A stretch of 64,000 nucleotides of DNA, taken from positions 384,001-448,000 of the forward strand of contig CAVYNY010000022.1 in the NCBI GenBank assembly GCA_963769935.1, given 5' to 3'. Below are positions 1 through 64,000 of this stretch, one piece after another; position 1 is the first letter of the stretch, and every line of letters starts with the position of its first letter. The notes under the pieces are model-generated. The model was not told where the DNA came from. It ran no database searches and saw nothing but the letters and a program-made list of their open reading frames with translations. Source of the DNA: an uncultured delta proteobacterium. GTDB lineage: Bacteria; Desulfobacterota; Desulfobacteria; Desulfobacterales; JAFDCJ01. A program made the position numbers and the translations under genes.

Positions 1-161
1 GGACACTCATGAATGATGGTATTGAAAGACGAATGACCGGTGACCAGTGACGAACAGTGGATGTCGCTGCGTTTGGCGATTTTTATGAAATCATTTTAAA
101 TCGACAAAATCCTGATACATTCGTTCGGCATTCGACGTTCGACATTCGTCGTTCCCACCCC

Positions 162-1130
162 TTACTTTAATGCCACTTTAAGGTACAGATCTCCCCGTTG
201 ACCCGTTGGATATTGTTTTCCCAGTCCTCTGAGCCGCAGCTTGTGACCCTCCTGAATCCCAGCCGGTACCGCCACCTTGAAGAGGCGTTTATGAAATCCC
301 CGCGGAATGTTGATCAATTTATAGGTACCTGCGGCAGCTTCATGCGCTGTGATGGTAATTGTGCCGTAAAGGTGCGGATCAGGTCCGGGGCCGACCGGCC
401 GAATAGCCTGAAGATGCGGGGATTTTCGGCGCGCGGTTACGCGACGAACTGCCTCGGGCGGCTCGGCGCCCGGTAGTGCCAGCAAAATCTTTAAGCATAA
501 AATGCCGAAGATAAACCCTCCGATATGCGCCCACCAGGCAACACCGCCTGCCTGGCCATGGCTGGCGGCTGCGCTGATAAATTGAAATAGGAACCATAAT
601 CCGAGAAAGAAATAGGCCGGGATCTCCAGAAAATAGGGAATAAAAAAAATGGGGATGAGAGTTAAGATTTTAGATCGCGGGTATAGAACAAAATAAGCGC
701 CCATCACACCTGCAATCGCACCGCTGGCACCGATGGTGGGGACATTGGAGTTCAGATTTAAAAGAAGATGGGAAATCCCCGAGGCGAATCCGCAGCAAAG
801 GTAAAATACCAGGTAACGCCCGTGACCCAGGCGGTCTTCAACGTTGTCGCCGAATATGTAAAGCGACCACATATTGCCGAGCAGATGCCAGAAACCGCCA
901 TGCAGAAACATAAAAGACAAGAAGGAAAAAACCTGGTACGGGTTGCTGAAATAGATGCTGATTTGAGGATTCGTATAACGAGCCGGCACCAGACCGAAGA
1001 TATAAACGAACCGGTCCCCCTCGGCTCCCAACGACAGTTGAAACAGGAAGACAAGCACATTGATGCCGATGAGGACGTTGTTGACAACCGGATAATTTCG
1101 GGCCTGGACCGTATCACGCAGAGGGATCAT
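162..1130 (-). CDS. Rhomboid intramembrane serine protease with C-terminal DnaJ_C-like domain
   Basis: MFLHGGFWHLLGNM, catalytic GASG and WWAHIGG; the tail VAVPAGIQEGHKLRLRGLG...GDLYLKV resembles the DnaJ C-terminal domain. Confidence 0.9.
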   Translation of the reverse strand: MIPLRDTVQARNYPVVNNVLIGINVLVFLFQLSLGAEGDRFVYIFGLVPARYTNPQISIYFSNPYQVFSFLSFMFLHGGFWHLLGNMWSLYIFGDNVEDRLGHGRYLVFYLCCGFASGISHLLLNLNSNVPTIGASGAIAGVMGAYFVLYPRSKILTLIPIFFIPYFLEIPAYFFLGLWFLFQFISAAASHGQAGGVAWWAHIGGFIFGILCLKILLALPGAEPPEAVRRVTARRKSPHLQAIRPVGPGPDPHLYGTITITAHEAAAGTYKLINIPRGFHKRLFKVAVPAGIQEGHKLRLRGLGKQYPTGQRGDLYLKVALK

Positions 1131-1477
1131 AGTTCGGGTTTCGCGTTACGGGTTAGAGTTACGAGTTACGAGGTGCGGGTTGCAGGTTACGCGTTACAGG
1201 CGATAAAGGCATAGCGCAGAAGGCAAAGCGCATAGCGTGAAAAAAAAATATTAGTGAATCCCTGATCGTTCAGAACTTGAAAATTTGCAGAGAAATGAAA
1301 ATAAAAGCAAATCATCAATACGTGTTCCGTGCGCCTTATACCCAATGCCTTGCGCCTTTTTCTTTTATCCTACCAGCTATCACCCATGAGCTATCAAGCG
1401 GCGCGTCGGCGCCCGCACCCCGCAACACGCACCGCGCAACTCGAACCCCGCACCGCGTAGCCCGCACCCCGCATCAT
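1131..1477. repeat. Nested inverted arrays of degenerate heptamer repeats filling the valS-rhomboid intergenic region
   Basis: GTTACGA/GGTGCGG-type units at ~1131-1200 and complementary CCCGCAC-type units at ~1411-1472; inner GGCATAGCG units (~1208-1238) face TGCGCC/TGCC units (~1330-1357). Confidence 0.75.
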
Positions 1478-4137
1478 GCCTGCGCTGCCTTTATGCGGTC
1501 AAGGTTGAGTTGAAGTTTTTGCTGCTTTTCCAGCAAGGCGCTTTGTTTCTCCTTCACTTTGTCAATCACATCGGCCGGTGCCTTGCTCAGAAAACCTTGA
1601 TTTGCCAGTTTTTTGTCCACCGCTGTCAGTTCGGTTTTCAATTTGTTGATTTCCTTGGCCAGGCGTTGGGTTTCTTTGCCGAAGTCAATGATACCTTCCA
1701 GGTCGACAAAAATCGAAGCATTGTTTACCACTGCGGTGGCGGATGACCTCGGTCTTCGGCCGGAGTTTTGAACCGTGAGCGAATCCAGCCGGGCAAGATT
1801 GAGGAGCAGGTCGCGTTGACGGTCAATTACTTCCCGGGTAGAGGTGTCCTCTGATACAATCAAGACCCGCAAGGATAGAGACGGAGCAATGTTCATCTCG
1901 CCCCGTACATTCCGGATGCCCGTAATTACACTCATCAGGATCCCCATTTCAGATTCAGCTTCCCGGTACTGATAGGCTGCGGCATTCTCGGTGGAAAACT
2001 CGGGATAGCCGGCTTTCATAATTGAACCGCTGGTACCGGGCATATGGTGCCAGATTTCTTCGGTAACAAAGGGGATAAATGGATGCAGCAGCACCAAAGT
2101 ATCCCGCAACACCCGCCACAGCACCGACTGGGCTGCTTCCTTGGCTGCCGGTCCCTGTTTATCGTAAAGGGCCGGTTTGACGGCTTCAAGGTACCAGTCA
2201 CAGAATTCATGCCATACAAAATTATATAACACTCCGGCCGCTTCATTGAAGCGATAACCGTCCAATGCATTGGCCACTTCGGTTGTCGTCCATGCCAGGC
2301 GGGATAGAATCCATCTGTCAGGCAGCGAAAGATTGCGAGCATTCAGCGCTTCATATCCTTGCTGCAGGTGCAACATCGCAAAACGGGATGCATTCCACAA
2401 TTTGTTAATAAAATGCCGATAGCCTTCAACCCGTTTTTCCGACATTTTGATATCCCGCCCCTGGGCGGCAAACGCCGCCAGGGTGTATCGGAAGGCATCC
2501 GTGCCGTAGCGGTCGATGACGTTCAACGGATCGATCACATTGCCCTTGGACTTGCTCATCTTCTTGCCGTCTTCGTCCCGCACCAGAGCGTGAACATACA
2601 CATCTTTGAAGGGCACGTCATGCATGAAATGGATACCCATCATCATCATGCGGGCCACCCAGAAAAATAAAATATCAAAACCGGTGACCAGCACGGATGT
2701 GGGATAAAATGTTTTTAAAAGAGGTGTTTCGTCCGGCCATCCCATGGTAGAAAAGGGCCAGAGGGCCGAGCTGAACCAGGTGTCCAGAACATCGGTTTCC
2801 TGCACAAGTTTTGTCGAGTTGCACCCCGGACATGTCCGGGGCGCTTCCATTGATACTGCAATCTCACTGCATTCATCGCAGGTCCAGGCCGGTATCTGAT
2901 GCCCCCACCAGATCTGCCGGGATACACACCAGTCCCGAATGTTGTTCATCCATTCATAATACGTATTGTTCCACATTGCCGGTATGATTTTTGTCTTACC
3001 GCTTTGGACTGCGGCGATAGCCTTTTCTGCCAGGGGTTTGGTCCGTACGAACCATTGTTTGGAAAGATTCGGTTCGACCACCGTTTTGCAGCGGTAGCAG
3101 TGGCCCACGCTGTGGCGATAGGGCACGACCTTAACCAGCAGTCCTTCAGTTTCGAGTTCTTTGACCACGGCCCGGCGGCATTCCAACCGATCCATTCCTT
3201 CAAACCGGCCGGCCTCGGCGGCCATATCGCCGTCGTCACTGATGACTTTTACACTGGGCAGGTGATGGCGGGCTCCGATTTCAAAGTCATTCGGATCGTG
3301 GGCCGGGGTAATCTTCAAACCGCCGGTTCCAAAGGACCTGTCGACGTAGCTGTCTCTAATAATAGGAATTTCCCTCATCATCAGCGGCAGAATGACCTTA
3401 TCGGATTTAATGTTCCGATAGCGCTCATCGTCAGGGTGGACGGCCACTGCCGTATCACCCAGCATCGTTTCGGGTCGGGTGGTTGCCACCACGATGCCGC
3501 CGGACCCGTCCGGAAACGGATAGCGGATATGGTATAGGTGGCCGTCAATTTCTTCGTGTTCAACTTCAAGGTCCGCCAGTGCCGTGTGACAGCGGTGGCA
3601 CCAGTTGATTATGTAGTTGCCCCGATAAATGAGACCTTCCTCATAAAGCTGCACGAAAACTTTTCGCACAGCCTTCGACAGCCCTTCATCCATGGTAAAG
3701 CGTTCGCGTGCCCAGTCACAGGAGGCCCCCAAACGTTTTAGCTGATTGATAATGGCGCTGCCGTATTTTTCGCGCCACTGCCAGACGGCCTCGATGAATT
3801 TCTCCCGTCCCAGCTGATGACGGTCCGTGCCCTCTTCAGCCAGTTTTTTTTCGACCACGTTTTGAGTGGCGATCCCGGCATGGTCGGTACCCGGCATCCA
3901 TAAAACATTATCTCCCCGCAGCCGTCGGTAGCGGCATAAAATATCCTGCATGGTAATATTCAGAGCATGCCCCATATGGAGCACACCGGTGACATTCGGC
4001 GGTGGGATGACAATCGAATAGCTTGCCTGGGTACTTTGCTCCTGGGCGGCAAACAGCTGCTCCTTTTCCCAGAATTCATACCAGCGCTTTTCGACCTCGT
4101 GCGGTTCGTAACCCGTGTCAAATTGGTTGAGACTCAT
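1474..4137 (-). CDS. valS: Valine--tRNA ligase
   Basis: PPPNVTGVLHMGH (HIGH), KMSKS, DWCVSRQIWWGH, C-terminal coiled coil; 887 aa. Confidence 0.99.
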   Translation of the reverse strand: MSLNQFDTGYEPHEVEKRWYEFWEKEQLFAAQEQSTQASYSIVIPPPNVTGVLHMGHALNITMQDILCRYRRLRGDNVLWMPGTDHAGIATQNVVEKKLAEEGTDRHQLGREKFIEAVWQWREKYGSAIINQLKRLGASCDWARERFTMDEGLSKAVRKVFVQLYEEGLIYRGNYIINWCHRCHTALADLEVEHEEIDGHLYHIRYPFPDGSGGIVVATTRPETMLGDTAVAVHPDDERYRNIKSDKVILPLMMREIPIIRDSYVDRSFGTGGLKITPAHDPNDFEIGARHHLPSVKVISDDGDMAAEAGRFEGMDRLECRRAVVKELETEGLLVKVVPYRHSVGHCYRCKTVVEPNLSKQWFVRTKPLAEKAIAAVQSGKTKIIPAMWNNTYYEWMNNIRDWCVSRQIWWGHQIPAWTCDECSEIAVSMEAPRTCPGCNSTKLVQETDVLDTWFSSALWPFSTMGWPDETPLLKTFYPTSVLVTGFDILFFWVARMMMMGIHFMHDVPFKDVYVHALVRDEDGKKMSKSKGNVIDPLNVIDRYGTDAFRYTLAAFAAQGRDIKMSEKRVEGYRHFINKLWNASRFAMLHLQQGYEALNARNLSLPDRWILSRLAWTTTEVANALDGYRFNEAAGVLYNFVWHEFCDWYLEAVKPALYDKQGPAAKEAAQSVLWRVLRDTLVLLHPFIPFVTEEIWHHMPGTSGSIMKAGYPEFSTENAAAYQYREAESEMGILMSVITGIRNVRGEMNIAPSLSLRVLIVSEDTSTREVIDRQRDLLLNLARLDSLTVQNSGRRPRSSATAVVNNASIFVDLEGIIDFGKETQRLAKEINKLKTELTAVDKKLANQGFLSKAPADVIDKVKEKQSALLEKQQKLQLNLDRIKAAQA

Positions 4138-4262
4138 TTCAATATTGCTCCTTGCTTTTCATTTTTTCAGCAATCGAGGTTTTACGCATCTCCATCCGCC
4201 GAAATAAAAAAGGGGATTATAAATTAATCCCCATTAATTTTCCAGCGGTTTTTACGATTGTT

Positions 4263-6210
4263 TTAGTAATTATCGTCGGGCGGGCTGCTGTCCATTAGAA
4301 CACCCTTCAAGCGTTCGATCTCTTTGGCTACCGTTTTTTCAATTACATCGTAAATGATTTTTTCTATCCGGCCGGAAAATTTTTCATTGATGACGCGTTC
4401 AATGGCCTTATCAATTTGTCCGGGTGAAAACGCGGCTAATTCTTCAGAATGCGGCTCTACCGCTAAATTTTCCTGGATGGCATTCGTGCCTGCAGGGAAA
4501 TCTTCAGGCGGCGATATCGCCTCTGGTTCATCGATTGGATCTTCTGATAAAAATGCATCCAGTCGATCGACTTGTCGGGCGATTGCACCGGGATCAAAAT
4601 TAAAATCGAACGCCTCATCTTCCGAGTCCGGCACTGCAGATTGGGCCGCTAATTCAGGAGCCGGGGCATCTTCGGTATTCTCAGCTTCTTCTTTTGTCAA
4701 CCGCCATTCATCGAGCGCTGCATTGTTGAAATCAGTTTCGGCAGCCTCAGGTTCCGGCTTTTCATCATCATCATCATCATCATTCTTCTTCTTCTGATTC
4801 TTCACTGAAAAAGTCGTCGAGTTCGGTGTATTCGCTTTTTTCGTCCGATTCACCGATTCCTATGATAGGTTCCTCTGCGGTCTGCCGGTCCTCTTCTACC
4901 TCGATCAGCTCGAGAAAGTCATCTTCCTCTTCATCAACAGTATCCAAAATACCGGCCTGTTCCAACATTTTATCGCTATCGTTCGGATAATGCTGATCAA
5001 ATTCGGTAATTTCGACAATGTCATCTCCCGTTTCGGCGTCAAAATCCCATGAACCATCCAGGGGGATTACCTCATCGTCATCTTCCAGTTCGGTTGCGTC
5101 CTCAAGATCAACAAGCAAGCCATTATCATTTTCAAAGTCCAGAGGTTCGTCCAGAGATTCGTTGTCTTCCAGCGCCACGATTTGCTCATCTTCCTGCGGG
5201 TTGGCATCCAGGGCGAGGAGGTTGGCGTCATCATTTGGTTCAAATTCGAATTCTTCGGTCGGTTTGAAACGTTCTCTTGCGTCATCTGAACCTATCGACT
5301 GCTCCACGGTTCGGGCGATGATATCATCGCCGCTGTCGGTCTCTTCTCCAATCTTGGTGGGTTCACTATTCGCCTCATCCTCGTCTTCAAAATCAAGTTC
5401 AGTGAGGGCTGCCAGATCCGGCAAGTCCTCGATATCGTCATTTCCCAGTGCATCGGCGTCCAGCATGGCGATGGTTGGCGGCGTTCCGCCCGCGCCTTCA
5501 TTCACATCTGGGTTGTCATTGTGCCGGTGGGAGTCAAATTCCAAGTATTCCGCCGGTTCTTCGGTTTGATCGCGGCGGCCGGATCTATCAGTTTCACCCA
5601 GAACCATGCTGACAAAATCCGGTTGATCTTCGCTGCGTTCATCATCCAAGGCAATCAACTCGTCCCCGTCTTCATCCGTTTCATATTCAAGTTCAATTTC
5701 CTCTTCGAGGTCAAACAAATCCTCATCATCTTCGACACCTGCTGTGTCAGCGTCCGTTACTTCAGCCAAACTTTCGTCTACCGCATCCGGCTCATTATCC
5801 AGTATAATGACATCATCCTCCGAGGCTTTGAATTCGAATCCGTCATCTTTTTTGTAGGGTTCGTCTTCGTCGGATCCCAAAGAATCATTTATGGCCGATG
5901 CAATCAGCTCGTCCTCCCCCATGCCGGTTTCATCATCTGCAAACTGATCGTCCAGTTCTAAGATTACATCTTCTTTCAAGATACCGGGTTTTGAAGCTGC
6001 TTCCCAAACGGTGAAAGCCTCATTGTCATCATCACTGTCGATTTTATGAGCTTCATCGCTCAGGCCGTCGTTTAATTCTATTATGCCGTCATTCTCTTCA
6101 GTCTCAATAATGACCTCATCGGTGAGCTCGATTATGGCATCATCGTCCGATGAGTCGGTCTTGACCGAATTCTGCCGGGGATCTTTTTTATCGATCATAG
6201 TTGTCACCAA
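4263..6210 (-). CDS. Highly acidic disordered protein with helical C-terminus (PopZ/RomR-C-like); one gene split by an apparent 1-nt frameshift at ~4783
   Basis: ORF 4780..6210 and the part of ORF 4263..4853 after the junction share D/E-rich composition; removing one A from GAAGAAGAAGAATGATGAT fuses them into about 648 aa; directly upstream of valS. Confidence 0.7.
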
Positions 6211-6273
6211 TCGGTAAAAGGAAGGTTGTTCATAAGGTCGAAATGATTTTCAAATTATTATTATCTTTGGGAA

Positions 6274-6302
6274 AACTATCATATGGCTTGGTAAGTGTCA
6301 AG
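6274..6302 (-). promoter_or_regulatory. Sigma70-type promoter for the acidic protein-valS operon
   Basis: Minus strand TTGACA-N17-TAGTTT. Confidence 0.5.
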
Positions 6303-6431
6303 AAATATTAACTTATCAATCCGGTCGTTTCGGCGGGTGGCAGTGAACGAAATTCTGAACCTTGAACCTTTGAACTTATTTATTTCAAAAACCATTTGCA
6401 GGATTTGATGATCAGTTATAAGTAAACCGTC

Positions 6432-7196
6432 ATGAGACACTTTTACGTCGATCCGGCAGCCGTGACCAAACCCCTGGTTATACTTAAAGGTTCGGAAGCC
6501 CATCACATCAAAAACGTCTTGCGTTTGAAACGCGAGGACCCCATCAAGCTGATTGACGGAACCGGAAATGAATATGAGGCGGTTATCAAAGTCTTGGATA
6601 CCGAAAAAGTTGAGCTCGAAATCCGGCACGAGTTTCACCCCTCTGCAACTGCTGGTGCACGGATTTTGGTGGCCCAGGCCTTTTTAAAAGAAAAAAAGAT
6701 GGACGATCTGGTGCGCAAACTCAGCGAACTGGGCATGGCCGGTTGGGTCCCCTTTTTTTCGCAGCGCTCCATTGCCAGGCCGGCTAAAGACCGTCTGGTC
6801 GGCCGAACCAACAGATGGAAGCGAATTGCCGCCGAGGCTGTCAAACAATGCCGTCGCAGCGACCTGCTGCAAATTTATGAGGCACTCAGCTTCAAAGAGG
6901 TGCTGCAATTCAGCCAAACCTGTGATTTGAAAATTGTTTTCTGGGAAAATGAGACCGTTCCTCTGAACCGGGACCCGGGATCGAAAGGGCAGGTGCCCTT
7001 AAAAAAAATTATGCTGATGTTGGGACCCGAAGGTGGCTTTACCGAGCAGGAGATCGAATTGGCTCGGCAAGGTGGATTTGCAGTCGCCGCGCTGGGGCCC
7101 CGCATTTTGCGGGCTGAAACCGCCACCCTGGCCGCCTCGACTTTGATCCAATATCTGTATGGTGATATGGGGCTGGGGGGGGACCAGCCGGATTAG
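6432..7196 (+). CDS. rsmE: 16S rRNA (uracil1498-N3)-methyltransferase
   Basis: HHIKNVLRL, LGPEGGFT, LGPRILRAETA. Confidence 0.97.
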   Translation: MRHFYVDPAAVTKPLVILKGSEAHHIKNVLRLKREDPIKLIDGTGNEYEAVIKVLDTEKVELEIRHEFHPSATAGARILVAQAFLKEKKMDDLVRKLSELGMAGWVPFFSQRSIARPAKDRLVGRTNRWKRIAAEAVKQCRRSDLLQIYEALSFKEVLQFSQTCDLKIVFWENETVPLNRDPGSKGQVPLKKIMLMLGPEGGFTEQEIELARQGGFAVAALGPRILRAETATLAASTLIQYLYGDMGLGGDQPD

Positions 7197-7292
7197 AAAT
7201 TCCGTTTATCTGAGGGTACGATTAGATGTTTGGCAAAGTGATAATCCATGAAAATCCGTTTCCATTAATTAAGATTATGGATCAAAAATTTC

Positions 7293-7321
7293 TTGACAAA
7301 GAATCGGGGGTTTAATAGAAG
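7293..7321 (+). promoter_or_regulatory. Probable tRNA promoter
   Basis: TTGACA-N17-TAGAAG about 45 nt upstream of the tRNA. Confidence 0.5.
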
Positions 7322-7367
7322 AGAGCTTCTCAAAATTAAGACCATGTCTATAATTTGGTTTTAATAC

Positions 7368-7443
7368 GCCGAGGTAGCTCAGTCGGTAGAGCAGGGGACT
7401 GAAAATCCCCGTGTCGGCAGTTCGATTCTGTCCCTCGGCACCA
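7368..7443 (+). tRNA. tRNA-Phe (GAA)
   Basis: 76 nt, GCCGAGG/CCTCGGC acceptor stem, anticodon loop CTGAAAA, T-loop TTCGATT, encoded CCA. Confidence 0.98.
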
Positions 7444-7447
7444 TAAG

Positions 7448-7485
7448 AAAAAGGATATCAAGCTAATGTTTGATATCCTTTTTTT
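7448..7485 (+). terminator. Intrinsic terminator after tRNA-Phe
   Basis: AAAAAGGATATCAA...TTGATATCCTTTTTTT hairpin plus T run. Confidence 0.8.
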
Positions 7486-7655
7486 ATTTTGGAAACCAAA
7501 CCTTTCGATAGGCAGCTCCCTTTCTTGACAAATAATACCCTTAAATGTACCATAACGACTAGAAACAAATGATAAATTGTAGAATCAATTTTTTTGGCTA
7601 AATTTTCCAGTTACATCATTTACCCGGACGAAATGGCCCTCGAGATTTTCGACCA

Positions 7656-7961
7656 ATGAGTGAAGTGCGAATTAGTATACCAAAACATAAAATTGCTGAT
7701 TTTTGTAAACAAAATCAGGTCCGCAGATTATCTTTGTTTGGTTCGATACTTAGGGAAGACTTTGGGCCGGACAGTGATATTGATATCCTGGTGGAGTTCG
7801 AGCCCGGCACCCGGATGGGACTCATCCGGCTATCCGGATTGGAGATTGAGCTTGGTAAAATAATCGGACGCAAGGTCGATTTGAATACCCCTGGGTTGCT
7901 GAGTAAATATTTTCGCGACCAGATTCTTGCTGAGGCAGATGTGCAATATGACGCAGCATAA
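7656..7961 (+). CDS. Minimal nucleotidyltransferase (MntA-type antitoxin)
   Basis: FGS-x10-DID motif (FGSILREDFGPDSDIDILVEF), 101 aa, overlaps a HEPN gene; TTGACA-N17-TACCAT upstream. Confidence 0.9.
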   Translation: MSEVRISIPKHKIADFCKQNQVRRLSLFGSILREDFGPDSDIDILVEFEPGTRMGLIRLSGLEIELGKIIGRKVDLNTPGLLSKYFRDQILAEADVQYDAA

Positions 7962-8298
7962 TGACATGATAAGGCTTCAACATATGCTCGATCATGCAAA
8001 GGAAGCAATATAACTGATTGCCGGCAAAGATAAGGCGGAACTTCAGCGCGACCGGGTTTTAGAGCTTGCCCTGATCCGACTGATTGAGATTGTGGGGGAG
8101 GCATGTGCGAAAGTCAGTTCTTCGACTCAACTAAAATACCCTTCGATACCTTGGCCGCAGATCATTGGCATGCGCAACCGGTTAATTCATGGGTATGACT
8201 CCGTTGATTTGGATGTTTTGTGGGACACCATCGAAGTCGATTTACCGCCTCTTGTTGATGTCCTTGATAAAATTATTGGTCAAAACGGCGAAGAATAA
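7948..8298 (+). pseudogene. HepT/DUF86-type HEPN ribonuclease toxin with in-frame stop
   Basis: ATG 7948 is in frame with IPWPQIIGMRNRLIHGY (R-x4-H); TAA at 8011-8013 (codon 22). Confidence 0.85.
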
Positions 8299-8375
8299 AT
8301 ATACATTGGCCGTTTTATAAGTCGGATCGCCAAGCATATTCAGCGTTAATGATGCTGAAATAATAATCTGGTAAA

Positions 8376-9305
8376 TCAGCTCTCCGCTAATCTCTTCAAC
8401 GAATACATCCCATCTAACCCCTTGATCGGTTTGGGTTTTTTCTCATGTTTTGAGAAAAATAGATGTTTAAACCGCTGGTAATTTTTAGCCACAAATACCT
8501 TTGATCCAATAATTCCCGAATCTGTAAAATAGCGGGTGCGGTATCTGAACCGATCGCTTTTGCTGAGTTGAAATTCTCTGCGGCGCTCCTTTGCCAGCAC
8601 CTTGTTTTCAATAACCTTCGCGTTGCCTTTCTCTGGCTGGTTCAGCGCTCCTGCCTCATAGACATACCGGCGGTATCTTCTGATGCGCTCTTTTTTGCTT
8701 TTGACATTAAATTCCTTTAAACCAAAATCTGTAGATAAAAAGCTGTCCCGGTTGGTGGTCTGGATATGGTAGCCCAGTGAATTCCAGCGGTATTGTTCCG
8801 GGAGCTCCACTATCCCGGCACGCAGGGGATTCAGATCGATATAGGCCAGGCAGTTGATCAGCGTCTCGCCGTTTTCAACGATCACGCTCTTAAAACGATC
8901 GCCCCAAAAGTAACCCCGCCGGTGGTGGCGCCGGTTGTAAAACCGGGCAAAGTTAACTTTGATTTCTCGCATAAATTCAGAAAGACTGGATAGTTTTTCC
9001 CGCAATGATGACACCAGGCCTTCTGCGAAAATGCGCTCATCCCCGTAAAAATCCACATAGCGATTTAGAATATCCTTGTCTGTAAACTTGTGCTCAGGAA
9101 ACATCCTCACCAAGATATGGAAATGATTTCCCATCAAACAGAATCCTAATATCTCGACTAAATAAAGGGTAGCGTAACGCCTGATCAGATCCAGCATAAA
9201 ATCTTTTTCGACGTTGCCCAATGGAAAGCCGTCCAGGGCGGTTCTGGACATAACGTGATAAACGGTGCTTTGATCATCAATGATCATTCGTTGCGTTCTG
9301 GGCAT
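8376..9305 (-). mobile_element. REP-associated tyrosine transposase (RAYT)/Y1 HUH transposase
   Basis: YHVMSR, MGNHFH (HUH), FWGDRFKS, YIDLNPLRAG, YRWNS; probable start MPRTQR at 9305. Confidence 0.85.
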
Positions 9306-9506
9306 GATATGCTCCTTTTCTTTTTTATTGATTGTGACTTCCATTGCACATGAATTGATATGTGTCAAGCATAAAGTACCTGTCCCCTATTCTCTTTCTG
9401 CCGGCCAAGTGGTTTCAGATGACCGGTCAATGGACAGAAAGATAAAGATAAGAAGTTGCTTTTCCGAAGCGGAAGAATCGGAAAAGGTTAATTGTGTGCC
9501 GGAATC

Positions 9507-9544
9507 AGCTTCCGACTTCGCTCTTCGAGCTACGACGGGACAAG
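9507..9544. repeat. REP-like element, identical 38-bp copy at 27480-27517, variant at ~9708-9745
   Basis: AGCTTCCGACTTCGCTCTTCGAGCTACGACGGGACAAG read at both positions. Confidence 0.85.
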
Positions 9545-9744
9545 GCAACTCAACATATTGAGGCGTCAATTAAACGGACCAATGACCATCCAGCTAACGG
9601 AAGCGGGCTTTGTTGTCAATATCGATTTTTGGAGGTGGAATTGAGAACTTGGGCAAATTCGGACATAGCTCACCGTTTTGCCCGCAGCTTGATTTTTTTA
9701 AAGGTAGGCTCCCGTCTTCGTTCTTCGAACTACGCCGCGACAAG

Positions 9745-10004
9745 GCAACCGGATAATCAGCATCGATGATGTAACGTGTCGCGCCGAAGCAAATGGACAG
9801 TAGGCGGACGTGTCACGCCAAAGAAGCAAATCCGCAGCTGGAACTTATCGTGACGAAAATAGCGAAGGCGGATCATCCGCGCCGGGCGATGAGGATTCGT
9901 CATATAAGATGAAGGATTCGGTCCGCCTCCGGCGGATTGGCTCGCGGAGGCGGTCTGTGTTTAACATCCCATAAGTCCAGGTGCTTGAGGATTTTTTTGA
10001 CGAG
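9745..10004 (-). pseudogene. 3' remnant of an IS91-like transposase interrupted by short palindromic insertions
   Basis: 9907-10004 aligns with 15582-15675 and encodes LVKKILKHLDLWDVKHRPPP. Confidence 0.8.
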
Positions 10005-10330
10005 AGGAATGTTCCGGAAGTGCTTTTTTACAAATGTTTCGGCACCCGGAATCCACCTCGTATTTATCACTTTCTCAAATACCAGCTCTGAATATTTCTG
10101 GGCATCCTCCTCTATTTTTCTTTCCGGGGATGGGTCGCCGATAATATTGTAATGGGCGTACTTGATCTTTTCTACCCGGCTGATGCCTCCGTGACGCTGG
10201 TGGTGGGCCACAATCTTCTCTACGATTTCTGGCCCGTATGGTTTGAATATTTCCCTGTACGCGTTGGTTATTGTTGCAGTCGAGTCGACGAGAACGCCGT
10301 CGAAATCAAAAAAAACATGCTGAGTTAGGT
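10005..10330 (-). pseudogene. Truncated HAD-family hydrolase fused to the IS91 remnant
   Basis: HAD motif I FFDFDGVLVDS and cap domain present; sequence switches to the transposase tail after NIPL, so later motifs are missing. Confidence 0.75.
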
Positions 10331-10477
10331 TTATACATGCTGTTTCATTTTCCTGCAGAGAGGTGACAAATTGCTTGACATCATGAAGCTGACAATACAT
10401 ATATGTGTGACAGGTAGGACGTATTACAACTCATATCTAATGTCAATATCAAATTCAACTCAACGGGATAATACCAC

Positions 10478-11230
10478 ATGAGACTAAAAACGAAACGTGC
10501 TTTAATCACCGGTGGAGCACAGGGAATCGGTTTGGCTATTGCGCAGAGATTCTGCAGGGAGGGTGCACAGGTCTGGCTTGCAGACATGAACCGGGAAAAG
10601 GGTATCGCTGCCGCGTCAGCACTGCAGGAGAATGGTGGCACGGCTGCCTTTGTATATCTCGACGTCAGCGACGATGCCAACTGGAATCAGGTGTGCGCTC
10701 AGATCGAAGAGGAAGCGGGCGGCATAGATATTCTGGTAAACAATGCCGGTATCAACATTCGTAAAGCGATCGAGGAGATGAGCGGAGAGGAGCTTGACCG
10801 CATGTACGCGGTCAACATCAAGGGACCGTTTCTCGGCATCAAGCATGTGCTGCCGATCATGAAGTCGATAGGCGGAGGATCCATTATCAATATGTCGTCC
10901 GTCTGCGGCCTTATCGGCCACCTTTACACGCCTGAGGCGTATACGACGGCGAAAGGGGCGTTGACCACCCTTACCAAGGCGGTAGCCTCCCGGTACGGAA
11001 AGTTCAATGTGCGCTGCAACTCCATCAATCCGAGCACTGCCGATACCCCGCTGGTGCAGGAGATGCTGAAGAATCCCGAGTGGAAGCAGGAGCGTCTGGG
11101 GGAGGTGCCGCTCGGCAGGATGGCAGGTCTTCATGACATTGCGGCGGCGGCACTCTACCTGGCCTCGGAAGACGGCAGTTTTATCAATGGCGTCGCACTG
11201 CCCGTCGACGGGGGCGTCACGGCTTATTGA
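10478..11230 (+). CDS. SDR-family NAD(P)-dependent oxidoreductase
   Basis: TGGAQGIG, NNAG, YTTAK, DGG. Confidence 0.95.
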   Translation: MRLKTKRALITGGAQGIGLAIAQRFCREGAQVWLADMNREKGIAAASALQENGGTAAFVYLDVSDDANWNQVCAQIEEEAGGIDILVNNAGINIRKAIEEMSGEELDRMYAVNIKGPFLGIKHVLPIMKSIGGGSIINMSSVCGLIGHLYTPEAYTTAKGALTTLTKAVASRYGKFNVRCNSINPSTADTPLVQEMLKNPEWKQERLGEVPLGRMAGLHDIAAAALYLASEDGSFINGVALPVDGGVTAY

Positions 11231-11306
11231 CCGCGAGCCTGCACACAGAAGATGGCGGTGAAGGACAGTGGTTGTTCAGGCAGCGGGACGAGCCGGGGAT
11301 GAGCAC

Positions 11307-12017
11307 GTGAATACCATTCCAATAAAAAATATAAAAAGCGAGAAGGTTCATGCCCAGATATATGAGCAGATAAAAACGCTTTTGCTGGACGGCCACTGGA
11401 AGGCCGGGGAGAAGATCCCCTCGGAAGCGGAGCTGTGCCGTATGACCGGCGTCAGCAGAGTATCGGTCAGGACAGCGCTCAAATCCCTCATCGCCCAGGG
11501 CTTTCTGGTCTCGCGTCAGGGGGAGGGCACCTTCGTGGTGGACGTCTCCGTCGACATGAACATGGAACTGCTGGTGCCGATAATCGGCCTGGACAAACGC
11601 AATATTCTCGAAGTCCTGCAGTATCGCAAAATTCTTGAAGTGGGAATCGTCCCCCTCATCTTCAAGAACCTTACCGAGAGCAATCTCGTGGATCTGGAGA
11701 GAAACCTGGTTGAGCTCGAGCAGACGCCGGAAGAAGAAATCGCCACAATTACCGAGCTGGATCTCGAGTTTCACCGCCTGCTCTGTCAGATCTCAGGAAA
11801 CTCCTTGATCATCAAAGTGAACAGGATCCTGGGAAATCTTTTCAGAAAATCAATGGAAGATGTGGTGATTGCGCTGGGCAACCAGACCGGAAGGAAGTAT
11901 CACAGAAGAATTTTTGCAGCCATAAGCGAGGGGGACCAGCAGAAAACAGCGGCGCTGGTAGAGGAGCATATCGAGAATACCATAGAGAGCATTGAACGGG
12001 CGAAACAAAAAAAATAA
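11307..12017 (+). CDS. GntR/FadR-family transcriptional regulator
   Basis: IPSEAELCRMTGVSRVSVRTAL...RQGEGTFV wHTH and FCD (DLEFH, SGN); GTG 11307 preferred, 11268 possible. Confidence 0.93.
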   Translation: MNTIPIKNIKSEKVHAQIYEQIKTLLLDGHWKAGEKIPSEAELCRMTGVSRVSVRTALKSLIAQGFLVSRQGEGTFVVDVSVDMNMELLVPIIGLDKRNILEVLQYRKILEVGIVPLIFKNLTESNLVDLERNLVELEQTPEEEIATITELDLEFHRLLCQISGNSLIIKVNRILGNLFRKSMEDVVIALGNQTGRKYHRRIFAAISEGDQQKTAALVEEHIENTIESIERAKQKK

Positions 12018-12079
12018 GCCGTGGCGGGCGTTTCGATCACGGATAAAAACCAACAACAAACCAGAGGTGAGAAGAGAAA

Positions 12080-12718
12080 ATGGACGAGTCAAAAATGATA
12101 GAAGAGCTGATCACATACAGTAAAATCCTCTATGAACGCAAACTGATTCACGCCACCGGCGGCAACACCAGCGTGCGTGACGGTGATGTCGTCTGGATCA
12201 GCCAGACAGGTGCAAGGCTCGGCGAACTGAAGGAAAGCGAGGTCGTAAAAGTCGACCTCAACGGTACGGTGCTCGGCGGCAGCGCCCCCTCCAAGGAAAT
12301 GGGAATGCATCTGGCCATGTATCGGGCCAGGAAGGAGGCACGAGCCGCAATCCATGTCCATCCTACCTTTTCCATTGCCCTGTCGACGCTGATAAGCGAA
12401 GAGACAAAAGATGCCGTGCCGCCGTATACCGCAGCCTTTTATGTACGGGCGGGAAAAGTGCCGATGATCCCGTATCACGCCTCGGGCTCTCATTCCCTCC
12501 ACGTCGCGGTGGAAGCGCTTGCGCCGAAATACCACGCTCTGCTGCTGCGCCAGCATGGCCTGCTCGTTTCCGGAAAGGATATGGCCGATACGCTCGGCAT
12601 TGTCGAGGAGATCGAACAGTGCTGCCAGGTGGCCGTTGCCGTCGGCAAGACGGGAGAGTATCTCAAGGAATCGGAGCGGGCGGCAATTGATGAGGCAATG
12701 GGTAGAACCTGGGAATAA
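12080..12718 (+). CDS. Class II aldolase/adducin-family protein (OtnC-like decarboxylase or aldolase)
   Basis: GGNTS, PSKEMGMH, IHVHP, LLRQHG metal-binding motifs. Confidence 0.9.
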   Translation: MDESKMIEELITYSKILYERKLIHATGGNTSVRDGDVVWISQTGARLGELKESEVVKVDLNGTVLGGSAPSKEMGMHLAMYRARKEARAAIHVHPTFSIALSTLISEETKDAVPPYTAAFYVRAGKVPMIPYHASGSHSLHVAVEALAPKYHALLLRQHGLLVSGKDMADTLGIVEEIEQCCQVAVAVGKTGEYLKESERAAIDEAMGRTWE

Positions 12719-12739
12719 TTTTTCATGTGAAGGTACACT

Positions 12740-14098
12740 ATGAATCCACTATTGATGGCTTTTTACGGAGATGATTTTACCGGGTCCGCCGATGCCATGG
12801 AGGCGCTGACCATAAATGGCGTCAGAACCGCCCTGTTCCTCGGTCACCCAACCCAGGAGAGACTCAACAAAAGCCTGGCGGATCTGCAGGCGGTGGGTAT
12901 TTCCGGCGTCAGCCGGACGATGACGCCAAAACAGATGGATGATGAACTGCCGGATCAGCTGGCGCTGCTCAACAGCCTCAACCCGCGGCTGCTCCACTAC
13001 AAGGTGTGCGCCACGTTTGATTCTTCTGCGGCAATAGGCTCTCTCGGACATGCCGCCGATATTGCCTTTACCGTCATGAATCCCGATTACGGGGTTATTG
13101 TCCAGGGGGTTCCCCTGCTTGGTCGCTACATCGTCTTTGGCAATCACTTCACGGTATATGGCGACGAACGGTACCGGCTTGACCGGCATCCGGTGATGAG
13201 CAAGCACCCGATCACGCCGATGAGCGAGGGCGATCTGAGGGTACATTTTGCCACCATGTCGAAGAAAACGGTAAAGCTTATCGATCTGCTTCATCTCGGT
13301 GAATCCTACGAGGCGCTTTCTGATCGGTTCGACCGCTATGCGAAGGAAAACGACATTATTCTCTTTGATACCCTGGATGACAACCATCTCCTGCAGATTG
13401 GCAGGCTGCTGCATGACAAGTCTGCCAACGGCAGTATCTTCGCCATCGGTTCCTCCGGTTTTGAATATGCCATGGCCACCTACTGGCGTAAAAAGGGAAT
13501 TGTCGACAAACCCAAGGATTTTCCATCCATCGGGCCGGTTGAGCAGCTGATCGTCATGTCCGGCAGTGCGGCGGAAAACACAGCCGAGCAGATCAGATAT
13601 GCCGTTTCGCACGGGTTCGAGGGGATCACCTTGAACACCGATCTTCTCGTAGATGACCAGACGGCGGCAGACGAGAGAAACCGGGTCATCAGCAAGGGGC
13701 TTGAATTTCTGAGAAATTTCAAGAATATACTGATCTCCGCAACAATAGGTCCTGATGACCCGATCATCAAAAAAACGAGAGACAGAATCAGGGAACTTGG
13801 CATTGATGCCAGTGAAACCGGGAAAATCATCGCCAAACAGCAGGGCCTTATCCTTCGGGCGCTGTTATCGGAAACCGGTCTTGGCAGGATCTGTGTTGCC
13901 GGTGGGGACACCTGCAGTTATTCGCTGCGCCAACTGGATATCCACTCGCTGGAATTGTTGATGCCGATTGCTCCCGCAGCGCCGCTGTGTCTCGCTTTTT
14001 CCGACAACCCGTCGTTTGACAGGCTGCAGGTTGCCTCCAAAGGCGGGCAGATTGGTGCGGTTGACTATTTCATACAGGTATTGGAGGGCAGGAGATGA
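12740..14098 (+). CDS. Four-carbon acid sugar kinase family (DUF1537), OiaK-like
   Basis: YGDDFTGSADA, HYKVCATFDSS, RLDRHPVMSKHPITPM, AGGDT, KGGQIG. Confidence 0.9.
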   Translation: MNPLLMAFYGDDFTGSADAMEALTINGVRTALFLGHPTQERLNKSLADLQAVGISGVSRTMTPKQMDDELPDQLALLNSLNPRLLHYKVCATFDSSAAIGSLGHAADIAFTVMNPDYGVIVQGVPLLGRYIVFGNHFTVYGDERYRLDRHPVMSKHPITPMSEGDLRVHFATMSKKTVKLIDLLHLGESYEALSDRFDRYAKENDIILFDTLDDNHLLQIGRLLHDKSANGSIFAIGSSGFEYAMATYWRKKGIVDKPKDFPSIGPVEQLIVMSGSAAENTAEQIRYAVSHGFEGITLNTDLLVDDQTAADERNRVISKGLEFLRNFKNILISATIGPDDPIIKKTRDRIRELGIDASETGKIIAKQQGLILRALLSETGLGRICVAGGDTCSYSLRQLDIHSLELLMPIAPAAPLCLAFSDNPSFDRLQVASKGGQIGAVDYFIQVLEGRR

Positions 14099-15138
14099 CA
14101 AAAACCATGAAGGCCCTGGTACTCGAAGAATACAACAAACTCGTCTACAAGGATATGCCGGTTCCGGGTATCAGCGAAACCGAGGTGCTGATCGAGGTGA
14201 AGGCCTGCGGTATCTGCGGCAGCGATGTTCACGGCATGGACGGGAGCAGCGGCAGGAGACATACCCCGCTGATCATGGGGCATGAGGCCTCAGGTATTAT
14301 TGTTGCCCGAGGAGAGCAGGTGAGCTCTTTTTCTGAGGGTGACCGGGTTACGTTTGATTCCACCATCTATTGCGGGAAATGTTTCTACTGCCGGAAGGGA
14401 CTGATCAACCTCTGCGATAACCGTAGGGTGCTCGGCGTTTCCCCGAAGGAATACCGCCAGCATGGAGCCTTCGCCCAGTATGTGGTTGTACCGGAACATA
14501 TCCTCTACCGCTTGCCGGATGGGCTGTCCTTCGAACAGGCGGCGATGGTAGAGCCGGTTTCAATCGCCTTCCATGCGGTCAATCTTACCCCGATTTCCCT
14601 CAACGACAGTGTCGTTGTGATCGGTGCCGGCATGGTCGGGCTCTTTGTCGTGCAGGCCTTGCGGGCAGCTGGGTGCGGAACCATAATTGCCGTTGATATT
14701 GAACAGAGCAAGCTTGATACGGCCCTGAAGCTCGGTGCCGACCATGGTCTGCTGGCCGGAGCGGTCGATGTCCCGGAAGCAGTCAGAGGCCTGACTGAAA
14801 ATCATGGAGCGGCGCTGGCGGTAGAGGTTGTCGGCAATACTGCCGCTGTCAATACGGCGATCTCCTCTCTGCGTAAAGGCGGCTCCCTCACCATCATCGG
14901 CAATCTTTCGCCAACAGTGGAGTTCCCGCTGCAGGAAGTGGTTACCAGGCAGATCAGCGTTAACGGTTCATGTTCATCCTGCGGTGAGTATCCCGCCTGC
15001 CTTGACCTGATTGCCCGCGGGGTGATCAATGTTGACGAGATGATCAGCAAGGTGGCGCCGCTGGCCGAGGGTGCAGACTGGTTCCGGCGCCTGTATAACC
15101 AGGAGAAGGGGCTGATGAAGGTGATTCTGCAGCCGTAG
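14095..15138 (+). CDS. Zn-dependent polyol/sugar dehydrogenase (MDR family)
   Basis: CGICGSD, GHE, C-x2-C-x2-C-x7-C, GAGMVG. Confidence 0.93.
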   Translation: MTKTMKALVLEEYNKLVYKDMPVPGISETEVLIEVKACGICGSDVHGMDGSSGRRHTPLIMGHEASGIIVARGEQVSSFSEGDRVTFDSTIYCGKCFYCRKGLINLCDNRRVLGVSPKEYRQHGAFAQYVVVPEHILYRLPDGLSFEQAAMVEPVSIAFHAVNLTPISLNDSVVVIGAGMVGLFVVQALRAAGCGTIIAVDIEQSKLDTALKLGADHGLLAGAVDVPEAVRGLTENHGAALAVEVVGNTAAVNTAISSLRKGGSLTIIGNLSPTVEFPLQEVVTRQISVNGSCSSCGEYPACLDLIARGVINVDEMISKVAPLAEGADWFRRLYNQEKGLMKVILQP

Positions 15139-15573
15139 GGTTTCTCCTCATATCTCGAAAAAACCGGCCGGACCGCAGCCAGGAGCCATTCCGGCACAGT
15201 CCGGCCGGTATCCTCTGCTCAACACGATTGTTCTCCGCCGCCGCAGCACGGTCAAACGACCAGACAGGACAGATGCCGCCCCATCTGCGATGAGCCCTTT
15301 TTTCTTTTCGAATTGAATTGAATTTTCGTGTAAAATAAAATCATTATTCTTGTATTCGTGCTTTTCTCGGCGTGGCAGATTTTTGGATGGCGGCAGCGGT
15401 TGAGGTGAGCTGAGCGATATATCAGTGCAGAGATGGGCGGAAAATGCTCGGAGAATCCCGGAATATCTCTCTAGTGTTTCAGATCATAGCCCGTTCGCCT
15501 ACAGCTTCGCTGTTGAGTTCCTTGTCGGAAGAAGGTTCTGCCGGCAGGCGGAGCTGGAAACGGTCGACAAATC

Positions 15574-16898
15574 TTACACACAGATGAAGGATTCGGTGGG
15601 CGGGCTATTGGTTCGCGGGGGCGGTCTGTGTTTAACATCCCATAAGTCCAGGTGCGTGAGGATTTTTTTGACGAGCTGCTCTTCCTCGATAAATGAAATT
15701 ATTTTCATAGACCCCAGGCACTTAGAACACACCAATGGATTAATCCCGCCGGGGCGGGATAGATTTTCTGTATCAAACGAGCCCAGCTTTTACGGAATTC
15801 TTTAGATGAAAGCTCAGATTCAATCAACGCCGGGACTACATCATCGGTGCTGGCTTTTTTGCGTAAGCCGCGCGATTTATTGGAATAAAATCCATAATAT
15901 CTGACCATTTGCTCGCCACGGTTCGGGATATGGGCGGTCAGCTGTGCGAGCCAATCCAGAGCATCAAACGTTTTACTGGTCTTCCCATCCTTTGACTCAT
16001 AAATGACTTTTGCCACGCCGTTGGCTGATTCACCAGCCGCAATATATGTCATGCGCTCTTGGGAAAAGGAGGCTCGAATAATATAGCGCGCCAGGTTTTC
16101 CAGGCCGTCTTCATTGTGCGGCCAAATGGCTTTACCACAGTACACGTGGAATCCGCTGTGACGCCAATTCATCATATTCTCGATGATGACATCCGTGATT
16201 TTGCCTTCGGCTTTGAGCATTTTGAACACTTCATAGCGAAACAGCTTTTCAAGCTCACCGGTATCAGGTGATGGGCATACCATGAAGGCGTTATCGTTGT
16301 AAAAGCAGCCATCGGTGGCCAGCACATGTAAATGCGGATGAAAATTTTGAAAATCACCAAACGACTGAACGGCGACTGCAGCACCGGCTTTGGCATCATC
16401 ATAGGCTATCGCTTGGGTTAAATACAAGTTCAGCACTTTCCAGGCGCAACGGCTCAGTTTTGTGAGCAGTTTACGGTCAAACATGAAATAGATCCGCAAT
16501 CTTTTTGGAATGCTGAATACCCATTGCCGGTGCGGCACATATTTTAGCACTTCTGTGCATAACCATTCGCCGAATTCCACCACCCGTTTCTGATGGCATG
16601 ATGGACAAAAATGGCGACGCTTGCATGAAAATGCCAACAAATATTCATGGCCGCAATCTTCACATTTAACGCGCGCAAAGCCAAAATGTAAATCCCCACA
16701 ATCCATATAGCGCTGAATGACATCCGTCACATAAGGCCGCCAAAAGCCAAAGCGGCGCTGATAACGATCATCCCAGACAGCTTCCAACTGTTCAAAATGA
16801 TCTTCGACGCAGCGGTAATAGGCGCTTGCCTTGGGATTGCGCGGTTGATAAACATCAAAATCAATTGTAGTAGGGCACGCGTTTAACATATTGACCAA
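15574..16898 (-). mobile_element. IS91/ISCR-like rolling-circle transposase with frameshifted C-terminus
   Basis: Zn domain CEDCGH...FSCKRRHFCPSC, HUH FHPHLH, LARYIIR, VRYYGFYSN; tail NPLVCSKC...KILTHLDLW continues in another frame to TAA at 15574. Confidence 0.88.
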
Positions 16899-17206
16899 TC
16901 CAACACGGAAAATACGAGTACCCTACACGATCAAAATGTATGCGTAAATGTAAATATCTATGTATATATAAATCGATATTTTTTAAAAGTCTTTTTATTC
17001 GAATCATTCATTTTCAACCAATACGATAATCTGTAAAATTCCCAAGAATTTACCGTGCAATAATGGAACAATCTCTTTGCTGAGATTTAGAGCGCCTGAG
17101 CTGAATATATGGAAAATTGATGCGATCAGGTTTTTGGGGAAGAATGCAGATAGGAACTTAGAGGAAACAAAACTGTGCCAAAATCGATCGCTTTTGTTGA
17201 GTCACA

Positions 17207-18559
17207 TTATTTTCTGCCTTGCTGCCGGAATATAGCTTCCGTAATCGCATCTAAAAATTCAGGAATGTCCCAAGGCGCCCTAGCTGTTACTATTCTACCC
17301 TCTATAACAGCTGACCAATCGCCATTATATGTTCCACCCATGATAGGAACAATATCTATAACTTGGGTAATACCAGCAGCCTTCTTGCCTTCAAGAATGC
17401 CGGCAGCTGCAGAAGCTATAGTTCCGTGACAAATAGTTGCAACGATCTTACCAGCGCTATAAGCTTCTTTTAGAAATTTTTCATTTCCAGTCGAAACTAT
17501 GTTCCACGGACCAAATCCACCAGGTACCACAATGACATCAAAATCCAAAGTACGAATGTCTTTTAATGCACAAATCTTATATCTGCTTGTAGGAACTTCT
17601 TGTATAGGAATAGTAGTACCAACACTACCCATAACTATATCTAATCCTATGCCTCCAGTGCGGGCTCTTTGTGCAGTAGGAAAAGTACCGAAGGTTACCT
17701 CAGCGCCTCGATACAATAATTCCAGGAAGGGAACACACATTTCAATATCTTCATAATCTTCGCCGGCAATAAATAATACTCTTGTTCCTTTTAAGCTATC
17801 CTTTCTTGGATCCGTAAACTTTGGGTCGACCATTTTAGCTAATTCTCTAACGAATTCAGGAGTATCAACAGTATTTTGAGCGGTAATTAGTTTGCCGTCA
17901 ACAACAACAGCTGCATCAGTATAAGTACCTATCCTTTCAAGCATCATTTTAACAACTCTGCTACCAGTGGATTTTTTGCCATTCATGATGCCGACACGGA
18001 TATACGGCATGGTACCTTCACCAATAGCACCCATGATAGCACCGCTATCAGAACAAGTTTTTACAAAATCCCAAACTGCAGATTCTGACAGCATGATATC
18101 GGCGGAATGATTACCTAAAACGACAAGTACATCGTAATCCTTAGGATCAGCATCTTTCATGCTCTTATACGTCCCACCCTTATCAAAAGCTATGGTTTGG
18201 ATAGGATCTACATGTAATCCCCATTGACCTTCAACGCCTTTGGTAATTACTGCAGGTCTTGTATTTTTCCAAAAAACCCAGTCAACCAAGATCCATTCGA
18301 TAGTTCCACCAAATTCGCCTACATAATGCAATAATTCGTAAGCTTGATAATCACTAAATTCAGCAGCAATGAGTAAACCTACTTTTTTTCCTACCAATGG
18401 ACCTACTGGTTTTCTTTGCCCACCATATTTTCCTTCTCTTCCGTCCCATATTGTTGCAGTACCATCTTGAAAAACTCTAACGCCTGTTTTCTTTACAGCT
18501 TCCATAAAGCTTGTTGACTTTGGTAATGTTTTATTCATAAATCCTTTTTTCATAACCAA
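17207..18559 (-). CDS. Tandem DJ-1/PfpI-domain protein
   Basis: Two repeats with VVDGKLITA / VIEGRIVTA; second domain has YEDIE, VPGG and ICHG. Confidence 0.85.
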   Translation of the reverse strand: MVMKKGFMNKTLPKSTSFMEAVKKTGVRVFQDGTATIWDGREGKYGGQRKPVGPLVGKKVGLLIAAEFSDYQAYELLHYVGEFGGTIEWILVDWVFWKNTRPAVITKGVEGQWGLHVDPIQTIAFDKGGTYKSMKDADPKDYDVLVVLGNHSADIMLSESAVWDFVKTCSDSGAIMGAIGEGTMPYIRVGIMNGKKSTGSRVVKMMLERIGTYTDAAVVVDGKLITAQNTVDTPEFVRELAKMVDPKFTDPRKDSLKGTRVLFIAGEDYEDIEMCVPFLELLYRGAEVTFGTFPTAQRARTGGIGLDIVMGSVGTTIPIQEVPTSRYKICALKDIRTLDFDVIVVPGGFGPWNIVSTGNEKFLKEAYSAGKIVATICHGTIASAAAGILEGKKAAGITQVIDIVPIMGGTYNGDWSAVIEGRIVTARAPWDIPEFLDAITEAIFRQQGRK

Positions 18560-18609
18560 TCCTCAATCCATGCTGAACAAATTAATTTTATCCAAAGCCC
18601 GCAAAAAGC

Positions 18610-19665
18610 TCACACATTTCCCCGGCTTCTACGCACGCGGATCGCGTCGACCAGCACAGCAAAGAAGATCATCAAGCCTCCCACCATGTCTACGTAGAAC
18701 GCCGAGATGTTGGTGATTTGCAGCGCAACTTTGACGACCGTGAGCAAGAGCACACCTCCGAGCATTCCGATAACTCGGCCTCGACCACCATAAAGTGAGA
18801 CGCCACCGATTATCGGTGCGGCGATTGCATAGAGCAAAAGATCCCTGCCAACGGTCCTGTTGATGCCGTTGAGCCACGACGTGACTAGAAAGCCAGCCAA
18901 GGCTGCCATAGTTGCGGAAACGATGAAGGCCTGAATCTTCGTCCTACTTACGTTGATACCAGCCGTGAACGCGGCGCGTGGGTTACCTCCCACGGCGTAG
19001 ATGCGGCGGCCCCATGTTGTGCGACTCAGCACGACTGCGGCGATGGCATAGACGAGCAGGAAAGCAGCGGGCATGATCGGCCATCCGCCGACACGCTCAT
19101 TCCCGATAAGGAGATAGCCGGGGTTCTCAACAACCTTTGTGGCACCTCTCGTCACTGCTAACAGCGCTCCCTGGAGTACAAGGCCCATGGCAAGCGTCTC
19201 AATCAGTGAGTTCATTCCTATCTTGGTTACGCAGAACCCGTTGAACAGTCCGATACCTGCGCCGGTCGCCAGTACCGCTAGTAAAGCAATTGCGGCAGGC
19301 ATATTGCCGTTTGGCTCAACCAGTATGACGCCTACCCATCCGGCGAACCCAAGGACGCCGATAACCGACAGGTCGATATCTCCGATGAGCAGGGTGTGCG
19401 AGACCCCTAAAACAATCACCCCGAGCACGGTGGCCTGGATCAAAATGTTCTTTAAATTCGCGATAGTGAGGAAGAAGTCATTCGCGTAACCTGCCCCGAA
19501 AGAGAAAAGGATGATGAGCAGCCAAACAACGTTGTCCAAGAGCCGATCGACGATCAAACGGCTCTGCAGCCCGCTTATGAAACGAGCCGGCCAACCTCGG
19601 GTCTCGATAGGGATGGCAAGTTTCACTGGCTCTTCTTTTTTCACTGCTGTCTCTTGTTGCCTCAT
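18610..19665 (-). CDS. Monosaccharide ABC transporter permease
   Basis: GDIDLSV, GRRIYAVGGN..AA..AGI, IGGVSLYGGRG. Confidence 0.95.
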   Translation of the reverse strand: MRQQETAVKKEEPVKLAIPIETRGWPARFISGLQSRLIVDRLLDNVVWLLIILFSFGAGYANDFFLTIANLKNILIQATVLGVIVLGVSHTLLIGDIDLSVIGVLGFAGWVGVILVEPNGNMPAAIALLAVLATGAGIGLFNGFCVTKIGMNSLIETLAMGLVLQGALLAVTRGATKVVENPGYLLIGNERVGGWPIMPAAFLLVYAIAAVVLSRTTWGRRIYAVGGNPRAAFTAGINVSRTKIQAFIVSATMAALAGFLVTSWLNGINRTVGRDLLLYAIAAPIIGGVSLYGGRGRVIGMLGGVLLLTVVKVALQITNISAFYVDMVGGLMIFFAVLVDAIRVRRSRGNV

Positions 19666-19708
19666 CAGCTACCTCATTGCGCCCTTTCGCGTTACGGAGG
19701 GCAGATCC

Positions 19709-21295
19709 TTATGCACCAAGTGCCCTCAGCACAGCCTCGATATTGAGTGAATTCCCACTGAGTTCCTCGACGATGCGCCCACCACGGAACACCAGCGCCC
19801 GGTCGGCCATCTGGACAAGCTCTTCCGTGTCGTAGGCCAGCAGCAGAACCCCGAGCCCCTCGTGAGTGAGCTGATCGATGGTTTGGTGAACCTCCTGCTT
19901 GGCACCCACATCAATCCCGAGCGTCGGCTCGTCAAGGATTAGCACCTTCGGCCCTGCATTCACCAGACGAGCAAGAAGCACCTTTTGCTGGTTCCCACCT
20001 GAGAGCTGGTCAACCTGCTGGCCCGAATGAGTCACGGTCATCTGAAAACGGTCGCGCATCTTTTTGAATGTTTGCTCCATTGCTGGAATGTCAATGAAAC
20101 CCCATTTTCGGGTTGGCCATCGACCGGCGTGCAGGTTGAACCGAACTGACAGTTCGCCAAACAATCCGTCACCTTTGCGATCCCGCGGTAGATAGACGAT
20201 GCCGTGGTCTACCACTCCGGTCACGGTGTCTGCCTCCACCGATGAACCCTCGAGAAGAACCCGGCCCCCATCCCTCGGCTCAAGACCCCCAAGTGCTCGC
20301 GCCAGCTCACTCGCGCCCGAGCCAGGGAGACCGACGAGGCCGAGGATCTCGCCTCGGCCAAGGACAAACGACACGGGTTCACCCCCTCGAGCGCGGAAAT
20401 CTTCGAGCTCGAGGAGTGGCTCCGGGTGCTGCTCCACCTTGCGGCCGAACGATACTACGTCGGTACCTGTGACCAGTTCGGCGAGCTGGGACGGTGGCAC
20501 GGCCCCCGGATCGTTGCCGCGCGCAACGACTTTGCCGTCTCGCAGGACCGTGTACTCGTTGCAAATCTCGCGGAGCTCGCGGATGTAATGCGAGATGAAA
20601 ATGAAGGTCTGTCCCTCCTCGCGGAGTCTTTTGATCCACGCGAAAAAGGATCGCCTCTCCGCCTCCGTGAGGGATGTCGTCGGCTCGTCGAGCATGGCCA
20701 GTTGACCCTCGTCCGCGAGGGTCTTCACAATGCCCAACATACGTTGGTCGGGGATAGACAATGAGCCGGCCAGCGCGTCGACTGGAATGCCGACATAGTG
20801 CGACTCGAGAATCTCGTGCGCCCTTAGACGGACATCCTGCCAGTCGATTAGTCCCTTGCCTCGTGAGAGATTCGACATCATTAGGTTTTCGGCGACTGAC
20901 AGGTCCGGAACGATCTCCGAATCTTGGGTCAGCAGTCGAATGCCCATTTTTCGTCGCTCGACGAGCGCCGTGCCGGTCACATCGCGGTTCTGGAAGAAGA
21001 TCCTTCCACTTGAAGGCGTGACCGCGCCCGCGATCATCTTCACAAGCGTAGACTTTCCGGCACCGTTTTTTCCAACAAGACCGTGAATCGCCCCACGTGA
21101 CACGGCGAAGTCGCTGGGCAGCAATGCCTCAACGCCTCCGTACGTCTTCGCCAGGCCCTCAGCATGGACGATGTGAGTATCGCCATTTTCGAGCGGGGGC
21201 AGCGATGCCTGCCCCCGTTGTTCGGCGTGTGACGAATCCCCGAGCGCTGACACTATGCCTTCAACCCCCAATCTTTTGTCACGACATTGCCCCAC
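19709..21295 (-). CDS. Monosaccharide ABC transporter ATP-binding protein (two ABC domains); start uncertain
   Basis: GKNGAGKS, LDEPT twice, LSGGNQQK. Confidence 0.95.
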   Translation of the reverse strand: MGQCRDKRLGVEGIVSALGDSSHAEQRGQASLPPLENGDTHIVHAEGLAKTYGGVEALLPSDFAVSRGAIHGLVGKNGAGKSTLVKMIAGAVTPSSGRIFFQNRDVTGTALVERRKMGIRLLTQDSEIVPDLSVAENLMMSNLSRGKGLIDWQDVRLRAHEILESHYVGIPVDALAGSLSIPDQRMLGIVKTLADEGQLAMLDEPTTSLTEAERRSFFAWIKRLREEGQTFIFISHYIRELREICNEYTVLRDGKVVARGNDPGAVPPSQLAELVTGTDVVSFGRKVEQHPEPLLELEDFRARGGEPVSFVLGRGEILGLVGLPGSGASELARALGGLEPRDGGRVLLEGSSVEADTVTGVVDHGIVYLPRDRKGDGLFGELSVRFNLHAGRWPTRKWGFIDIPAMEQTFKKMRDRFQMTVTHSGQQVDQLSGGNQQKVLLARLVNAGPKVLILDEPTLGIDVGAKQEVHQTIDQLTHEGLGVLLLAYDTEELVQMADRALVFRGGRIVEELSGNSLNIEAVLRALGA

Positions 21296-22386
21296 TGGCG
21301 AGGGTCGTTAGCGACTTCGGGCGTCTCAATGTAGTACGGCGGGATGTTGACGACCGGGCCAACAATCCCCTTGATCATCTGGATCGGTGCCCGCTCCCAG
21401 TAGTACCTGTCGTTCTCGTACGTTTCGCCCACCGGAATTTCCTTACCCTGCATAGTATACTTGGTCAGCATTTCCACGGCGATCTGTGCATACGCTACCG
21501 GATCCTGGGACACCGAGGCGTCGATGATGCCTTTGCGCACCCAATCCAACGCCATCGGCTCACCATCGATCGTTGTGATGATGACATGGCCGTCCTCGCC
21601 CTTCGGCACCAATCGATTCGCCGCTTTGAGGGCATTTATAACCCCTCGGGTGAGGGTGTCGCTTGGAGCGTGAGCGGCGTCAAGGTCGGGATGCTCAGCC
21701 AGGGTTGCCTCAGTGATTGCTCGTGCGTTCTCCTCGCTGCCCTGGGTCGGCCGACCGATGTTCTGGATACCGGGATAGTCCGAGAACACCCTGTTCCAGC
21801 CCTCGTACCTAAGTCGCCATGCCTCCGGCACAAGCGAGCCGTAAGCGTTAAGAACCTTGCCCCGAGGTTTCCCGTAGCGTTTGGTCAGCAGTTCGACAAT
21901 CTTCTGAGCCGCATCCACACCACCCTGGAAATTGTCGTAGGCGACCGTGATGTCCGCGTAGCCCACGGAGAGCGGCGAGTCGACGACAGCTTGGGGGATG
22001 CCCGCTTTTTTATACTTCGCGGTGATCGGGGCCAAGATCTCCGAGGACACTGGGTTCGAGATCAGCATCGCGGGGTTCTTGAGTAGCAGCGAGTTGAAGT
22101 TCTCTGCCTGGACGATGGCATCGAACTCCGGGTTGGTGGACTGGTACTCGTATCCCTTTTCCTCGACTGCGCGTTTAATCGCTTCATCCAACGCCACGAA
22201 GAAGAAGAAGGCCATCGACTTGTTGGCGTAGACCGCGAGTTTTTTCTTTTGGGCTAGTGCGGTCTTTTCGTAGGCCGTGAGGAGGCCACCCGCTCCCAAA
22301 GCAACAGCTGCCTGTCCTGTGAGTTGGAGGAACCGTCTTCGGTCCATCATAGAGTCATACTCAATCATCCTCTTTTTTTTAGCCAT
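21253..22386 (-). CDS. Sugar ABC transporter substrate-binding protein with Tat signal
   Basis: DRRRFL Tat motif, RbsB-like fold motifs (DNFQGG, IDG, SQDP). Confidence 0.9.
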   Translation of the reverse strand: MAKKKRMIEYDSMMDRRRFLQLTGQAAVALGAGGLLTAYEKTALAQKKKLAVYANKSMAFFFFVALDEAIKRAVEEKGYEYQSTNPEFDAIVQAENFNSLLLKNPAMLISNPVSSEILAPITAKYKKAGIPQAVVDSPLSVGYADITVAYDNFQGGVDAAQKIVELLTKRYGKPRGKVLNAYGSLVPEAWRLRYEGWNRVFSDYPGIQNIGRPTQGSEENARAITEATLAEHPDLDAAHAPSDTLTRGVINALKAANRLVPKGEDGHVIITTIDGEPMALDWVRKGIIDASVSQDPVAYAQIAVEMLTKYTMQGKEIPVGETYENDRYYWERAPIQMIKGIVGPVVNIPPYYIETPEVANDPRQWGNVVTKDWGLKA

Positions 22387-22477
22387 CCTTGCCGTCCTTT
22401 CTAGGGCATCATAGCCCTAATTGATTGGAGTTATCCCCACCCGACATACAGGGATCGCCGGCCAATCCGGCAAAATA

Positions 22478-22512
22478 TTTTATATATTGAAACGGCATCT
22501 CAATATTTGAGA
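22478..22512. promoter_or_regulatory. Candidate IclR operator(s) upstream of the SBP gene
   Basis: Palindrome TCTCAA-TAT-TTGAGA (22498-22512) preceded by the similar TTTTATATATTGAAA. Confidence 0.45.
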
Positions 22513-22709
22513 CGTATTATGTTTTTATCTGCTTGTCAAGTACGGATATTCTTTTTGGACAACTCCTTCGATGAGAGCGGCAGGTCTTCCCTTTGTCAAA
22601 TGATAATTAGGAAAAATGAGCATAGATCGCCTGGGCTGCTTTCCACAAGCGCCGTTTGGAATGACCCCAGTCCACAAGGCTGTTGTAAAGTTGCTTGTCA
22701 GAAACGAAA

Positions 22710-22763
22710 AAGCCTCTATCAGTGAGGTTTCGTTGCCAAGTGAAACCTCACTGATAGAGGCTT
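22710..22763 (-). terminator. Perfect 22-bp inverted repeat downstream of the IclR gene
   Basis: AAGCCTCTATCAGTGAGGTTTC-N10-GAAACCTCACTGATAGAGGCTT, T-rich tail on the minus strand. Confidence 0.65.
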
Positions 22764-22803
22764 AAGATGAAGCGTAACACAAGAGGGGAATATCAGGACA
22801 TAC

Positions 22804-23583
22804 TCATCTTGTCCACGTAATCCCACCTAGTTGCTCTGAAAGTTCCCGAGAAGCCTTCAACAGCGGTTCTTTTAGCTCCTCTAGTTTCTCAAACGAAAAG
22901 CGCGAATCGGGTCCAGATATGCTGATCCCTCTATGAACTCGTCCTCCGCTTTCAAAGATAGGTACAGCAATACAGCGCATGCTGTCGGAGAATTCGTGAT
23001 CATCAGTAGCATAACCTTGAGATCGGATAAGCTGCAATTCTCTTCTGAACTCATCCGGATCTGTAATGGTGTTGCTGGCCATTTTAGGCAGTCCCGCAGC
23101 CACAAACGCTTCAATATATCGTATATCTTGAAAGGCTAACAAGACTTTGCCGATGGATGTACAATGCAACGACTCTCGATCACCTATCTGAAAATCGACG
23201 GTGACGAGCTGTGTGCCCTTCACCTTCAGCACGATTACCGTCCTATGGCCGTCTAAAACGGAGAGGTGTAGGGTTTCGTGGGTCTCGTCAGTTATCTGTT
23301 CAAGCCTTTGACGGATCAATTCAGTGACCTCATTGTCTGCCAGCAAGTTGCGACTCAAGGAGATGACTTTGTAGCTGAGTCTGTATCGCTTCGAGATCTC
23401 GTCCTGGGTGACGTACCTGGCATCGACCAGTGTCTTCAGCATACGATAAGCTGTGCCTTTATCGATACCCACCTGTTCGGCCGCTTCGGTGACGGAAATT
23501 GGCTGTGAGGAAAACGCGACAGTCTCAAGCACGTTGAGTGCTTTGAGCGCAGTAGAACTTGTATTGGCACTATTGTTTGCCAC
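22804..23583 (-). CDS. IclR-family transcriptional regulator
   Basis: KALNVLE HTH, HCTSIGKVLLA, GYATDDHE, CIAVPI, ISISGP. Confidence 0.95.
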   Translation of the reverse strand: MANNSANTSSTALKALNVLETVAFSSQPISVTEAAEQVGIDKGTAYRMLKTLVDARYVTQDEISKRYRLSYKVISLSRNLLADNEVTELIRQRLEQITDETHETLHLSVLDGHRTVIVLKVKGTQLVTVDFQIGDRESLHCTSIGKVLLAFQDIRYIEAFVAAGLPKMASNTITDPDEFRRELQLIRSQGYATDDHEFSDSMRCIAVPIFESGGRVHRGISISGPDSRFSFEKLEELKEPLLKASRELSEQLGGITWTR

Positions 23584-24078
23584 AGGCTTCCCTTTATTTT
23601 AAATAGTGTGTTGATGTTTCAAAACCAGCAATATATTTTGATAAATGAAAAAGTAGTTAATATAGAATATAGCAGATTCTGCTTATATGTGTCAAAACGG
23701 GATGCGAATTAGTACAGCCTCCCAAAGGTTTTGAGAGTGGTTTTTATGCTTAGTTGCAAAGTTAAAGGGATTAAAAAGAGCCAAGATAACTATTTGGATT
23801 TGGGAGTTGGGGTCGGACCACGCTGAACGTTTGATAATTATCTATCTATGCTAAAAATAGTGCCGTTTTTGGGCTTAAAGTTATGATTTTGTTGGCAAAA
23901 AGACCAGTGTAAGAAAAATATGTCATTTATTTTTGCCGAAACTGGATTGTGCCCAAATTGTGCCCGTCAAGGTCAAACATTTCCAAACAGTTCCAAACGA
24001 AACCAAAAATAGCCTGATAAATTGGAATCGAATCAAGTGCCTGTAATTACAGCGGTTTCGAATTTTCAAAAAATTGGT

Positions 24079-24126
24079 CTGAAAATCCCCGTGTCGGCAG
24101 TTCGATTCTGTCCCTCGGCACCATAA
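24079..24126 (+). repeat. attR: duplicated 3' half of tRNA-Phe, followed by a terminator hairpin (~24125-24159)
   Basis: Identical to 7399-7446; 5' half of the tRNA absent. Confidence 0.95.
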
Positions 24127-24288
24127 AAAAAGCCCCAGATATTTCTCTGGGGCTTTTTTATTCCGTTTTTTAGTCTCATCCAGCAAGCAGTGGTGGCGGG
24201 CAAATTGCCGATGTTCTTGACAGACCTAACGGATATAGTTATCATGATGTATAAATATATACACTATGCCATCATGGAGGTATTTGAT

Positions 24289-24537
24289 ATGCTGCGAACT
24301 CAAATTCAGATTGAAGAGGATCAAATTAAGTGGCTTAGAAATACGGCCAAGGAGAGAGGTGTGTCGGTATCTCAATTAATCCGCGAAGGGGTTGAATTTT
24401 ACCGTAAATATGAGGACCGGCTTCCTGAAGATAAAAAAAAGAAAGCCCTGGAAGCAATCGGGCGTTATGCTTCAGGTGTTTCTGACATATCTGAAAGGCA
24501 TGATGATTATCTGGCTAAAGCTTTTAAAGCAGGGTAA
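24289..24537 (+). CDS. Ribbon-helix-helix (CopG-like) antitoxin
   Basis: MLRTQIQI...GVSVSQLIREGV, SERHDDYL tail, GGAGG RBS. Confidence 0.85.
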   Translation: MLRTQIQIEEDQIKWLRNTAKERGVSVSQLIREGVEFYRKYEDRLPEDKKKKALEAIGRYASGVSDISERHDDYLAKAFKAG

Positions 24538-24541
24538 AGAC

Positions 24542-24964
24542 ATGACAATTGAAAAAGTATTTATCGACACCTCAGCTTTTTATGCGTTGATGGACCGTTC
24601 GGATAGCTACCACCAATCAGCAAGCAGACTTTGGACCCATTTTCTTGACAAGGGTTATGAACTGAAGACGAGCAATTATGTTACGGTCGAAACTCTGGCT
24701 TTATTGCAAAACAGATTAGGCTTTGAAGCCGCCGATCTCTGGTCCCGAGATGTACTTGGTATTGTGGAATCAATTTGGATTCATGAAGTACTCCATAATT
24801 TGGCATTTGAAATTTGGTTGAGCCTTGGAAGACGGAAATTAAGCTTGGTAGACTGTGCAAGTTTCGTGGTTATGCGGCATGTCAAAGTGGAAAAAGTCTT
24901 TGGATTCGATAAGCATTTCACTGAACATGGCTTTGACGTTTTGAATGAGCGTGCCCTGCGTTGA
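24542..24964 (+). CDS. vapC: PIN-domain VapC toxin
   Basis: FIDTSAF, E, SLVDCASF, FDKHF. Confidence 0.9.
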   Translation: MTIEKVFIDTSAFYALMDRSDSYHQSASRLWTHFLDKGYELKTSNYVTVETLALLQNRLGFEAADLWSRDVLGIVESIWIHEVLHNLAFEIWLSLGRRKLSLVDCASFVVMRHVKVEKVFGFDKHFTEHGFDVLNERALR

Positions 24965-25165
24965 TTTTGTCGATATTTAAATGCGATTGATGCATCAGCT
25001 CTCCGCCAACCTTTTTAGTGAAAAAACTCCATCCAAACCCTTTACCGGTTTGGGAATCTTGCGCAGACGCCCTCCGTTGCATAGCACCTTTTGCAGGTCC
25101 CTTGTTCTCCCTAAAGCACTTTTTGCACGAATGTCCCCTATTGTCCTTTTGCCGCGGATCCCGCG

Positions 25166-25573
25166 TTAGGCCTCGATACTGCCGATGATGTCAGTGTCTG
25201 CAAAGTTGCCGGCAATTCGAGAACTGAAGATGTCACCAATCCCCTGATCAAAGACAAGCTCGGGGGGAACCCGCGAGTCGATGCAGCCCAGTACCACGGC
25301 GAACGGGTATTGCCCCGCAGCTGTCGCCCGGACCTGAGCCATCAGGTTACGCTGGAGCATCTTTCCGTCTACGAATCGCTCGTTACCATCCTTGAGCGCG
25401 CGGAGCGCTTGCGCCGGCGTCATGTTGCCCTGTGACTCTTCTGACATCGCGGGAATCTCAGCCGCTAACGCACGGCCGGACACTGTAAGTAGGGCTCCCG
25501 CAGCCGCTGCGGCCGGCAGCAATTTGAGTAGTTGGCGTCTGTTCATCATTTTGTCCTCTTTTCTTTCCTGCAA
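25166..25573 (-). pseudogene. C-terminally truncated Tat-exported beta-carbonic anhydrase
   Basis: NRRQLL signal, LKDGNERF, CIDSRV, RIAGN; stops before the H-x2-C zinc ligands. Confidence 0.85.
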
Positions 25574-25736
25574 AATCGTCTCAGCGTATTAACGGGCAGC
25601 TTTTTCCCTTGGATTCATCTTTGCGACGGTAAAATGGTCATTCTCAGGCCGGTAAACGGTCTCGTTTTTGACATCACGATTTAGTTGCCGTTATTCTACG
25701 TTGGTCCGGTGCCGGTTTGTCCGGGGTCGTCTTCGT

Positions 25737-25830
25737 GTGGGAGTGGCTTCTGCCTGCATCCCGGGTCAGCGAGGCTGCCACGAAAGGAACTCCCTCTAAA
25801 GCTTTGATCGTGGCTGGAAGCCGGTCCCAC
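25737..25830. repeat. GTGG-type inverted REP pair (REPIN-like) with a nested insertion in the left arm
   Basis: GTGGGAGTGGCTTC...GCCACGA faces TCGTGGCTGGAAGCCGGTCCCAC. Confidence 0.6.
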
Positions 25831-26314
25831 GAGGATGGCCACAGTTCTTAAGTTAACGACATTATCTTCATTTACAAATAAGAAAATATGGGTGCTTTGT
25901 TGGGATATCAAGTTGAATTTTGGAATTGTAATTGGAATGATAGTCAGGCTCAAATGACGATTAAACTTCACGTGAGGAGGGTCGATTGATAGAAAAATAT
26001 GAGCAAAATTCAGTTTCTATGTCTCTTGAAGCGGTTTATTGAGATCTTTCTGAATATTCACCCATGAGTCTTCACTAATCACTCTGATTATGGAGGTCAG
26101 GATTTTTTTGTTGCTGTCCAGCCGCGAGAAAATATTCGCCCGGTCTGTGTCCTGGCACTGGGTAAGTCTGAAAGCAAGACGCAGTGTGTTCACATGCTCC
26201 TTTTTTTGGGGGCCATAGCAGACAAAGGTGGCTCTCATAAGGATTCAGGGCAACAGTGAACCGCTATGTTTTTTTTATGCAAGCAAGGGATCAATTTACG
26301 GAGAGGGCGGCCTT

Positions 26315-27373
26315 CTACGCTGGGTTGTTTTCGCAGACGTCCTTAAAAAGCTCGAGATTCGTGGCTTGCGCGTCCATCATGCCCTGCTTGTTTTCGGCGG
26401 GCAGTGCTGCCCCCATCCAGTTCACGTTGAAATTCAGTCGCGTACGCCCCTCGCCTTGAGGATATAAATCGTAGTAGAGCACGATCGTCAAGTCGATGTC
26501 GGGTATTTCTACTTGCTCCGAATAAAGGGCATGGTCTTCGCTGAAGTCGCGGTAAATGGCGGTGTTGATCAGCGTCATTCCCATGAACACACAGTTGTGC
26601 CGCATGCCTATACGCTCCGACGTCATTTCGCGATTTATAGAATCAACGCCCGCCAGCCAATCCGGCCGCTTGTCGACATTGATCAACGTTTGGTAAACTG
26701 CTTTAAGAGGTGCATTGATCACAATTTCAAGATTGTCGTCCCCTTTTTCGACAACGAAACTTGGAGGCGACGGTGGCGGAGGGATCCGGGCTTTGTAATC
26801 GGTCAGCGTTGCAAATTCGAAGTCGACTTTGCCGATTCCGTCGTAACTCTGACTTGATTTTGACCATTGGAGCGTCGGATTTGGATCGCTGTGGCCGATT
26901 GCTTCGCAGCAAGGCACGGTTATCAGGACGTATTCGTCAGAGTCGACGTTGTTCTTCAGGAGCCGGTGAGCGATGATCATGTCAACTCCGGTCGCTTTGA
27001 CGAACTGAGCGACCTTAACTTCCTTGATGTACCCAAAGTGCGTGATGAACTTGAGCGTCAGATTGCTGGCAGACTGGCACGCCCCGCACTGGCAGACTGT
27101 GTCACGTTCTATGACCATGAGTTGTCGGTGGAAGTTCGAAAACATGCTCAGGCACTGATCGACGAGTTGTTTGTGTCGCAGCGGTTCGCCCTTGCGGTAG
27201 AACAGAACGGCATCACCTTCGATCTCAGCCAATGTGAACCCCGTATCGTTTGACTCGACGATACGTTCCAGCAGCTCTGTTATGATGTGGGCGCAGTGAT
27301 CGATCTCCGTGGTGCTCGTGAAATCAGTAAAACCACTGATGTCGGGAATGAGGATTATCGCTTGTTCAGCCAT
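26315..27373 (-). CDS. DUF2652 (class III cyclase-like) domain plus SRPBCC domain protein
   Basis: IPDISGFT, EIEGDA, CQCGAC, AHRLLKN; C-terminal INAP..VY..L.....PDW. Confidence 0.8.
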   Translation of the reverse strand: MAEQAIILIPDISGFTDFTSTTEIDHCAHIITELLERIVESNDTGFTLAEIEGDAVLFYRKGEPLRHKQLVDQCLSMFSNFHRQLMVIERDTVCQCGACQSASNLTLKFITHFGYIKEVKVAQFVKATGVDMIIAHRLLKNNVDSDEYVLITVPCCEAIGHSDPNPTLQWSKSSQSYDGIGKVDFEFATLTDYKARIPPPPSPPSFVVEKGDDNLEIVINAPLKAVYQTLINVDKRPDWLAGVDSINREMTSERIGMRHNCVFMGMTLINTAIYRDFSEDHALYSEQVEIPDIDLTIVLYYDLYPQGEGRTRLNFNVNWMGAALPAENKQGMMDAQATNLELFKDVCENNPA

Positions 27374-27458
27374 AGGGAGGGTCCTTTAAGGGAAGATAGG
27401 AAGTTGTTTATTCAAAGCGGATAAATGGAAAATAGTCAATTTGGTGTCGGTTTTAGCT

Positions 27459-27582
27459 GTCGACTTCGCTCACCCGTCGAGCTTCCGACTTCGCTCTTCG
27501 AGCTACGACGGGACAAGACGGCGGGACAAGACGGCGGGACAAGATGACGGAACAAGACGACGGAACAAGAGACAGCCCTACG
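27459..27582. repeat. Nested REP-like cluster with five 13-bp tandem units
   Basis: GACG(G/A)CGG(G/A)ACAA-like units x5 at 27504-27568. Confidence 0.8.
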
Positions 27583-27857
27583 TATTGAAGCGGCCTTTAA
27601 CGCAAACAATAATCACTTAAGTAATCACAGCAGGTTTTGATGTCAAGATTTGATTTTTTACGATGGAATTCAAAATACTGGTCGATTTGAGTCCCGTCGC
27701 CGGCGTGATTCACCGCTATGGCCTCAGCTGGATTTTTTTTATATAACTTGCGCCGAATTTTTTGAACTATAGATCTAACCTGACAAGCATAACGGCACCA
27801 TTATTTTTATGGAGAAGATGGCTTGACAACTTTATAATTGATGCTATGATGCTTTTT

Positions 27858-28124
27858 ATGAGAACAACATTAACCATAGATGACGATTTGGCGCGAGAAT
27901 TGCGGGAGAAAGCCCACAATACTGGGGCTCCTTTCAAAGAGGTCGTTAATAAAGCTATCAGGGCCGGTCTAGAGCATGTTGATAAACCCAAGCAGAAAAA
28001 ACCTTACAAGCTTAAGACCTATTCCCTTGGATATCCGCCCGGTGCAGATCTCGACCATGCATTGAATCTTGCAGATCGATTGGAATCGGAAGAAATCGCA
28101 CGGAAGCTCTCGTTACGCAAATGA
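27858..28124 (+). CDS. VapB-type antitoxin
   Basis: MRTTLTIDDDL...FKEVVNKAIRAG; ATGA overlap with the PIN gene. Confidence 0.85.
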   Translation: MRTTLTIDDDLARELREKAHNTGAPFKEVVNKAIRAGLEHVDKPKQKKPYKLKTYSLGYPPGADLDHALNLADRLESEEIARKLSLRK

Positions 28125-28549
28125 AACTTGTTGATATCAATTTGTTGATTTATGCCATCAATGAAGATGCCCCTCATCATTTTAAAGCCAAGAAATGGCT
28201 CGAGGATTCCCTGTCAAACGATGAACCTATCGGTTTTGCCTGGATCGTCATTTTAGGCTTCCTTCGAATTGTTACCAACGGCAGGATTATGCCGACACCA
28301 CTAATGCCTGAGGTTGCTATCGACTTTGTCAACGATTGGCTTCAGCAGCCGCCGTCTCTAACTGTTGTACCGACACATCAACACTGGTCAATTTTCAAAG
28401 AACTTCTCATGCCCCTTGGAACGGCTGCTAATTTAACGTCCGATGCCCATCTTGCCGCTTTAGCTATTGAACATGGAGCTCGTCTCTATTCTACAGACAA
28501 TGATTTCAGTCGCTTTCGAACGCTGCGGTGGACAAATCCGATAGAATAA
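28121..28549 (+). CDS. vapC: PIN-domain VapC toxin
   Basis: VDINLLIYA, DAHLAALAIEHG, STDNDF. Confidence 0.92.
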   Translation: MKLVDINLLIYAINEDAPHHFKAKKWLEDSLSNDEPIGFAWIVILGFLRIVTNGRIMPTPLMPEVAIDFVNDWLQQPPSLTVVPTHQHWSIFKELLMPLGTAANLTSDAHLAALAIEHGARLYSTDNDFSRFRTLRWTNPIE

Positions 28550-28585
28550 AAAATTCCCATTGTCTAATCCCGCATCCGGCACATT

Positions 28586-30916
28586 TCAGGGCTGCCCTGT
28601 GAATTCAAAACTTAATTTGGTCTGCAGGTTTTCAATGCGGATAAATATTTCTTTGAGCAGTTTTTGCTCGATACCCGAGAGCTCTTTGGGATTAATATAA
28701 TTATCCGGTGCGGCATCTTCATCGAGGACCGCGGTCACCTGCCGGAGGAGGCGCATTTGCATCAGGACACTGTAGGCCTGCTCGATTTCGCGATAATCCT
28801 CGGCGGGAATGATGTCTTTTAAAGACAACTGATAAAGCCGCTCCAGCGTATTGGTCTCTTCCAGATTGTTTTTCAGAGCATATATCCGCGCATAATCGAC
28901 AATCGGCATCATGGCCCTTTTGATATCGAACTTGTTGCGGTGCTCCCCTTTGGATTCCACTACAAAGTTGCGGAAAAAGCCGATGGGCGCTTTAAAATGC
29001 AGCGCATTTTCAGTCAGATTGCGAAAGAACCCGGACCAGCCCACAAGGGATTTAAACAGATCATCGCGCAGCTCGCGGATAAGCCCCATATCACCATAGG
29101 CCCCCCTGAAATCAAAAAATATGCTGGAATAAAGCAGGTCTTCCGGGTTGGCGCTGTGAATCCAGTTTGAAAAATATTCTTTCCAGACCGTCAGCGGCTG
29201 GCACAATTTGGGATTTTTAGCCATGATGTTGCCTTCGCAGAAGGCATAACCGGCCTGATCCAGCCAGGTACAGACTTTATCGGCGAACCTTAAAAAATAG
29301 GCTTTAACGGATGCTTCCGAATCCGGCGGAACATCTTCAAAAACTATGGCATTATCCTGATCGGTCTTTAAGGTTTGCTCTTTGCGCCCTTCACTTCCCA
29401 AAATCATGAAAACAAATTTGGCCGGCGGGGGACCCAATTCCTCGAGGGTGAACTCGATGAGCTTTCTTAAAATCGCTTCGGAGATCGTCGTAATGAAGCG
29501 GTTTATGTTTTTTGCCGGCGCTCCCGCGTTAATGAGATTTTGAATTAAGCGCGGCAAGCGCTTATGCTGGTGCACGATGCCTTCGGGTCCGGTTGCGGAC
29601 GAAATTTCACGGATCAGAAACACAGGTGATTGCCCCTGGGCCATCAATAAATCCTGGTTGGTCAGAACGCCCACTACCTTGTTGTTTGAATCCGTGACGC
29701 CGATGTGCTTGATATTTTGTTGCATCATGGCCATCAGAGCTTCAAAAATCAAAGCATTTTCCGGAATGGTTTTCAGGGGTGAAGACATGATTTCCGCCAC
29801 CGGACGGCTGGCATCGTATCCTTTGGCGATAACCTTGGTGCGCAAATCATTGTCGGTGGCAACACCGATAATGTCTCCCCCGGCCTCCCGGATAAAAATG
29901 GAGCTGTGACACCGGCGGCTCATCAGTTCCGCTGCGTTCTGAATGGAGACATCCTTGTCACAGGCCGTGAGATTCTTGCTGCAGATACTCGCAACCGGTT
30001 GATTGAATAACTGCAGATTCTCGACGCGTTGCGGAAGACTTTTGGCGATGATGGCGGCATAATACCGGTCCATCATGCGCTTACCGAAAGTATCCGTAAA
30101 GAAGTCGGCAAAGGCCTCATGCTGTTTGCAGGTTTCGAAAAAAACATCCTGAGGCACCTTGTAGAAATAGGTATCTTCCGTCGTCCGCAGGGTGCGAACG
30201 GCAATCAGGTCGTTGAGCAGCATTGAAATGCCGCCGAAAGTTTCCCCTTCCCCGAGCACGCCCCGGAGATTTTTTTGATTGTCGTCTTCAAAATAGCGTT
30301 CGGCCGCACCTTTCTGAAGGATATACAGGCCGTCTACTCTGGACTCACCCTGCACAAAGACAACCGTATCTTTGCGGTGATGAATCGTCGAAATTTGAGA
30401 GGCGAAATTGGGCAGCTCTTCCGGGGGCAAAAACGAAAAGGGCGCAATCCCCGACAAGAAGTGAAGGATCTGGGAGGCGGCAATTACCGCCGCATAGGAT
30501 TCATCCGCCATATGCGCTCCAAAGGCATCCGCGAAATAGTCGTAAAACCATCGATGCCGCCGGCAAACTTTGAGAAAATGCTTTTTAGTCAACTCATAAA
30601 AGGAGGCATCTTCTTCTACGCTCACACTCCGGATGGAAAGTCCCGAATTCATTAAAATAGACATGCCGCCGAAAATATCGCCGGTCTTCAGCAAACCACG
30701 GAGCATTTTCCGGCCCTGGCTTTCAAAATAAAGCTCCAGTGTACCGGAGGTGATAATCAATATTTTTTCCAGTGTCGTTTGCCCCTGCACAGCCAAAACG
30801 GTTCCCTTGTGATATCGGATCACCGACATCTGCGAGACGGCTTGTTGCAGTTCATCTTGCGGCAGGCGAGAAAAAGGCTCAATCTTTGATATGAATTCCA
30901 ACGCCTGATTGTCCAT
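28586..30916 (-). CDS. 2x cNMP-binding, CBS pair, DUF294 nucleotidyltransferase-like protein
   Basis: Two G(D/E)xFGG cNMP repeats, CBS (GVATDNDL, IMSSP), GSEGRKEQTLKTDQDN, FFDFR. Confidence 0.9.
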   Translation of the reverse strand: MDNQALEFISKIEPFSRLPQDELQQAVSQMSVIRYHKGTVLAVQGQTTLEKILIITSGTLELYFESQGRKMLRGLLKTGDIFGGMSILMNSGLSIRSVSVEEDASFYELTKKHFLKVCRRHRWFYDYFADAFGAHMADESYAAVIAASQILHFLSGIAPFSFLPPEELPNFASQISTIHHRKDTVVFVQGESRVDGLYILQKGAAERYFEDDNQKNLRGVLGEGETFGGISMLLNDLIAVRTLRTTEDTYFYKVPQDVFFETCKQHEAFADFFTDTFGKRMMDRYYAAIIAKSLPQRVENLQLFNQPVASICSKNLTACDKDVSIQNAAELMSRRCHSSIFIREAGGDIIGVATDNDLRTKVIAKGYDASRPVAEIMSSPLKTIPENALIFEALMAMMQQNIKHIGVTDSNNKVVGVLTNQDLLMAQGQSPVFLIREISSATGPEGIVHQHKRLPRLIQNLINAGAPAKNINRFITTISEAILRKLIEFTLEELGPPPAKFVFMILGSEGRKEQTLKTDQDNAIVFEDVPPDSEASVKAYFLRFADKVCTWLDQAGYAFCEGNIMAKNPKLCQPLTVWKEYFSNWIHSANPEDLLYSSIFFDFRGAYGDMGLIRELRDDLFKSLVGWSGFFRNLTENALHFKAPIGFFRNFVVESKGEHRNKFDIKRAMMPIVDYARIYALKNNLEETNTLERLYQLSLKDIIPAEDYREIEQAYSVLMQMRLLRQVTAVLDEDAAPDNYINPKELSGIEQKLLKEIFIRIENLQTKLSFEFTGQP

Positions 30917-31004
30917 GGCACTCCTTGCCGGAATGGCAATAGGGGCGATTCATTGGTTTGCTCCAGGCCTCCTGGTGGTGAATAGCATAATTGTGTCCCC
31001 ACAC

Positions 31005-31117
31005 CAGCAGGAACTGGAAAAAGCCGGCGCTGAATTGAAAATCGCCAACGAACGGCTGAAGGAATTGGATCGTTTAAAAGAGGGAATTATCTCAACCGTC
31101 ACCCATGAATTGCGACC
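31005..31117 (+). pseudogene. Histidine kinase H-box fragment
   Basis: ELKIANERLKELDRLKEGIISTVTHELR with no flanking domains. Confidence 0.65.
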
Positions 31118-31230
31118 GTCGGCCGCAGCGTGCGTTTTATCGCCGGCTGACTGCATTGAAGGCACCTTGCGCGTGTCGCAGGCTTCGGCGGAGTATCAGG
31201 CTTTGCGGGATTTCGCGCAGCCGATGGCTT

Positions 31231-31393
31231 CTAAGGGCTCACTCAAAATAACTTCACATTTTATCCGCCGCTGCATCCCGTCTGGCTGCGTTGCGAAAGC
31301 TCGGAATATCCGGATATTCCTGTGTTTTCGCGCCTTGCCAAACGGGCGCCTCAACGCCTAAAATTGTGAACTTATTTTTTCGTGTACTCTAAG
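31231..31393. mobile_element. MITE-like element (~160 bp)
   Basis: Imperfect terminal inverted repeats (AAAATAACTTCACATTT / AATTGTGAACTTATTTT) and a central perfect palindrome GGAATATCCGGATATTCC. Confidence 0.6.
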
Positions 31394-31426
31394 ACAGTTT
31401 GCTTTTCCTTGAGGGTCGCAGGGTCA

Positions 31427-31624
31427 TCAAATGATTCGGTTAGGCTCGCGGGTCACGCCGGCTTCAAGAACCATAAATCCAAAGGATGCCGACACAATCA
31501 CGTTGGGTTTCGCATCTTCGATCCGGACCGTCCGCTCACACGAGGCAAAACTACTGAAGACCATGGAGTGCCCGTCGCCGATTCGCGCACACGCCAGCAG
31601 GGCAATCACGGCCGCGGGAATCAT
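31427..31624 (-). pseudogene. Internal fragment of an acetyl/propionyl-CoA synthetase
   Basis: MIPAAVIALLACARIGDGHSMVFSSFAS...RIEDAKP matches the MLACARIGAIHSVVFGGF motif. Confidence 0.75.
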
Positions 31625-31693
31625 CGAAAGACAGAGACGGCAAAGCCGGAGGATTTGGTGCTCCTCCGGCCCTTAGCGGATCGCTGTATTGCT

Positions 31694-31780
31694 TTACCCC
31701 CACCAACCCCATCCAAAGGAGGCCGTAAACAAAATACTAAAAATAACAAGTCCTATCATCCACCAATCTTCTTTTTTCAT
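31694..31780 (-). CDS. 28-aa single-TM peptide MKKEDWWMIGLVIFSILFTASFGWGWWG
   Basis: AAGGAG RBS, 30 nt after the symporter stop, followed by hairpin GCCGGAGGA...TCCTCCGGC (31645-31670). Confidence 0.7.
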   Translation of the reverse strand: MKKEDWWMIGLVIFSILFTASFGWGWWG

Positions 31781-31810
31781 GGTCTGATCTCCTTATTTCT
31801 GTCGGCAGGA

Positions 31811-33601
31811 TTAAGCTTCTTTGACAACGATCATCGTCTCTTTTTCGGCCCGTTCGATCTGCACCTCGTTGGTGGTCGCCATTTCGGCTTTAAAGCACAG
31901 GGCCCACATCATGATGATGCCCAAAATCCACCAGACGATCTGCCAGGACCACAACGGCGGAAATCCGGCAAACGAAAACGCCTTGTTGCCGATGATGCAG
32001 GCCGGTCCGATGGCAAAGAAATACCAGATAGGCACCACCCAAACCATGGCTTTGCGCCAGGCCTGTCCGGATGGACTGGGCGCGTCGATGTCATCCAGAA
32101 AGGCGCGCACCTCGTTTTGGCGCGTGACGGTTTCCTCCCTGTCTTTGACACCGAGTCCGCGGCATGCGTAAGCGACCCCCAGCCCGGCAAAGACGCCCCA
32201 GAATGCACTGTGCATGGACAGCGGGTTGGGCCAGACATAGTAGGTCAGAAAGACGGCAAGCATCCCGGCGAAAACCCCCAGGGAGGCCCCGACGCTCGGA
32301 AACCGGAAGCCCCAGTGGACGCCCATCAGGTACACGTACATCACAAATCCGAAGGCGGTGGCCAGCGCCCCCAGAATAACCAGAGCCGCATGGGAGGTCA
32401 ATCCGACCGCCAGGGCCGCAATGGTCACCACGGTGGCCAGCACGCGGTTCATCCAGATCTGCTCCGAGTGGCTGGCCTTCTGGTTGCGGATGTAGCGCCA
32501 GTAGACGTCGCGCAGCAGGATAGAGCCGCCGGTGTTGATATAGGGGGCGGCCGTGGAGTGGATCGCTGCGATGGCTCCGAGGAAAACGATTCCCAGCACA
32601 AAGGGCGGCAGGTAGTGTGTCATCAGCAGGGGGACCACATCGCTATCCTTGGTGAATTCCAATACTCCCTGAACCTGCAGGATCCTGGCACCCATGCCCT
32701 GAAAAGCGGTGAAGAAAAACAGGGCGAAGCCGACGACGAAGGTGGACATAAAGGCCTGCTGCCAGGCAAGGGGTTTGGGGCTTTTGATACCGAAATTCCA
32801 CATGGTAAAAGCCGGCGAAGACTGAATTCCCATCAGGGCGAACATGTAGGTCAGAATCATGACGCCGGTCCAGGCGGTTTCCCCTTTGGCGCCACCGAGA
32901 CCGAAATGGATCACCCGCGGGACATCCAGATATTTTGCAGGCAGCTGAGCCATATGCTGGGAAAAGGCCGTCCAGCCGCCGATCGCATCGGAGGTAATAA
33001 CATAATATCCCAGCAGAATGATTCCACCGACCAGCAGAATAAACTGCAGCACGCCGACCCAGACGCTGGCCTTCATACCGCCGGAGCACACATAAAACCA
33101 GCAAATAAAGGCCATAAAAATCGCGCCGAACGTCACCGGTACGCCTGCAACCCAGTGAAAAAGGGCCGCCGACGCCATGAGCTGAACGGCGGAATAAAAC
33201 ATGGAATACAGAAAAGCAGTGAACACCGTCAGCCAGCGTGCAGCTTCGGAGTTGTAATAATAGGCAAACATGTCACCGGGGGTAATAAACCCATAGCGTT
33301 TGCCTAAAAGCCAGTTGCGCTTGGCAAAGAACGCGCCGGTGATCGGGATGGTGAGGACATAAAACGAGGCAAAAGCATAGGCCAATCCATCCCGCCAGAT
33401 TAAGCCCGGATGACCGATAAACGTCCAGCCTGAAAACGAGGCGGCCGTGGCGGCCATTAAAAAGGCGATAAATGGAATCGATCGGCCGGCAATGGCATAG
33501 CCCGCCGAGGTTTTCTCGGAGAAATAGCCTTTCAATCCCCAGTAAAAGCAGTAAATAATGTAGATACCCAGCATTATGTAAACCCACGTGGTTCCGCTCA
33601 T
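31811..33601 (-). CDS. Sodium:solute symporter family transporter
   Basis: YAIAGRS, SFSGWTFIGHPG, GGMKA..W, AAIHST; many TM helices. Confidence 0.93.
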   Translation of the reverse strand: MSGTTWVYIMLGIYIIYCFYWGLKGYFSEKTSAGYAIAGRSIPFIAFLMAATAASFSGWTFIGHPGLIWRDGLAYAFASFYVLTIPITGAFFAKRNWLLGKRYGFITPGDMFAYYYNSEAARWLTVFTAFLYSMFYSAVQLMASAALFHWVAGVPVTFGAIFMAFICWFYVCSGGMKASVWVGVLQFILLVGGIILLGYYVITSDAIGGWTAFSQHMAQLPAKYLDVPRVIHFGLGGAKGETAWTGVMILTYMFALMGIQSSPAFTMWNFGIKSPKPLAWQQAFMSTFVVGFALFFFTAFQGMGARILQVQGVLEFTKDSDVVPLLMTHYLPPFVLGIVFLGAIAAIHSTAAPYINTGGSILLRDVYWRYIRNQKASHSEQIWMNRVLATVVTIAALAVGLTSHAALVILGALATAFGFVMYVYLMGVHWGFRFPSVGASLGVFAGMLAVFLTYYVWPNPLSMHSAFWGVFAGLGVAYACRGLGVKDREETVTRQNEVRAFLDDIDAPSPSGQAWRKAMVWVVPIWYFFAIGPACIIGNKAFSFAGFPPLWSWQIVWWILGIIMMWALCFKAEMATTNEVQIERAEKETMIVVKEA

Positions 33602-33793
33602 TGCTCCTCCTCCTGTACAAGGGTCAAAACTTTTGACCGGCTAAAGTAAAGGTTCCATCTCTTAGATCAACATTCATCCGGTATGATCATCACCTCCCTT
33701 CAATAATCTGCTGTCCGACGAAAAAGTCGGTTTCAATATAGAAAAACATGTTGCAGGCCGCCGCAACGTGATCCGGCCGTCCATTGGGATGCA

Positions 33794-34100
33794 TCACTTC
33801 TCCATTGTGCGGATTTCATCGACAATCCCGGGATTTGCCGGGGTGGTGACATCCCCCACATTTTTTTGGTTGGAAATAGCGGCCAGCACCCGACGCATGA
33901 TTTTGTCGGAACGCGTCTTGGGCATATTCCATGAAACAGTTGGGAAAGTTTTCCAGACCGAAACGATCAATGATTTTCGGATCGACCATATTGGCCTGCG
34001 CAACAAATTGGGGTGAAGAATAATAGTAATCTTCTTCACCCCAGTGAATTGCAATCTCAGCTTCCGATGTTTCAATGGCCTCTTTTTCTATGTCCCTCAT
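33794..34100 (-). pseudogene. acs: Acetyl-CoA synthetase with a large internal deletion
   Basis: Acs-like N-terminus (IAIHWGEE...FVAQAN) joined out of frame to the C-terminal PKTRSDKIMRRVL...GDVTT.ANP. Confidence 0.8.
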
Positions 34101-34778
34101 GGATCGCGCTCCTTAAAGATAGTGGCTCACCTGTTGATTTGGATTGCTTCCGTCTTTTACCTGCTGATTGGTTGTCTTTATCCCCCTTTTTGCATGAAAC
34201 TTGTCGCAGTGATAATTTGGATATTAGGATTTTGCGTCTTCGGCCGGATCATCGATCTCCGTGAAGAACATCCGGACAAGAAACTGATGAGAGGTCTCTA
34301 TCAACAAAAACCTTACTGGCGGCAACCATGATTTGCTGCCGTCTTCTTTCACAATCAGGTTCTCTTCCGACATTGAATTATCGTTTATTTAATGAATCAT
34401 ATTCACGCCCTCTAGATTTATATAATTTTTTGTCTTTATTTTGTCAAGCAAAAAAAAATATTTTTCCCCCAATTTTCCGATTTGGACCCGGATATTTAAA
34501 AACTTCGTCTGTGCAAATATTAATTTTATAAAAAAGATCTTGAAATTATTGAGACCTTTCATCTATATAGGTGTTGTAAAAAATGGCGGTGGCCGCACAC
34601 CCATAAGCCGTCATTTTTAGCAGGCAACGTCGGCCGGCGCTTTTGTGGTTGATTAATTGAATATGTCTTATAAAAGGCTTGGTTTCTTTTTTAATTCGTC
34701 AGGCGGATCGACTTTGGAATTTCAAGTCTCCGGTCTCTCCGGATCAGGCAGGACATGCGATAATGGGAAAAGGACCTC

Positions 34779-35183
34779 ATGCCCAAAAAGATTAGACCAG
34801 CTGCGGTTAAATACGGCATCATATTTTTAATTTGCGGGTGGTTGTGTCATTATGCCTTTTATTTCACGAACTTTGCCGAGGAAATGCCCTCAAAAATAAC
34901 CTTACTCCAGCTGGGCGTCGGTATCGGCATCTGCTATTTCGTCGCCACACTAAAGCGATGGGCTCGTATGATGTGCCTTTTTTTTAATATAGGCATCATC
35001 GCACTGTATGTACTTTACTGCCTGGCATTTTACCAAAGCAGCAAATATAACCCTATGATACTGACCGGTTTGACCGCAATTCTCTTTTCAATCTCCACTT
35101 ATTATCTCTTGAAAAAAGAAACTGCACAGTTTTTTGCCGCTGCTGATCCGGGCGTCGGCCGGCAAGAAACCCCAGACAAATAA
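34779..35183 (+). CDS. Hypothetical 4-TM membrane protein
   Basis: AAGGA RBS, four hydrophobic segments. Confidence 0.75.
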   Translation: MPKKIRPAAVKYGIIFLICGWLCHYAFYFTNFAEEMPSKITLLQLGVGIGICYFVATLKRWARMMCLFFNIGIIALYVLYCLAFYQSSKYNPMILTGLTAILFSISTYYLLKKETAQFFAAADPGVGRQETPDK

Positions 35184-35235
35184 AAGGCTTCTAAAACCGG
35201 TCATCCATCATAGTTATGGCAAGAAGGGAAAACCT

Positions 35236-35463
35236 ATGCGTCTGCCGCCCAAAGATGTGGTCTGCAAATGCGGTCATGTCTCTGCTCTGGAAACCAAGAA
35301 GCTTCTGTGCATCAAATGCGGGAAGTATGTATTTTATGATTCGCAAGAAAAACGGAGGCACCACGCAAAAACGATCTATGCGATCGTCATGCTTGCGCTG
35401 GGATTGGGTTTTATTACCTACCTTTTCATCGAAATGATCGTCTCGCCGCTGCTCGGGAAATAA
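35236..35463 (+). CDS. Small Zn-ribbon protein with C-terminal TM helix
   Basis: CKCGH...CIKCG then one hydrophobic helix; AAGGG RBS. Confidence 0.7.
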   Translation: MRLPPKDVVCKCGHVSALETKKLLCIKCGKYVFYDSQEKRRHHAKTIYAIVMLALGLGFITYLFIEMIVSPLLGK

Positions 35464-35685
35464 CCAAAAGCCGACGCCTTTCGCCTTCAAACTGGGCACC
35501 GCAAAAAGAGGGGATTAGTAAGTCATATTCAGCGCCGCCCAGCCCACTGTTTTCAGTCTATCTCCGCCACAATGGCAGACAGAGCTGACATTTTTGTCGG
35601 CCCTGAATAGTCCGTAAGCCGCCAGACAACATCGCGCTGCGCCATCTCTTCTTTTATAGCATAGCAGTTCGGGGGGCGCGTGAAA

Positions 35686-36348
35686 TTATGTCTGGGCGGT
35701 CAATACCATCGAGACCCGGCGGTTGGCGGCATCGTCGGATGAAACCGGACAACACTCGCCCATACCGATTGCCGTCATCCTTGCTTGATCGACCCCCTTC
35801 TGAACCAGGGCGTTGCGGACGGCATTGGCACGACGTTCAGAAAGTTGCTGGTTGTATTGTTCGCTGCCTTTTTGATCCGTGTAGCCTTCGATGCGAATGT
35901 TCGTCTGTGGGTATTGATTGAGAACGTTGGCAACTCTATCCAGTTCCGAATTCGCCCCGGGCTTGAGGGTGGCCGAATTGAAATCAAAGAATACATCGCT
36001 TTTGAAGGTAGCCGTCAGCATCTTTTCATTGTTGCGCTCGATGGTGGCGTTGTTCTGGGCCACCGTGGACGCCATCGCGTCCCTTAGAGCCGCCTCCTGC
36101 TTGTCCATGTATGCACCGATGCGGTTGCCGACCAAACCGCCGAGGAGTGCTCCTGCCGCCGCCCCAATTACAACCTTTTGTGTTTGATTGTGCTTACCGG
36201 TTGCGGCTCCGACCACGCCACCCAAGACCGCACCGGTCGCAGTCCCCGCTGCGGTTCCGGTGCGCTCCTTTTCACCCATTGATGCACACCCGAAGGCAAC
36301 CAAGATACTCAACAAAACCGAAGTTCTCAAAAGTTTTTTCATTTTCAT
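35686..36348 (-). CDS. OmpA-family lipoprotein with glycine zipper
   Basis: Lipobox AFGC, Gly zipper, EGYTD, NQQLSERRA, NRRV. Confidence 0.93.
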   Translation of the reverse strand: MKMKKLLRTSVLLSILVAFGCASMGEKERTGTAAGTATGAVLGGVVGAATGKHNQTQKVVIGAAAGALLGGLVGNRIGAYMDKQEAALRDAMASTVAQNNATIERNNEKMLTATFKSDVFFDFNSATLKPGANSELDRVANVLNQYPQTNIRIEGYTDQKGSEQYNQQLSERRANAVRNALVQKGVDQARMTAIGMGECCPVSSDDAANRRVSMVLTAQT

Positions 36349-36660
36349 GTTTCCAACCTCCTGTTTAATACAAAGATAGGAAATTATTTTTTAACTTTTT
36401 AGTATGGCAGCGCCGGGATTGTGTGTCAAGCTCAAAAGCGGCCCCGTATGTTGGGCTGAAATAGCGGAATTTGGCAACAAAGAAGGGTGAAGATTCAAAT
36501 GGGCCTAGAGTGCGATAACCTAAATCGATGCTATGTAATCTTCAAAGACCCGGAAGCATCAAAAAAGGTCCACTTTGAGGCTCATATTTCAGCCCAACGG
36601 CAGATTGACAAAGCTACCGATATCACTATCTTATAGGGCAGTTTAACCTTGAAGAAATGA

Positions 36661-36738
36661 ATTCCAGGGGTTCTCTGGCGGCAAACACACCCCTCTATGG
36701 TAAAGTCAAAGCCTGGTCCCCGGGGCCGGGATTCTTTA
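36661..36738. repeat. Dispersed repeat family copy 1 (others at 43616-43726 and 62265-62376)
   Basis: ATTCCA.GGGTT.TCT.GCGG...CCCTCT...AAGTCAA.GCCTG + hairpin, shared by three loci. Confidence 0.8.
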
Positions 36739-36797
36739 GTTGAGGGGCGCCATTATTTGCCTGCATTCATGGTACGTTGCAGCAATCTGGTGGGGAT

Positions 36798-37928
36798 ATG
36801 ACCAAGCGAATAATCTTTGCCGTTCTCGGCGTGCTTGTTATGATCGGCATCCTGGGCAGCATCAAAGGCCTGCAGATCAACCGGATGATCGCAGTCGGAA
36901 GCCAGTCGGTACCGCCTCCTGAGACGGTGACCACCGCCGTGGTGCGAACAGAAGCCTGGGAGTCGCTGATTACATCCGTGGGGTCCCTCGAAGCAGTCCA
37001 AGGAGTGATGCTGACGGCCGAGCTGACCGGCAAGGTCGTACGCATCGCCTTTGACCCGGGTACGAAGGTGAAGGCCGGTGATCTCCTGCTGCAGCAGGAT
37101 GTCTCTTCGGAGGAGGCCCAGCTGCGTGCAGCGGAGGCTACGCTTGCGCTCGCAAAGCTGGAACTCGAACGCTCAAGCAAACTGCTGGCCACTAAAGCCG
37201 TCGCAAAGGCCAAATACGATTCCGACAATGCTCAGTACAAGCAGGCCGCGGCCCAGATCGACGGCATCCGGGCAACTATCATGAAAAAAACCATTCGAGC
37301 ACCCTTTGCCGGCAGACTTGGTATTCGGCTGGTCAATCTGGGTCAAATTCTCAATGAAGGGGAGCCGATCGTTTCGCTCCAGAAGATCGATCCTATTTTC
37401 GTCAATTTCTTTATTCCGCAGCAGCAGCTTGCCCAGGTCAAACCGGGTCTCAAAGTTCGGGTGACAACCGATGCGTTGCCCGGCCAGGCGATCGAGGGCG
37501 AAATCACGGCGATCAACCCTGAAGTCGATGTTGCAACACGAAATATCCGGGTTCAGGCAACGTTTGCAAACAATCAGGAGCGCCTGCGTCCCGGCATGTT
37601 CGTGAACGTAGCCGTGGTGTTACCCTCCCGGGAGGAGGTGCTCGTCATCCCGACCACGTCCGTGCTTTATGCACCTTACGGCGATACGGTATTTGTCGTT
37701 CATGAAAAGGAAAGTAAAAAGGGCATTCAGTCTGAAAAAGTCGTGCGACAGAAGATCGTGCAACTCGGGGAGAAACGGGGCGATTTCGTCGCCATCGTCT
37801 CCGGGCTGGACCCAGGTGAGACGGTCGTGTCCACCGGGGTTTTTAAATTGCGCAACGACCAGGCCATCGTCGTTGACAACACCCTGGCGCCTGTATTCAA
37901 GCTTGCGCCCAATCCGGAGGACAGCTGA
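36798..37928 (+). CDS. RND efflux periplasmic adaptor subunit
   Basis: IRAPFAGRLG, LRPGMF, N-terminal anchor; upstream of the RND permease. Confidence 0.95.
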   Translation: MTKRIIFAVLGVLVMIGILGSIKGLQINRMIAVGSQSVPPPETVTTAVVRTEAWESLITSVGSLEAVQGVMLTAELTGKVVRIAFDPGTKVKAGDLLLQQDVSSEEAQLRAAEATLALAKLELERSSKLLATKAVAKAKYDSDNAQYKQAAAQIDGIRATIMKKTIRAPFAGRLGIRLVNLGQILNEGEPIVSLQKIDPIFVNFFIPQQQLAQVKPGLKVRVTTDALPGQAIEGEITAINPEVDVATRNIRVQATFANNQERLRPGMFVNVAVVLPSREEVLVIPTTSVLYAPYGDTVFVVHEKESKKGIQSEKVVRQKIVQLGEKRGDFVAIVSGLDPGETVVSTGVFKLRNDQAIVVDNTLAPVFKLAPNPEDS

Positions 37929-37998
37929 CTTGAGTGCCACAGATCCTGCGGAAGATACGGCATCATTGCTCTAAAGTTCGTCCGGGCGCTTTCGCACC

Positions 37999-40900
37999 AT
38001 GAAATTCACCGATCTCTTTATCCGCCGTCCCGTCATCGCCCTGGTAATTAGCTTCTTGATTATCATTGCCGGGCTGCAGGCGGTGCGCACGCTGAATGTC
38101 CGCCAGTATCCCCGCAGCGAGAACGCGGTGGTCACCGTCACGACCATTTATGTCGGCGCAAACGCTGAGCTCATCCGCGGATTCATTACCACACCCTTAG
38201 AGCGTGCCATTGCGGCCGCCGACGGCATCGATTATATCCAGTCGCAGAGTTCCCAGGGAGTATCGACCATCAGTGCCCGCCTGAAGCTTAATTACGACCC
38301 GATCAAGGCGTTGTCGGAAATCAGTTCCAAAGTAGACCAGATCCGTGGTGATCTACCCCCGGATGCCGAAGTGCCGACTATCAACGTCGAATCGGCGGAC
38401 AGCCAGTTCGCCTCCGCTTATCTTAGTTTCACCTCCGACGTTCTCCTGCAGAACCAGATTACGGATTATCTTGTCCGAAGTGTTCAGCCGCGCCTGTCGG
38501 CGATTGAAGGCGTTCAGCGGGCCGACATTTTAGGCGGCCGCACGTTTGCGATGCGCATCTGGCTCAAACCCGATCGCATGGCCGCATTCAACATCAGTCC
38601 GGCGCAGGTTCGCCGGGCGTTGGCGGCCAATAATTTCCTGGCCGCCGTCGGTCGGACAAAAGGTTCGCTCGTCCAGATCAATCTGACGGCCAATACCGAT
38701 CTGAGTTCCGTTCAGGAGTTCAAACGTCTCGTCATTCGCGAGCAGAATGGTGCCGTCGTGCGGCTGGAAGACATCGCCGACGTGGTGCTGGGTGCCGAGG
38801 ACTATGATACGGAGGTACGCTTCTCAGGCCAGACCGCCGTATTCATGGGCATTTGGCCCCTGCCCAACGCCAACTCCATTGACGTGATCAACCGCGTGCG
38901 GGTCGAAATGGAATCCATTCAGAAACAGCTGCCCAGCGGCATCCAGGGCCGTATCGCTTACGACGCTACCGACTACATTACCAATGCCATCCACGAGGTC
39001 ATCAAAACCCTTGGCGAAACGCTGCTGATTGTCGTGGTTATCATTTTTCTTTTTTTAGGCTCTCTGCGATCGGCGTTCATCCCGGTGGTGGCCATCCCCC
39101 TTTCTCTCATTGGGGCCGTCTTTCTGATGCAGGTTTTCGGCTTCACCATCAACCTGCTGACCCTGTTGGCCATCGTGCTCTCCGTCGGTTTGGTGGTCGA
39201 CGATGCCATCGTGGTGGTTGAAAATGTCCAACGGCACCTGAGCGACGGGCAGTCGCCGCTTGATGCGGCCTTGCTGGGGGCCCGCGAGCTGGTCGGTCCC
39301 ATAATTGCCATGACGATCACTCTGGCGGCCGTCTACGCCCCCATTGGTTTACAGGGTGGCCTCACCGGGTCCCTATTTCGCGAGTTTGCCTTTACTCTGG
39401 CCGGTGCGGTCATGATTTCCGGGGTCGTTGCCCTGACCCTGTCACCCATGATGTCGTCCAAGCTGCTGAAACCGGGGATCGAGGACCACGGTTTTGCCGG
39501 CAAGATAGCGCGTGATTTCAAGCGCTTCAGAGCTTTCTACGGCCGCCTGCTTGACATCACCCTCAAGAGCCGGCCGGCTGTTTACCTGGTGTGGATCACG
39601 GTGAGTCTGCTCACCATCCCGATGTTCATCATGTCGCCCAAGGAACTGGCGCCGACTGAAGATGAGGGCGTCATTTTCGGCATTATGGAGGCGTCGGCCA
39701 ATTCTACCATCGACCAGACCAGCCGCTATGCCGCGGCAGTCAACCAAGCGTATCTCAATGTGCCGGAGACCCGGTTTACTTTCCAGCTGACGCTTCCGAC
39801 ATCCGGCTTTTCCGGTATGGTCGTCAAGCCCTGGGAAACACGCAAGCGTACCATTTTCCAGATTCTACCCGAGGTGCAGCAGAGGCTGCATCACATTCCG
39901 GGCATCCGGATAAACCCGGTGCTGCCACCGGCGCTGCCGGGAGGGGGCCAGTTCCCGGTGGAGTTCATTCTCGCTTCGACGGCGGAGGAAGACCAGATTT
40001 TGCAGTTTGCCAAGCAGATTCAATACAAAGCGCAGCAGAGCGGTTTGTTTGCCTTTCCCCCGATCATCGATGTTAAAATCGACCAGCCCCAGGCAGAGAT
40101 CGTCATCGATCGCGACAGAGTGGCCGACCTGGGCCTCGACCTTCAGCGGGTCGGAGCCGACATCGGGTCGATGGTCGGCGGCAATTACGTCAACCGCTTC
40201 AATATCGCCGGCCGCAGTTACAAGGTTATACCGCAGATCAAGCGCATCGACCGTCTCAATCCGGCGCAGCTCGAAAATATCTACATCACCGGGCCGCACG
40301 ACCAACTCGTCCCGCTCAGCACGATCGCCACGATCCGAAACTCCACCGTACCGCGTTCGTTAAACCGCTTCCAGCAGCTTAATGCGGTCAAAATCAGCGG
40401 CGTGGCCCTCAGGCCGCTTGATGAAGCCCTGCGCTTTCTGGAAGGATGAGGCCGCCAAGATTCTGCCCGAGGGCTATGTCCTCGATTACACCGGTGAGTC
40501 GCGCCAACTCCGGGTCGAGGGCAACCAGTTCATTTCGACCTTCGCGCTGGCCATTATCTTAATCTTTCTGGTCCTTGCGGTTCAGTTCAACAGCTTCCGC
40601 GATCCCTTCGTCATCCTGGGCGGTTCAGTGCCGCTGGCAATGTTCGGTGCACTGGCCTTCACCTTTCTGAAAATGCCAAACCCGAATGTTGCCTTCTGGA
40701 CCCAGGGGTGGACCACCACGTTAAATATTTACTCCCAGGTAGGTCTGGTAACCCTTGTCGGCCTGGTGTCGAAAAACGGCATCCTGATAGTTGAATTTGC
40801 CAACAAACTTCAGGCCCAGGGGCGGTCCAAACGCGAAGCCGTGCATGAAGCCTCCCTGACCCGCCTGCGCCCGATTATCATGACGACTGCAGCCACCATC

Positions 40901-41149
40901 GCCGGTCACTTCCCTTTGACGCTGGTTTCCGGCGCCGGCGCTGCTGCCCGCAACTCGATCGGTCTGGTGCTGGTGGGCGGCATGGCCGTTGGAACCTTTT
41001 TCACCCTTTTTGTCATCCCCTCGATTTACATGCTCGTCGCCCGCGACCATGCCAAAGACCTCGCCCGCGAAAAAGCGTCCTCGACGGTCGCCGACGGCGC
41101 CGGCAACCGGGTTGTGAAACCGCAACGCATCGTCCCAGATTCCAATTGA
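37999..41149 (+). CDS. RND efflux permease (AcrB/MexW-like) with 1-nt frameshift at ~40444
   Basis: FIRRP, GLVVDDAIVVVEN, then KNGILIVEFA and RLRPIIMT in the next frame. Confidence 0.9.
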
Positions 41150-41296
41150 TGCTTTGACGAGAGCCTATCGACTCGATCTTAAGCCTGGCAATTAAGTTTT
41201 AGCGCGAAAAGTTAACGGTCCGGAACATGATTTTATATTGATGCTGGTTGCCTGCTTGAACTTTAGGGGGAGGGTGTGATGGGTATCTATTTGAAA

Positions 41297-42778
41297 TTAC
41301 AAGACGTTGAGTTTTTTACCACCTTCCGCGTCTTCAGATCTTTTAGGACCGGGTACTTTTTTTGCATAGCCGTTTCGGACCGGTATCAATCGAAAGACCG
41401 CATTTGTGATCTGTTCCACCTTAATCGCTGTCCGGTCCCCCAGGGCGTGCTGAAACTTCGCCAGCTTAGCCTTAAACTCAGGCAGCGGTATTCCTGGATA
41501 GCGATGCCGCTGGAACTCGGGTCGATTGTGTGACCCGGGTAACCACGAGTTGAAGCGTTTTACCAGGTGCAGTCCTTTCCTTTCCATCCATCCTGCAATT
41601 CGGCTCCTGCGGTGCCCGTTGCCCTGGCCTGGTTGCTTGGCAATCCGCTCGAGGATATCCACTATCCGTTCGCTGGCAAACGGTCCGTTGCGAGCCGCCA
41701 GGTGCCGCTCAACGAGCGTGCGACGGTTGTCGCCGCCAGCCGCACCAATTTTGCCGGCTAAAATACGCGACAACGTATCGCAAAGTTCTTTAAAATCGAA
41801 GCACTGATGGCTGACCCGATTGGGCAGCTGATAGAAGCCCTCATCATAACACTCGTTGACCGTAGTCCGGTATGATATTGCGGGCACTCCCAGAACATAG
41901 GCTTCGACGCCGGTTGTGCAGCCGTTGTGTATCACGGCACGGGTTGCCATCAACCAGGGAACGACATTGCCTTCATTGGTCACTCGGACCCGTTCGCAAC
42001 GTTCGGCGATTTGTCGATAGATTTCTTGGTTTTCGGTCGGGTGGGGCCTGACGACTACCGTTACGCCGGGAAATGCTTTTTCCAGTTTGGGGATGAGCCG
42101 TTTAAAATCCTCCAGCACGGCTTGCTTGTGATCTCGCAATCCTTCTGCATAGGACCTGCTCATTCCCTTTGCGGCACGACCAAAATCGGGTTTATGGCCG
42201 GCTTTTTTCACCGGTTTGAACAGATTCATGTCCGGTCCGAAGGCGTTGATGTGATTGAAGTTGGTATTGATGAGGACAAAATCCCCATAGCATTTGCGTA
42301 GTTCGTCGACCTCCTGCTGGTAAAAGTTCATGATTTCGGGGCGCAGTAGATCTCCGCGGGGATTGCCGGTTATGTGAATGGGAGTGCTTTTGGACAAAGC
42401 CGGGTATCGTCGCCAGAGTTCCGCATTGTCCTCACCCCAAGCGAAGAGATGGGAGACATGTTGGATGGCTTTAGGATGCAACCGACGGGAATAGTAGGTC
42501 TCAGGCGGCAGGTGAACCAAAGCTTCTTCATCCCAAGCGACGATTTTATGCCCGAGCCGGCTGGCGACTTCGAAGAATAGAAGGCTGCGCACCGTCATGC
42601 TCTTGGACAAATAAACGGAGTTTGGATACGAATCTATTGACAGTTCCATCTCCCGTCGAGACCCGATTACCGAGGTAAACCCCCGGCGAGCGGCAAAACA
42701 GGCCAGCAGCAGTTTGGGATCAAGCTCCCTTACCTGATTTTCGACGGGAATCAGCAGTGAATTGATGGTATCATTCAT
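41297..42778 (-). CDS. Surface carbohydrate biosynthesis protein (GT-B-like)
   Basis: PVENQVRELD, DEEAL, TGNPRGDLL, VRPHPTE, CTTGVEA. Confidence 0.7.
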   Translation of the reverse strand: MNDTINSLLIPVENQVRELDPKLLLACFAARRGFTSVIGSRREMELSIDSYPNSVYLSKSMTVRSLLFFEVASRLGHKIVAWDEEALVHLPPETYYSRRLHPKAIQHVSHLFAWGEDNAELWRRYPALSKSTPIHITGNPRGDLLRPEIMNFYQQEVDELRKCYGDFVLINTNFNHINAFGPDMNLFKPVKKAGHKPDFGRAAKGMSRSYAEGLRDHKQAVLEDFKRLIPKLEKAFPGVTVVVRPHPTENQEIYRQIAERCERVRVTNEGNVVPWLMATRAVIHNGCTTGVEAYVLGVPAISYRTTVNECYDEGFYQLPNRVSHQCFDFKELCDTLSRILAGKIGAAGGDNRRTLVERHLAARNGPFASERIVDILERIAKQPGQGNGHRRSRIAGWMERKGLHLVKRFNSWLPGSHNRPEFQRHRYPGIPLPEFKAKLAKFQHALGDRTAIKVEQITNAVFRLIPVRNGYAKKVPGPKRSEDAEGGKKLNVL

Positions 42779-42921
42779 AGTTTTGACAGCTGAACAAATG
42801 ACTATAATAACATGTATCGGATTCAGCTGCAACCCATTAAAAAATCGGACGAAAACGATCAGGCGTCAAATATCCAAAAAAGGTTGGATTGTCAAAGGTT
42901 AAATTTGTCCGGAAATCCAAA

Positions 42922-43311
42922 TTAGGTCCCAGCTTCTTTCTTTATCTTTTCCAAAAGCGCTTTTACTTTGGCGACAAGTTTAGCATTCGAGAAAGGTTTT
43001 GTGATGTAGTCGTCCGCACCGAGTGCCAAACCTTTGGCGATTTCCTCCTTACGTCCCCTGGCAGTCAAAAAAATTATTTTAATGTCTCGATAATTGGGAT
43101 TCAAACGGACAATTTCACAAATTTGCCACCCGTCAATTCCCGGAAGCATGATATCCAGCAGCACGAGATCCGGTTTGTACTGGTAAATCAGATCCAGGGC
43201 ATCTTCTCCTCTTTGGGCTGTCATAACGCTGTAGCCTTGCTGCTCCATCAGAAACTGGATGGGTATCAGAATATCCAGCTCATCATCGACTATGAGAATG
43301 TCTTTCGGCAT
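42922..43311 (-). CDS. Single-domain response regulator
   Basis: VDDE, LDIMLP, LTA, KPF. Confidence 0.93.
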   Translation of the reverse strand: MPKDILIVDDELDILIPIQFLMEQQGYSVMTAQRGEDALDLIYQYKPDLVLLDIMLPGIDGWQICEIVRLNPNYRDIKIIFLTARGRKEEIAKGLALGADDYITKPFSNAKLVAKVKALLEKIKKEAGT

Positions 43312-43728
43312 TTAAAGGTACCTTCAGTCTACATGAATTTTCAATACGATCCGTTCCCCCAAATCCCCCAAAAAAAAACAAGCCACCCTTCAAAGGCGAC
43401 TTGGCCATTGTCAAGGACGGATCGCACTGAACCATCCTGAATTAAAAGGTCTTGCATTGTGTTGAACCTTCCGCAAAAATCCGAAGGCCTACGATATAAG
43501 AAATATTACGGGAGGTCAACTTTAAATCGATGTTCCTCAGCCGGCAAAGGCATGAACATCATAATACCATCTACCATTGTCATTGTCTCAGCTTTAATGA
43601 GACAAAAACCGATTTATTCCATGGGTTCTCTGGCGGCAAACACCATCCCTCTCTCCGAGCTATAGGCTCTACGAGCCGGAAGCTGGAGTGAAGTCAACGC
43701 CTGACCGTTTGAGTCAGGATTCTTTACT

Positions 43729-44766
43729 TTACTTACGCTTTGCAGGTCGGCCTTCTTCCCTGAATCGTTTAAGCTTGCGCCACAACGCCGCCCGGCTGAT
43801 ACCCAGCAGCTCGACCGTTCTGGATTTGTTGCCGCCGGTTGCCGCCAACACCTCTAGAATGTATTGCTTTTCCATTTCGGCCAGGGTCATGAATTTTTTA
43901 GCGGCCGGCAAAGGAGCGGCAGCGGTCTTTTGAAAGCGGGGGGGAAGATTTTTGGGTTCAATGGTTTTACCGTCGGCCAGGATGACGGCGCGTTCGATAA
44001 TATGCTCAAGTTCGCGGACATTGCCGGGGAAGTCATAGGACATAAAGATGGAGATAACCTCCTCCGAGATGGATTCCACCGCTTTTTTAAACTCCTCGGC
44101 AAATCTAGCGAGAAAATAGCCGCATAAAGGGGGGATGTCATCCCGGCGCTCCCTCAGCGGAGGCATGTACAGCTCAAGGACATTCAAACGATAGTAGAGC
44201 TCCTGTCTAAATTTTCCCTCCTTGGCCAGTTGGCCGAGATGGTAACGACTGGCGGCAAAGATGCGCACATCAAACGGAAAATTATCGCCGCCGTCCAGCA
44301 GGGATACTTCTTTGCTGTCAATTATCTTCAACATGGACAACTGCATCTTCGGTGACATATCCTCGATCTGGTCCAGCAGGAGGGTGCCTCCCGATTCAGG
44401 CTGGTCAGCGGACCCGCGCATTTGGCTAATGCCGGGAAAAACCGCATTTTCGGGTCGGACGAGCTCTTCGATGAGCAGATCATTGCGGAAACAGCCGCAG
44501 TTGATCGCTACAAACCGGCCTTTTTTGCGGGGGCTTAAACCGTGAATGATTCGGGCGGCCAATTCCTTGCCGGTGCCCGTTTCACCGCGAATGATAACGG
44601 GACAATCCAGGACGGCCAGGCGCTCGATATTTTTTCGCAGCTCCCGCATCGCCTGGGTTTCGCCGATCATGCGGTACCGCTCGGCGGATAGGATGTGGTC
44701 CTTTTGGATGGCGGCGGCTGAGAGTGCCGGAGTCTCTGCCGTGGGGGATGTTTTTGCCATTTTCAA
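43729..44766 (-). CDS. Degenerate sigma54-interaction (AAA+) protein with Fis HTH
   Basis: GETGTGKE, LYYRLNV, PGNVREL, GISRAALWRK; GAFTGA absent, Walker B DQ. Confidence 0.9.
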   Translation of the reverse strand: MKMAKTSPTAETPALSAAAIQKDHILSAERYRMIGETQAMRELRKNIERLAVLDCPVIIRGETGTGKELAARIIHGLSPRKKGRFVAINCGCFRNDLLIEELVRPENAVFPGISQMRGSADQPESGGTLLLDQIEDMSPKMQLSMLKIIDSKEVSLLDGGDNFPFDVRIFAASRYHLGQLAKEGKFRQELYYRLNVLELYMPPLRERRDDIPPLCGYFLARFAEEFKKAVESISEEVISIFMSYDFPGNVRELEHIIERAVILADGKTIEPKNLPPRFQKTAAAPLPAAKKFMTLAEMEKQYILEVLAATGGNKSRTVELLGISRAALWRKLKRFREEGRPAKRK

Positions 44767-44768
44767 AA

Positions 44769-45575
44769 TTATTTCTTTTCGCCGTGATGCGATTCGATAT
44801 CTACGGCATCTGCCAGGTCGCCGCCGGTGGCCATGCCAGCCGCCGCCATCGATGTTTCGAGGCTTTGCAGCACTTTTCTTACAAATCCCCAGAATTTGCC
44901 CATATCGTCTTTTTCGAAATAAGACGAATTGAGAGCTTCGGTGGCCTCCCTGAGCTTGTCATCGCCGTGGGCGGTTAAGAGCAGCGTTTTAATGTCGGCA
45001 TCAATTTCTTTAAGCTTGGTGATCACCACCAGGCCGTCCATATCGGGCATTCTCTGATCGACCACCGCCAGATGAATTTTGGTCGTTTTGGTGATTGCAA
45101 TCGCCTCATTGCCGTTTAATGCCGTATAGGGTTCATAGCCTTTGAGTCGTATCCGCTCAGCCAGCGTATTAAGAAATTTCGGGTTGTCGTCCACCAGAAG
45201 AATATTGATGTTGCCCAACGGCAAATTCGACAAAAACGTCCAGAATCTTCCCATATCCTGTTTGTCAAAATAGGTTGAATTGAGGGCCTCGCTGGCTTCT
45301 TTGAGTTTTTCGTCTCCATGGCCCGTCAGCAGGATCGTTTGAATATCGGGCGTCAGGCTTTTTAGTTTCGTGATAACAACCAAACCCTCCATATCGGGCA
45401 TTTTTTGATCGACCACGGCCACATGGATATGCTGCTTTCCGGCAATATCCAGCGCCTGTTGGCCGTTGGCAGCCGTGAAAACGTTAAAGCCTTTCAGGCG
45501 GGTCCTTTCTGCCACGGCTTTCAGAAATTTTTCGTTGTCATCTACCAACAGAATATTTATTTTCTTTGCTTTCAT
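44769..45575 (-). CDS. Tandem-receiver response regulator
   Basis: Two highly similar INILLVDD...VVDQ.MPDM.GLVVITKLK repeats. Confidence 0.92.
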   Translation of the reverse strand: MKAKKINILLVDDNEKFLKAVAERTRLKGFNVFTAANGQQALDIAGKQHIHVAVVDQKMPDMEGLVVITKLKSLTPDIQTILLTGHGDEKLKEASEALNSTYFDKQDMGRFWTFLSNLPLGNINILLVDDNPKFLNTLAERIRLKGYEPYTALNGNEAIAITKTTKIHLAVVDQRMPDMDGLVVITKLKEIDADIKTLLLTAHGDDKLREATEALNSSYFEKDDMGKFWGFVRKVLQSLETSMAAAGMATGGDLADAVDIESHHGEKK

Positions 45576-45692
45576 AGGTCACCTTTCTTGCATTTCGGGT
45601 TCTGCGATGCGGGTAATGACTTCTGCCGCAACGTGGAATGATTCGGTGAACGGTCCGGTTGCTGATTGCATGCCGAACGGCGCCGGGGATGC

Positions 45693-46136
45693 TTAATGTC
45701 CCCCGCTGCCCAAAATTCCGGAAGCCGCCACGGATAATACAATGATTTCCAGGATGGCAATGACCAAAAATATCCAGTTTTTTTGGCGGACATATCCCCT
45801 GACTAACACCATGTAGCAAAAAATCGTCATCAGGGCGAGCAAGACAAAACCGATGTAGTTTAGAAAATCCCCTTTTACCAGCAGGGGGACCCAGCCCCAA
45901 CCATGGGGCGAATGGGTAATTTCCAGATATTCGCCGACGCCCTTGCCCCACAGCTTGGGGATAAGAGCCAGTTCAACATGCGACGGCAGTATTCCGGTAA
46001 GGTAAATTGCGTACGTCGTCACCAGAATAAAAATACCCGCCCATACGCCGATAATCAAAAGGTTGGCATAGATAATCTGCTCGCGCGACGGTTTAAGGGC
46101 TTCTTTATTTTGGGTGTCCATAATATTTAACTCCAT
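45693..46136 (-). CDS. DUF1634-like membrane protein
   Basis: EQIIYANLL, GWGW...GDFLN; downstream of the TauE-family gene. Confidence 0.75.
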   Translation of the reverse strand: MELNIMDTQNKEALKPSREQIIYANLLIIGVWAGIFILVTTYAIYLTGILPSHVELALIPKLWGKGVGEYLEITHSPHGWGWVPLLVKGDFLNYIGFVLLALMTIFCYMVLVRGYVRQKNWIFLVIAILEIIVLSVAASGILGSGGH

Positions 46137-46154
46137 ATAGTTATCGTCATATTT

Positions 46155-47132
46155 TCAGCCTAAAAAACCAAGACCCAATCCTTTATCGATGGCTTTTAGT
46201 CCGGCAAAAAACAGCACGGCGATCACCATGTACCGGATCATTTTTGGCTTGGCAACGGCGAGAATCTTGACCCCGATCAGGGAGCCCAGCATCAAACCCA
46301 CGATCGATGGAACACCGATCAACGGTATGACACAACCCCTGTTCATATATATCCAGGCGGCCGACGTATCGGTGATGGACAGTAAAAATTTACTTGTGGC
46401 CACCGACACTTTCAGGGGTACCCCCATTAAAAGGTTGAGCACCGGCACGTTCGCCCATCCCGCTCCGAGCCCGAACATGCCGGCCAGCAGGCCGACGATG
46501 ATAAACATGCTCAGGCCCAGCAAGGTCCGATGGGTTTTCCAATCGACGCTTTCCCGCGCGCCATCGTCCCAGTATGCTCCCTGCAGCCCCAGGGCCAGCC
46601 CGATGGCATCCTGTTTTTTTATGACCGGTTTTTCAGTGTTCTTTGAAACAACCAGCAGGATGGCGATGCCCACAATGGTTGCTCCCAGGCAGACCTGGAT
46701 GATGTCGGGATTCAATGACGACAGGTACAGCCCCAGCATCGCCCCCGCAATGGAACAGGTGGATGCGATCAGAGCCACCGGCAGGGCCAGTCGCAGGTTG
46801 GCCAGGTTGCGCCGCAGCAGCCCTGGACCTGCAGCCAGGGCGCCGGCCAGTGCGACCATGAGTCCGACGCCTCTGACAAAATCAATGTGGAACGGGAAAA
46901 AACCGCTCACCAGCGGTACGTAGAGTACGCCGCCCCCGACGCCTGCCATTACGGCCAGAATGCCGAGGACCAGACAGAAAAAAAACAGGATGATCGGCCA
47001 GAACCACCAGGGCTTGCCGGCGGCAAACCCTGCCGCCTGTTCCGCAGCCAAGGCCACGGAAGGGCAGCTCGAGACGAAAACCATCAGCGATCCAAACAAC
47101 CACCTTGCAGAACGCGCTCGAATGTTTAGCAT
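46155..47132 (-). CDS. TauE/SafE (DUF81) family permease
   Basis: GVGGGVLYVP and GLGAGWANVP repeats. Confidence 0.9.
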   Translation of the reverse strand: MLNIRARSARWLFGSLMVFVSSCPSVALAAEQAAGFAAGKPWWFWPIILFFFCLVLGILAVMAGVGGGVLYVPLVSGFFPFHIDFVRGVGLMVALAGALAAGPGLLRRNLANLRLALPVALIASTCSIAGAMLGLYLSSLNPDIIQVCLGATIVGIAILLVVSKNTEKPVIKKQDAIGLALGLQGAYWDDGARESVDWKTHRTLLGLSMFIIVGLLAGMFGLGAGWANVPVLNLLMGVPLKVSVATSKFLLSITDTSAAWIYMNRGCVIPLIGVPSIVGLMLGSLIGVKILAVAKPKMIRYMVIAVLFFAGLKAIDKGLGLGFLG

Positions 47133-47235
47133 TGAATCAACCTTTCAAAATAAATGTTTACAATTGAAACATACTTATATATATTGGGCCCTATAAAACA
47201 TTAAAATTCAACAGTCAATAAAAATATGTAGCAAT

Positions 47236-47607
47236 ATGAAACAATATCATTTATTAATTGTCGATGACGAAAAACGGTTTGCCGATATGCTGGCCAAACG
47301 GCTGATGCTAAGGGGCTGCCAGTGCGATGTTTGCTACAGGGGGCAGGAAGCGCTGGACCTTATCGAACGGAACAATTTCTCACTCGTTTTATTGGATCTT
47401 CACCTGCCGGATATATATGGCACCGAGGTTCTGACCCGCATCAAAAACGTCGATACACAGACCCCCGTTATTATTTTAACCGGACATGGGACGGAAAAAG
47501 ATCGCCAGGAATGCATGCAGCAGGGCGCCTACGCTTTTATGCACAAGCCCCTGGGGATTGACGAGTTGATGGCCATTTTGGCCAGGATCGCGGAGATAGC
47601 GGCATGA
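47236..47607 (+). CDS. Single-domain response regulator
   Basis: VDDE, LDLHLP, LTGHG, KP. Confidence 0.92.
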   Translation: MKQYHLLIVDDEKRFADMLAKRLMLRGCQCDVCYRGQEALDLIERNNFSLVLLDLHLPDIYGTEVLTRIKNVDTQTPVIILTGHGTEKDRQECMQQGAYAFMHKPLGIDELMAILARIAEIAA

Positions 47608-49382
47608 ACGAGCGGTTCCGTAGAGCGTTAAAAGCAATACGGCCTGAATTTTATCGCCGGAAAAACAAGCACCTGAATCCTTATTTCACATTTTCAGATT
47701 ATCGTAAAATCTGGGCGATCGGTATTTCCACCTTGGCGACAGCGGCCCTGGTGCCCTTGCTGGTAGTGACCATTATCCATTACCGTCTCATAGAGAAGTC
47801 CGTTGATTCGGAGCTGATTCTTCGTACCGAACGACTGGCTTCCAACGCCCGACGGGCAGTCACTTTTTTTATGGAAGAGCGGCTGAATGCCTTGAGATTC
47901 ACCGTGAATGAAATTCGGTATGAGCAACTGACGGATTCCGCTCATCTCGGCGAGGTTTTAAGAAATCTCAAGCTGGGATTCGGCGGATTAACGGACCTCA
48001 GCGTGATCGACTATTCAGGTATCCAGGTTGCTTATGCCGGACCCTTTGAACTGGAAGGCAAAAACTACAGCAATCAAGTCTGGTTCATTGAATGCCTGAA
48101 AGGCAATTTTTATGTCAGCGAGATATTTCGCGGGTACCGGGATGTTCCCCATATCATTATTGCCGTCAAATCTTTCCGTCCCGACGGCAAGAATTTTATC
48201 CTAAGGGCAACCCTGGACACGGAACGGCTGATACAAACCTTGTCTTCATATGAAACCGGCGCGTATGCGGAAATTTTTCTCGTCAACCGCTCCGGCATCA
48301 TCCAGACGCCTTCAAAATACTATGGCGGCACGTTTGAAAAAATGTCGCTGCCAATGCCGCAATATTCCCCGAGAACTCAAGCCGTCATGACGCGCGATGA
48401 TCAAAAGCGATCCATCATTATGGGGTATGCATTTATTACAACCCAGATTGTCGATACCCCTTTTATTCTCATGGTGACCAAACAAAAGGCGGAGATGATG
48501 GCCATCTGGTTAAAGTTGCGCACGAACATCCAGTGGTTTGTCGGTTTCGGTATCTTGGTCATTCTGATTGTGGTCGTCATTACCTGTACCTTCATGGTCA
48601 ATAAGCTTTATCTGGCGGACAAGTCCAAGGCTGAAACCATGGCCTTGATGGAACAGAACAATCAACTTGTCTCAATCGGTCGACTGGCTGCCGGCGTCGC
48701 CCATGAGATCAACAATCCCCTGGCCTTGATTAACGAAACGGCGGGGTATGTAAAAGATCTGTTTGTTATCAAAGAGCAATACCGCCAAGATCCGGAATTG
48801 ATGGAGAACATTGATTATATTCTGGAAGCGGTCGAACGCTGCGCCACGATCACGAGACAACTTCTCGGGTTTGCGCGCAAATTCACCGTCAAAATTAAAA
48901 AGATCGACTTGAAAGATGTTATTTCAGACGTGCTCGTTTTTCATAATAAAGAGGCGGAGTATCGCAATATAACGGTCTCCGTGAACGTGCCGGAGAATAT
49001 GCCCTCAATTGAAACCGACCGGGGCAAGCTGCAGCAGATCCTGGTGAATCTGATCAACAATGCCTTTCAGGCTGTGGACAGCGGCTGTATCCTCGAAATA
49101 AATGCAGCACCCGCAGGTCCCGACAAGGTCAGCATTGCCATACGCGATAACGGATGCGGCATGTCGGAGGAGAATCTGCCGAAAATATTTGAACCGTTTT
49201 TTACCACAAAAGAAGGGGACAAGGGAACCGGGCTGGGCCTTGCCATCACATACGGTCTGGTCAAAAAGCTTCACGGAGACATATCGGTGAAAAGCAAAGA
49301 AAATGAGGGCACGACATTTACCATTACTTTGCCTACCCGGATTCAGGAGGTGATGGGTGAAAATGAAGGTTCTGCTGGTTGA
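47604..49382 (+). CDS. Membrane sensor histidine kinase (Cache-like sensor)
   Basis: AHEINNPL, NLINNA, DNGCG, FFTTK, GTGLGL. Confidence 0.95.
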   Translation: MNERFRRALKAIRPEFYRRKNKHLNPYFTFSDYRKIWAIGISTLATAALVPLLVVTIIHYRLIEKSVDSELILRTERLASNARRAVTFFMEERLNALRFTVNEIRYEQLTDSAHLGEVLRNLKLGFGGLTDLSVIDYSGIQVAYAGPFELEGKNYSNQVWFIECLKGNFYVSEIFRGYRDVPHIIIAVKSFRPDGKNFILRATLDTERLIQTLSSYETGAYAEIFLVNRSGIIQTPSKYYGGTFEKMSLPMPQYSPRTQAVMTRDDQKRSIIMGYAFITTQIVDTPFILMVTKQKAEMMAIWLKLRTNIQWFVGFGILVILIVVVITCTFMVNKLYLADKSKAETMALMEQNNQLVSIGRLAAGVAHEINNPLALINETAGYVKDLFVIKEQYRQDPELMENIDYILEAVERCATITRQLLGFARKFTVKIKKIDLKDVISDVLVFHNKEAEYRNITVSVNVPENMPSIETDRGKLQQILVNLINNAFQAVDSGCILEINAAPAGPDKVSIAIRDNGCGMSEENLPKIFEPFFTTKEGDKGTGLGLAITYGLVKKLHGDISVKSKENEGTTFTITLPTRIQEVMGENEGSAG

Positions 49383-49737
49383 TGATGAGAAAAAATTTGC
49401 CATGATGCTGGCCAAAAGACTGGCATTGCGGGAAATTGACGTCGACTATGTCTTTTCAGGCGCAGAGGCCCTGCTGAAAGTTGAAAATGCCGTTTATGAT
49501 GTGGCCGTCCTGGATGTTAAAATGCCGGGGCTTGGCGGGATCGAATTGGAGCGAAAATTGAAAATGCTGGCCCCCGGGATGAAAATTATCTTTCTGACCG
49601 GCCATGGGTCTAAAACCGACTTTGAAACCGGATCGGCAGAAGCCGCATATTATCTCGCGAAACCGATTCAAATTGAGGAACTGATAAAGATCCTGCATGA
49701 AGTAACCGGCCAAAGATTCCGGTCGACCAACCTTTGA
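49357..49737 (+). CDS. Single-domain response regulator
   Basis: VDDE, LDVKMP, LTGHG, KP. Confidence 0.92.
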   Translation: MKMKVLLVDDEKKFAMMLAKRLALREIDVDYVFSGAEALLKVENAVYDVAVLDVKMPGLGGIELERKLKMLAPGMKIIFLTGHGSKTDFETGSAEAAYYLAKPIQIEELIKILHEVTGQRFRSTNL

Positions 49738-49805
49738 TTTTTAATATGGCGGAATAGGTGAGCTTCTGACGCACCATCGGCAGGATACAAAAAACGGGAG
49801 GCATC

Positions 49806-50468
49806 ATGACCAGTTCAGATGAAATTAAAAACAATAGTGATCTGGCTTTTTTCGGGAAAGTCAATGCAAGCATTTCACATGAATTGAAAAATATTCTGGC
49901 AATAATCTCGGAAGCAGCCGGGCTGCTGAATGATCTGACGGAACTGGCGGACAAGGGGAAAAAGGTCGAACTGGATATGCTGAGAAACTGCAGCCGTGAT
50001 ATTGTTGAAGAAATTCAGCGGGGATTCACCACTATCAAGCAAATGAATAAATTTTCCCATAGCGTGGACGACCCTCTTAAAAGCATCGATCTGATCGAGG
50101 TCCTGGCGCTGATGATTGATCTTGCCGGATTTTTAAGTTTTGCCGGCAAGGTCCGATTTGACCCGCCGCCGCAAGGCGCGCCGATCGTTTTGACATGTCC
50201 TTTTCGAATTCAAAATCTGTTATATCAGGCACTTGTCTTTGCATTTGAGTCGGCCGGTCCGGAGGCCGAGATTCAGGTTGCGATGCAACCGGACACGAGC
50301 GGTCACGTACGAATCATTTTTTCAGGTCTCGGACCAATAAATGACCGGCCATTTCCGCCAGACCAAACGCAGCGCATCGCAGATTCAATTGCTGTCGAGA
50401 TCCGGGTAAACACCGATTTCCAGCAAATCCATATTGTGGTGCCGGAAACCATCGAAAGCATAAAATAG
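49806..50468 (+). CDS. HisKA-domain protein with degenerate ATPase domain
   Basis: ISHELKN H-box; no recognisable DxGxG or G2 box. Confidence 0.8.
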   Translation: MTSSDEIKNNSDLAFFGKVNASISHELKNILAIISEAAGLLNDLTELADKGKKVELDMLRNCSRDIVEEIQRGFTTIKQMNKFSHSVDDPLKSIDLIEVLALMIDLAGFLSFAGKVRFDPPPQGAPIVLTCPFRIQNLLYQALVFAFESAGPEAEIQVAMQPDTSGHVRIIFSGLGPINDRPFPPDQTQRIADSIAVEIRVNTDFQQIHIVVPETIESIK

Positions 50469-50607
50469 AGTCGGGCGCAACCTGCCTGGAATGAGACCGG
50501 TATGAAATGGAACTTGCCGACTCGCAAACAATTATTATAGTCTTAGTTGCGATTTTCCGGCATTTTAAGAAATTTTTCCATAGAAATTCCAAAAAACGGA
50601 GGACGCC

Positions 50608-51102
50608 ATGAGCACTGAAAATAAAATCAACCTGCTTTTGGTTGATGATGAGGTTAAATTTTTACAGTCGATCTCACAACGACTGGCGCTGAAAAACATT
50701 GATGTCACGGCGGCATCAAACGGTAAAGAAGCGATTGAGGCCGCTGAGAAAGGCTATTTCGATGTCGCGGTCGTCGACTTTCAAATGCCCGGAATGGACG
50801 GTACGCAGGTGCTGCAAACATTGAAAGAAAAGCACAAATATCTTGAAATCATTATGCTGACCGGACACGCCACCATCGACTCGGCCGTGGAGTGTACAAA
50901 ACTGGGTGCCTTTAAGTACCTGGAAAAGCCTTATGATTTTGAAAAACTCGTCGAGGTCATTAAGGAAGCTTACGAGAACAGGCTCAGAAAGAAATTCGAG
51001 CATAACCAAAAGCGGATTGAAGAGATCCAAAAATTATCGATGCGTGAATCCCCTTTAGGTCTGCTAAAGGCCCTGGCACGTCTGGACACCGAGGAGAAGT
51101 AG
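50608..51102 (+). CDS. Response regulator with short helical tail
   Basis: VDDE, VDFQMP, LTGH, KP. Confidence 0.92.
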   Translation: MSTENKINLLLVDDEVKFLQSISQRLALKNIDVTAASNGKEAIEAAEKGYFDVAVVDFQMPGMDGTQVLQTLKEKHKYLEIIMLTGHATIDSAVECTKLGAFKYLEKPYDFEKLVEVIKEAYENRLRKKFEHNQKRIEEIQKLSMRESPLGLLKALARLDTEEK

Positions 51103-51260
51103 ACAATCCGGCTTTGCGGCAAGCCCGGGCAGGCACCCAAGCGCGGGTAAGAGGTCTTCCGGAAATAAATTGATTGAAATTCCTGCCAAACCCCCAGTAT
51201 CGACGAAATCCGGGAAACAAGCAACAGAGTTGCTGTCCAAGGGAATGTGAGGAGGAACAT

Positions 51261-52067
51261 ATGGGTATAATTACAATTTCCAGAGGTTCATATAGCAAGG
51301 GGAAGGAAACTGCTGAAAAGCTCGCTCAGGTTCTGGGCTATGAATGCATCTCAAGAGACGTCCTCCTGGAAGCCTCGGCCCATTTCAATATCTCTGAAGT
51401 AAAGCTGGTGCGGGCAATTCATGATGCACCCTCTTTTTTTGAACGTTTCCAGCATGGCAAAGATAAATATATCCTTTTTATCCGTGAAGCATTTTTAGAA
51501 CACATTAAAAAGGACAATGTGGTCTATCACGGACTGGCCGGCCATTTTTTTATCAAAGGGATTCCAAACATTTTAAAGGTGAGAATCACCGCCAACATCG
51601 AAGATCGAATCAAGGAAGAAATGAGACGCGAGAAGATCTCTGAAAAAGAGGCCCGCTTTATTCTGAAAAAAGATGATGAGGAGCGCAGAAAATGGAGTAT
51701 GCACCTTTATGGGATTGATACCAACGATCCCAGCCTTTATGATATTGTGCTGCATATCGATAACTTAAAGGTGAGTGACGCGGTCGAACTACTGACAGAT
51801 ATGGCCCGGCGGCCGTGTTTTCAAACAACACCGGAATCCCGCCTAATGCTAAACGATTTTGATTTAGCTGCCAAAGCGCATGCCAAAATATTCGATCGAT
51901 TTCCGGCTGCTGAAGTTAAATGCCAAGACGCCGTTGTTTTTGTTAAAATTGAAACGGCGTTGTCTCTGGAGGAAGAAGTTGGCGCTAAGATCAAAAATAT
52001 CCTGGCGGGTATAGATGGAATTAAAGAAGTTAAAGTAAATTCTGTTCCATTTGAAACCGGAGATTGA
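51261..52067 (+). CDS. Cytidylate kinase-like family protein
   Basis: IITISRGSYSKG, DDEERRKW, YDIVL; GGAGG RBS. Confidence 0.85.
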   Translation: MGIITISRGSYSKGKETAEKLAQVLGYECISRDVLLEASAHFNISEVKLVRAIHDAPSFFERFQHGKDKYILFIREAFLEHIKKDNVVYHGLAGHFFIKGIPNILKVRITANIEDRIKEEMRREKISEKEARFILKKDDEERRKWSMHLYGIDTNDPSLYDIVLHIDNLKVSDAVELLTDMARRPCFQTTPESRLMLNDFDLAAKAHAKIFDRFPAAEVKCQDAVVFVKIETALSLEEEVGAKIKNILAGIDGIKEVKVNSVPFETGD

Positions 52068-52432
52068 ATAGTGATGCCGGCTTATTTGGCGGCGGTTAAT
52101 CCCAACATTGTAAAACCGGTCCTCTCTTTCTACGGTCCACAGGCTCTCCGAGCCGGAGGCCGCCATGCCATTATTCCATATTTCCCCAAGGGGGCTCTGC
52201 TTAACCGGACATAAAGAATTCTCTTATCCCCCCAATCGGTGTATATTCATCAGAAATGCGAAATCCGATTTTAGGCGAAAGCGGAATTTGCAGGTCTTAT
52301 ATAACAATTTAAATTAATTTCAAATAGTTATAAGGAATAATTTTCGCGCGCTTTTCAAAAGAGAACAGGCAATTCCTGTTGACGCTGCCGTTTAAAGGAC
52401 GAAGCTGCTGTAAATACAATGTAGAGCTGGTT

Positions 52433-52448
52433 TGGCAGGTAAATTGCA
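52433..52448 (+). promoter_or_regulatory. Sigma54 -24/-12 promoter
   Basis: TGGCAGG-TAAA-TTGCA (GG-N10-GC); IHF-like TTTCAAATAGTTA at 52318-52330. Confidence 0.65.
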
Positions 52449-52517
52449 CTGATCGTTGTCTTATGCCGTTGGTGCATGAACGGCATAAATGGTGAATCTT
52501 TTAAAACGAGAGGTGGT

Positions 52518-52847
52518 ATGATGGAAAAAAAAAGAAAAAATATCGCAAAAGAAATGACGATTACCGGATTTGTGGAAGAATTCGACAGCATTGAAGACGG
52601 GATGGGTATATTGATTTCCGGCGATGACGACGAGAATTATGTTGTTGAGCCCACCAAAAACGGCAAGAAGCTTGCTTCATTTCTCGATGAAAAAGTCAAA
52701 GTTACGGGGCTGGTTACCAAGGACAGAGACGGCCTTAAATACATCAACGTGAGCAGTTTTGATGTGTTTGAAGACACTGAGGACTACTACGATCGCGACG
52801 AAGATGACAGTTTCTACGATGACAAGGATCTAAAATTTGATGACTGA
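52518..52847 (+). CDS. Small acidic beta-rich (OB-fold-like) hypothetical protein
   Basis: GAGG RBS; ITGFV...KVKVTGLV...YINVSSF pattern. Confidence 0.75.
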   Translation: MMEKKRKNIAKEMTITGFVEEFDSIEDGMGILISGDDDENYVVEPTKNGKKLASFLDEKVKVTGLVTKDRDGLKYINVSSFDVFEDTEDYYDRDEDDSFYDDKDLKFDD

Positions 52848-52945
52848 TTAAATTCCTGCCGTTAACGGCGGGCAGCGGGGTTGTCAAACCAACCATGGCA
52901 GAAGGCAGCGTCTTGGCATGCGCTGCCTTTTGTTTTATGCATACC

Positions 52946-53626
52946 CTAACTAAAATGTCCCACGGCATCCAGGCTTTCATAATTTATGTCATACAGGGAA
53001 TCGATAATCTGGTTTTGAAAAAAGTCGTCGGTCATTGATTTGCCTTCATAGAGCAGGTCCACGATACTGGCCGTCGGTATTTTTTCAAAGCAGTCCTGAC
53101 AGGTGAAAAATCCTTCAAATACGAAAAGCTGGCCGCCGGCTGAATAGGACTTTTTAAGGTTGTCGCGCGTCGCCGTGTGAGCGCAGGTGATCCAGGTCTT
53201 GGGGGCGGCCTCAAAATGACTGCGCCCCTCGGACAGTTTGATAAAGTTATAATTACTGTCGATTAAGGGATAGATAAAATCTTCTTGAAAGGATTTGTCC
53301 GTCATCGGGCGGCTGGATCCAATTGATTCCGACAAATCCTCTTTGGACAGGATCTTATCAAGACAGCTTTCGCAAAAGCATTTTCCCAATACAATTGTTA
53401 TCAGCCCTGAAGACAGATAATAGCGATAGACCAGCTCCGGTTCAGATAAATGCGGGCAAACCAGCCAGGTGTACTCATGCGAATCCTTGCGTGCAGCATC
53501 TATTGTGGGAGAAAAAATAAAGTCTTGGACAAAATTTGGTGTCCCGGTTGCTATTGCTCCGCTATTCCACTCCGGTTTATCAATAATGAAAAAAGACCTT
53601 TCATTCTTGTCTAAGTTGGCACCCAT
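52946..53626 (-). CDS. Hypothetical protein with two C-x-H...C-x2-C repeats
   Basis: GGAGG RBS; WLVCPH...CESC...MTD and WITCAH...CQDC...MTD. Confidence 0.75.
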   Translation of the reverse strand: MGANLDKNERSFFIIDKPEWNSGAIATGTPNFVQDFIFSPTIDAARKDSHEYTWLVCPHLSEPELVYRYYLSSGLITIVLGKCFCESCLDKILSKEDLSESIGSSRPMTDKSFQEDFIYPLIDSNYNFIKLSEGRSHFEAAPKTWITCAHTATRDNLKKSYSAGGQLFVFEGFFTCQDCFEKIPTASIVDLLYEGKSMTDDFFQNQIIDSLYDINYESLDAVGHFS

Positions 53627-53681
53627 AAAATTCCCTCCATTAATGTTCCGAATAAAAAACGATGCAACCTCCAAGTCGTAA

Positions 53682-53697
53682 AGCAAGATCAGTACCA
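53682..53697 (-). promoter_or_regulatory. Sigma54 -24/-12 promoter
   Basis: Minus strand TGGTACT-GATC-TTGCT (GG-N10-GC). Confidence 0.6.
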
Positions 53698-53885
53698 ACT
53701 TTCATTCTAGTAAAAATTAAATTAAATTACAGATAGTTGACTCCACATTTGTTCGAACTGTCTTGGGATGGGCGCCAATATTTTGAATAGCATTGTCAAA
53801 TAGATACCTAAATCTTATTTATTTTGACAAGCGGTAAGCTTTATTTTAAAGATGGGTGACATTGCAGGTCGGGAGGAATTGAAAG

Positions 53886-54887
53886 ATGAAAAAATTGCTT
53901 AACCAAGCCCAAGACGTGGTGAAGGAATCCCTGGCCGGCTTTGCGGCGGCCTACGGCGACCTGGTCAGGGTTCATTTCGCTCCGAATTACATCGTGCGGG
54001 CGGATGCGCCGCTAAAAGGCAAGGTCGGGATTGTCTCCGGGGGCGGCAGCGGGCACGAGCCGATGCACGGCGGCTACGTCGGAAAAGGAATGCTGGATGC
54101 CGCCTGTCCGGGGGAGGTATTTACCTCGCCGACCCCGGATCAAATGGAAGCGGCCACCAAAGCCGTTGATGGCGGGGCCGGTGTGCTGCACATCGTAAAA
54201 AACTACACCGGAGATGTCATGAATTTTGAGATGGCCGCTGAATTGTGCCAGGCCGAAGGCATCCAGGTGGAAAGTGTCGTCATCAACGATGATGTTGCCG
54301 TACAGGACAGCCTTTATACTGCCGGACGACGCGGGGTCGGTACCACGGTGCTGGCAGAAAAAATATGCGGTGCGGCAGCTGAAAAAGGACTTGATTTAAA
54401 AACCGTTGCCGGCCTGTGCCGCAGGGTCAATGACAACGGCCGTTCGATGGGCATGGCCCTGACTTCCTGCACCGTGCCCTTGGCGGGCAGGCCGACTTTC
54501 AAGATTGATGACGGGCAGATGGAGATCGGAATCGGCATCCATGGGGAGCCGGGCCGGGAAAGAGTACCCCTGGCAGGTGCGCGGGAGATCATTGAGACCC
54601 TGGCCGGTGCGATAATTGCCGACCTGCCTTTTAAAAGCGGTGATGCGGTCATTGCCATGGTAAACGGAATGGGCGCAACACCATTAATGGAACTCTATCT
54701 GGCCTACAATGAGCTTGCCGGCATTTGCCGGCGGAATAAAATTTCAATTGTCCGACGGCTGGTGGGAAATTTTATCACCTCGCTGGAAATGGCCGGCTGT
54801 TCAATTACCCTTCTCAAAGTCGATGATGAAATACTTAAACTTTGGGATGAACCGGTTCTCACGCCGGGGCTGCGCTGGGGGATTTGA
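53886..54887 (+). CDS. dhaK: Dihydroxyacetone kinase subunit K
   Basis: [22 protein letters not shown]. Confidence 0.97.
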
Positions 54888-54891
54888 TGCG

Positions 54892-55521
54892 ATGATCAAG
54901 CGTGCCGATGTGCTGGCCTGGATTAACGAACTGCACAACGTATTTATCCAAAACAGGGCATATCTGACCGATCTGGATGCAGCCATCGGAGACGCCGATC
55001 ACGGCATCAATCTGGAACGCGGGTTCAATGCCGTCGCTGCGGAACTGGAGCAAAACGATCCGCCGGACGTCGCCGGCATCCTGAAGACGGTAGCCATGAC
55101 ATTGATCAAGACAGTGGGCGGTGCCTCCGGGCCGCTCTACGGCACATTTTTTTTACGGGCGGCCGCCGTGTGTGCGGGCAAGGACGACCTGGCCGCGGCT
55201 GACATCATCGCCCTTTTCAGCGCAGGGCTTGAGGGTGTTGTGCAAAGAGGCAAAACCGGGTTAAACGACAAGACCATGGTGGATGCGTTGACACCGGCCA
55301 TAGCAGCGATGAAAACGGCTTGCGACGCAGGGGCCGATTTAAACGAGATTCTGCATCAGGGGGCGGCTGCGGCCCGCTCCGGAATGCAGCGTACCATTGA
55401 GCTGCAGGCCCGCAAGGGACGTGCCAGTTACCTGGGTGTTCGCAGCATCGGGCATCAGGATCCCGGCGCCACTTCAACTTTTCTGCTGCTGAAGGCCGCC
55501 GCTGATATCTGGGGCACGTAG
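54892..55521 (+). CDS. dhaL: Dihydroxyacetone kinase subunit L
   Basis: LDAAIGDADHG, GGASGPLYG, KGRASYLG, DPGA. Confidence 0.96.
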   Translation: MIKRADVLAWINELHNVFIQNRAYLTDLDAAIGDADHGINLERGFNAVAAELEQNDPPDVAGILKTVAMTLIKTVGGASGPLYGTFFLRAAAVCAGKDDLAAADIIALFSAGLEGVVQRGKTGLNDKTMVDALTPAIAAMKTACDAGADLNEILHQGAAAARSGMQRTIELQARKGRASYLGVRSIGHQDPGATSTFLLLKAAADIWGT

Positions 55522-55588
55522 CAGGGTTCCGTCATTTAAGGAGATAAATGACTAATTTTGCGAAAATTACCCGCTTAACAATAATCAT

Positions 55589-55806
55589 GAAAATTCCAAG
55601 CTCCAAATACCAAATCTCAAACAAATCCCAATGACCCAAATTCAAATATCGAAACAAAGGATCCTTCTGCCATCGTGCCAAACGGCATCATCACCGGCTC
55701 GCCAGATTTTACGTCTTGGCGCGCTGCAATGTTGGCGAATGTTTTGGTCATTGAATATTGAGATTTGAGATTTATTTGTAATTTGGCGTTTGAGATTTGA
55801 GATTTT
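55589..55806. repeat. Long imperfect inverted repeat built from heptamers (CAAATCT / AGATTTG type)
   Basis: Left arm ~55589-55658 complementary to right arm ~55741-55806. Confidence 0.8.
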
Positions 55807-55889
55807 ATTGTATTGTAAAACTTTACAAATGCAGCTGGTTTAGAATTTACTTTGACGTTACCCTGGGGAACGTAGGAGTAGTCTTCGCC

Positions 55890-58424
55890 ATGGTTGGATT
55901 GGTCATTGTCTCCCACAGCAACGCCTTATCTCAGGCGCTGGTCGGCCTGGTACGCCAGGTAGCCACCGGGCATCTGCCGCTATGCGGGGTGGGCGGAGTC
56001 GGGGTTGATAGACAGGCGTTCGGCACCGATGCCGTCAATATTGTCGAAGCGATCGAATCGGTGTTCAGCCCGGACGGCGTTGTGGTGCTGGTGGATCTCG
56101 GCAGTGCGATCTTAAGCGCTGAAACGGCGCTGGAATTGCTGCCTGAGGAGATGCGGCCCCATATCCGGATTTGCGGAGCGCCCATTGTCGAGGGTGCTGT
56201 CGCGGCCGGGGTTCAAATCAGCCTGGGCGGCAGCCTGGAGGCTGTTTGTCATGAGGCCGGCCGGGCGCTTGTTCCCAAGATCAATCAAATGTCCGGATCC
56301 GATGAAATATTCGTCGCGCCCGGGGCGCGAGATCCAGCCCAGCCATTGCCGGAGGATTGGCAAACAATCCAATTAACCGTTAACACTCCCCACGGTTTGC
56401 ATGCCCGGCCGGCGGCCCGTTTTGTCCAGACGGCTGCGGTTTTCGATGCCCAAATTCGGATTAAGAAGCTGGAATCCTCTGCGGAACCGGTGCCGGCTGC
56501 AAGCTTCAACAGCATTGCCACCCTGGGCATCAACCGGGGAGACCGGATTGTTGTTTTTGCCAGGGGAAGGCAGGCCCCAGAAGCCCTGGCCGCCATCAAA
56601 ACGCTGGTGGACGATCAACTGCCGAAGTTGACTGAAGAATTCATCCCGGTGCCGTCCGCCGGCGCCGCCGCACCGCAAGGCCGGGAGGCTATCGCAGCAG
56701 TTGCCGTTTCCGCTGGCATTGCTGCCGGCCCGCTGTTTCATTATCGGCTTTATTTGCCGCCGATTTCCCGCCATTCAACGAAAAATTGCCTGCAGGAATG
56801 GAAGCATTTGCTGCAGGCACGGGATCAGGCGAGCCGGTCAATCCTGAATCGCCGCCATTCAGTGGAGTCCAGGCTTGGCGAAGCCCAAGCGGCTATATTC
56901 GATGCCCATCTTTTGATTATCCAAGACCCCCAGCTTTTGGATGCAGCACGCAGCCGCATTTTTGAAAAAAAGCAGAACGCCGCGCTGGCCTGGCAGGAAA
57001 GCGTGCAGGAAATTGCCGCGAACTATCGTGCGCTGGACGATGCGTATCTCAGGCAGCGGGCGGCTGATGTCATTGACGCCGGCAACCAGGTTTTATTGAA
57101 TTTTCTCGGTCAACCCGCCCCAAAGGTGGTCGACCTGCCGCAGCCGGTGATTCTGGTGGCCGAGGAACTCACTCCTACGGATACGGCCGCGCTGGATACC
57201 CGGAAGGTGCTTGGCATCGCAACTGTTGCCGGCGGGCCGACTTCGCACGCCGCTATTTTGGCCCGAGCTCTTGGAATCCCGGCCATTGCCGGGGTGGATC
57301 CCTCCATTTTAGGCCTGCCGGATGACACTTCCCTGGTGTTGGACGGCTTCAGCGGCCGGCTGTGGATTCAGCCCGGGCAAAAGGTTGCCGAGGATCTCAA
57401 AAAACGCCGAACGCGCTGGCTGCAGAAACGCCGCCAACTTCTTAAAATCGGCCGTCAACCGGCTGAAACCGATGACGGCCGCCGGTTTACCATTACCGCC
57501 AACCTGGGCAATTTTTTTGAAGCCCAATCTGCCCTCGAAAACGGAGCGGAGGGCGTGGGACTGCTGCGGACCGAATTTCTCTATCTGACGCGCAGCCAGC
57601 CGCCGTCGGAAGCCGAGCAGGTGGATAGTTTGCAGCAGATCGGCCGGACAATCGGACAAAAGCCGATTTGCGTGCGCACCCTGGATGTCGGGGGTGACAA
57701 ATCCATTCCTTATCTTCGCCTGCCTGCAGAAGCAAATCCCTATTTGGGACTGCGTGCCGTTCGCCTGTCGCTGCGGTATCCGGAGCTGTTCCGCGGACAG
57801 CTGCGCGCTATTTTGCAAGCCGGTGCGGACTTCGATCTGCGGGTCATGTTTCCAATGATCAGCACAACCGAGGAGGTCGATCGGGTTCTGGAAATTCTGG
57901 ATGCGGTTCATCGTGAACTGGCAGCTGAAAATTGCGTTCATCGTTGGCCGATTTTAACGGGTATCATGATTGAGACGCCGGCCGCGGCCCTGATGATTTC
58001 AGCATTTGTCAAGCGGCTGGATTTTTTCAGCATCGGTACCAACGACCTGACCCAATACTCCCTGGCGGCTGAACGCGGGAATTCGAATCTGACAGACTAT
58101 GCGGACGCACTGCACCCGGCAATTTTGCAGCAGATCAGAAAGGTGGTTGATGAAGCCCATCGTTACGGGAAGCACGTAGCGGTGTGCGGTGAGTTGGCGG
58201 CGGATTTGACGGCCGTGCCTGCCCTTGTGGGGCTGGGCGTCGATGAGCTCAGCCTGGCGCCGCATGCCATCCCTGAAGTAAAGGCGCTCATTTGTCGACT
58301 GAACTATGCCAAGACCCTTGATCTGGTAGAAAAGATGCTGACCACGGACAGCGCCCGCAGTGCGCGCAATCTGGCCGAAAAATTCTTAAAAAAACTAAGC
58401 GTCGCGCGAGATTTCGTCTGGTAG
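55890..58424 (+). CDS. dhaM: DhaM(EIIA)-HPr-Enzyme I multiphosphoryl transfer protein
   Basis: VIVSH, DLGSA; GLHARPA; TSHAAI, GLLRTEF, SIGTNDLTQY, VCGE. Confidence 0.93.
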   Translation: MVGLVIVSHSNALSQALVGLVRQVATGHLPLCGVGGVGVDRQAFGTDAVNIVEAIESVFSPDGVVVLVDLGSAILSAETALELLPEEMRPHIRICGAPIVEGAVAAGVQISLGGSLEAVCHEAGRALVPKINQMSGSDEIFVAPGARDPAQPLPEDWQTIQLTVNTPHGLHARPAARFVQTAAVFDAQIRIKKLESSAEPVPAASFNSIATLGINRGDRIVVFARGRQAPEALAAIKTLVDDQLPKLTEEFIPVPSAGAAAPQGREAIAAVAVSAGIAAGPLFHYRLYLPPISRHSTKNCLQEWKHLLQARDQASRSILNRRHSVESRLGEAQAAIFDAHLLIIQDPQLLDAARSRIFEKKQNAALAWQESVQEIAANYRALDDAYLRQRAADVIDAGNQVLLNFLGQPAPKVVDLPQPVILVAEELTPTDTAALDTRKVLGIATVAGGPTSHAAILARALGIPAIAGVDPSILGLPDDTSLVLDGFSGRLWIQPGQKVAEDLKKRRTRWLQKRRQLLKIGRQPAETDDGRRFTITANLGNFFEAQSALENGAEGVGLLRTEFLYLTRSQPPSEAEQVDSLQQIGRTIGQKPICVRTLDVGGDKSIPYLRLPAEANPYLGLRAVRLSLRYPELFRGQLRAILQAGADFDLRVMFPMISTTEEVDRVLEILDAVHRELAAENCVHRWPILTGIMIETPAAALMISAFVKRLDFFSIGTNDLTQYSLAAERGNSNLTDYADALHPAILQQIRKVVDEAHRYGKHVAVCGELAADLTAVPALVGLGVDELSLAPHAIPEVKALICRLNYAKTLDLVEKMLTTDSARSARNLAEKFLKKLSVARDFVW

Positions 58425-58805
58425 AAGTGGCCCTTAAGGGGCAGCAAATTTTGTAGTTTTCTATTGGAGAAGATAACTACAAATGCCGGCAAGTAAAATT
58501 AAAGATCCGGCAGAAAATTTGTAGGACTTATTTTTAATCGCCAACCCCTGTAAATCATTGGCCGTTCGGCAATCCGGGCGCTTTAGCCGCAGTTTTTAAG
58601 ATTGCCGGTGCAGTTGCCAGCACCTGCGCCGATGCTTATTGTATCTGATAATTTAGGCCCATGACAGTATAAATGATAGTTTTTCGCAGGAAGATATCCC
58701 CGGATTATAAGCAACCACTTGGCGAGAAGTATAGGTAAATAAAGACCGTGCAGCAAATCGGTCTAGGGAGTAGAAAAGTGAATGCCCGGATCAGAGAAAT
58801 TTCAA

Positions 58806-60475
58806 TGATACACAGCCTTGCATCGAAGATTGCATCGGTATCCATCGGTATTTTGATATTTGTTTTTGCATTGGTGTCCTGCAACGGCAGCGGCGGCGGA
58901 GAAGAAGCCGGTACAACAACACCGAATTTTCCGCCGGTAGTTTTTATGGCTGATAAGGATCAGGACGGAACGGTTGAACTTTACGCCTCATCTAATGACG
59001 GTGCTGAAATCATAAAACTCTCCGGAACGATGGTTGCCGGCGGCAATGTGGTGGATTTTAAGGTGTCCCTTGATGGAATTTATGTGGCCTATGTGGCGGA
59101 CCAGGAAACCAATAACGTTTTCGAGCTGTATGCGGTGCCGGTTGATAAAGCCGCCAGTGAAACAGCGGTGAAGATTTCGGGACCTATGGCCGGCAACGGC
59201 CTGAAAGAGATCGCTGCAGGGTCCGGAGAATATTTTTTCGCCTGGGCACCCGACAGCAGCCGCGTTGGGTATATCGCCGATCAGAAGACGGCAAATGTTT
59301 TTGAGCTGTTCACCTCAACCCCGGACGGCAGCGACAACGTCCAGGTCTCGGGAGCATTGGTGAGCAACGGCGACGTGCTGGATTTTCAATGGGAGCCGGC
59401 CAGCGCCCTAATCGCCTATGTGGCCGATCAGGATACGGACAATAAGCAGGAGCTTTATGTGTCGCCGGCTGACAGCGACACGCCCAACGACCCGGTATCC
59501 GGCGCAATGATGGCCGGCACCGGCATCAAGTTGATCATCTCCGAAGGCGTGTATGCCTTTTCCTGGGCGCCGGACAGCAGTCGCGTTGCCTACATTGCCG
59601 ATCAGCGTACGGCGGATGTTTTTGAACTATTCACCAACCTACCGAACGGCAGTGACAACGTCCGCGTCTCTGGGAATATGGTGAGTGGCGGCGATGTAGA
59701 TGCCTTTGCCTGGTCGCCGCAAAGCGACCGGATCGCTTACCGGGCAGATCAGAATACTGATAATGCCCTCGAACTTTACACGGCTTTTCCCGGCTCTCCC
59801 GGCTCTCAGCTCGTCACCTCAGGGATAAGTTCCGGACAAAAGGTCCAGCAATTTGCCTGGTCACCGACCATAATCAACGGGGAACAAAGAATCGCGTTTA
59901 TCGCCGACAAAGGCACTACCGGCCTTTTTCAGCTATATACGACCTCGCCGAATAACAGCCTTAACCAGCTTGTATCCAGTGTGAACCCAGGCGGTGGTAA
60001 TGTCAATGAGTTTGCCTGGGCTCCTAACGGCGAACAGCTGGCCTATCGCGGCGAAACCCGCACGGTTGGTATTGACGAACTGTTCACAACCGGTCGGGCT
60101 ACCCCCCTGATCAAAGTGCTTTCCTTTCTAATTCCAAGCGGCGGTGACGTCCTCGATTTTGCCTGGGCGCCGGACGGCTCCCGGCTTGCCTATCGGGCCG
60201 ACCAGTTGACCAACGATGTGGTTGAGCTGTTTACGAATACTCCCAACGGCGGCCAGATTACCAATGTGCGAATTTCCGGCGGTCTGGCGCCGGGCGGCGA
60301 TGTGACCGAATTTCAGTGGGCACCCGACAGCTTCGGTGTGGGCTATATCGCCGACCAGAATACCGATCAAGTATTTGAGCTTTTCGCATCGCTGCCGGCC
60401 GGCGGCGACAATACCCTTCTCTCCGGAAGTCTGGTCAACGGCGGTGATGTTTTTGCATTTGAGTGGGTTCCTTGA
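58806..60475 (+). CDS. Beta-propeller lipoprotein with TolB/PD40-like repeats; start uncertain (58748-58806)
   Basis: Lipobox LVSC; repeated F.W.PD...(I/V)AY.ADQ.T...ELF. Confidence 0.85.
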
Positions 60476-60738
60476 AAATAGAAGCCAGGCGAAGATAAAA
60501 GGAGCACCTGGCCGCTTAAGCGGTCAAATTCAGTAACAACAAAGCAGGTGTGTTGGAAAACCAGCCTTGAGCAAGTTAGCGTAGGGCAAGCCGCAAGAGG
60601 TTATCAAAAATGATGATGCCAACCTTGTTGCTGTAAAAGTGACAATGAGTGGATTTATAAAACCGCATTTATAATAACAGGAAATTCAGTTGCCATCGTA
60701 TAATCGGAACTCATTGACTGTTGAGTCAGCCTTACCTA

Positions 60739-60808
60739 CGTAGGGTGGGCATTGCCCACCGTTAACAGCCAAGACCGGCCTTATCTGGTGGGCAATGGCC
60801 ACCCTACG
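60739..60808. repeat. GTAG-type inverted REP pair (REPIN)
   Basis: CGTAGGGTGGGCATTGCCCACC...GGTGGGCAATGGCCACCCTACG. Confidence 0.85.
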
Positions 60809-60919
60809 ATATAGAATTTTCGGAACGTCAGCATTCAATCTGCATCAATCGTCATTTACCTGTCTGATAAATCGCTGACCCGATTGCTGCGAATGGCATG
60901 ATTCATCCTATTGATAAGG

Positions 60920-61048
60920 TTCCCAACCTCTCAGCATCTCCGCTTCTTAGCTTCTCGGTTTTCCAGCCTCCCGGCTTCCCAGCTTCTCCATTTCTCAACT
61001 TCTTAGCTTCTCAGCTTCCCCACTTCTCAGCCTTTCAGCTTCCCAACC
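60920..61048. repeat. Degenerate 8-bp tandem array (AGCTTCTC-like, about 16 units)
   Basis: Direct reading of the periodicity. Confidence 0.75.
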
Positions 61049-61173
61049 AACCGACCCCTATAAAAATCTCACCTATATCTTTTGCAATTTTGCTTTTTAT
61101 CTGGTAGACTATCTTTTCAAGATAGCTAAGAATATTAGGAGGTTCCCAAGCAGATAAGAAAGGCAGCGAGGCA

Positions 61174-61572
61174 ATGACAACCGGGATAGAAACCGTTTTA
61201 ATTGTGGATGACGAAGAGATCGTTATCGGAGTGGGCAAGCAAATGCTGGAAAGGCTGGGATATTCGGTCCTGACGGCTAAAAATGGAATGGAGGCTGTCG
61301 ATATCTACCGCGAAAATCAGAAAACGGTCGGCCTTGTTATTCTAGATATGATCATGCCGGGCCTGGAAGCCGGCGATACCTGTGACAAGCTCCGGGCGCT
61401 AAACCCGGCTGTTAAGGTGCTGCTTTCAAGCGGCTACAGTCTCGACGCAAAGACCAAGGGCATATTAAAGCGAGGCTGCGGCGGCTTCATTCAAAAACCG
61501 TTTAATATGAAAATACTGAAAGACAAAATCGAGGAAATAGTTGGCCGGGACCAGTTAGACACAGCGTCATAA
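61174..61572 (+). CDS. Single-domain response regulator (hybrid-kinase-type receiver)
   Basis: VDDE, LDMIMP, SSGY, KPF. Confidence 0.92.
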   Translation: MTTGIETVLIVDDEEIVIGVGKQMLERLGYSVLTAKNGMEAVDIYRENQKTVGLVILDMIMPGLEAGDTCDKLRALNPAVKVLLSSGYSLDAKTKGILKRGCGGFIQKPFNMKILKDKIEEIVGRDQLDTAS

Positions 61573-61692
61573 TTAGTTCTGCTTTCGCCTTTTTGGGGTT
61601 GATTTTTAAGCTGTCATAAAGGGTTAAATTGGCAGAATGCCGTGTAGGCGGGCCCAATGGTTGATGTCCTCATATGTAAAGTTGTCCAGGCA

Positions 61693-61986
61693 TCACTCCT
61701 TCGACCTGCCGATTTTGTGATCCCGGCGTAACGCCACCAACGTTGCACCCCATCCACCCGCCTCAGGCGGGGCATCGCAAAAAGACGCCACCAGTGGATT
61801 TTTTTCAAGTATTCCCTGAACCCGTCTTTTTTGAATGCCTTTACCCTTGCCGTGAATAATCCGCACCGCGTAAATACCGGATTTCAGGCACTCGTTAAAA
61901 TAATCCTCCAAAAGATGCGGTATATCCTGAGGCCGGAAGGTGTGCAGGTCCAGTACATCTTCAATCGGAATTTTGACCGGCTCCAT
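61693..61986 (-). CDS. Stand-alone Smr domain protein
   Basis: LDLH, IIHGKG, GGWGAT. Confidence 0.92.
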   Translation of the reverse strand: MEPVKIPIEDVLDLHTFRPQDIPHLLEDYFNECLKSGIYAVRIIHGKGKGIQKRRVQGILEKNPLVASFCDAPPEAGGWGATLVALRRDHKIGRSKE

Positions 61987-62122
61987 GGTTGCATGCCTTG
62001 GATCAGCGCAAGTAAAATACTTGATCGGAAGCGCTGCAATGTCTATGGTTATTCTAACATTGAAAACCTGATCCTGTGAGGCCAGGTCATAGATAATAGG
62101 CTTTGCCTTGGTTGAATGCCTT

Positions 62123-62376
62123 GGGGTACTGGAGTAATGGAATGTTGGAATACTGGATTTGGTGGAATGAGATCTGTTTTTATATGTATGGCAGTGATCT
62201 AAAAACTAAATTAGACAATCATCCGCTTTTGATCCCCAATATTCCATTTATCCATTTATCCATTATTCCATGGGTTGTCTAGCGGAAAAGGCCACCCCTC
62301 TCTCCGAGCTATCGGCTCTACGAGCCGGAAGCTGCAGTGAAGTCAAAGCCTGGCACCATGGGCCAGAGTTCTCTTT
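62123..62376. repeat. Composite element: inverted 8-mer arrays plus dispersed repeat copy 3
   Basis: TGGAGTAA/TGGAATAC units face ATTCCATT units, then the 36661/43616-family sequence. Confidence 0.75.
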
Positions 62377-62455
62377 CATGCTTCAACATGCGCTTACACA
62401 ACTCCGGCGGCATTCACAAGTGTAGTCAGCCTGATTCATAAATAAGGAGCCACAA

Positions 62456-63097
62456 GTGCCTGATCCGCAATTTCACTATTTTATCGCCGGCATAGGTCTG
62501 ACGGCCTTGGCTTATCTGCTGGGATCCATTCCCTGGGGGGTTGTTCTTACCCGGTTTTTTACTTCGGTGGATATCAGACGCCAGGGCAGCGGCAATATCG
62601 GGGCCACCAATGTCAGCCGGGTGGCAGGTTCGACATTGGGGCTTTTGACACTGGCGGGCGATGTTCTGAAAGGCGCCGTCCCGGTTTATCTGGCCTTGAT
62701 TTTCGCCTGGAAAAACCCGCTGATAAGCGAGAATTTGCCTGCAGTTGTCGCCCTGGCGGCATTTTTCGGCCACCTGTACCCGCTGTTTATGAAATTTAAA
62801 AACGGAGGCAAAGGTGTTGCAACGTGCGCCGGATGTTTTGTTGTGCTTGCTCCCTTGGCCTGTCTTGCCGCCTTGCTGGCATTTATCGTCTTTTTGTTTT
62901 TAACGCGTCGCGTATCGATCGGCTCCCTGGCGGCGGCGGCGGTGCTGCCATTCGCCGTCTGGTTTAACACCCATTTCGTCCAAATTACCGCCGGTGCCAT
63001 CATCATGTCGGTTTTCATTTTCATCCGTCACACGGCCAACATCAAACGGCTGATAGCCGGCACTGAACCGAAGTTTACCGATAAAATTAAAAATTGA
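62456..63097 (+). CDS. plsY: Glycerol-3-phosphate 1-O-acyltransferase
   Basis: YLLGSIP, GSGNIGATN, GHLYP, GGKGVAT, RHTANI. Confidence 0.96.
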   Translation: MPDPQFHYFIAGIGLTALAYLLGSIPWGVVLTRFFTSVDIRRQGSGNIGATNVSRVAGSTLGLLTLAGDVLKGAVPVYLALIFAWKNPLISENLPAVVALAAFFGHLYPLFMKFKNGGKGVATCAGCFVVLAPLACLAALLAFIVFLFLTRRVSIGSLAAAAVLPFAVWFNTHFVQITAGAIIMSVFIFIRHTANIKRLIAGTEPKFTDKIKN

Positions 63098-63125
63098 GGC
63101 GTAGCTCCAGTATAGCGACCGATTT

Positions 63126-63180
63126 CGTAGGGCGGGCCTCCGTGCCCGCGAAATGGGTCGGCACGGAGGCCGACCCTACG
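63126..63180. repeat. GTAG-type inverted REP pair (REPIN)
   Basis: CGTAGGGCGGGCCTCCGTGCCCGC...GTCGGCACGGAGGCCGACCCTACG. Confidence 0.85.
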
Positions 63181-63273
63181 CCAGCGTCAAACCAAAGTTT
63201 CTTTTATGATCAGACCGGCATTTGTTTTGGCCGGCGGCGGGGCTGGCACCTGAAACCCATTCCAATAATGTTA

Positions 63274-64000
63274 TTAACCAAGCAACGACCACAAAAAAGC
63301 AAGCACGCCCGCCAATATGAAATTGCTCTCAACCAGCAACTCGAGTTTGACGCTCGGCAGCAAAATTCCCTGTTCGTAAGCTGAGATGAGAAACAAAAGC
63401 CATACCGGGCAGCTGACCAGTAAAAAGCCCAGATAGGAGATCAGATGAAATGAACTCAACCCGAGCAGCGCTGCCATGAGAATGATCAGGATTCTTTTTA
63501 GAAGACGCAATGAGCGCTTTTCACCCAGCAGGATGGCGAGGGTTTCCTTGCCGACAATGCGGTCCCCCTGCATGTCCAGAACATCAAAAAAGGCGGTCCT
63601 CACAAAGACAAGTCCGGAGGCCCACAGAAATATCATTCCGGTGATCCCGTGGGGCGTGTCTGCCAGGGAAAACGGTGTCGGCAAAGCGGTGACGATACCC
63701 CAGGCTACGGCGATTAAAAAGGTCTTTGATCCGGGGATATCTCTAATCCTTCTGTATTTGGAGGCGCTGAACCGTTTGGGCACCAGAATTTGATTGTATG
63801 ACAATCCCAGCAGACTCATGATGAGAAGCAGCATAAACGGAAACAAACCCAGAGTGTAAGCAATCACCAGACCGGCACCGCCGGCTGCCAGGGCCAGGAT
63901 AGAGAGCAGTATTTTGTATTTTTCATAAAAATTTGCCCGTTCCGGGTCATTGAATTGATCGGCCTTGTTTCCGATCAGATGGGCAAGAATATGCATGGAC
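63274..64000 (-). CDS. UbiA prenyltransferase-like membrane domain, partial (gene starts beyond the window)
   Basis: DQFNDPER, IRDIPGSKT, FDVLDMQGDRIVGKET, multiple TM helices. Confidence 0.75.
   Translation of the reverse strand, partial: SMHILAHLIGNKADQFNDPERANFYEKYKILLSILALAAGGAGLVIAYTLGLFPFMLLLIMSLLGLSYNQILVPKRFSASKYRRIRDIPGSKTFLIAVAWGIVTALPTPFSLADTPHGITGMIFLWASGLVFVRTAFFDVLDMQGDRIVGKETLAILLGEKRSLRLLKRILIILMAALLGLSSFHLISYLGFLLVSCPVWLLFLISAYEQGILLPSVKLELLVESNFILAGVLAFLWSLLG

Follow-up and report, generated by a model that had tools for sequence, protein, structure and literature searches.

A RomR- and PopZ-related protein with no receiver domain, encoded before valS in a Desulfobacterales genome: a likely cell-pole landmark

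The genes of two bacterial pole hubs are described as neighbours of the valyl-tRNA synthetase gene: according to the available text of the reports, Myxococcus xanthus romR adjoins it (PMC2034494), and popZ precedes valS in Caulobacter and Agrobacterium (PMC5686542). What kind of protein, then, does an uncultured Desulfobacterales bacterium encode directly before its valS, and what could it do for the cell? The window, the whole stretch of 64,000 nucleotides that was analysed, carries at this place a gene for a very acidic putative scaffold, and we read the locus as follows:

1474 to 4137, minus strand: valS, valyl-tRNA synthetase, the conserved downstream neighbour of the scaffold gene.
4212 to 4232, minus strand: terminator-like hairpin and T run between the scaffold gene and valS (consensus match only).
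4263 to 6198, minus strand: scaffold gene, about 643 aa, split by the assembly into 6198-4780 and 4853-4263.
4296 to 4418, minus strand: conserved C-terminal amphipathic helix, homologous by profile comparisons to RomR-C and to H3H4 of PopZ.
4419 to 6111, minus strand: acidic linker, predicted to be disordered, with 12 further degenerate ΦΦxΦ motifs.
4754 to 4803, no strand assigned: triplet-repeat run (poly-E/poly-D codons) in which the frameshift lies; the read contigs lack 4 or 13 bases at this place.
6112 to 6141, minus strand: first acidic-hydrophobic motif, residues 20-29, matching the de novo PopZ linker motif (12.5 bits, p 0.004).
6432 to 7196, plus strand: rsmE, divergent upstream neighbour; of 30 related loci, 11 include it and most of the others end short of it.

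Other genes of the window were noted in passing. Directly downstream of valS lies a fusion of a Rhomboid protease with a DnaJ C-terminal-like domain (162-1130, minus strand); transposase genes of IS200-like (Y1) and IS91-like (Y2) type occupy 8376-9368 and 15705-16898 (minus strand), and a gene for a small MNT-type nucleotidyltransferase 7656-7961. At 53886-58424 (plus strand) there are dihydroxyacetone kinase genes accompanied by a multiphosphoryl transfer fusion, EIIA-HPr-EI, of 875 aa.

An earlier note on this DNA had described one protein of about 650 aa. In the assembly, the region is open in two frames of the minus strand that overlap, 6210-4780 (476 aa) and 4853-4263 (196 aa), and which that note had joined without saying so; the longer one stops at a TGA among repeated triplets, (GAA)n/(TGA)n, in a stretch of Glu/Asp codons, and the C-terminal helix sits in the second. 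The join itself is very probably right. Twenty sequencing runs contain the stretch, contigs of six were examined, and three bridge the repeat at 4754-4803: X1, possibly the source sample, is shorter by 4 bases, X4 and X7 by 13 each, so that all three, coming from two studies, differ by -1 modulo 3, evidence that comes from length and not from the letters inside the repeat. The intact homolog P0016 (632 aa) gives an 81% match to the N half and an 80% match to the C half, and both halves lie in one protein chain in 11 of 11 close homologs tested (627-723 aa). Because the bridging contigs restore the frame by length and the homologs are intact, we read the split as an assembly indel, very probably in a true gene of about 643 aa, with ATG 6198, which matches the homologs, as the likely start.

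A real frameshift, which would make this copy a pseudogene or leave a truncated protein without the helix, seems to us very improbable. It is the assembly itself that contains the stop, triplet runs are prone to slippage, and the contigs speak through their length with the letters inside the repeat unread; but all three of them restore the frame, the close homologs are uninterrupted, and, of the 299 ORFs examined on contig C22 because they have a paralog, eight further pairs proved to be split genes. Programmed frameshifting was considered and rejected, since none of the intact relatives requires it. Metatranscriptome contigs span most of the scaffold gene, which we do not count as proof of expression. 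Elsewhere in the window, a gene for an RND transporter of the AcrB/AcrD/AcrF family (37999-41149, plus strand) is present in two frames (816 + 255 aa), probably also through an assembly indel.

The protein is indeed very acidic: D and E make up 35% of it, the net charge is -188, and among the 6,701 ORFs of at least 200 aa in the genome the N-half frame ranks first in acidity. Pfam gave no family match for the scaffold protein, and, in agreement with the earlier reading, no receiver domain (PF00072) was matched in either half or in full-length homologs, while RomR has one. A single-sequence AlphaFold model of P0016, of low confidence (mean pLDDT 41) and too weak to serve for fold comparison, is coil with one long end helix. 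All seven motifs quoted earlier and the C-terminal block are present, across the two frames. The statement that at least ten acidic-hydrophobic motifs recur in the protein needs dividing: the pattern ΦΦxΦ (Φ = I, L, V or F) does occur 13 times against 4.5 expected in shuffles (maximum 12 in 5000), and four other spacings showed no enrichment in the same test, but a strong PopZ-type motif is confined to the first copy, the others being degenerate. This first motif (residues 20-29) belongs to the best-conserved blocks of the linker.

For comparison with PopZ, regular-expression motifs were dropped as circular, having been written with both sets in view, and a motif was learned de novo from PopZ linkers alone, with the consensus DDVLELTDVV. 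At p<=0.02 it is found in 60 of 107 family proteins, many of which are fragments, in 16 of 17 other receiver-less valS neighbours, and in 6 of 30 RomR linkers versus 1 of 77 acidic control ORFs. Our analysis points to a conserved motif in the PopZ linker itself, of which the literature search returned no description. The great length of the protein, which the earlier note had treated as special, does not distinguish it: open frames of the relatives range from 171 to 838 aa, so that length varies in the family and was rejected as a defining trait, and the number of strong motifs does not follow length (rho 0.15, p 0.13). What stays constant is the N-terminal IIELT-type motif and the end helix. 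In three receiver-less valS neighbours (L078, L082 and L083) the IIELT motif of the linker is replaced by another short acidic motif, helical and repeated many times.

The end helix is the part through which the protein can be related to known ones. In hhalign comparisons the family helix matched RomR-C with a probability of 93.7 (score 36, the best alignment having two 4-residue gaps) and PopZ-C with 89 (score 31, over 41 columns with no gap); 60 column shuffles reached at most 16, reversed PopZ scored 16 and reversed RomR-C 23.7, so amphipathic periodicity accounts for part of the RomR-C match. The RomR-C profile, derived from RomR-like genes of this phylum and not from M. xanthus RomR, ranks the scaffold gene first among 76,324 six-frame ORFs of its genome (G000), where it is the sole match in the search over the order; in 41 relatives the same search found neither a strong RomR-C match elsewhere nor a canonical RomR. 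A profile of the RomR-type helix pulls out Geobacter response regulators, as is to be expected from the available text of PMC3441718. With the PopZ profile the gene ranks only seventh in its own genome, and a direct DUF2497 search of that genome did not find it. Pfam and NCBIfam scores stay under their cut-offs: of 26 members, 3 match DUF2497, with E 0.0035 at best, but the scaffold protein does not; it is above cut-off for neither DUF2497 nor NF052660, and its DUF2497 match in the atlas is weak (0.88, rank 4). Sequence searches of the PDB returned no solved relative, the top matches being weak ones to designed coiled coils, and a homotrimer prediction for the helix (score 0.11 against a mark of 0.42) was counted neither for nor against.

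Blind scans covered 81 alphaproteobacterial genomes, 69 of them with a DUF2497 match. A profile built from the order only matched popZ in 14 of the 69 popZ-bearing genomes (14 of 40 matches overall, 13 of 20 at E<=0.11), the unpublished genome G269, which gave one non-popZ match with it, being counted in the denominators. A wider PopZ-free profile of 41 sequences reached popZ in 51 of the 69, that is in 51 of 68 matches and in 28 of 29 at E<=0.01; with the profile reversed, 0 of 30 PopZ proteins rose above background versus 17 of 30 forward. Judged by these profile comparisons, the helix is homologous to RomR-C and, remotely, to H3H4 of PopZ, and the similarity that had been claimed for the C-terminus holds. 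It might still be argued that any acidic amphipathic end helix would resemble PopZ and RomR by convergence: the homologous region is short, about 40 residues, the reversed RomR-C profile retains a partial score, and the weak best PDB matches are designed coiled coils. Against this, the blind scans pick popZ, in one register, and the evidence of an independent motif and of a shared gene neighbour agrees, so that convergence is largely refuted already and we regard it as the most improbable of the readings considered here.

The neighbourhood is conserved as well. By profile matches the family spans Desulfobacterales, to which most named homologs belong: searched with the last 75 residues, 36 of 41 related genomes gave a match at E<=1, which in 31 of them was at E<=3e-5, and a family profile search returned 961 cluster representatives at E<=0.001. 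Conserved valS synteny, an earlier claim, was confirmed, valS lying directly downstream in all 30 family loci fetched and popZ within 1.5 kb of valS in 23 of 30 popZ loci, in line with the accounts of romR and popZ cited above. Across the phylum valS was detected in 117 of 121 genomes, and upstream DNA was taken for 100 loci, omitting the genome of this DNA, three order members and 13 loci mostly near a contig end. A RomR-type gene (REC-linker-helix) precedes valS at 36 of these, a receiver-less one at 17 (one with a degenerate REC-like start), a truncated one at 1, making 54, and neither at 46, a classification made with profiles built from those same sequences. A tblastn search of the helix against plasmids gave chance matches only. 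Three receiver-less valS neighbours (L081, L093 and L059) have the end helix in 3-4 tandem copies and are a natural version of higher-valency PopZ constructs.

What may such a protein do? The end helix, the short linker motif and the position before valS are common to all three kinds of protein, and for this reason we suggest a likely pole scaffold. As far as the available parts of the sources report, RomR-C alone trimerises, is needed for polar localisation and targets poles (PMC10329633, PMC3441718, PMC12719032), and PopZ H3H4 is a trimeric coiled coil (PMC12999525). By analogy with these relatives we predict that the C-terminal helix assembles into a homo-oligomeric coiled coil, probably a trimer, which would gather at the pole. 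Short hydrophobic motifs on the acidic arm, long and disordered, would then be on display for client proteins to dock on. Likely clients would be ParB/ParA, flagellar or pilus assembly factors and, in this order, MglA modules; the genome has ParB, FliF, PilT, DivIVA and MglA-like genes. Its chromosomal parB (G000:C22:450567-451058) is on the same contig, just past the window, about 60 kb from the scaffold gene.

Since no canonical RomR was found in the 41 relatives, the scaffold gene appears to hold the place of RomR, and it may be asked whether it also does RomR's job, without a receiver domain, as a dedicated part of the MglA/MglB motility-polarity switch. MglA-like genes occur in 40 of the 41 relatives, the genome itself has an mglB-mglA operon (three intact MglA-like genes and a broken one in all), and the profile score is nearer to RomR-C than to PopZ-C. 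However, the scaffold gene is retained with no MglA match in three members of the order (G029, G111 and G142), and such a match is missing in 10 of 17 phylum genomes with receiver-less forms versus 3 of 36 with REC forms, kin among them not being independent, although the ten span five families. (Pfam Robl_LC7 was dropped as a marker because it missed five genomes that do contain MglA.) The features for docking are missing too: according to the available text, RomX binds REC (10.1101/2024.02.20.581209) and MglC requires W394 (PMC12719032), and a protein with neither REC nor the RomR-C tryptophan would offer no RomX docking site and no MglC contact, so that it would mark poles and not switch them. 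We consider a dedicated role in the switch unlikely. As a separate observation, the mglB-mglA pair (L304, G000:C3:75663-82973) is bordered by genes for a 265-aa protein with repeats, for a zinc-ribbon/HAMP protein and for a response regulator.

Slightly less probable still, in our estimate, is that the helix is homologous and the function has drifted, the protein being a cytoplasmic acidic disordered chaperone, a cation buffer or a nucleic-acid mimic, perhaps linked to translation through valS. Its extreme net charge per residue (-0.34), a lasting linkage to valS in a neighbourhood free of polarity genes, and the loss of H1, Trp and Pro would fit such a change, but the two characterised homologs, equally linked to valS, are hubs of the pole, conservation of the PopZ motif and of the helix extends even to versions of about 100 aa, and a terminator-like site stands between the scaffold gene and valS. 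The missing docking features, together with the receiver-less genomes that have no MglA match, favour a general static landmark. We therefore propose, as a probable though by no means secure reading, that the scaffold is a receiver-less RomR/PopZ homolog serving as a static landmark of the cell pole, of the kind proposed, in the available text of PMC6428892, for the essential RomR of Bdellovibrio.

The suggestion that the protein may form condensates was the weakest element of the earlier reading. The available parts of PMC12999525 and PMC9512792 report that the PopZ linker inhibits condensation and that doubling it raises the saturation concentration; long acidic linkers thus oppose PopZ condensation, and for a linker more than four times longer condensate formation is not supported by analogy. 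By the same analogy its length and charge argue against both filaments and condensates, an effect which the hydrophobic motifs or divalent cations could offset.

From the same shared traits it would be logical to suggest that this unnamed receiver-less family likely bridges PopZ and RomR, so far described as unrelated: in the available text PopZ is called exclusive to Alphaproteobacteria (PMC9512792) and RomR-C not homologous to characterised domains (PMC3441718). Such a bridge makes homologs of the two best-studied Gram-negative pole hubs, and the way RomR-C finds the pole becomes testable by the logic of PopZ and by helix swaps. More tentatively, at somewhat short of an even chance, PopZ and RomR may be two branches of one ancient valS-linked family of pole scaffolds with a shared linker motif and trimer helix, in which RomR gained a receiver domain and PopZ gained H1, the receiver-less Desulfobacterota proteins being the link and perhaps resembling the ancestor; the DDVLELTDVV-type motif may then be a site, so far unrecognised, at which a conserved partner docks, and its amplification here to some dozen copies could provide the stickers of a polar condensate that depends on cations in sulfate reducers. 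The literature found, including the available text of 10.1101/2023.11.29.569176 and PMC3441718, holds no statement of PopZ-RomR homology or of a receiver-less family, and supplementary homolog tables may bear on this novelty. A pole organiser of sulfate-reducing bacteria did not appear there either, and the available literature on PopZ/RomR, Deltaproteobacteria and Desulfovibrio agrees with the earlier remark that this lineage has no characterised example; the scaffold is a candidate for that place.

By its sequence features the scaffold is a member of neither known family, having no receiver domain, no Trp/Pro of RomR-C and no PopZ H1. RomR of Myxococcus xanthus and Geobacter type consists, according to the available text of PMC3441718, of REC, a linker and RomR-C; common to it and the scaffold are the gene directly before valS, a variable disordered linker and a homologous Glu-rich C-terminal helix, and the scaffold takes the position that REC-bearing genes hold at 36 of 100 phylum valS loci. 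Unlike RomR, it has a D/E-rich linker with repeated hydrophobic motifs, its gene is retained in genomes with no MglA match, and column counts over 78 family members show neither a conserved Trp nor a conserved Pro in the helix, both of which are invariant in RomR-C. With PopZ of Alphaproteobacteria (Pfam DUF2497/PF10691, NCBIfam NF052660) it shares the valS linkage, a linker that is acidic and predicted to be disordered though not proline-rich, the DDVLELTDVV-type motif and a C-terminal helix that aligns gaplessly to H3H4. It differs from PopZ in having no recognisable H2 and no conserved Pro and Trp of H3H4, in scoring below the family cut-offs and, by a pattern test, in the client-binding helix H1, whose pattern is matched by 0 of 107 family proteins; its linker of about 580 aa with 5% Pro is also more than four times longer and more charged than that of PopZ (median 126 aa, 18% Pro). 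The RomR of Bdellovibrio bacteriovorus (PMC6428892, as described in its available text) gives a precedent for a non-oscillating, essential polar hub with decayed receiver function; it keeps most of REC, unlike the scaffold, to which it is likened by description and not by sequence.

Follow-up and report, generated by a model that had tools for sequence, protein, structure and literature searches.

A DUF1537 kinase of the OiaK branch accompanied by a dedicated SDR and an OtnC-like protein: a candidate sugar-acid cassette in an uncultured delta proteobacterium

Among the described systems closest to the genes considered here is the series of Ltn3D (an SDR), OtnK and OtnC, which in vitro yields DHAP from L-threonate and D-ribulose 5-phosphate from D-gluconate (PMC12994016). 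A four-step tetronate pathway proceeds through LtnD or DenD, OtnI, OtnK and OtnC, and a three-step series with 2OtnK and 2OtnC manages without an isomerase; Aldolase_II proteins of the OtnC type are paired with 3-oxo acids, and F_bP_aldolase proteins, such as 2OtnC, with 2-oxo acids (PMC12540250). D-Apionate is degraded with the help of ApnO, OiaK and OiaX or OiaT (PMC13753588).

The window, as we call the whole stretch of 64,000 nucleotides analyzed here, carries a row of five genes that a sequence-only reading had described as co-oriented and closely spaced. This was confirmed by the coordinates of the open reading frames, which all lie on the + strand and are separated, in order, by 37, 62, 21 and -4 bases (Table 1). 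Since the grouping recurs on dozens of independent contigs, it is not due to chance. The cassette resembles the Ltn3D-OtnK-OtnC route (PMC12994016) in that it combines an SDR, a DUF1537 kinase and a putative decarboxylase of Aldolase_II fold, would need no isomerase, and is found in a setting of C4-C6 sugar-acid genes. However, its proteins come from other subfamilies: the SDR is of the NAD type and shares 29% identity with an Ltn3D orthologue, the kinase reaches 24-27% identity with OtnK, and the putative decarboxylase, ~30% identical to OtnC, is below the cut-off of the OtnC model. The kinase belongs to the branch of OiaK (40-47% identity to OiaK-like proteins), with which it shares the motifs YGDDFTGS, HYKVC.TFDS, RLDRHP, GGD and KGGQ; the cassette differs from the D-apionate route (PMC13753588) by its dedicated SDR, by Ala in place of Thr17 and Ser91 of the kinase, and by having neither ApnO nor an RLP. 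With the four-step pathway, it has in common a DUF1537 kinase that adjoins an OtnC-related protein, sometimes with LtnD or DenD nearby, but OtnI is absent from the cassette loci and the canonical OtnK-OtnC pair coexists elsewhere in the carriers. As in the 2OtnK-2OtnC series, there is no isomerase; the window protein is nevertheless an Aldolase_II and not an F_bP_aldolase. The chemistry is a recombination of known steps, and an SDR, a DUF1537 kinase and a decarboxylase of class II working one after the other are already on record for Ltn3D-OtnK-OtnC (PMC12994016).

Table 1. Coordinates of the cassette genes and of the features on either side of them
Feature	Position	Strand	Remarks
IS91-type transposase 3' end, left copy	9907..10004	.	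direct repeat of 15582-15675
HAD hydrolase gene remnant, divergent	10002..10338	-	broken off after ~112 codons; intact in relatives, 217 aa
Intergenic block: TTGACA, CGTATTACAACT, ATGTCAA	10375..10446	.	conserved in 7/7 aligned loci
SDR dehydrogenase, 250 aa	10478..11230	+	ORF; core gene
FadR/GntR-family regulator	11268..12017	+	ORF; listed start GTG, true start probably slightly downstream
Class II aldolase-fold protein, 212 aa	12080..12718	+	ORF
DUF1537 kinase, 452 aa	12740..14098	+	ORF; core gene
Zn-dependent dehydrogenase, 347 aa	14095..15138	+	ORF; accessory
IS91-family transposase (15705-16898) and its 3' end	15582..16898	-	right cassette boundary

The kinase carries the PF07005 and PF17042 domains of DUF1537 four-carbon acid sugar kinases, and its predicted structure, which is weak at residues 123-164, gave 3DQQ, 5DMH and 1YZY as top Foldseek matches (E 1e-25 to 1e-23). 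The motifs YGDDFTGS.DAMEAL, HYKVC.TFDSS and RLDRHP.MS.HP.TPM begin at residues 9, 86 and 146. With the NCBIfam models, the protein scored 417.8 bits for OiaK (NF042436, cut-off 700), 169.6 for OtnK (NF043035, cut-off 350) and 64.4 for DtnK (cut-off 450), while the true OtnK proteins of carrier genomes reach 597-607 bits on NF043035. Kinases encoded inside OiaX/RLP-ApnO operons score 477-519 bits on the OiaK model, i.e., they are also below 700; in the complete OiaX-OiaK-ApnO operon of locus L021, the kinase has 477 bits and OiaX passes at 780. It thus follows that missing the OiaK cut-off says little about the window kinase. In phylogenetic trees, the kinase forms a well-supported subfamily of its own among the RLP/ApnO-linked OiaK-like proteins. 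Both best trees separate this subfamily from OtnK with high support, although the joined tree is not rejected by the AU test (p = 0.06). The scores, motifs and trees agree with the initial assignment of the kinase as OiaK-like rather than OtnK or DtnK, and clustering with OtnK, which would have pointed to the known tetronate pathway, was not seen in either best tree.

The GS-T-D and K.C-S-TFDS residues conserved in OiaK are not fully kept in the window kinase. The subfamily is marked by Ala17 and Ala91, which replace the Thr and Ser of the other members seen: Ala17 is present in 119 and Ala91 in 117 of the 120 closest homologues (3 unparsed), while 150 distant representatives have Ser 136 times and Ala never at the position of Ala91 (13 unparsed). 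Two hydroxyl side chains that are conserved across OiaK and OtnK are therefore lost. Proteins of this subfamily are in part automatically annotated as 3-oxoisoapionate kinase. The genome context marks them out as a DUF1537 subfamily that does not serve apionate catabolism, which published networks may already show as a cluster.

To describe this context, we compared 49 de-replicated loci of the kinase subfamily, 28 of them with at least 2.5 kb of upstream DNA, and 29 more distant OiaK-like loci. Genes were counted by tblastn; automatic gene calling picks wrong antisense frames in GC-rich loci. The constant partner of the kinase is the SDR, not the aldolase. An SDR orthologue was found in all 28 well-covered loci (38 of 49 overall) and beside none of the 29 distant kinases; the class II aldolase-fold gene is present in 21 of the 28 (33 of 49 overall). 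An RLP or ApnO gene occurs in 0/49 subfamily loci versus 26/29 distant ones, so the proposed pairing of the kinase, in which a protein of class II aldolase fold takes the place of an RLP, is supported. No OtnI was found in any locus of the kinase clade. LtnD scored above its cut-off beside all three loci tested and accompanies 4/49 groups overall; it may simply belong to a dispersed canonical pathway. Among the neighbors in locus L056 are an Ltn3D orthologue and DenD, the latter above its cut-off, and further aldonate genes in relatives encode IdnO/IdnD-like proteins, GntK, Gnd and LarA-type epimerases. The recurrent transporters are TRAP carboxylate systems, with a conserved binding protein in 11/49 loci that is closest to the sugar-acid binder 7BBR and to a group of proteins listed with bound pantoate or erythronate. 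The annotated neighbors include no recurrent isomerase or epimerase of ketose phosphates, which fits a product that is already part of central metabolism. Two further candidates had been named within the window, a sugar ABC module (17.2-23.6 kb) as importer and dhaKLM (53.9-58.4 kb) for triose products. Neither can be upheld as a partner: the ABC binding protein is found in 0/49 and DhaK in 1/49 related loci, and a metagenome copy with 99% identity does not extend into the ABC module.

We also looked for the missing genes elsewhere in the genomes. A Rhizobium query of the ApnO type, which matches 24 loci in other genomes, gave no tblastn match at E 1e-3 in the genome of the window. Across ten carrier genomes (this one and nine others), ApnO was not found either, a single weak 28% match (E 8e-4) aside; one of these searches had no positive-control genome. 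Protein queries were used for ApnO, a PF16896 profile search being uninformative, as it stayed silent on its control. The only RLP of the window's genome is on another contig, has no adjoining DUF1537 gene and was rejected as the missing decarboxylase: it is 30% identical to OiaX and has an aldolase and UPF0261 neighbors of its own, and its 66% orthologues in five relatives have the same separate setting. Beyond the earlier observation that no RLP or ApnO is recognizable in the window, no such genes elsewhere in the genome were found to complete the apionate route. Orthologues of LtnD, OtnI, OtnK and DenD were likewise not found in the window's genome (best matches 23-28%), which makes the SDR the obvious candidate for the entry enzyme. 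In all five carrier genomes tested, canonical OtnK-OtnC genes are located elsewhere (four kinases and two decarboxylases were checked and are above cut-off; the fifth genome was searched by tblastn only), and OtnI is present in four of the five. Since these genes coexist with the cassette, the latter is unlikely to represent the ordinary tetronate pathway.

The aldolase-fold protein has OtnC as its best NCBIfam model (163.1 bits; cut-off of NF043034, 250; true OtnC proteins, 294-335 bits) and 6VOQ/6VOP as best PDB matches, and is closest to OtnC/YgbL; a tree of 22 rows places it as the sister of OtnC (support 0.997). Glu73 and the metal triad His92, His94 and His159 align with FucA and YgbL, and the phosphate-site motifs are kept. 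In 10/10 aligned proteins of the window type, Ala-Ala replaces the Tyr of the PFTPY segment that FucA (Tyr113) and OtnC have and that acts as acid in FucA. The protein is a predicted 3-oxo-acid phosphate decarboxylase, though this loss together with the Ala changes of the kinase could mean other chemistry. Three of the 28 well-covered loci have neither the aldolase nor a substitute (L015, by deletion; the L050 group and L056, not by deletion), and in seven groups the aldolase is of an unrelated class II type (30-34% identity), so the last step is not uniform across the subfamily.

The SDR has Asp36, indicating NAD, the catalytic residues Ser141, Tyr155 and Lys159, and conserved Arg95, His148 and Arg206. 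It is a predicted aldonate 3-dehydrogenase; position and direction of the reaction (C3 rather than C2, oxidation rather than reduction) are part of the prediction. Judged by its residues, it is not an Ltn3D orthologue: the Ltn3D set Arg33, Arg34, Arg143 and Asn181 is absent, and the L056 protein with which the 29% identity was obtained is the one that matches 9X6I (E 4e-83). None of the cassette enzymes has a characterized relative above ~45% identity, so we infer every reaction. Our best reading, which we consider rather probable, agrees with the oxidation, phosphorylation and decarboxylation of a sugar acid proposed earlier. The SDR would oxidize C3 of an aldonate with NAD, replacing ApnO or LtnD and OtnI; the kinase would phosphorylate the 3-oxo acid with ATP; and the OtnC-like protein would carry out a metal-dependent beta-keto-acid decarboxylation to a ketose phosphate, in the simplest case DHAP and CO2 from a four-carbon acid. 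The most likely substrate, suggested tentatively, is an aldonate with four carbons, or a compound close to it, that lies outside the range of canonical OtnK-OtnC; L-erythronate or D-threonate, both of them 2S tetronates, would be examples. The small trio could fill a gap in the tetronate/aldonate catabolism of uncultured sediment Desulfobacterota and Proteobacteria.

Alternatively, the kinase and the decarboxylase may be isoenzymes that have diverged from OtnK and OtnC but still use the ordinary (2R)-3-oxo-tetronate, formed from L-threonate or D-erythronate. The SDR would then be a further feeder, a 3-dehydrogenase for D-erythronate and as such the counterpart that Ltn3D lacks so far. The LtnD, DenD and Ltn3D genes beside cassettes, the erythronate bound by related TRAP proteins, the sister relation to OtnC, the AU test and the promiscuity of known OtnK/OtnC (PMC12994016) are in line with this. 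We nevertheless regard it as unlikely, given the separate canonical genes of the carriers and the low identity to OtnK of a kinase with OiaK-type motifs. An acid branched at C2 (isoapionate, hamamelonate or 2-C-methyl-tetronate) as the substrate, with OiaK-like specificity retained and the class II enzyme in place of the RLP OiaX, seems quite improbable. Such an acid would need a direct C3 dehydrogenase, since a tertiary C2 is not oxidizable; the kinase is nested among RLP/ApnO-linked proteins, the known substrate of OiaK is a C2-branched 3-oxo-tetronate (PMC13753588), and the two Ala could make space for a methyl group. However, ApnO is missing as described above; apiose dehydrogenase, lactonase and erythrulose-phosphate isomerase do not recur among annotated neighbors; and the neighbors that do are linear aldonate genes.

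A polyol or sugar, in turn, would be converted to a ketose by the SDR and the Zn-dehydrogenase, to a ketose 1-phosphate by the kinase and to DHAP and an aldehyde by the class II enzyme, with the ABC module and dhaKLM attached. An intact DHAP-type site in the aldolase fold, sorbitol/ketose reductases among the PDB matches of the Zn-dehydrogenase, and the FucA-like aldolases that adjoin haloarchaeal OiaK-like kinases speak for such an aldol route, but we consider it very unlikely: to our knowledge, the DUF1537 kinases characterized so far act on acids, the window protein groups with OtnC and not FucA, the additional partners occur in 9/31 (Zn-dehydrogenase), 0/49 (ABC binding protein) and 1/49 (DhaK) related loci, and the recurrent transporters carry carboxylates. 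The suggestion of a branched substrate or a polyol finds no positive evidence. A more far-reaching version of our reading, of which we are doubtful, is that the subfamily represents an unrecognized pathway for an acid without an assigned route (L-erythronate, a deoxy or a C2-methyl tetronate), in which a new SDR 3-dehydrogenase and a re-tuned OiaK-derived kinase would be combined with three interchangeable last steps: the OtnC-like protein, the unrelated class II aldolase, or a URO-D-like domain that forms one protein with the FadR regulator (pLDDT 46 in a poor single-sequence structure model). If so, decarboxylation by this domain would be an activity new to its fold.

In the genome of the window, the cassette is a 5.1 kb import bracketed by IS91 ends and without a transporter of its own. 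The flanking direct repeats disrupt the HAD gene, and the kinase subfamily is absent from 22/22 congeners examined. Among 400 sampled genomes from the phylum of the window there was a single further match (G044), 400 genomes from the class of G408 gave no further SDR orthologue, and our searches returned no cultured carrier. This copy might be passenger DNA, an IS91-mobilized fragment lacking transporter and downstream partners, which is compatible with the preferred reading and for which the repeats, the broken HAD gene, the congeners and the decay seen in L015 argue. We think it rather unlikely, as none of the five ORFs is truncated, the catalytic residues and the conserved promoter block are intact, and 14 DctP-like matches as well as further aldonate genes occur in the genome. 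The conserved block upstream of the SDR gene likely contains divergent promoters and a putative FadR operator, and FadR would likely be the repressor of the operon.

A role of the Zn-dehydrogenase as a core step is not supported by its presence in only 9/31 related loci. The enzyme scores 147 bits on the IdnD model (cut-off 469), and its PDB matches, like those of the SDR, did not point to a substrate. The L-idonate pathway consists of IdnD, IdnO, IdnK and Gnd; in relatives, genes for an IdnO/KduD-like SDR, gluconokinase and Gnd often come next after that of the Zn-dehydrogenase, but the window lacks such partners. The enzyme is likely an aldonate 5-dehydrogenase and likely belongs to an adjoining module of hexonate C5 oxidation.

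The five cassette genes lie in the same orientation, with gaps of 37, 62, 21 and −4 bases, and the kinase contains the motifs by which the sequence-only reading had likened it to OiaK rather than to OtnK or DtnK. NCBIfam scores of 418 bits for OiaK against 170 for OtnK and 64 for DtnK, each under its cut-off, agree with that likeness. In a Rhizobium OiaX-OiaK-ApnO operon, too, the kinase stays under the OiaK cut-off, at 477 bits, while OiaX passes, so this cut-off is a poor test. The first matches of the predicted kinase structure (pLDDT 82) were DUF1537 structures.

Loci for comparison comprised 8 genome loci, 80 metagenome loci (the best out of 550 matches), the genome G044 and 8 plasmid loci hand-picked from 318 matches, and partner genes were scored by tblastn. 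The close set (65 loci, at least 60% identity to the window kinase) and the distant set (32 loci, 40–47%) were reduced to 49 and 29 groups by merging near-identical copies; one close group approximates the window's own strain. In these counts, where short contigs are common and related loci non-independent, an SDR orthologue (at least 55%) was present in 38 of the 49 close groups and in all 28 with at least 2.5 kb of upstream DNA. A class II aldolase-fold gene was detected in 33 groups (26 window-type, 7 of an unrelated type at 30–34%), whereas RLP and ApnO were found in none, so that the proposed pairing of an OiaK-like kinase with an aldolase-fold gene instead of an RLP is upheld. RLP or ApnO accompanied the kinase in 26 of the 29 distant groups, the window-type SDR in none, and an aldolase in two, both haloarchaeal. 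The haloarchaeal pairing, in which the kinases keep Thr17 and Ser91, is an independent one. An atypical SDR lies beside the cassette in 9/49 groups.

Kinase trees were built with FastTree (109 rows, 19 near-duplicates dropped) and IQ-TREE (34 rows), with three OtnK rows. In both, the close set forms a single clade (support 1.0 and 100, respectively) nested among RLP-linked OiaK-like kinases, with OtnK apart. Since branches are long and an AU test (p = 0.06) did not reject a tree that unites the clade with OtnK and has a log-likelihood lower by 28, this position is likely but unproven. The clade has OiaK-type motifs, but the Thr and Ser of OiaK-like and OtnK proteins are replaced in it by Ala17 and Ala91; going by DtnK annotation, these positions would lie in the acid-binding site.

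The best NCBIfam match of the 212-aa aldolase-fold protein was OtnC (163 bits, cut-off 250), to which it is sister in a 22-row tree (support 0.997) and with which it shares an insertion after the His pair. Read against the residue roles of FucA, it retains Glu73, His92, His94, His159 and the phosphate motifs, and has Ala-Ala at the position of the FucA/OtnC tyrosine. Aldolase genes occur in 21 of the 28 well-covered close groups; 4 groups have a FadR regulator whose fusion partner is a URO-D-like domain of 360 aa, none has both and 3 have neither. The fusion occurs at six loci of the subfamily (L022, L058, L060, L062, L063 and L066), none with an aldolase gene in view. Its second domain, without a Pfam match, scored 0.97 against Atlas clusters holding 18–27% URO-D members and could stand in at the last step.

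Neither the SDR nor the Zn-dehydrogenase matched a specific NCBIfam family. The SDR has an intact catalytic triad and Asp36, which indicates the NAD type by a rule given in PMC12994016; Arg95, His148 and Arg206 recur in 95% or more of the 82 rows and would suit an anionic substrate. It is not Ltn3D, being 29% identical to the L056 orthologue and devoid of the Ltn3D key residues. The Zn-dehydrogenase was present in 9/31 close groups having downstream DNA. Against the background of the idonate pathway, it likely serves hexonate C5 oxidation: its companions in relatives are an IdnO/KduD-like SDR, GntK and Gnd, and G000 (the source genome) has a 62% paralogue whose neighbours are an IdnO/KduD-like SDR, a UxaA-like gene, a LarA homologue and a KdgK-like kinase.

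The gene set is a real, conserved variant of the DUF1537 oxidise-phosphorylate-decarboxylate theme, with a predicted function; no publication on an SDR/OiaK-like kinase/aldolase-fold set was found in the literature searched, which lay outside the primary network papers. Probably, an aldonate would be oxidised at C3, then phosphorylated, and the product decarboxylated. The precedent is Ltn3D-OtnK-OtnC, which in vitro converts L-threonate to DHAP and D-gluconate to D-ribulose 5-phosphate (PMC12994016). Recurrent neighbours of close-set loci are aldonate genes, further ones being IdnO/IdnD-like, GntK, Gnd, LarA-type isomerases and IlvD-type dehydratases; LtnD adjoins the cassette in 4/49 groups (one a remnant), and DenD and Ltn3D stand beside SDR and kinase at L056. 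With such neighbours, the oxidation, phosphorylation and decarboxylation proposed by the sequence-only reading remains the probable route, while the branched substrate it also entertained is improbable and its polyol/aldol route very improbable. A TRAP binding protein in 11/49 groups has as its closest structure 7BBR, described as 2-keto-3-deoxygluconate-bound; it is also near structures grouped as pantoate- or erythronate-bound, whose ligands co-purified according to a warning in PMC11668362.

Canonical OtnK-OtnC pairs are located elsewhere in all five carrier genomes tested; OtnI was present in 4 of 5 genomes searched for it. Given the coexistence with OtnK-OtnC, the changed residues of the kinase and the fact that no downstream isomerase recurs, the aldonate could tentatively be a four-carbon acid outside the reach of the canonical set, such as a 2S tetronate. 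The kinship of the aldolase-fold protein with OtnC would also fit an OtnK/OtnC isoenzyme set, yet beside the coexisting pairs this is quite unlikely.

In G000 (8.0 Mb, completeness 96.7%, contamination 5.4%), of which the window is C22:384001-448000, the cassette is a horizontal import, since its limits match IS91-end repeats, the divergent HAD gene is cut after ca. 112 codons (217 aa in relatives), the 81% DNA identity to the Desulfobulbaceae locus L010 spans only 9998–15128 within the compared stretch, and the kinase subfamily is present in 0/22 congeners, with a match in 1/400 sampled genomes of the phylum. The G000 copy may even be passenger DNA, which is unlikely though compatible with the other readings. 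The suggestion that the sugar ABC module and dhaKLM participate was not borne out: the ABC binding protein occurs in 0/49 close groups and DhaK in 1/49. The module lies beyond the IS and is unlinked to the cassette; past the IS, a 99% identical metagenome copy, L024, resembles the window from 23948 on and does not enter the ABC module. G000 has two further dhaK paralogues.

Coordinates of features in the window and at compared loci
Location	Feature	Remark
Window 8376-9368	REP-associated tyrosine transposase	directly left of cassette; 42-nt repeats at 9508 and 9708
Window 9907-10004, 15582-15675	direct repeats of IS91-type transposase 3′ end	cassette ends
Window 15705-16898	IS91 transposase	right of cassette
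Window 17207-23583	IclR regulator, sugar ABC system with single permease, two-domain DJ-1/PfpI protein	separate module on the minus strand; 50% DJ-1/PfpI paralogue at C22:15199
Window 53886-58424	dhaK, dhaL, dhaM fused to HPr and enzyme I domains	
L006:5666-9507 (G000:C13)	RLP next to class II aldolase, UPF0261 proteins, lactonase-like protein, Zn-dehydrogenase, sugar ABC system	
L015:8028-10449	decayed cassette	FadR a 42-codon stub with stop, aldolase gene lost by deletion; intact SDR and kinase
L016:7528-8391, L044:10061-10870	atypical SDR	lacks usual TGxxxGxG start; examples
L019:7212-9380, L105:7155-9380	haloarchaeal OiaK-like kinases	adjoin FucA-like class II aldolase, Gfo/Idh/MocA dehydrogenases, ThuA protein; no RLP
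L056:424-19355	Gnd, LarA-type epimerase, DenD, Ltn3D orthologue, Gfo/Idh/MocA, two Zn-dehydrogenases, SDR and kinase, 2-hydroxyacid dehydrogenase, IlvD, ABC system	putative sugar-acid funnel island; no aldolase, no OtnI
L066:1362-3179	FadR/URO-D-like fusion (P0121)	29% homologue in G000, C13:398434
L113:4037-7233	SDR, DUF1537 kinase (30%), beta-keto acid cleavage family protein	Rhizobium plasmid; last protein possibly one more partner of a 3-oxo-acid kinase

As had been noted for the window, ApnO was not found in G000, nor in 9 carrier genomes, except one 28% match (E 8e-4), in a search of the carriers that had no positive-control genome; a Rhizobium ApnO-type query matches 24 loci elsewhere. 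LtnD, DenD, OtnI and OtnK orthologues are absent from G000, whose two other DUF1537 genes are DtnK-like and beside PdxA; the Ltn3D orthologue finds a 44% match on another contig. A different OiaK-like kinase (31–40% identity; 33–39% for L150–L156) is present in 7/22 congeners (L150–L156), with a divergent RLP (ca. 29% to OiaX) in view at six of the seven loci fetched and a Zn-dehydrogenase at four; L151 has PdxA upstream in place of RLP. A distant RLP type (29–32% to OiaX) is common to G000 and 5/9 relatives, and next to most copies a class II aldolase gene can be seen. The C-terminal part of the C13 RLP is in a different frame in G000, and 66% orthologues occur in five relatives. In G408, another genome, a separate RLP is accompanied by an OiaK-like kinase of its own.
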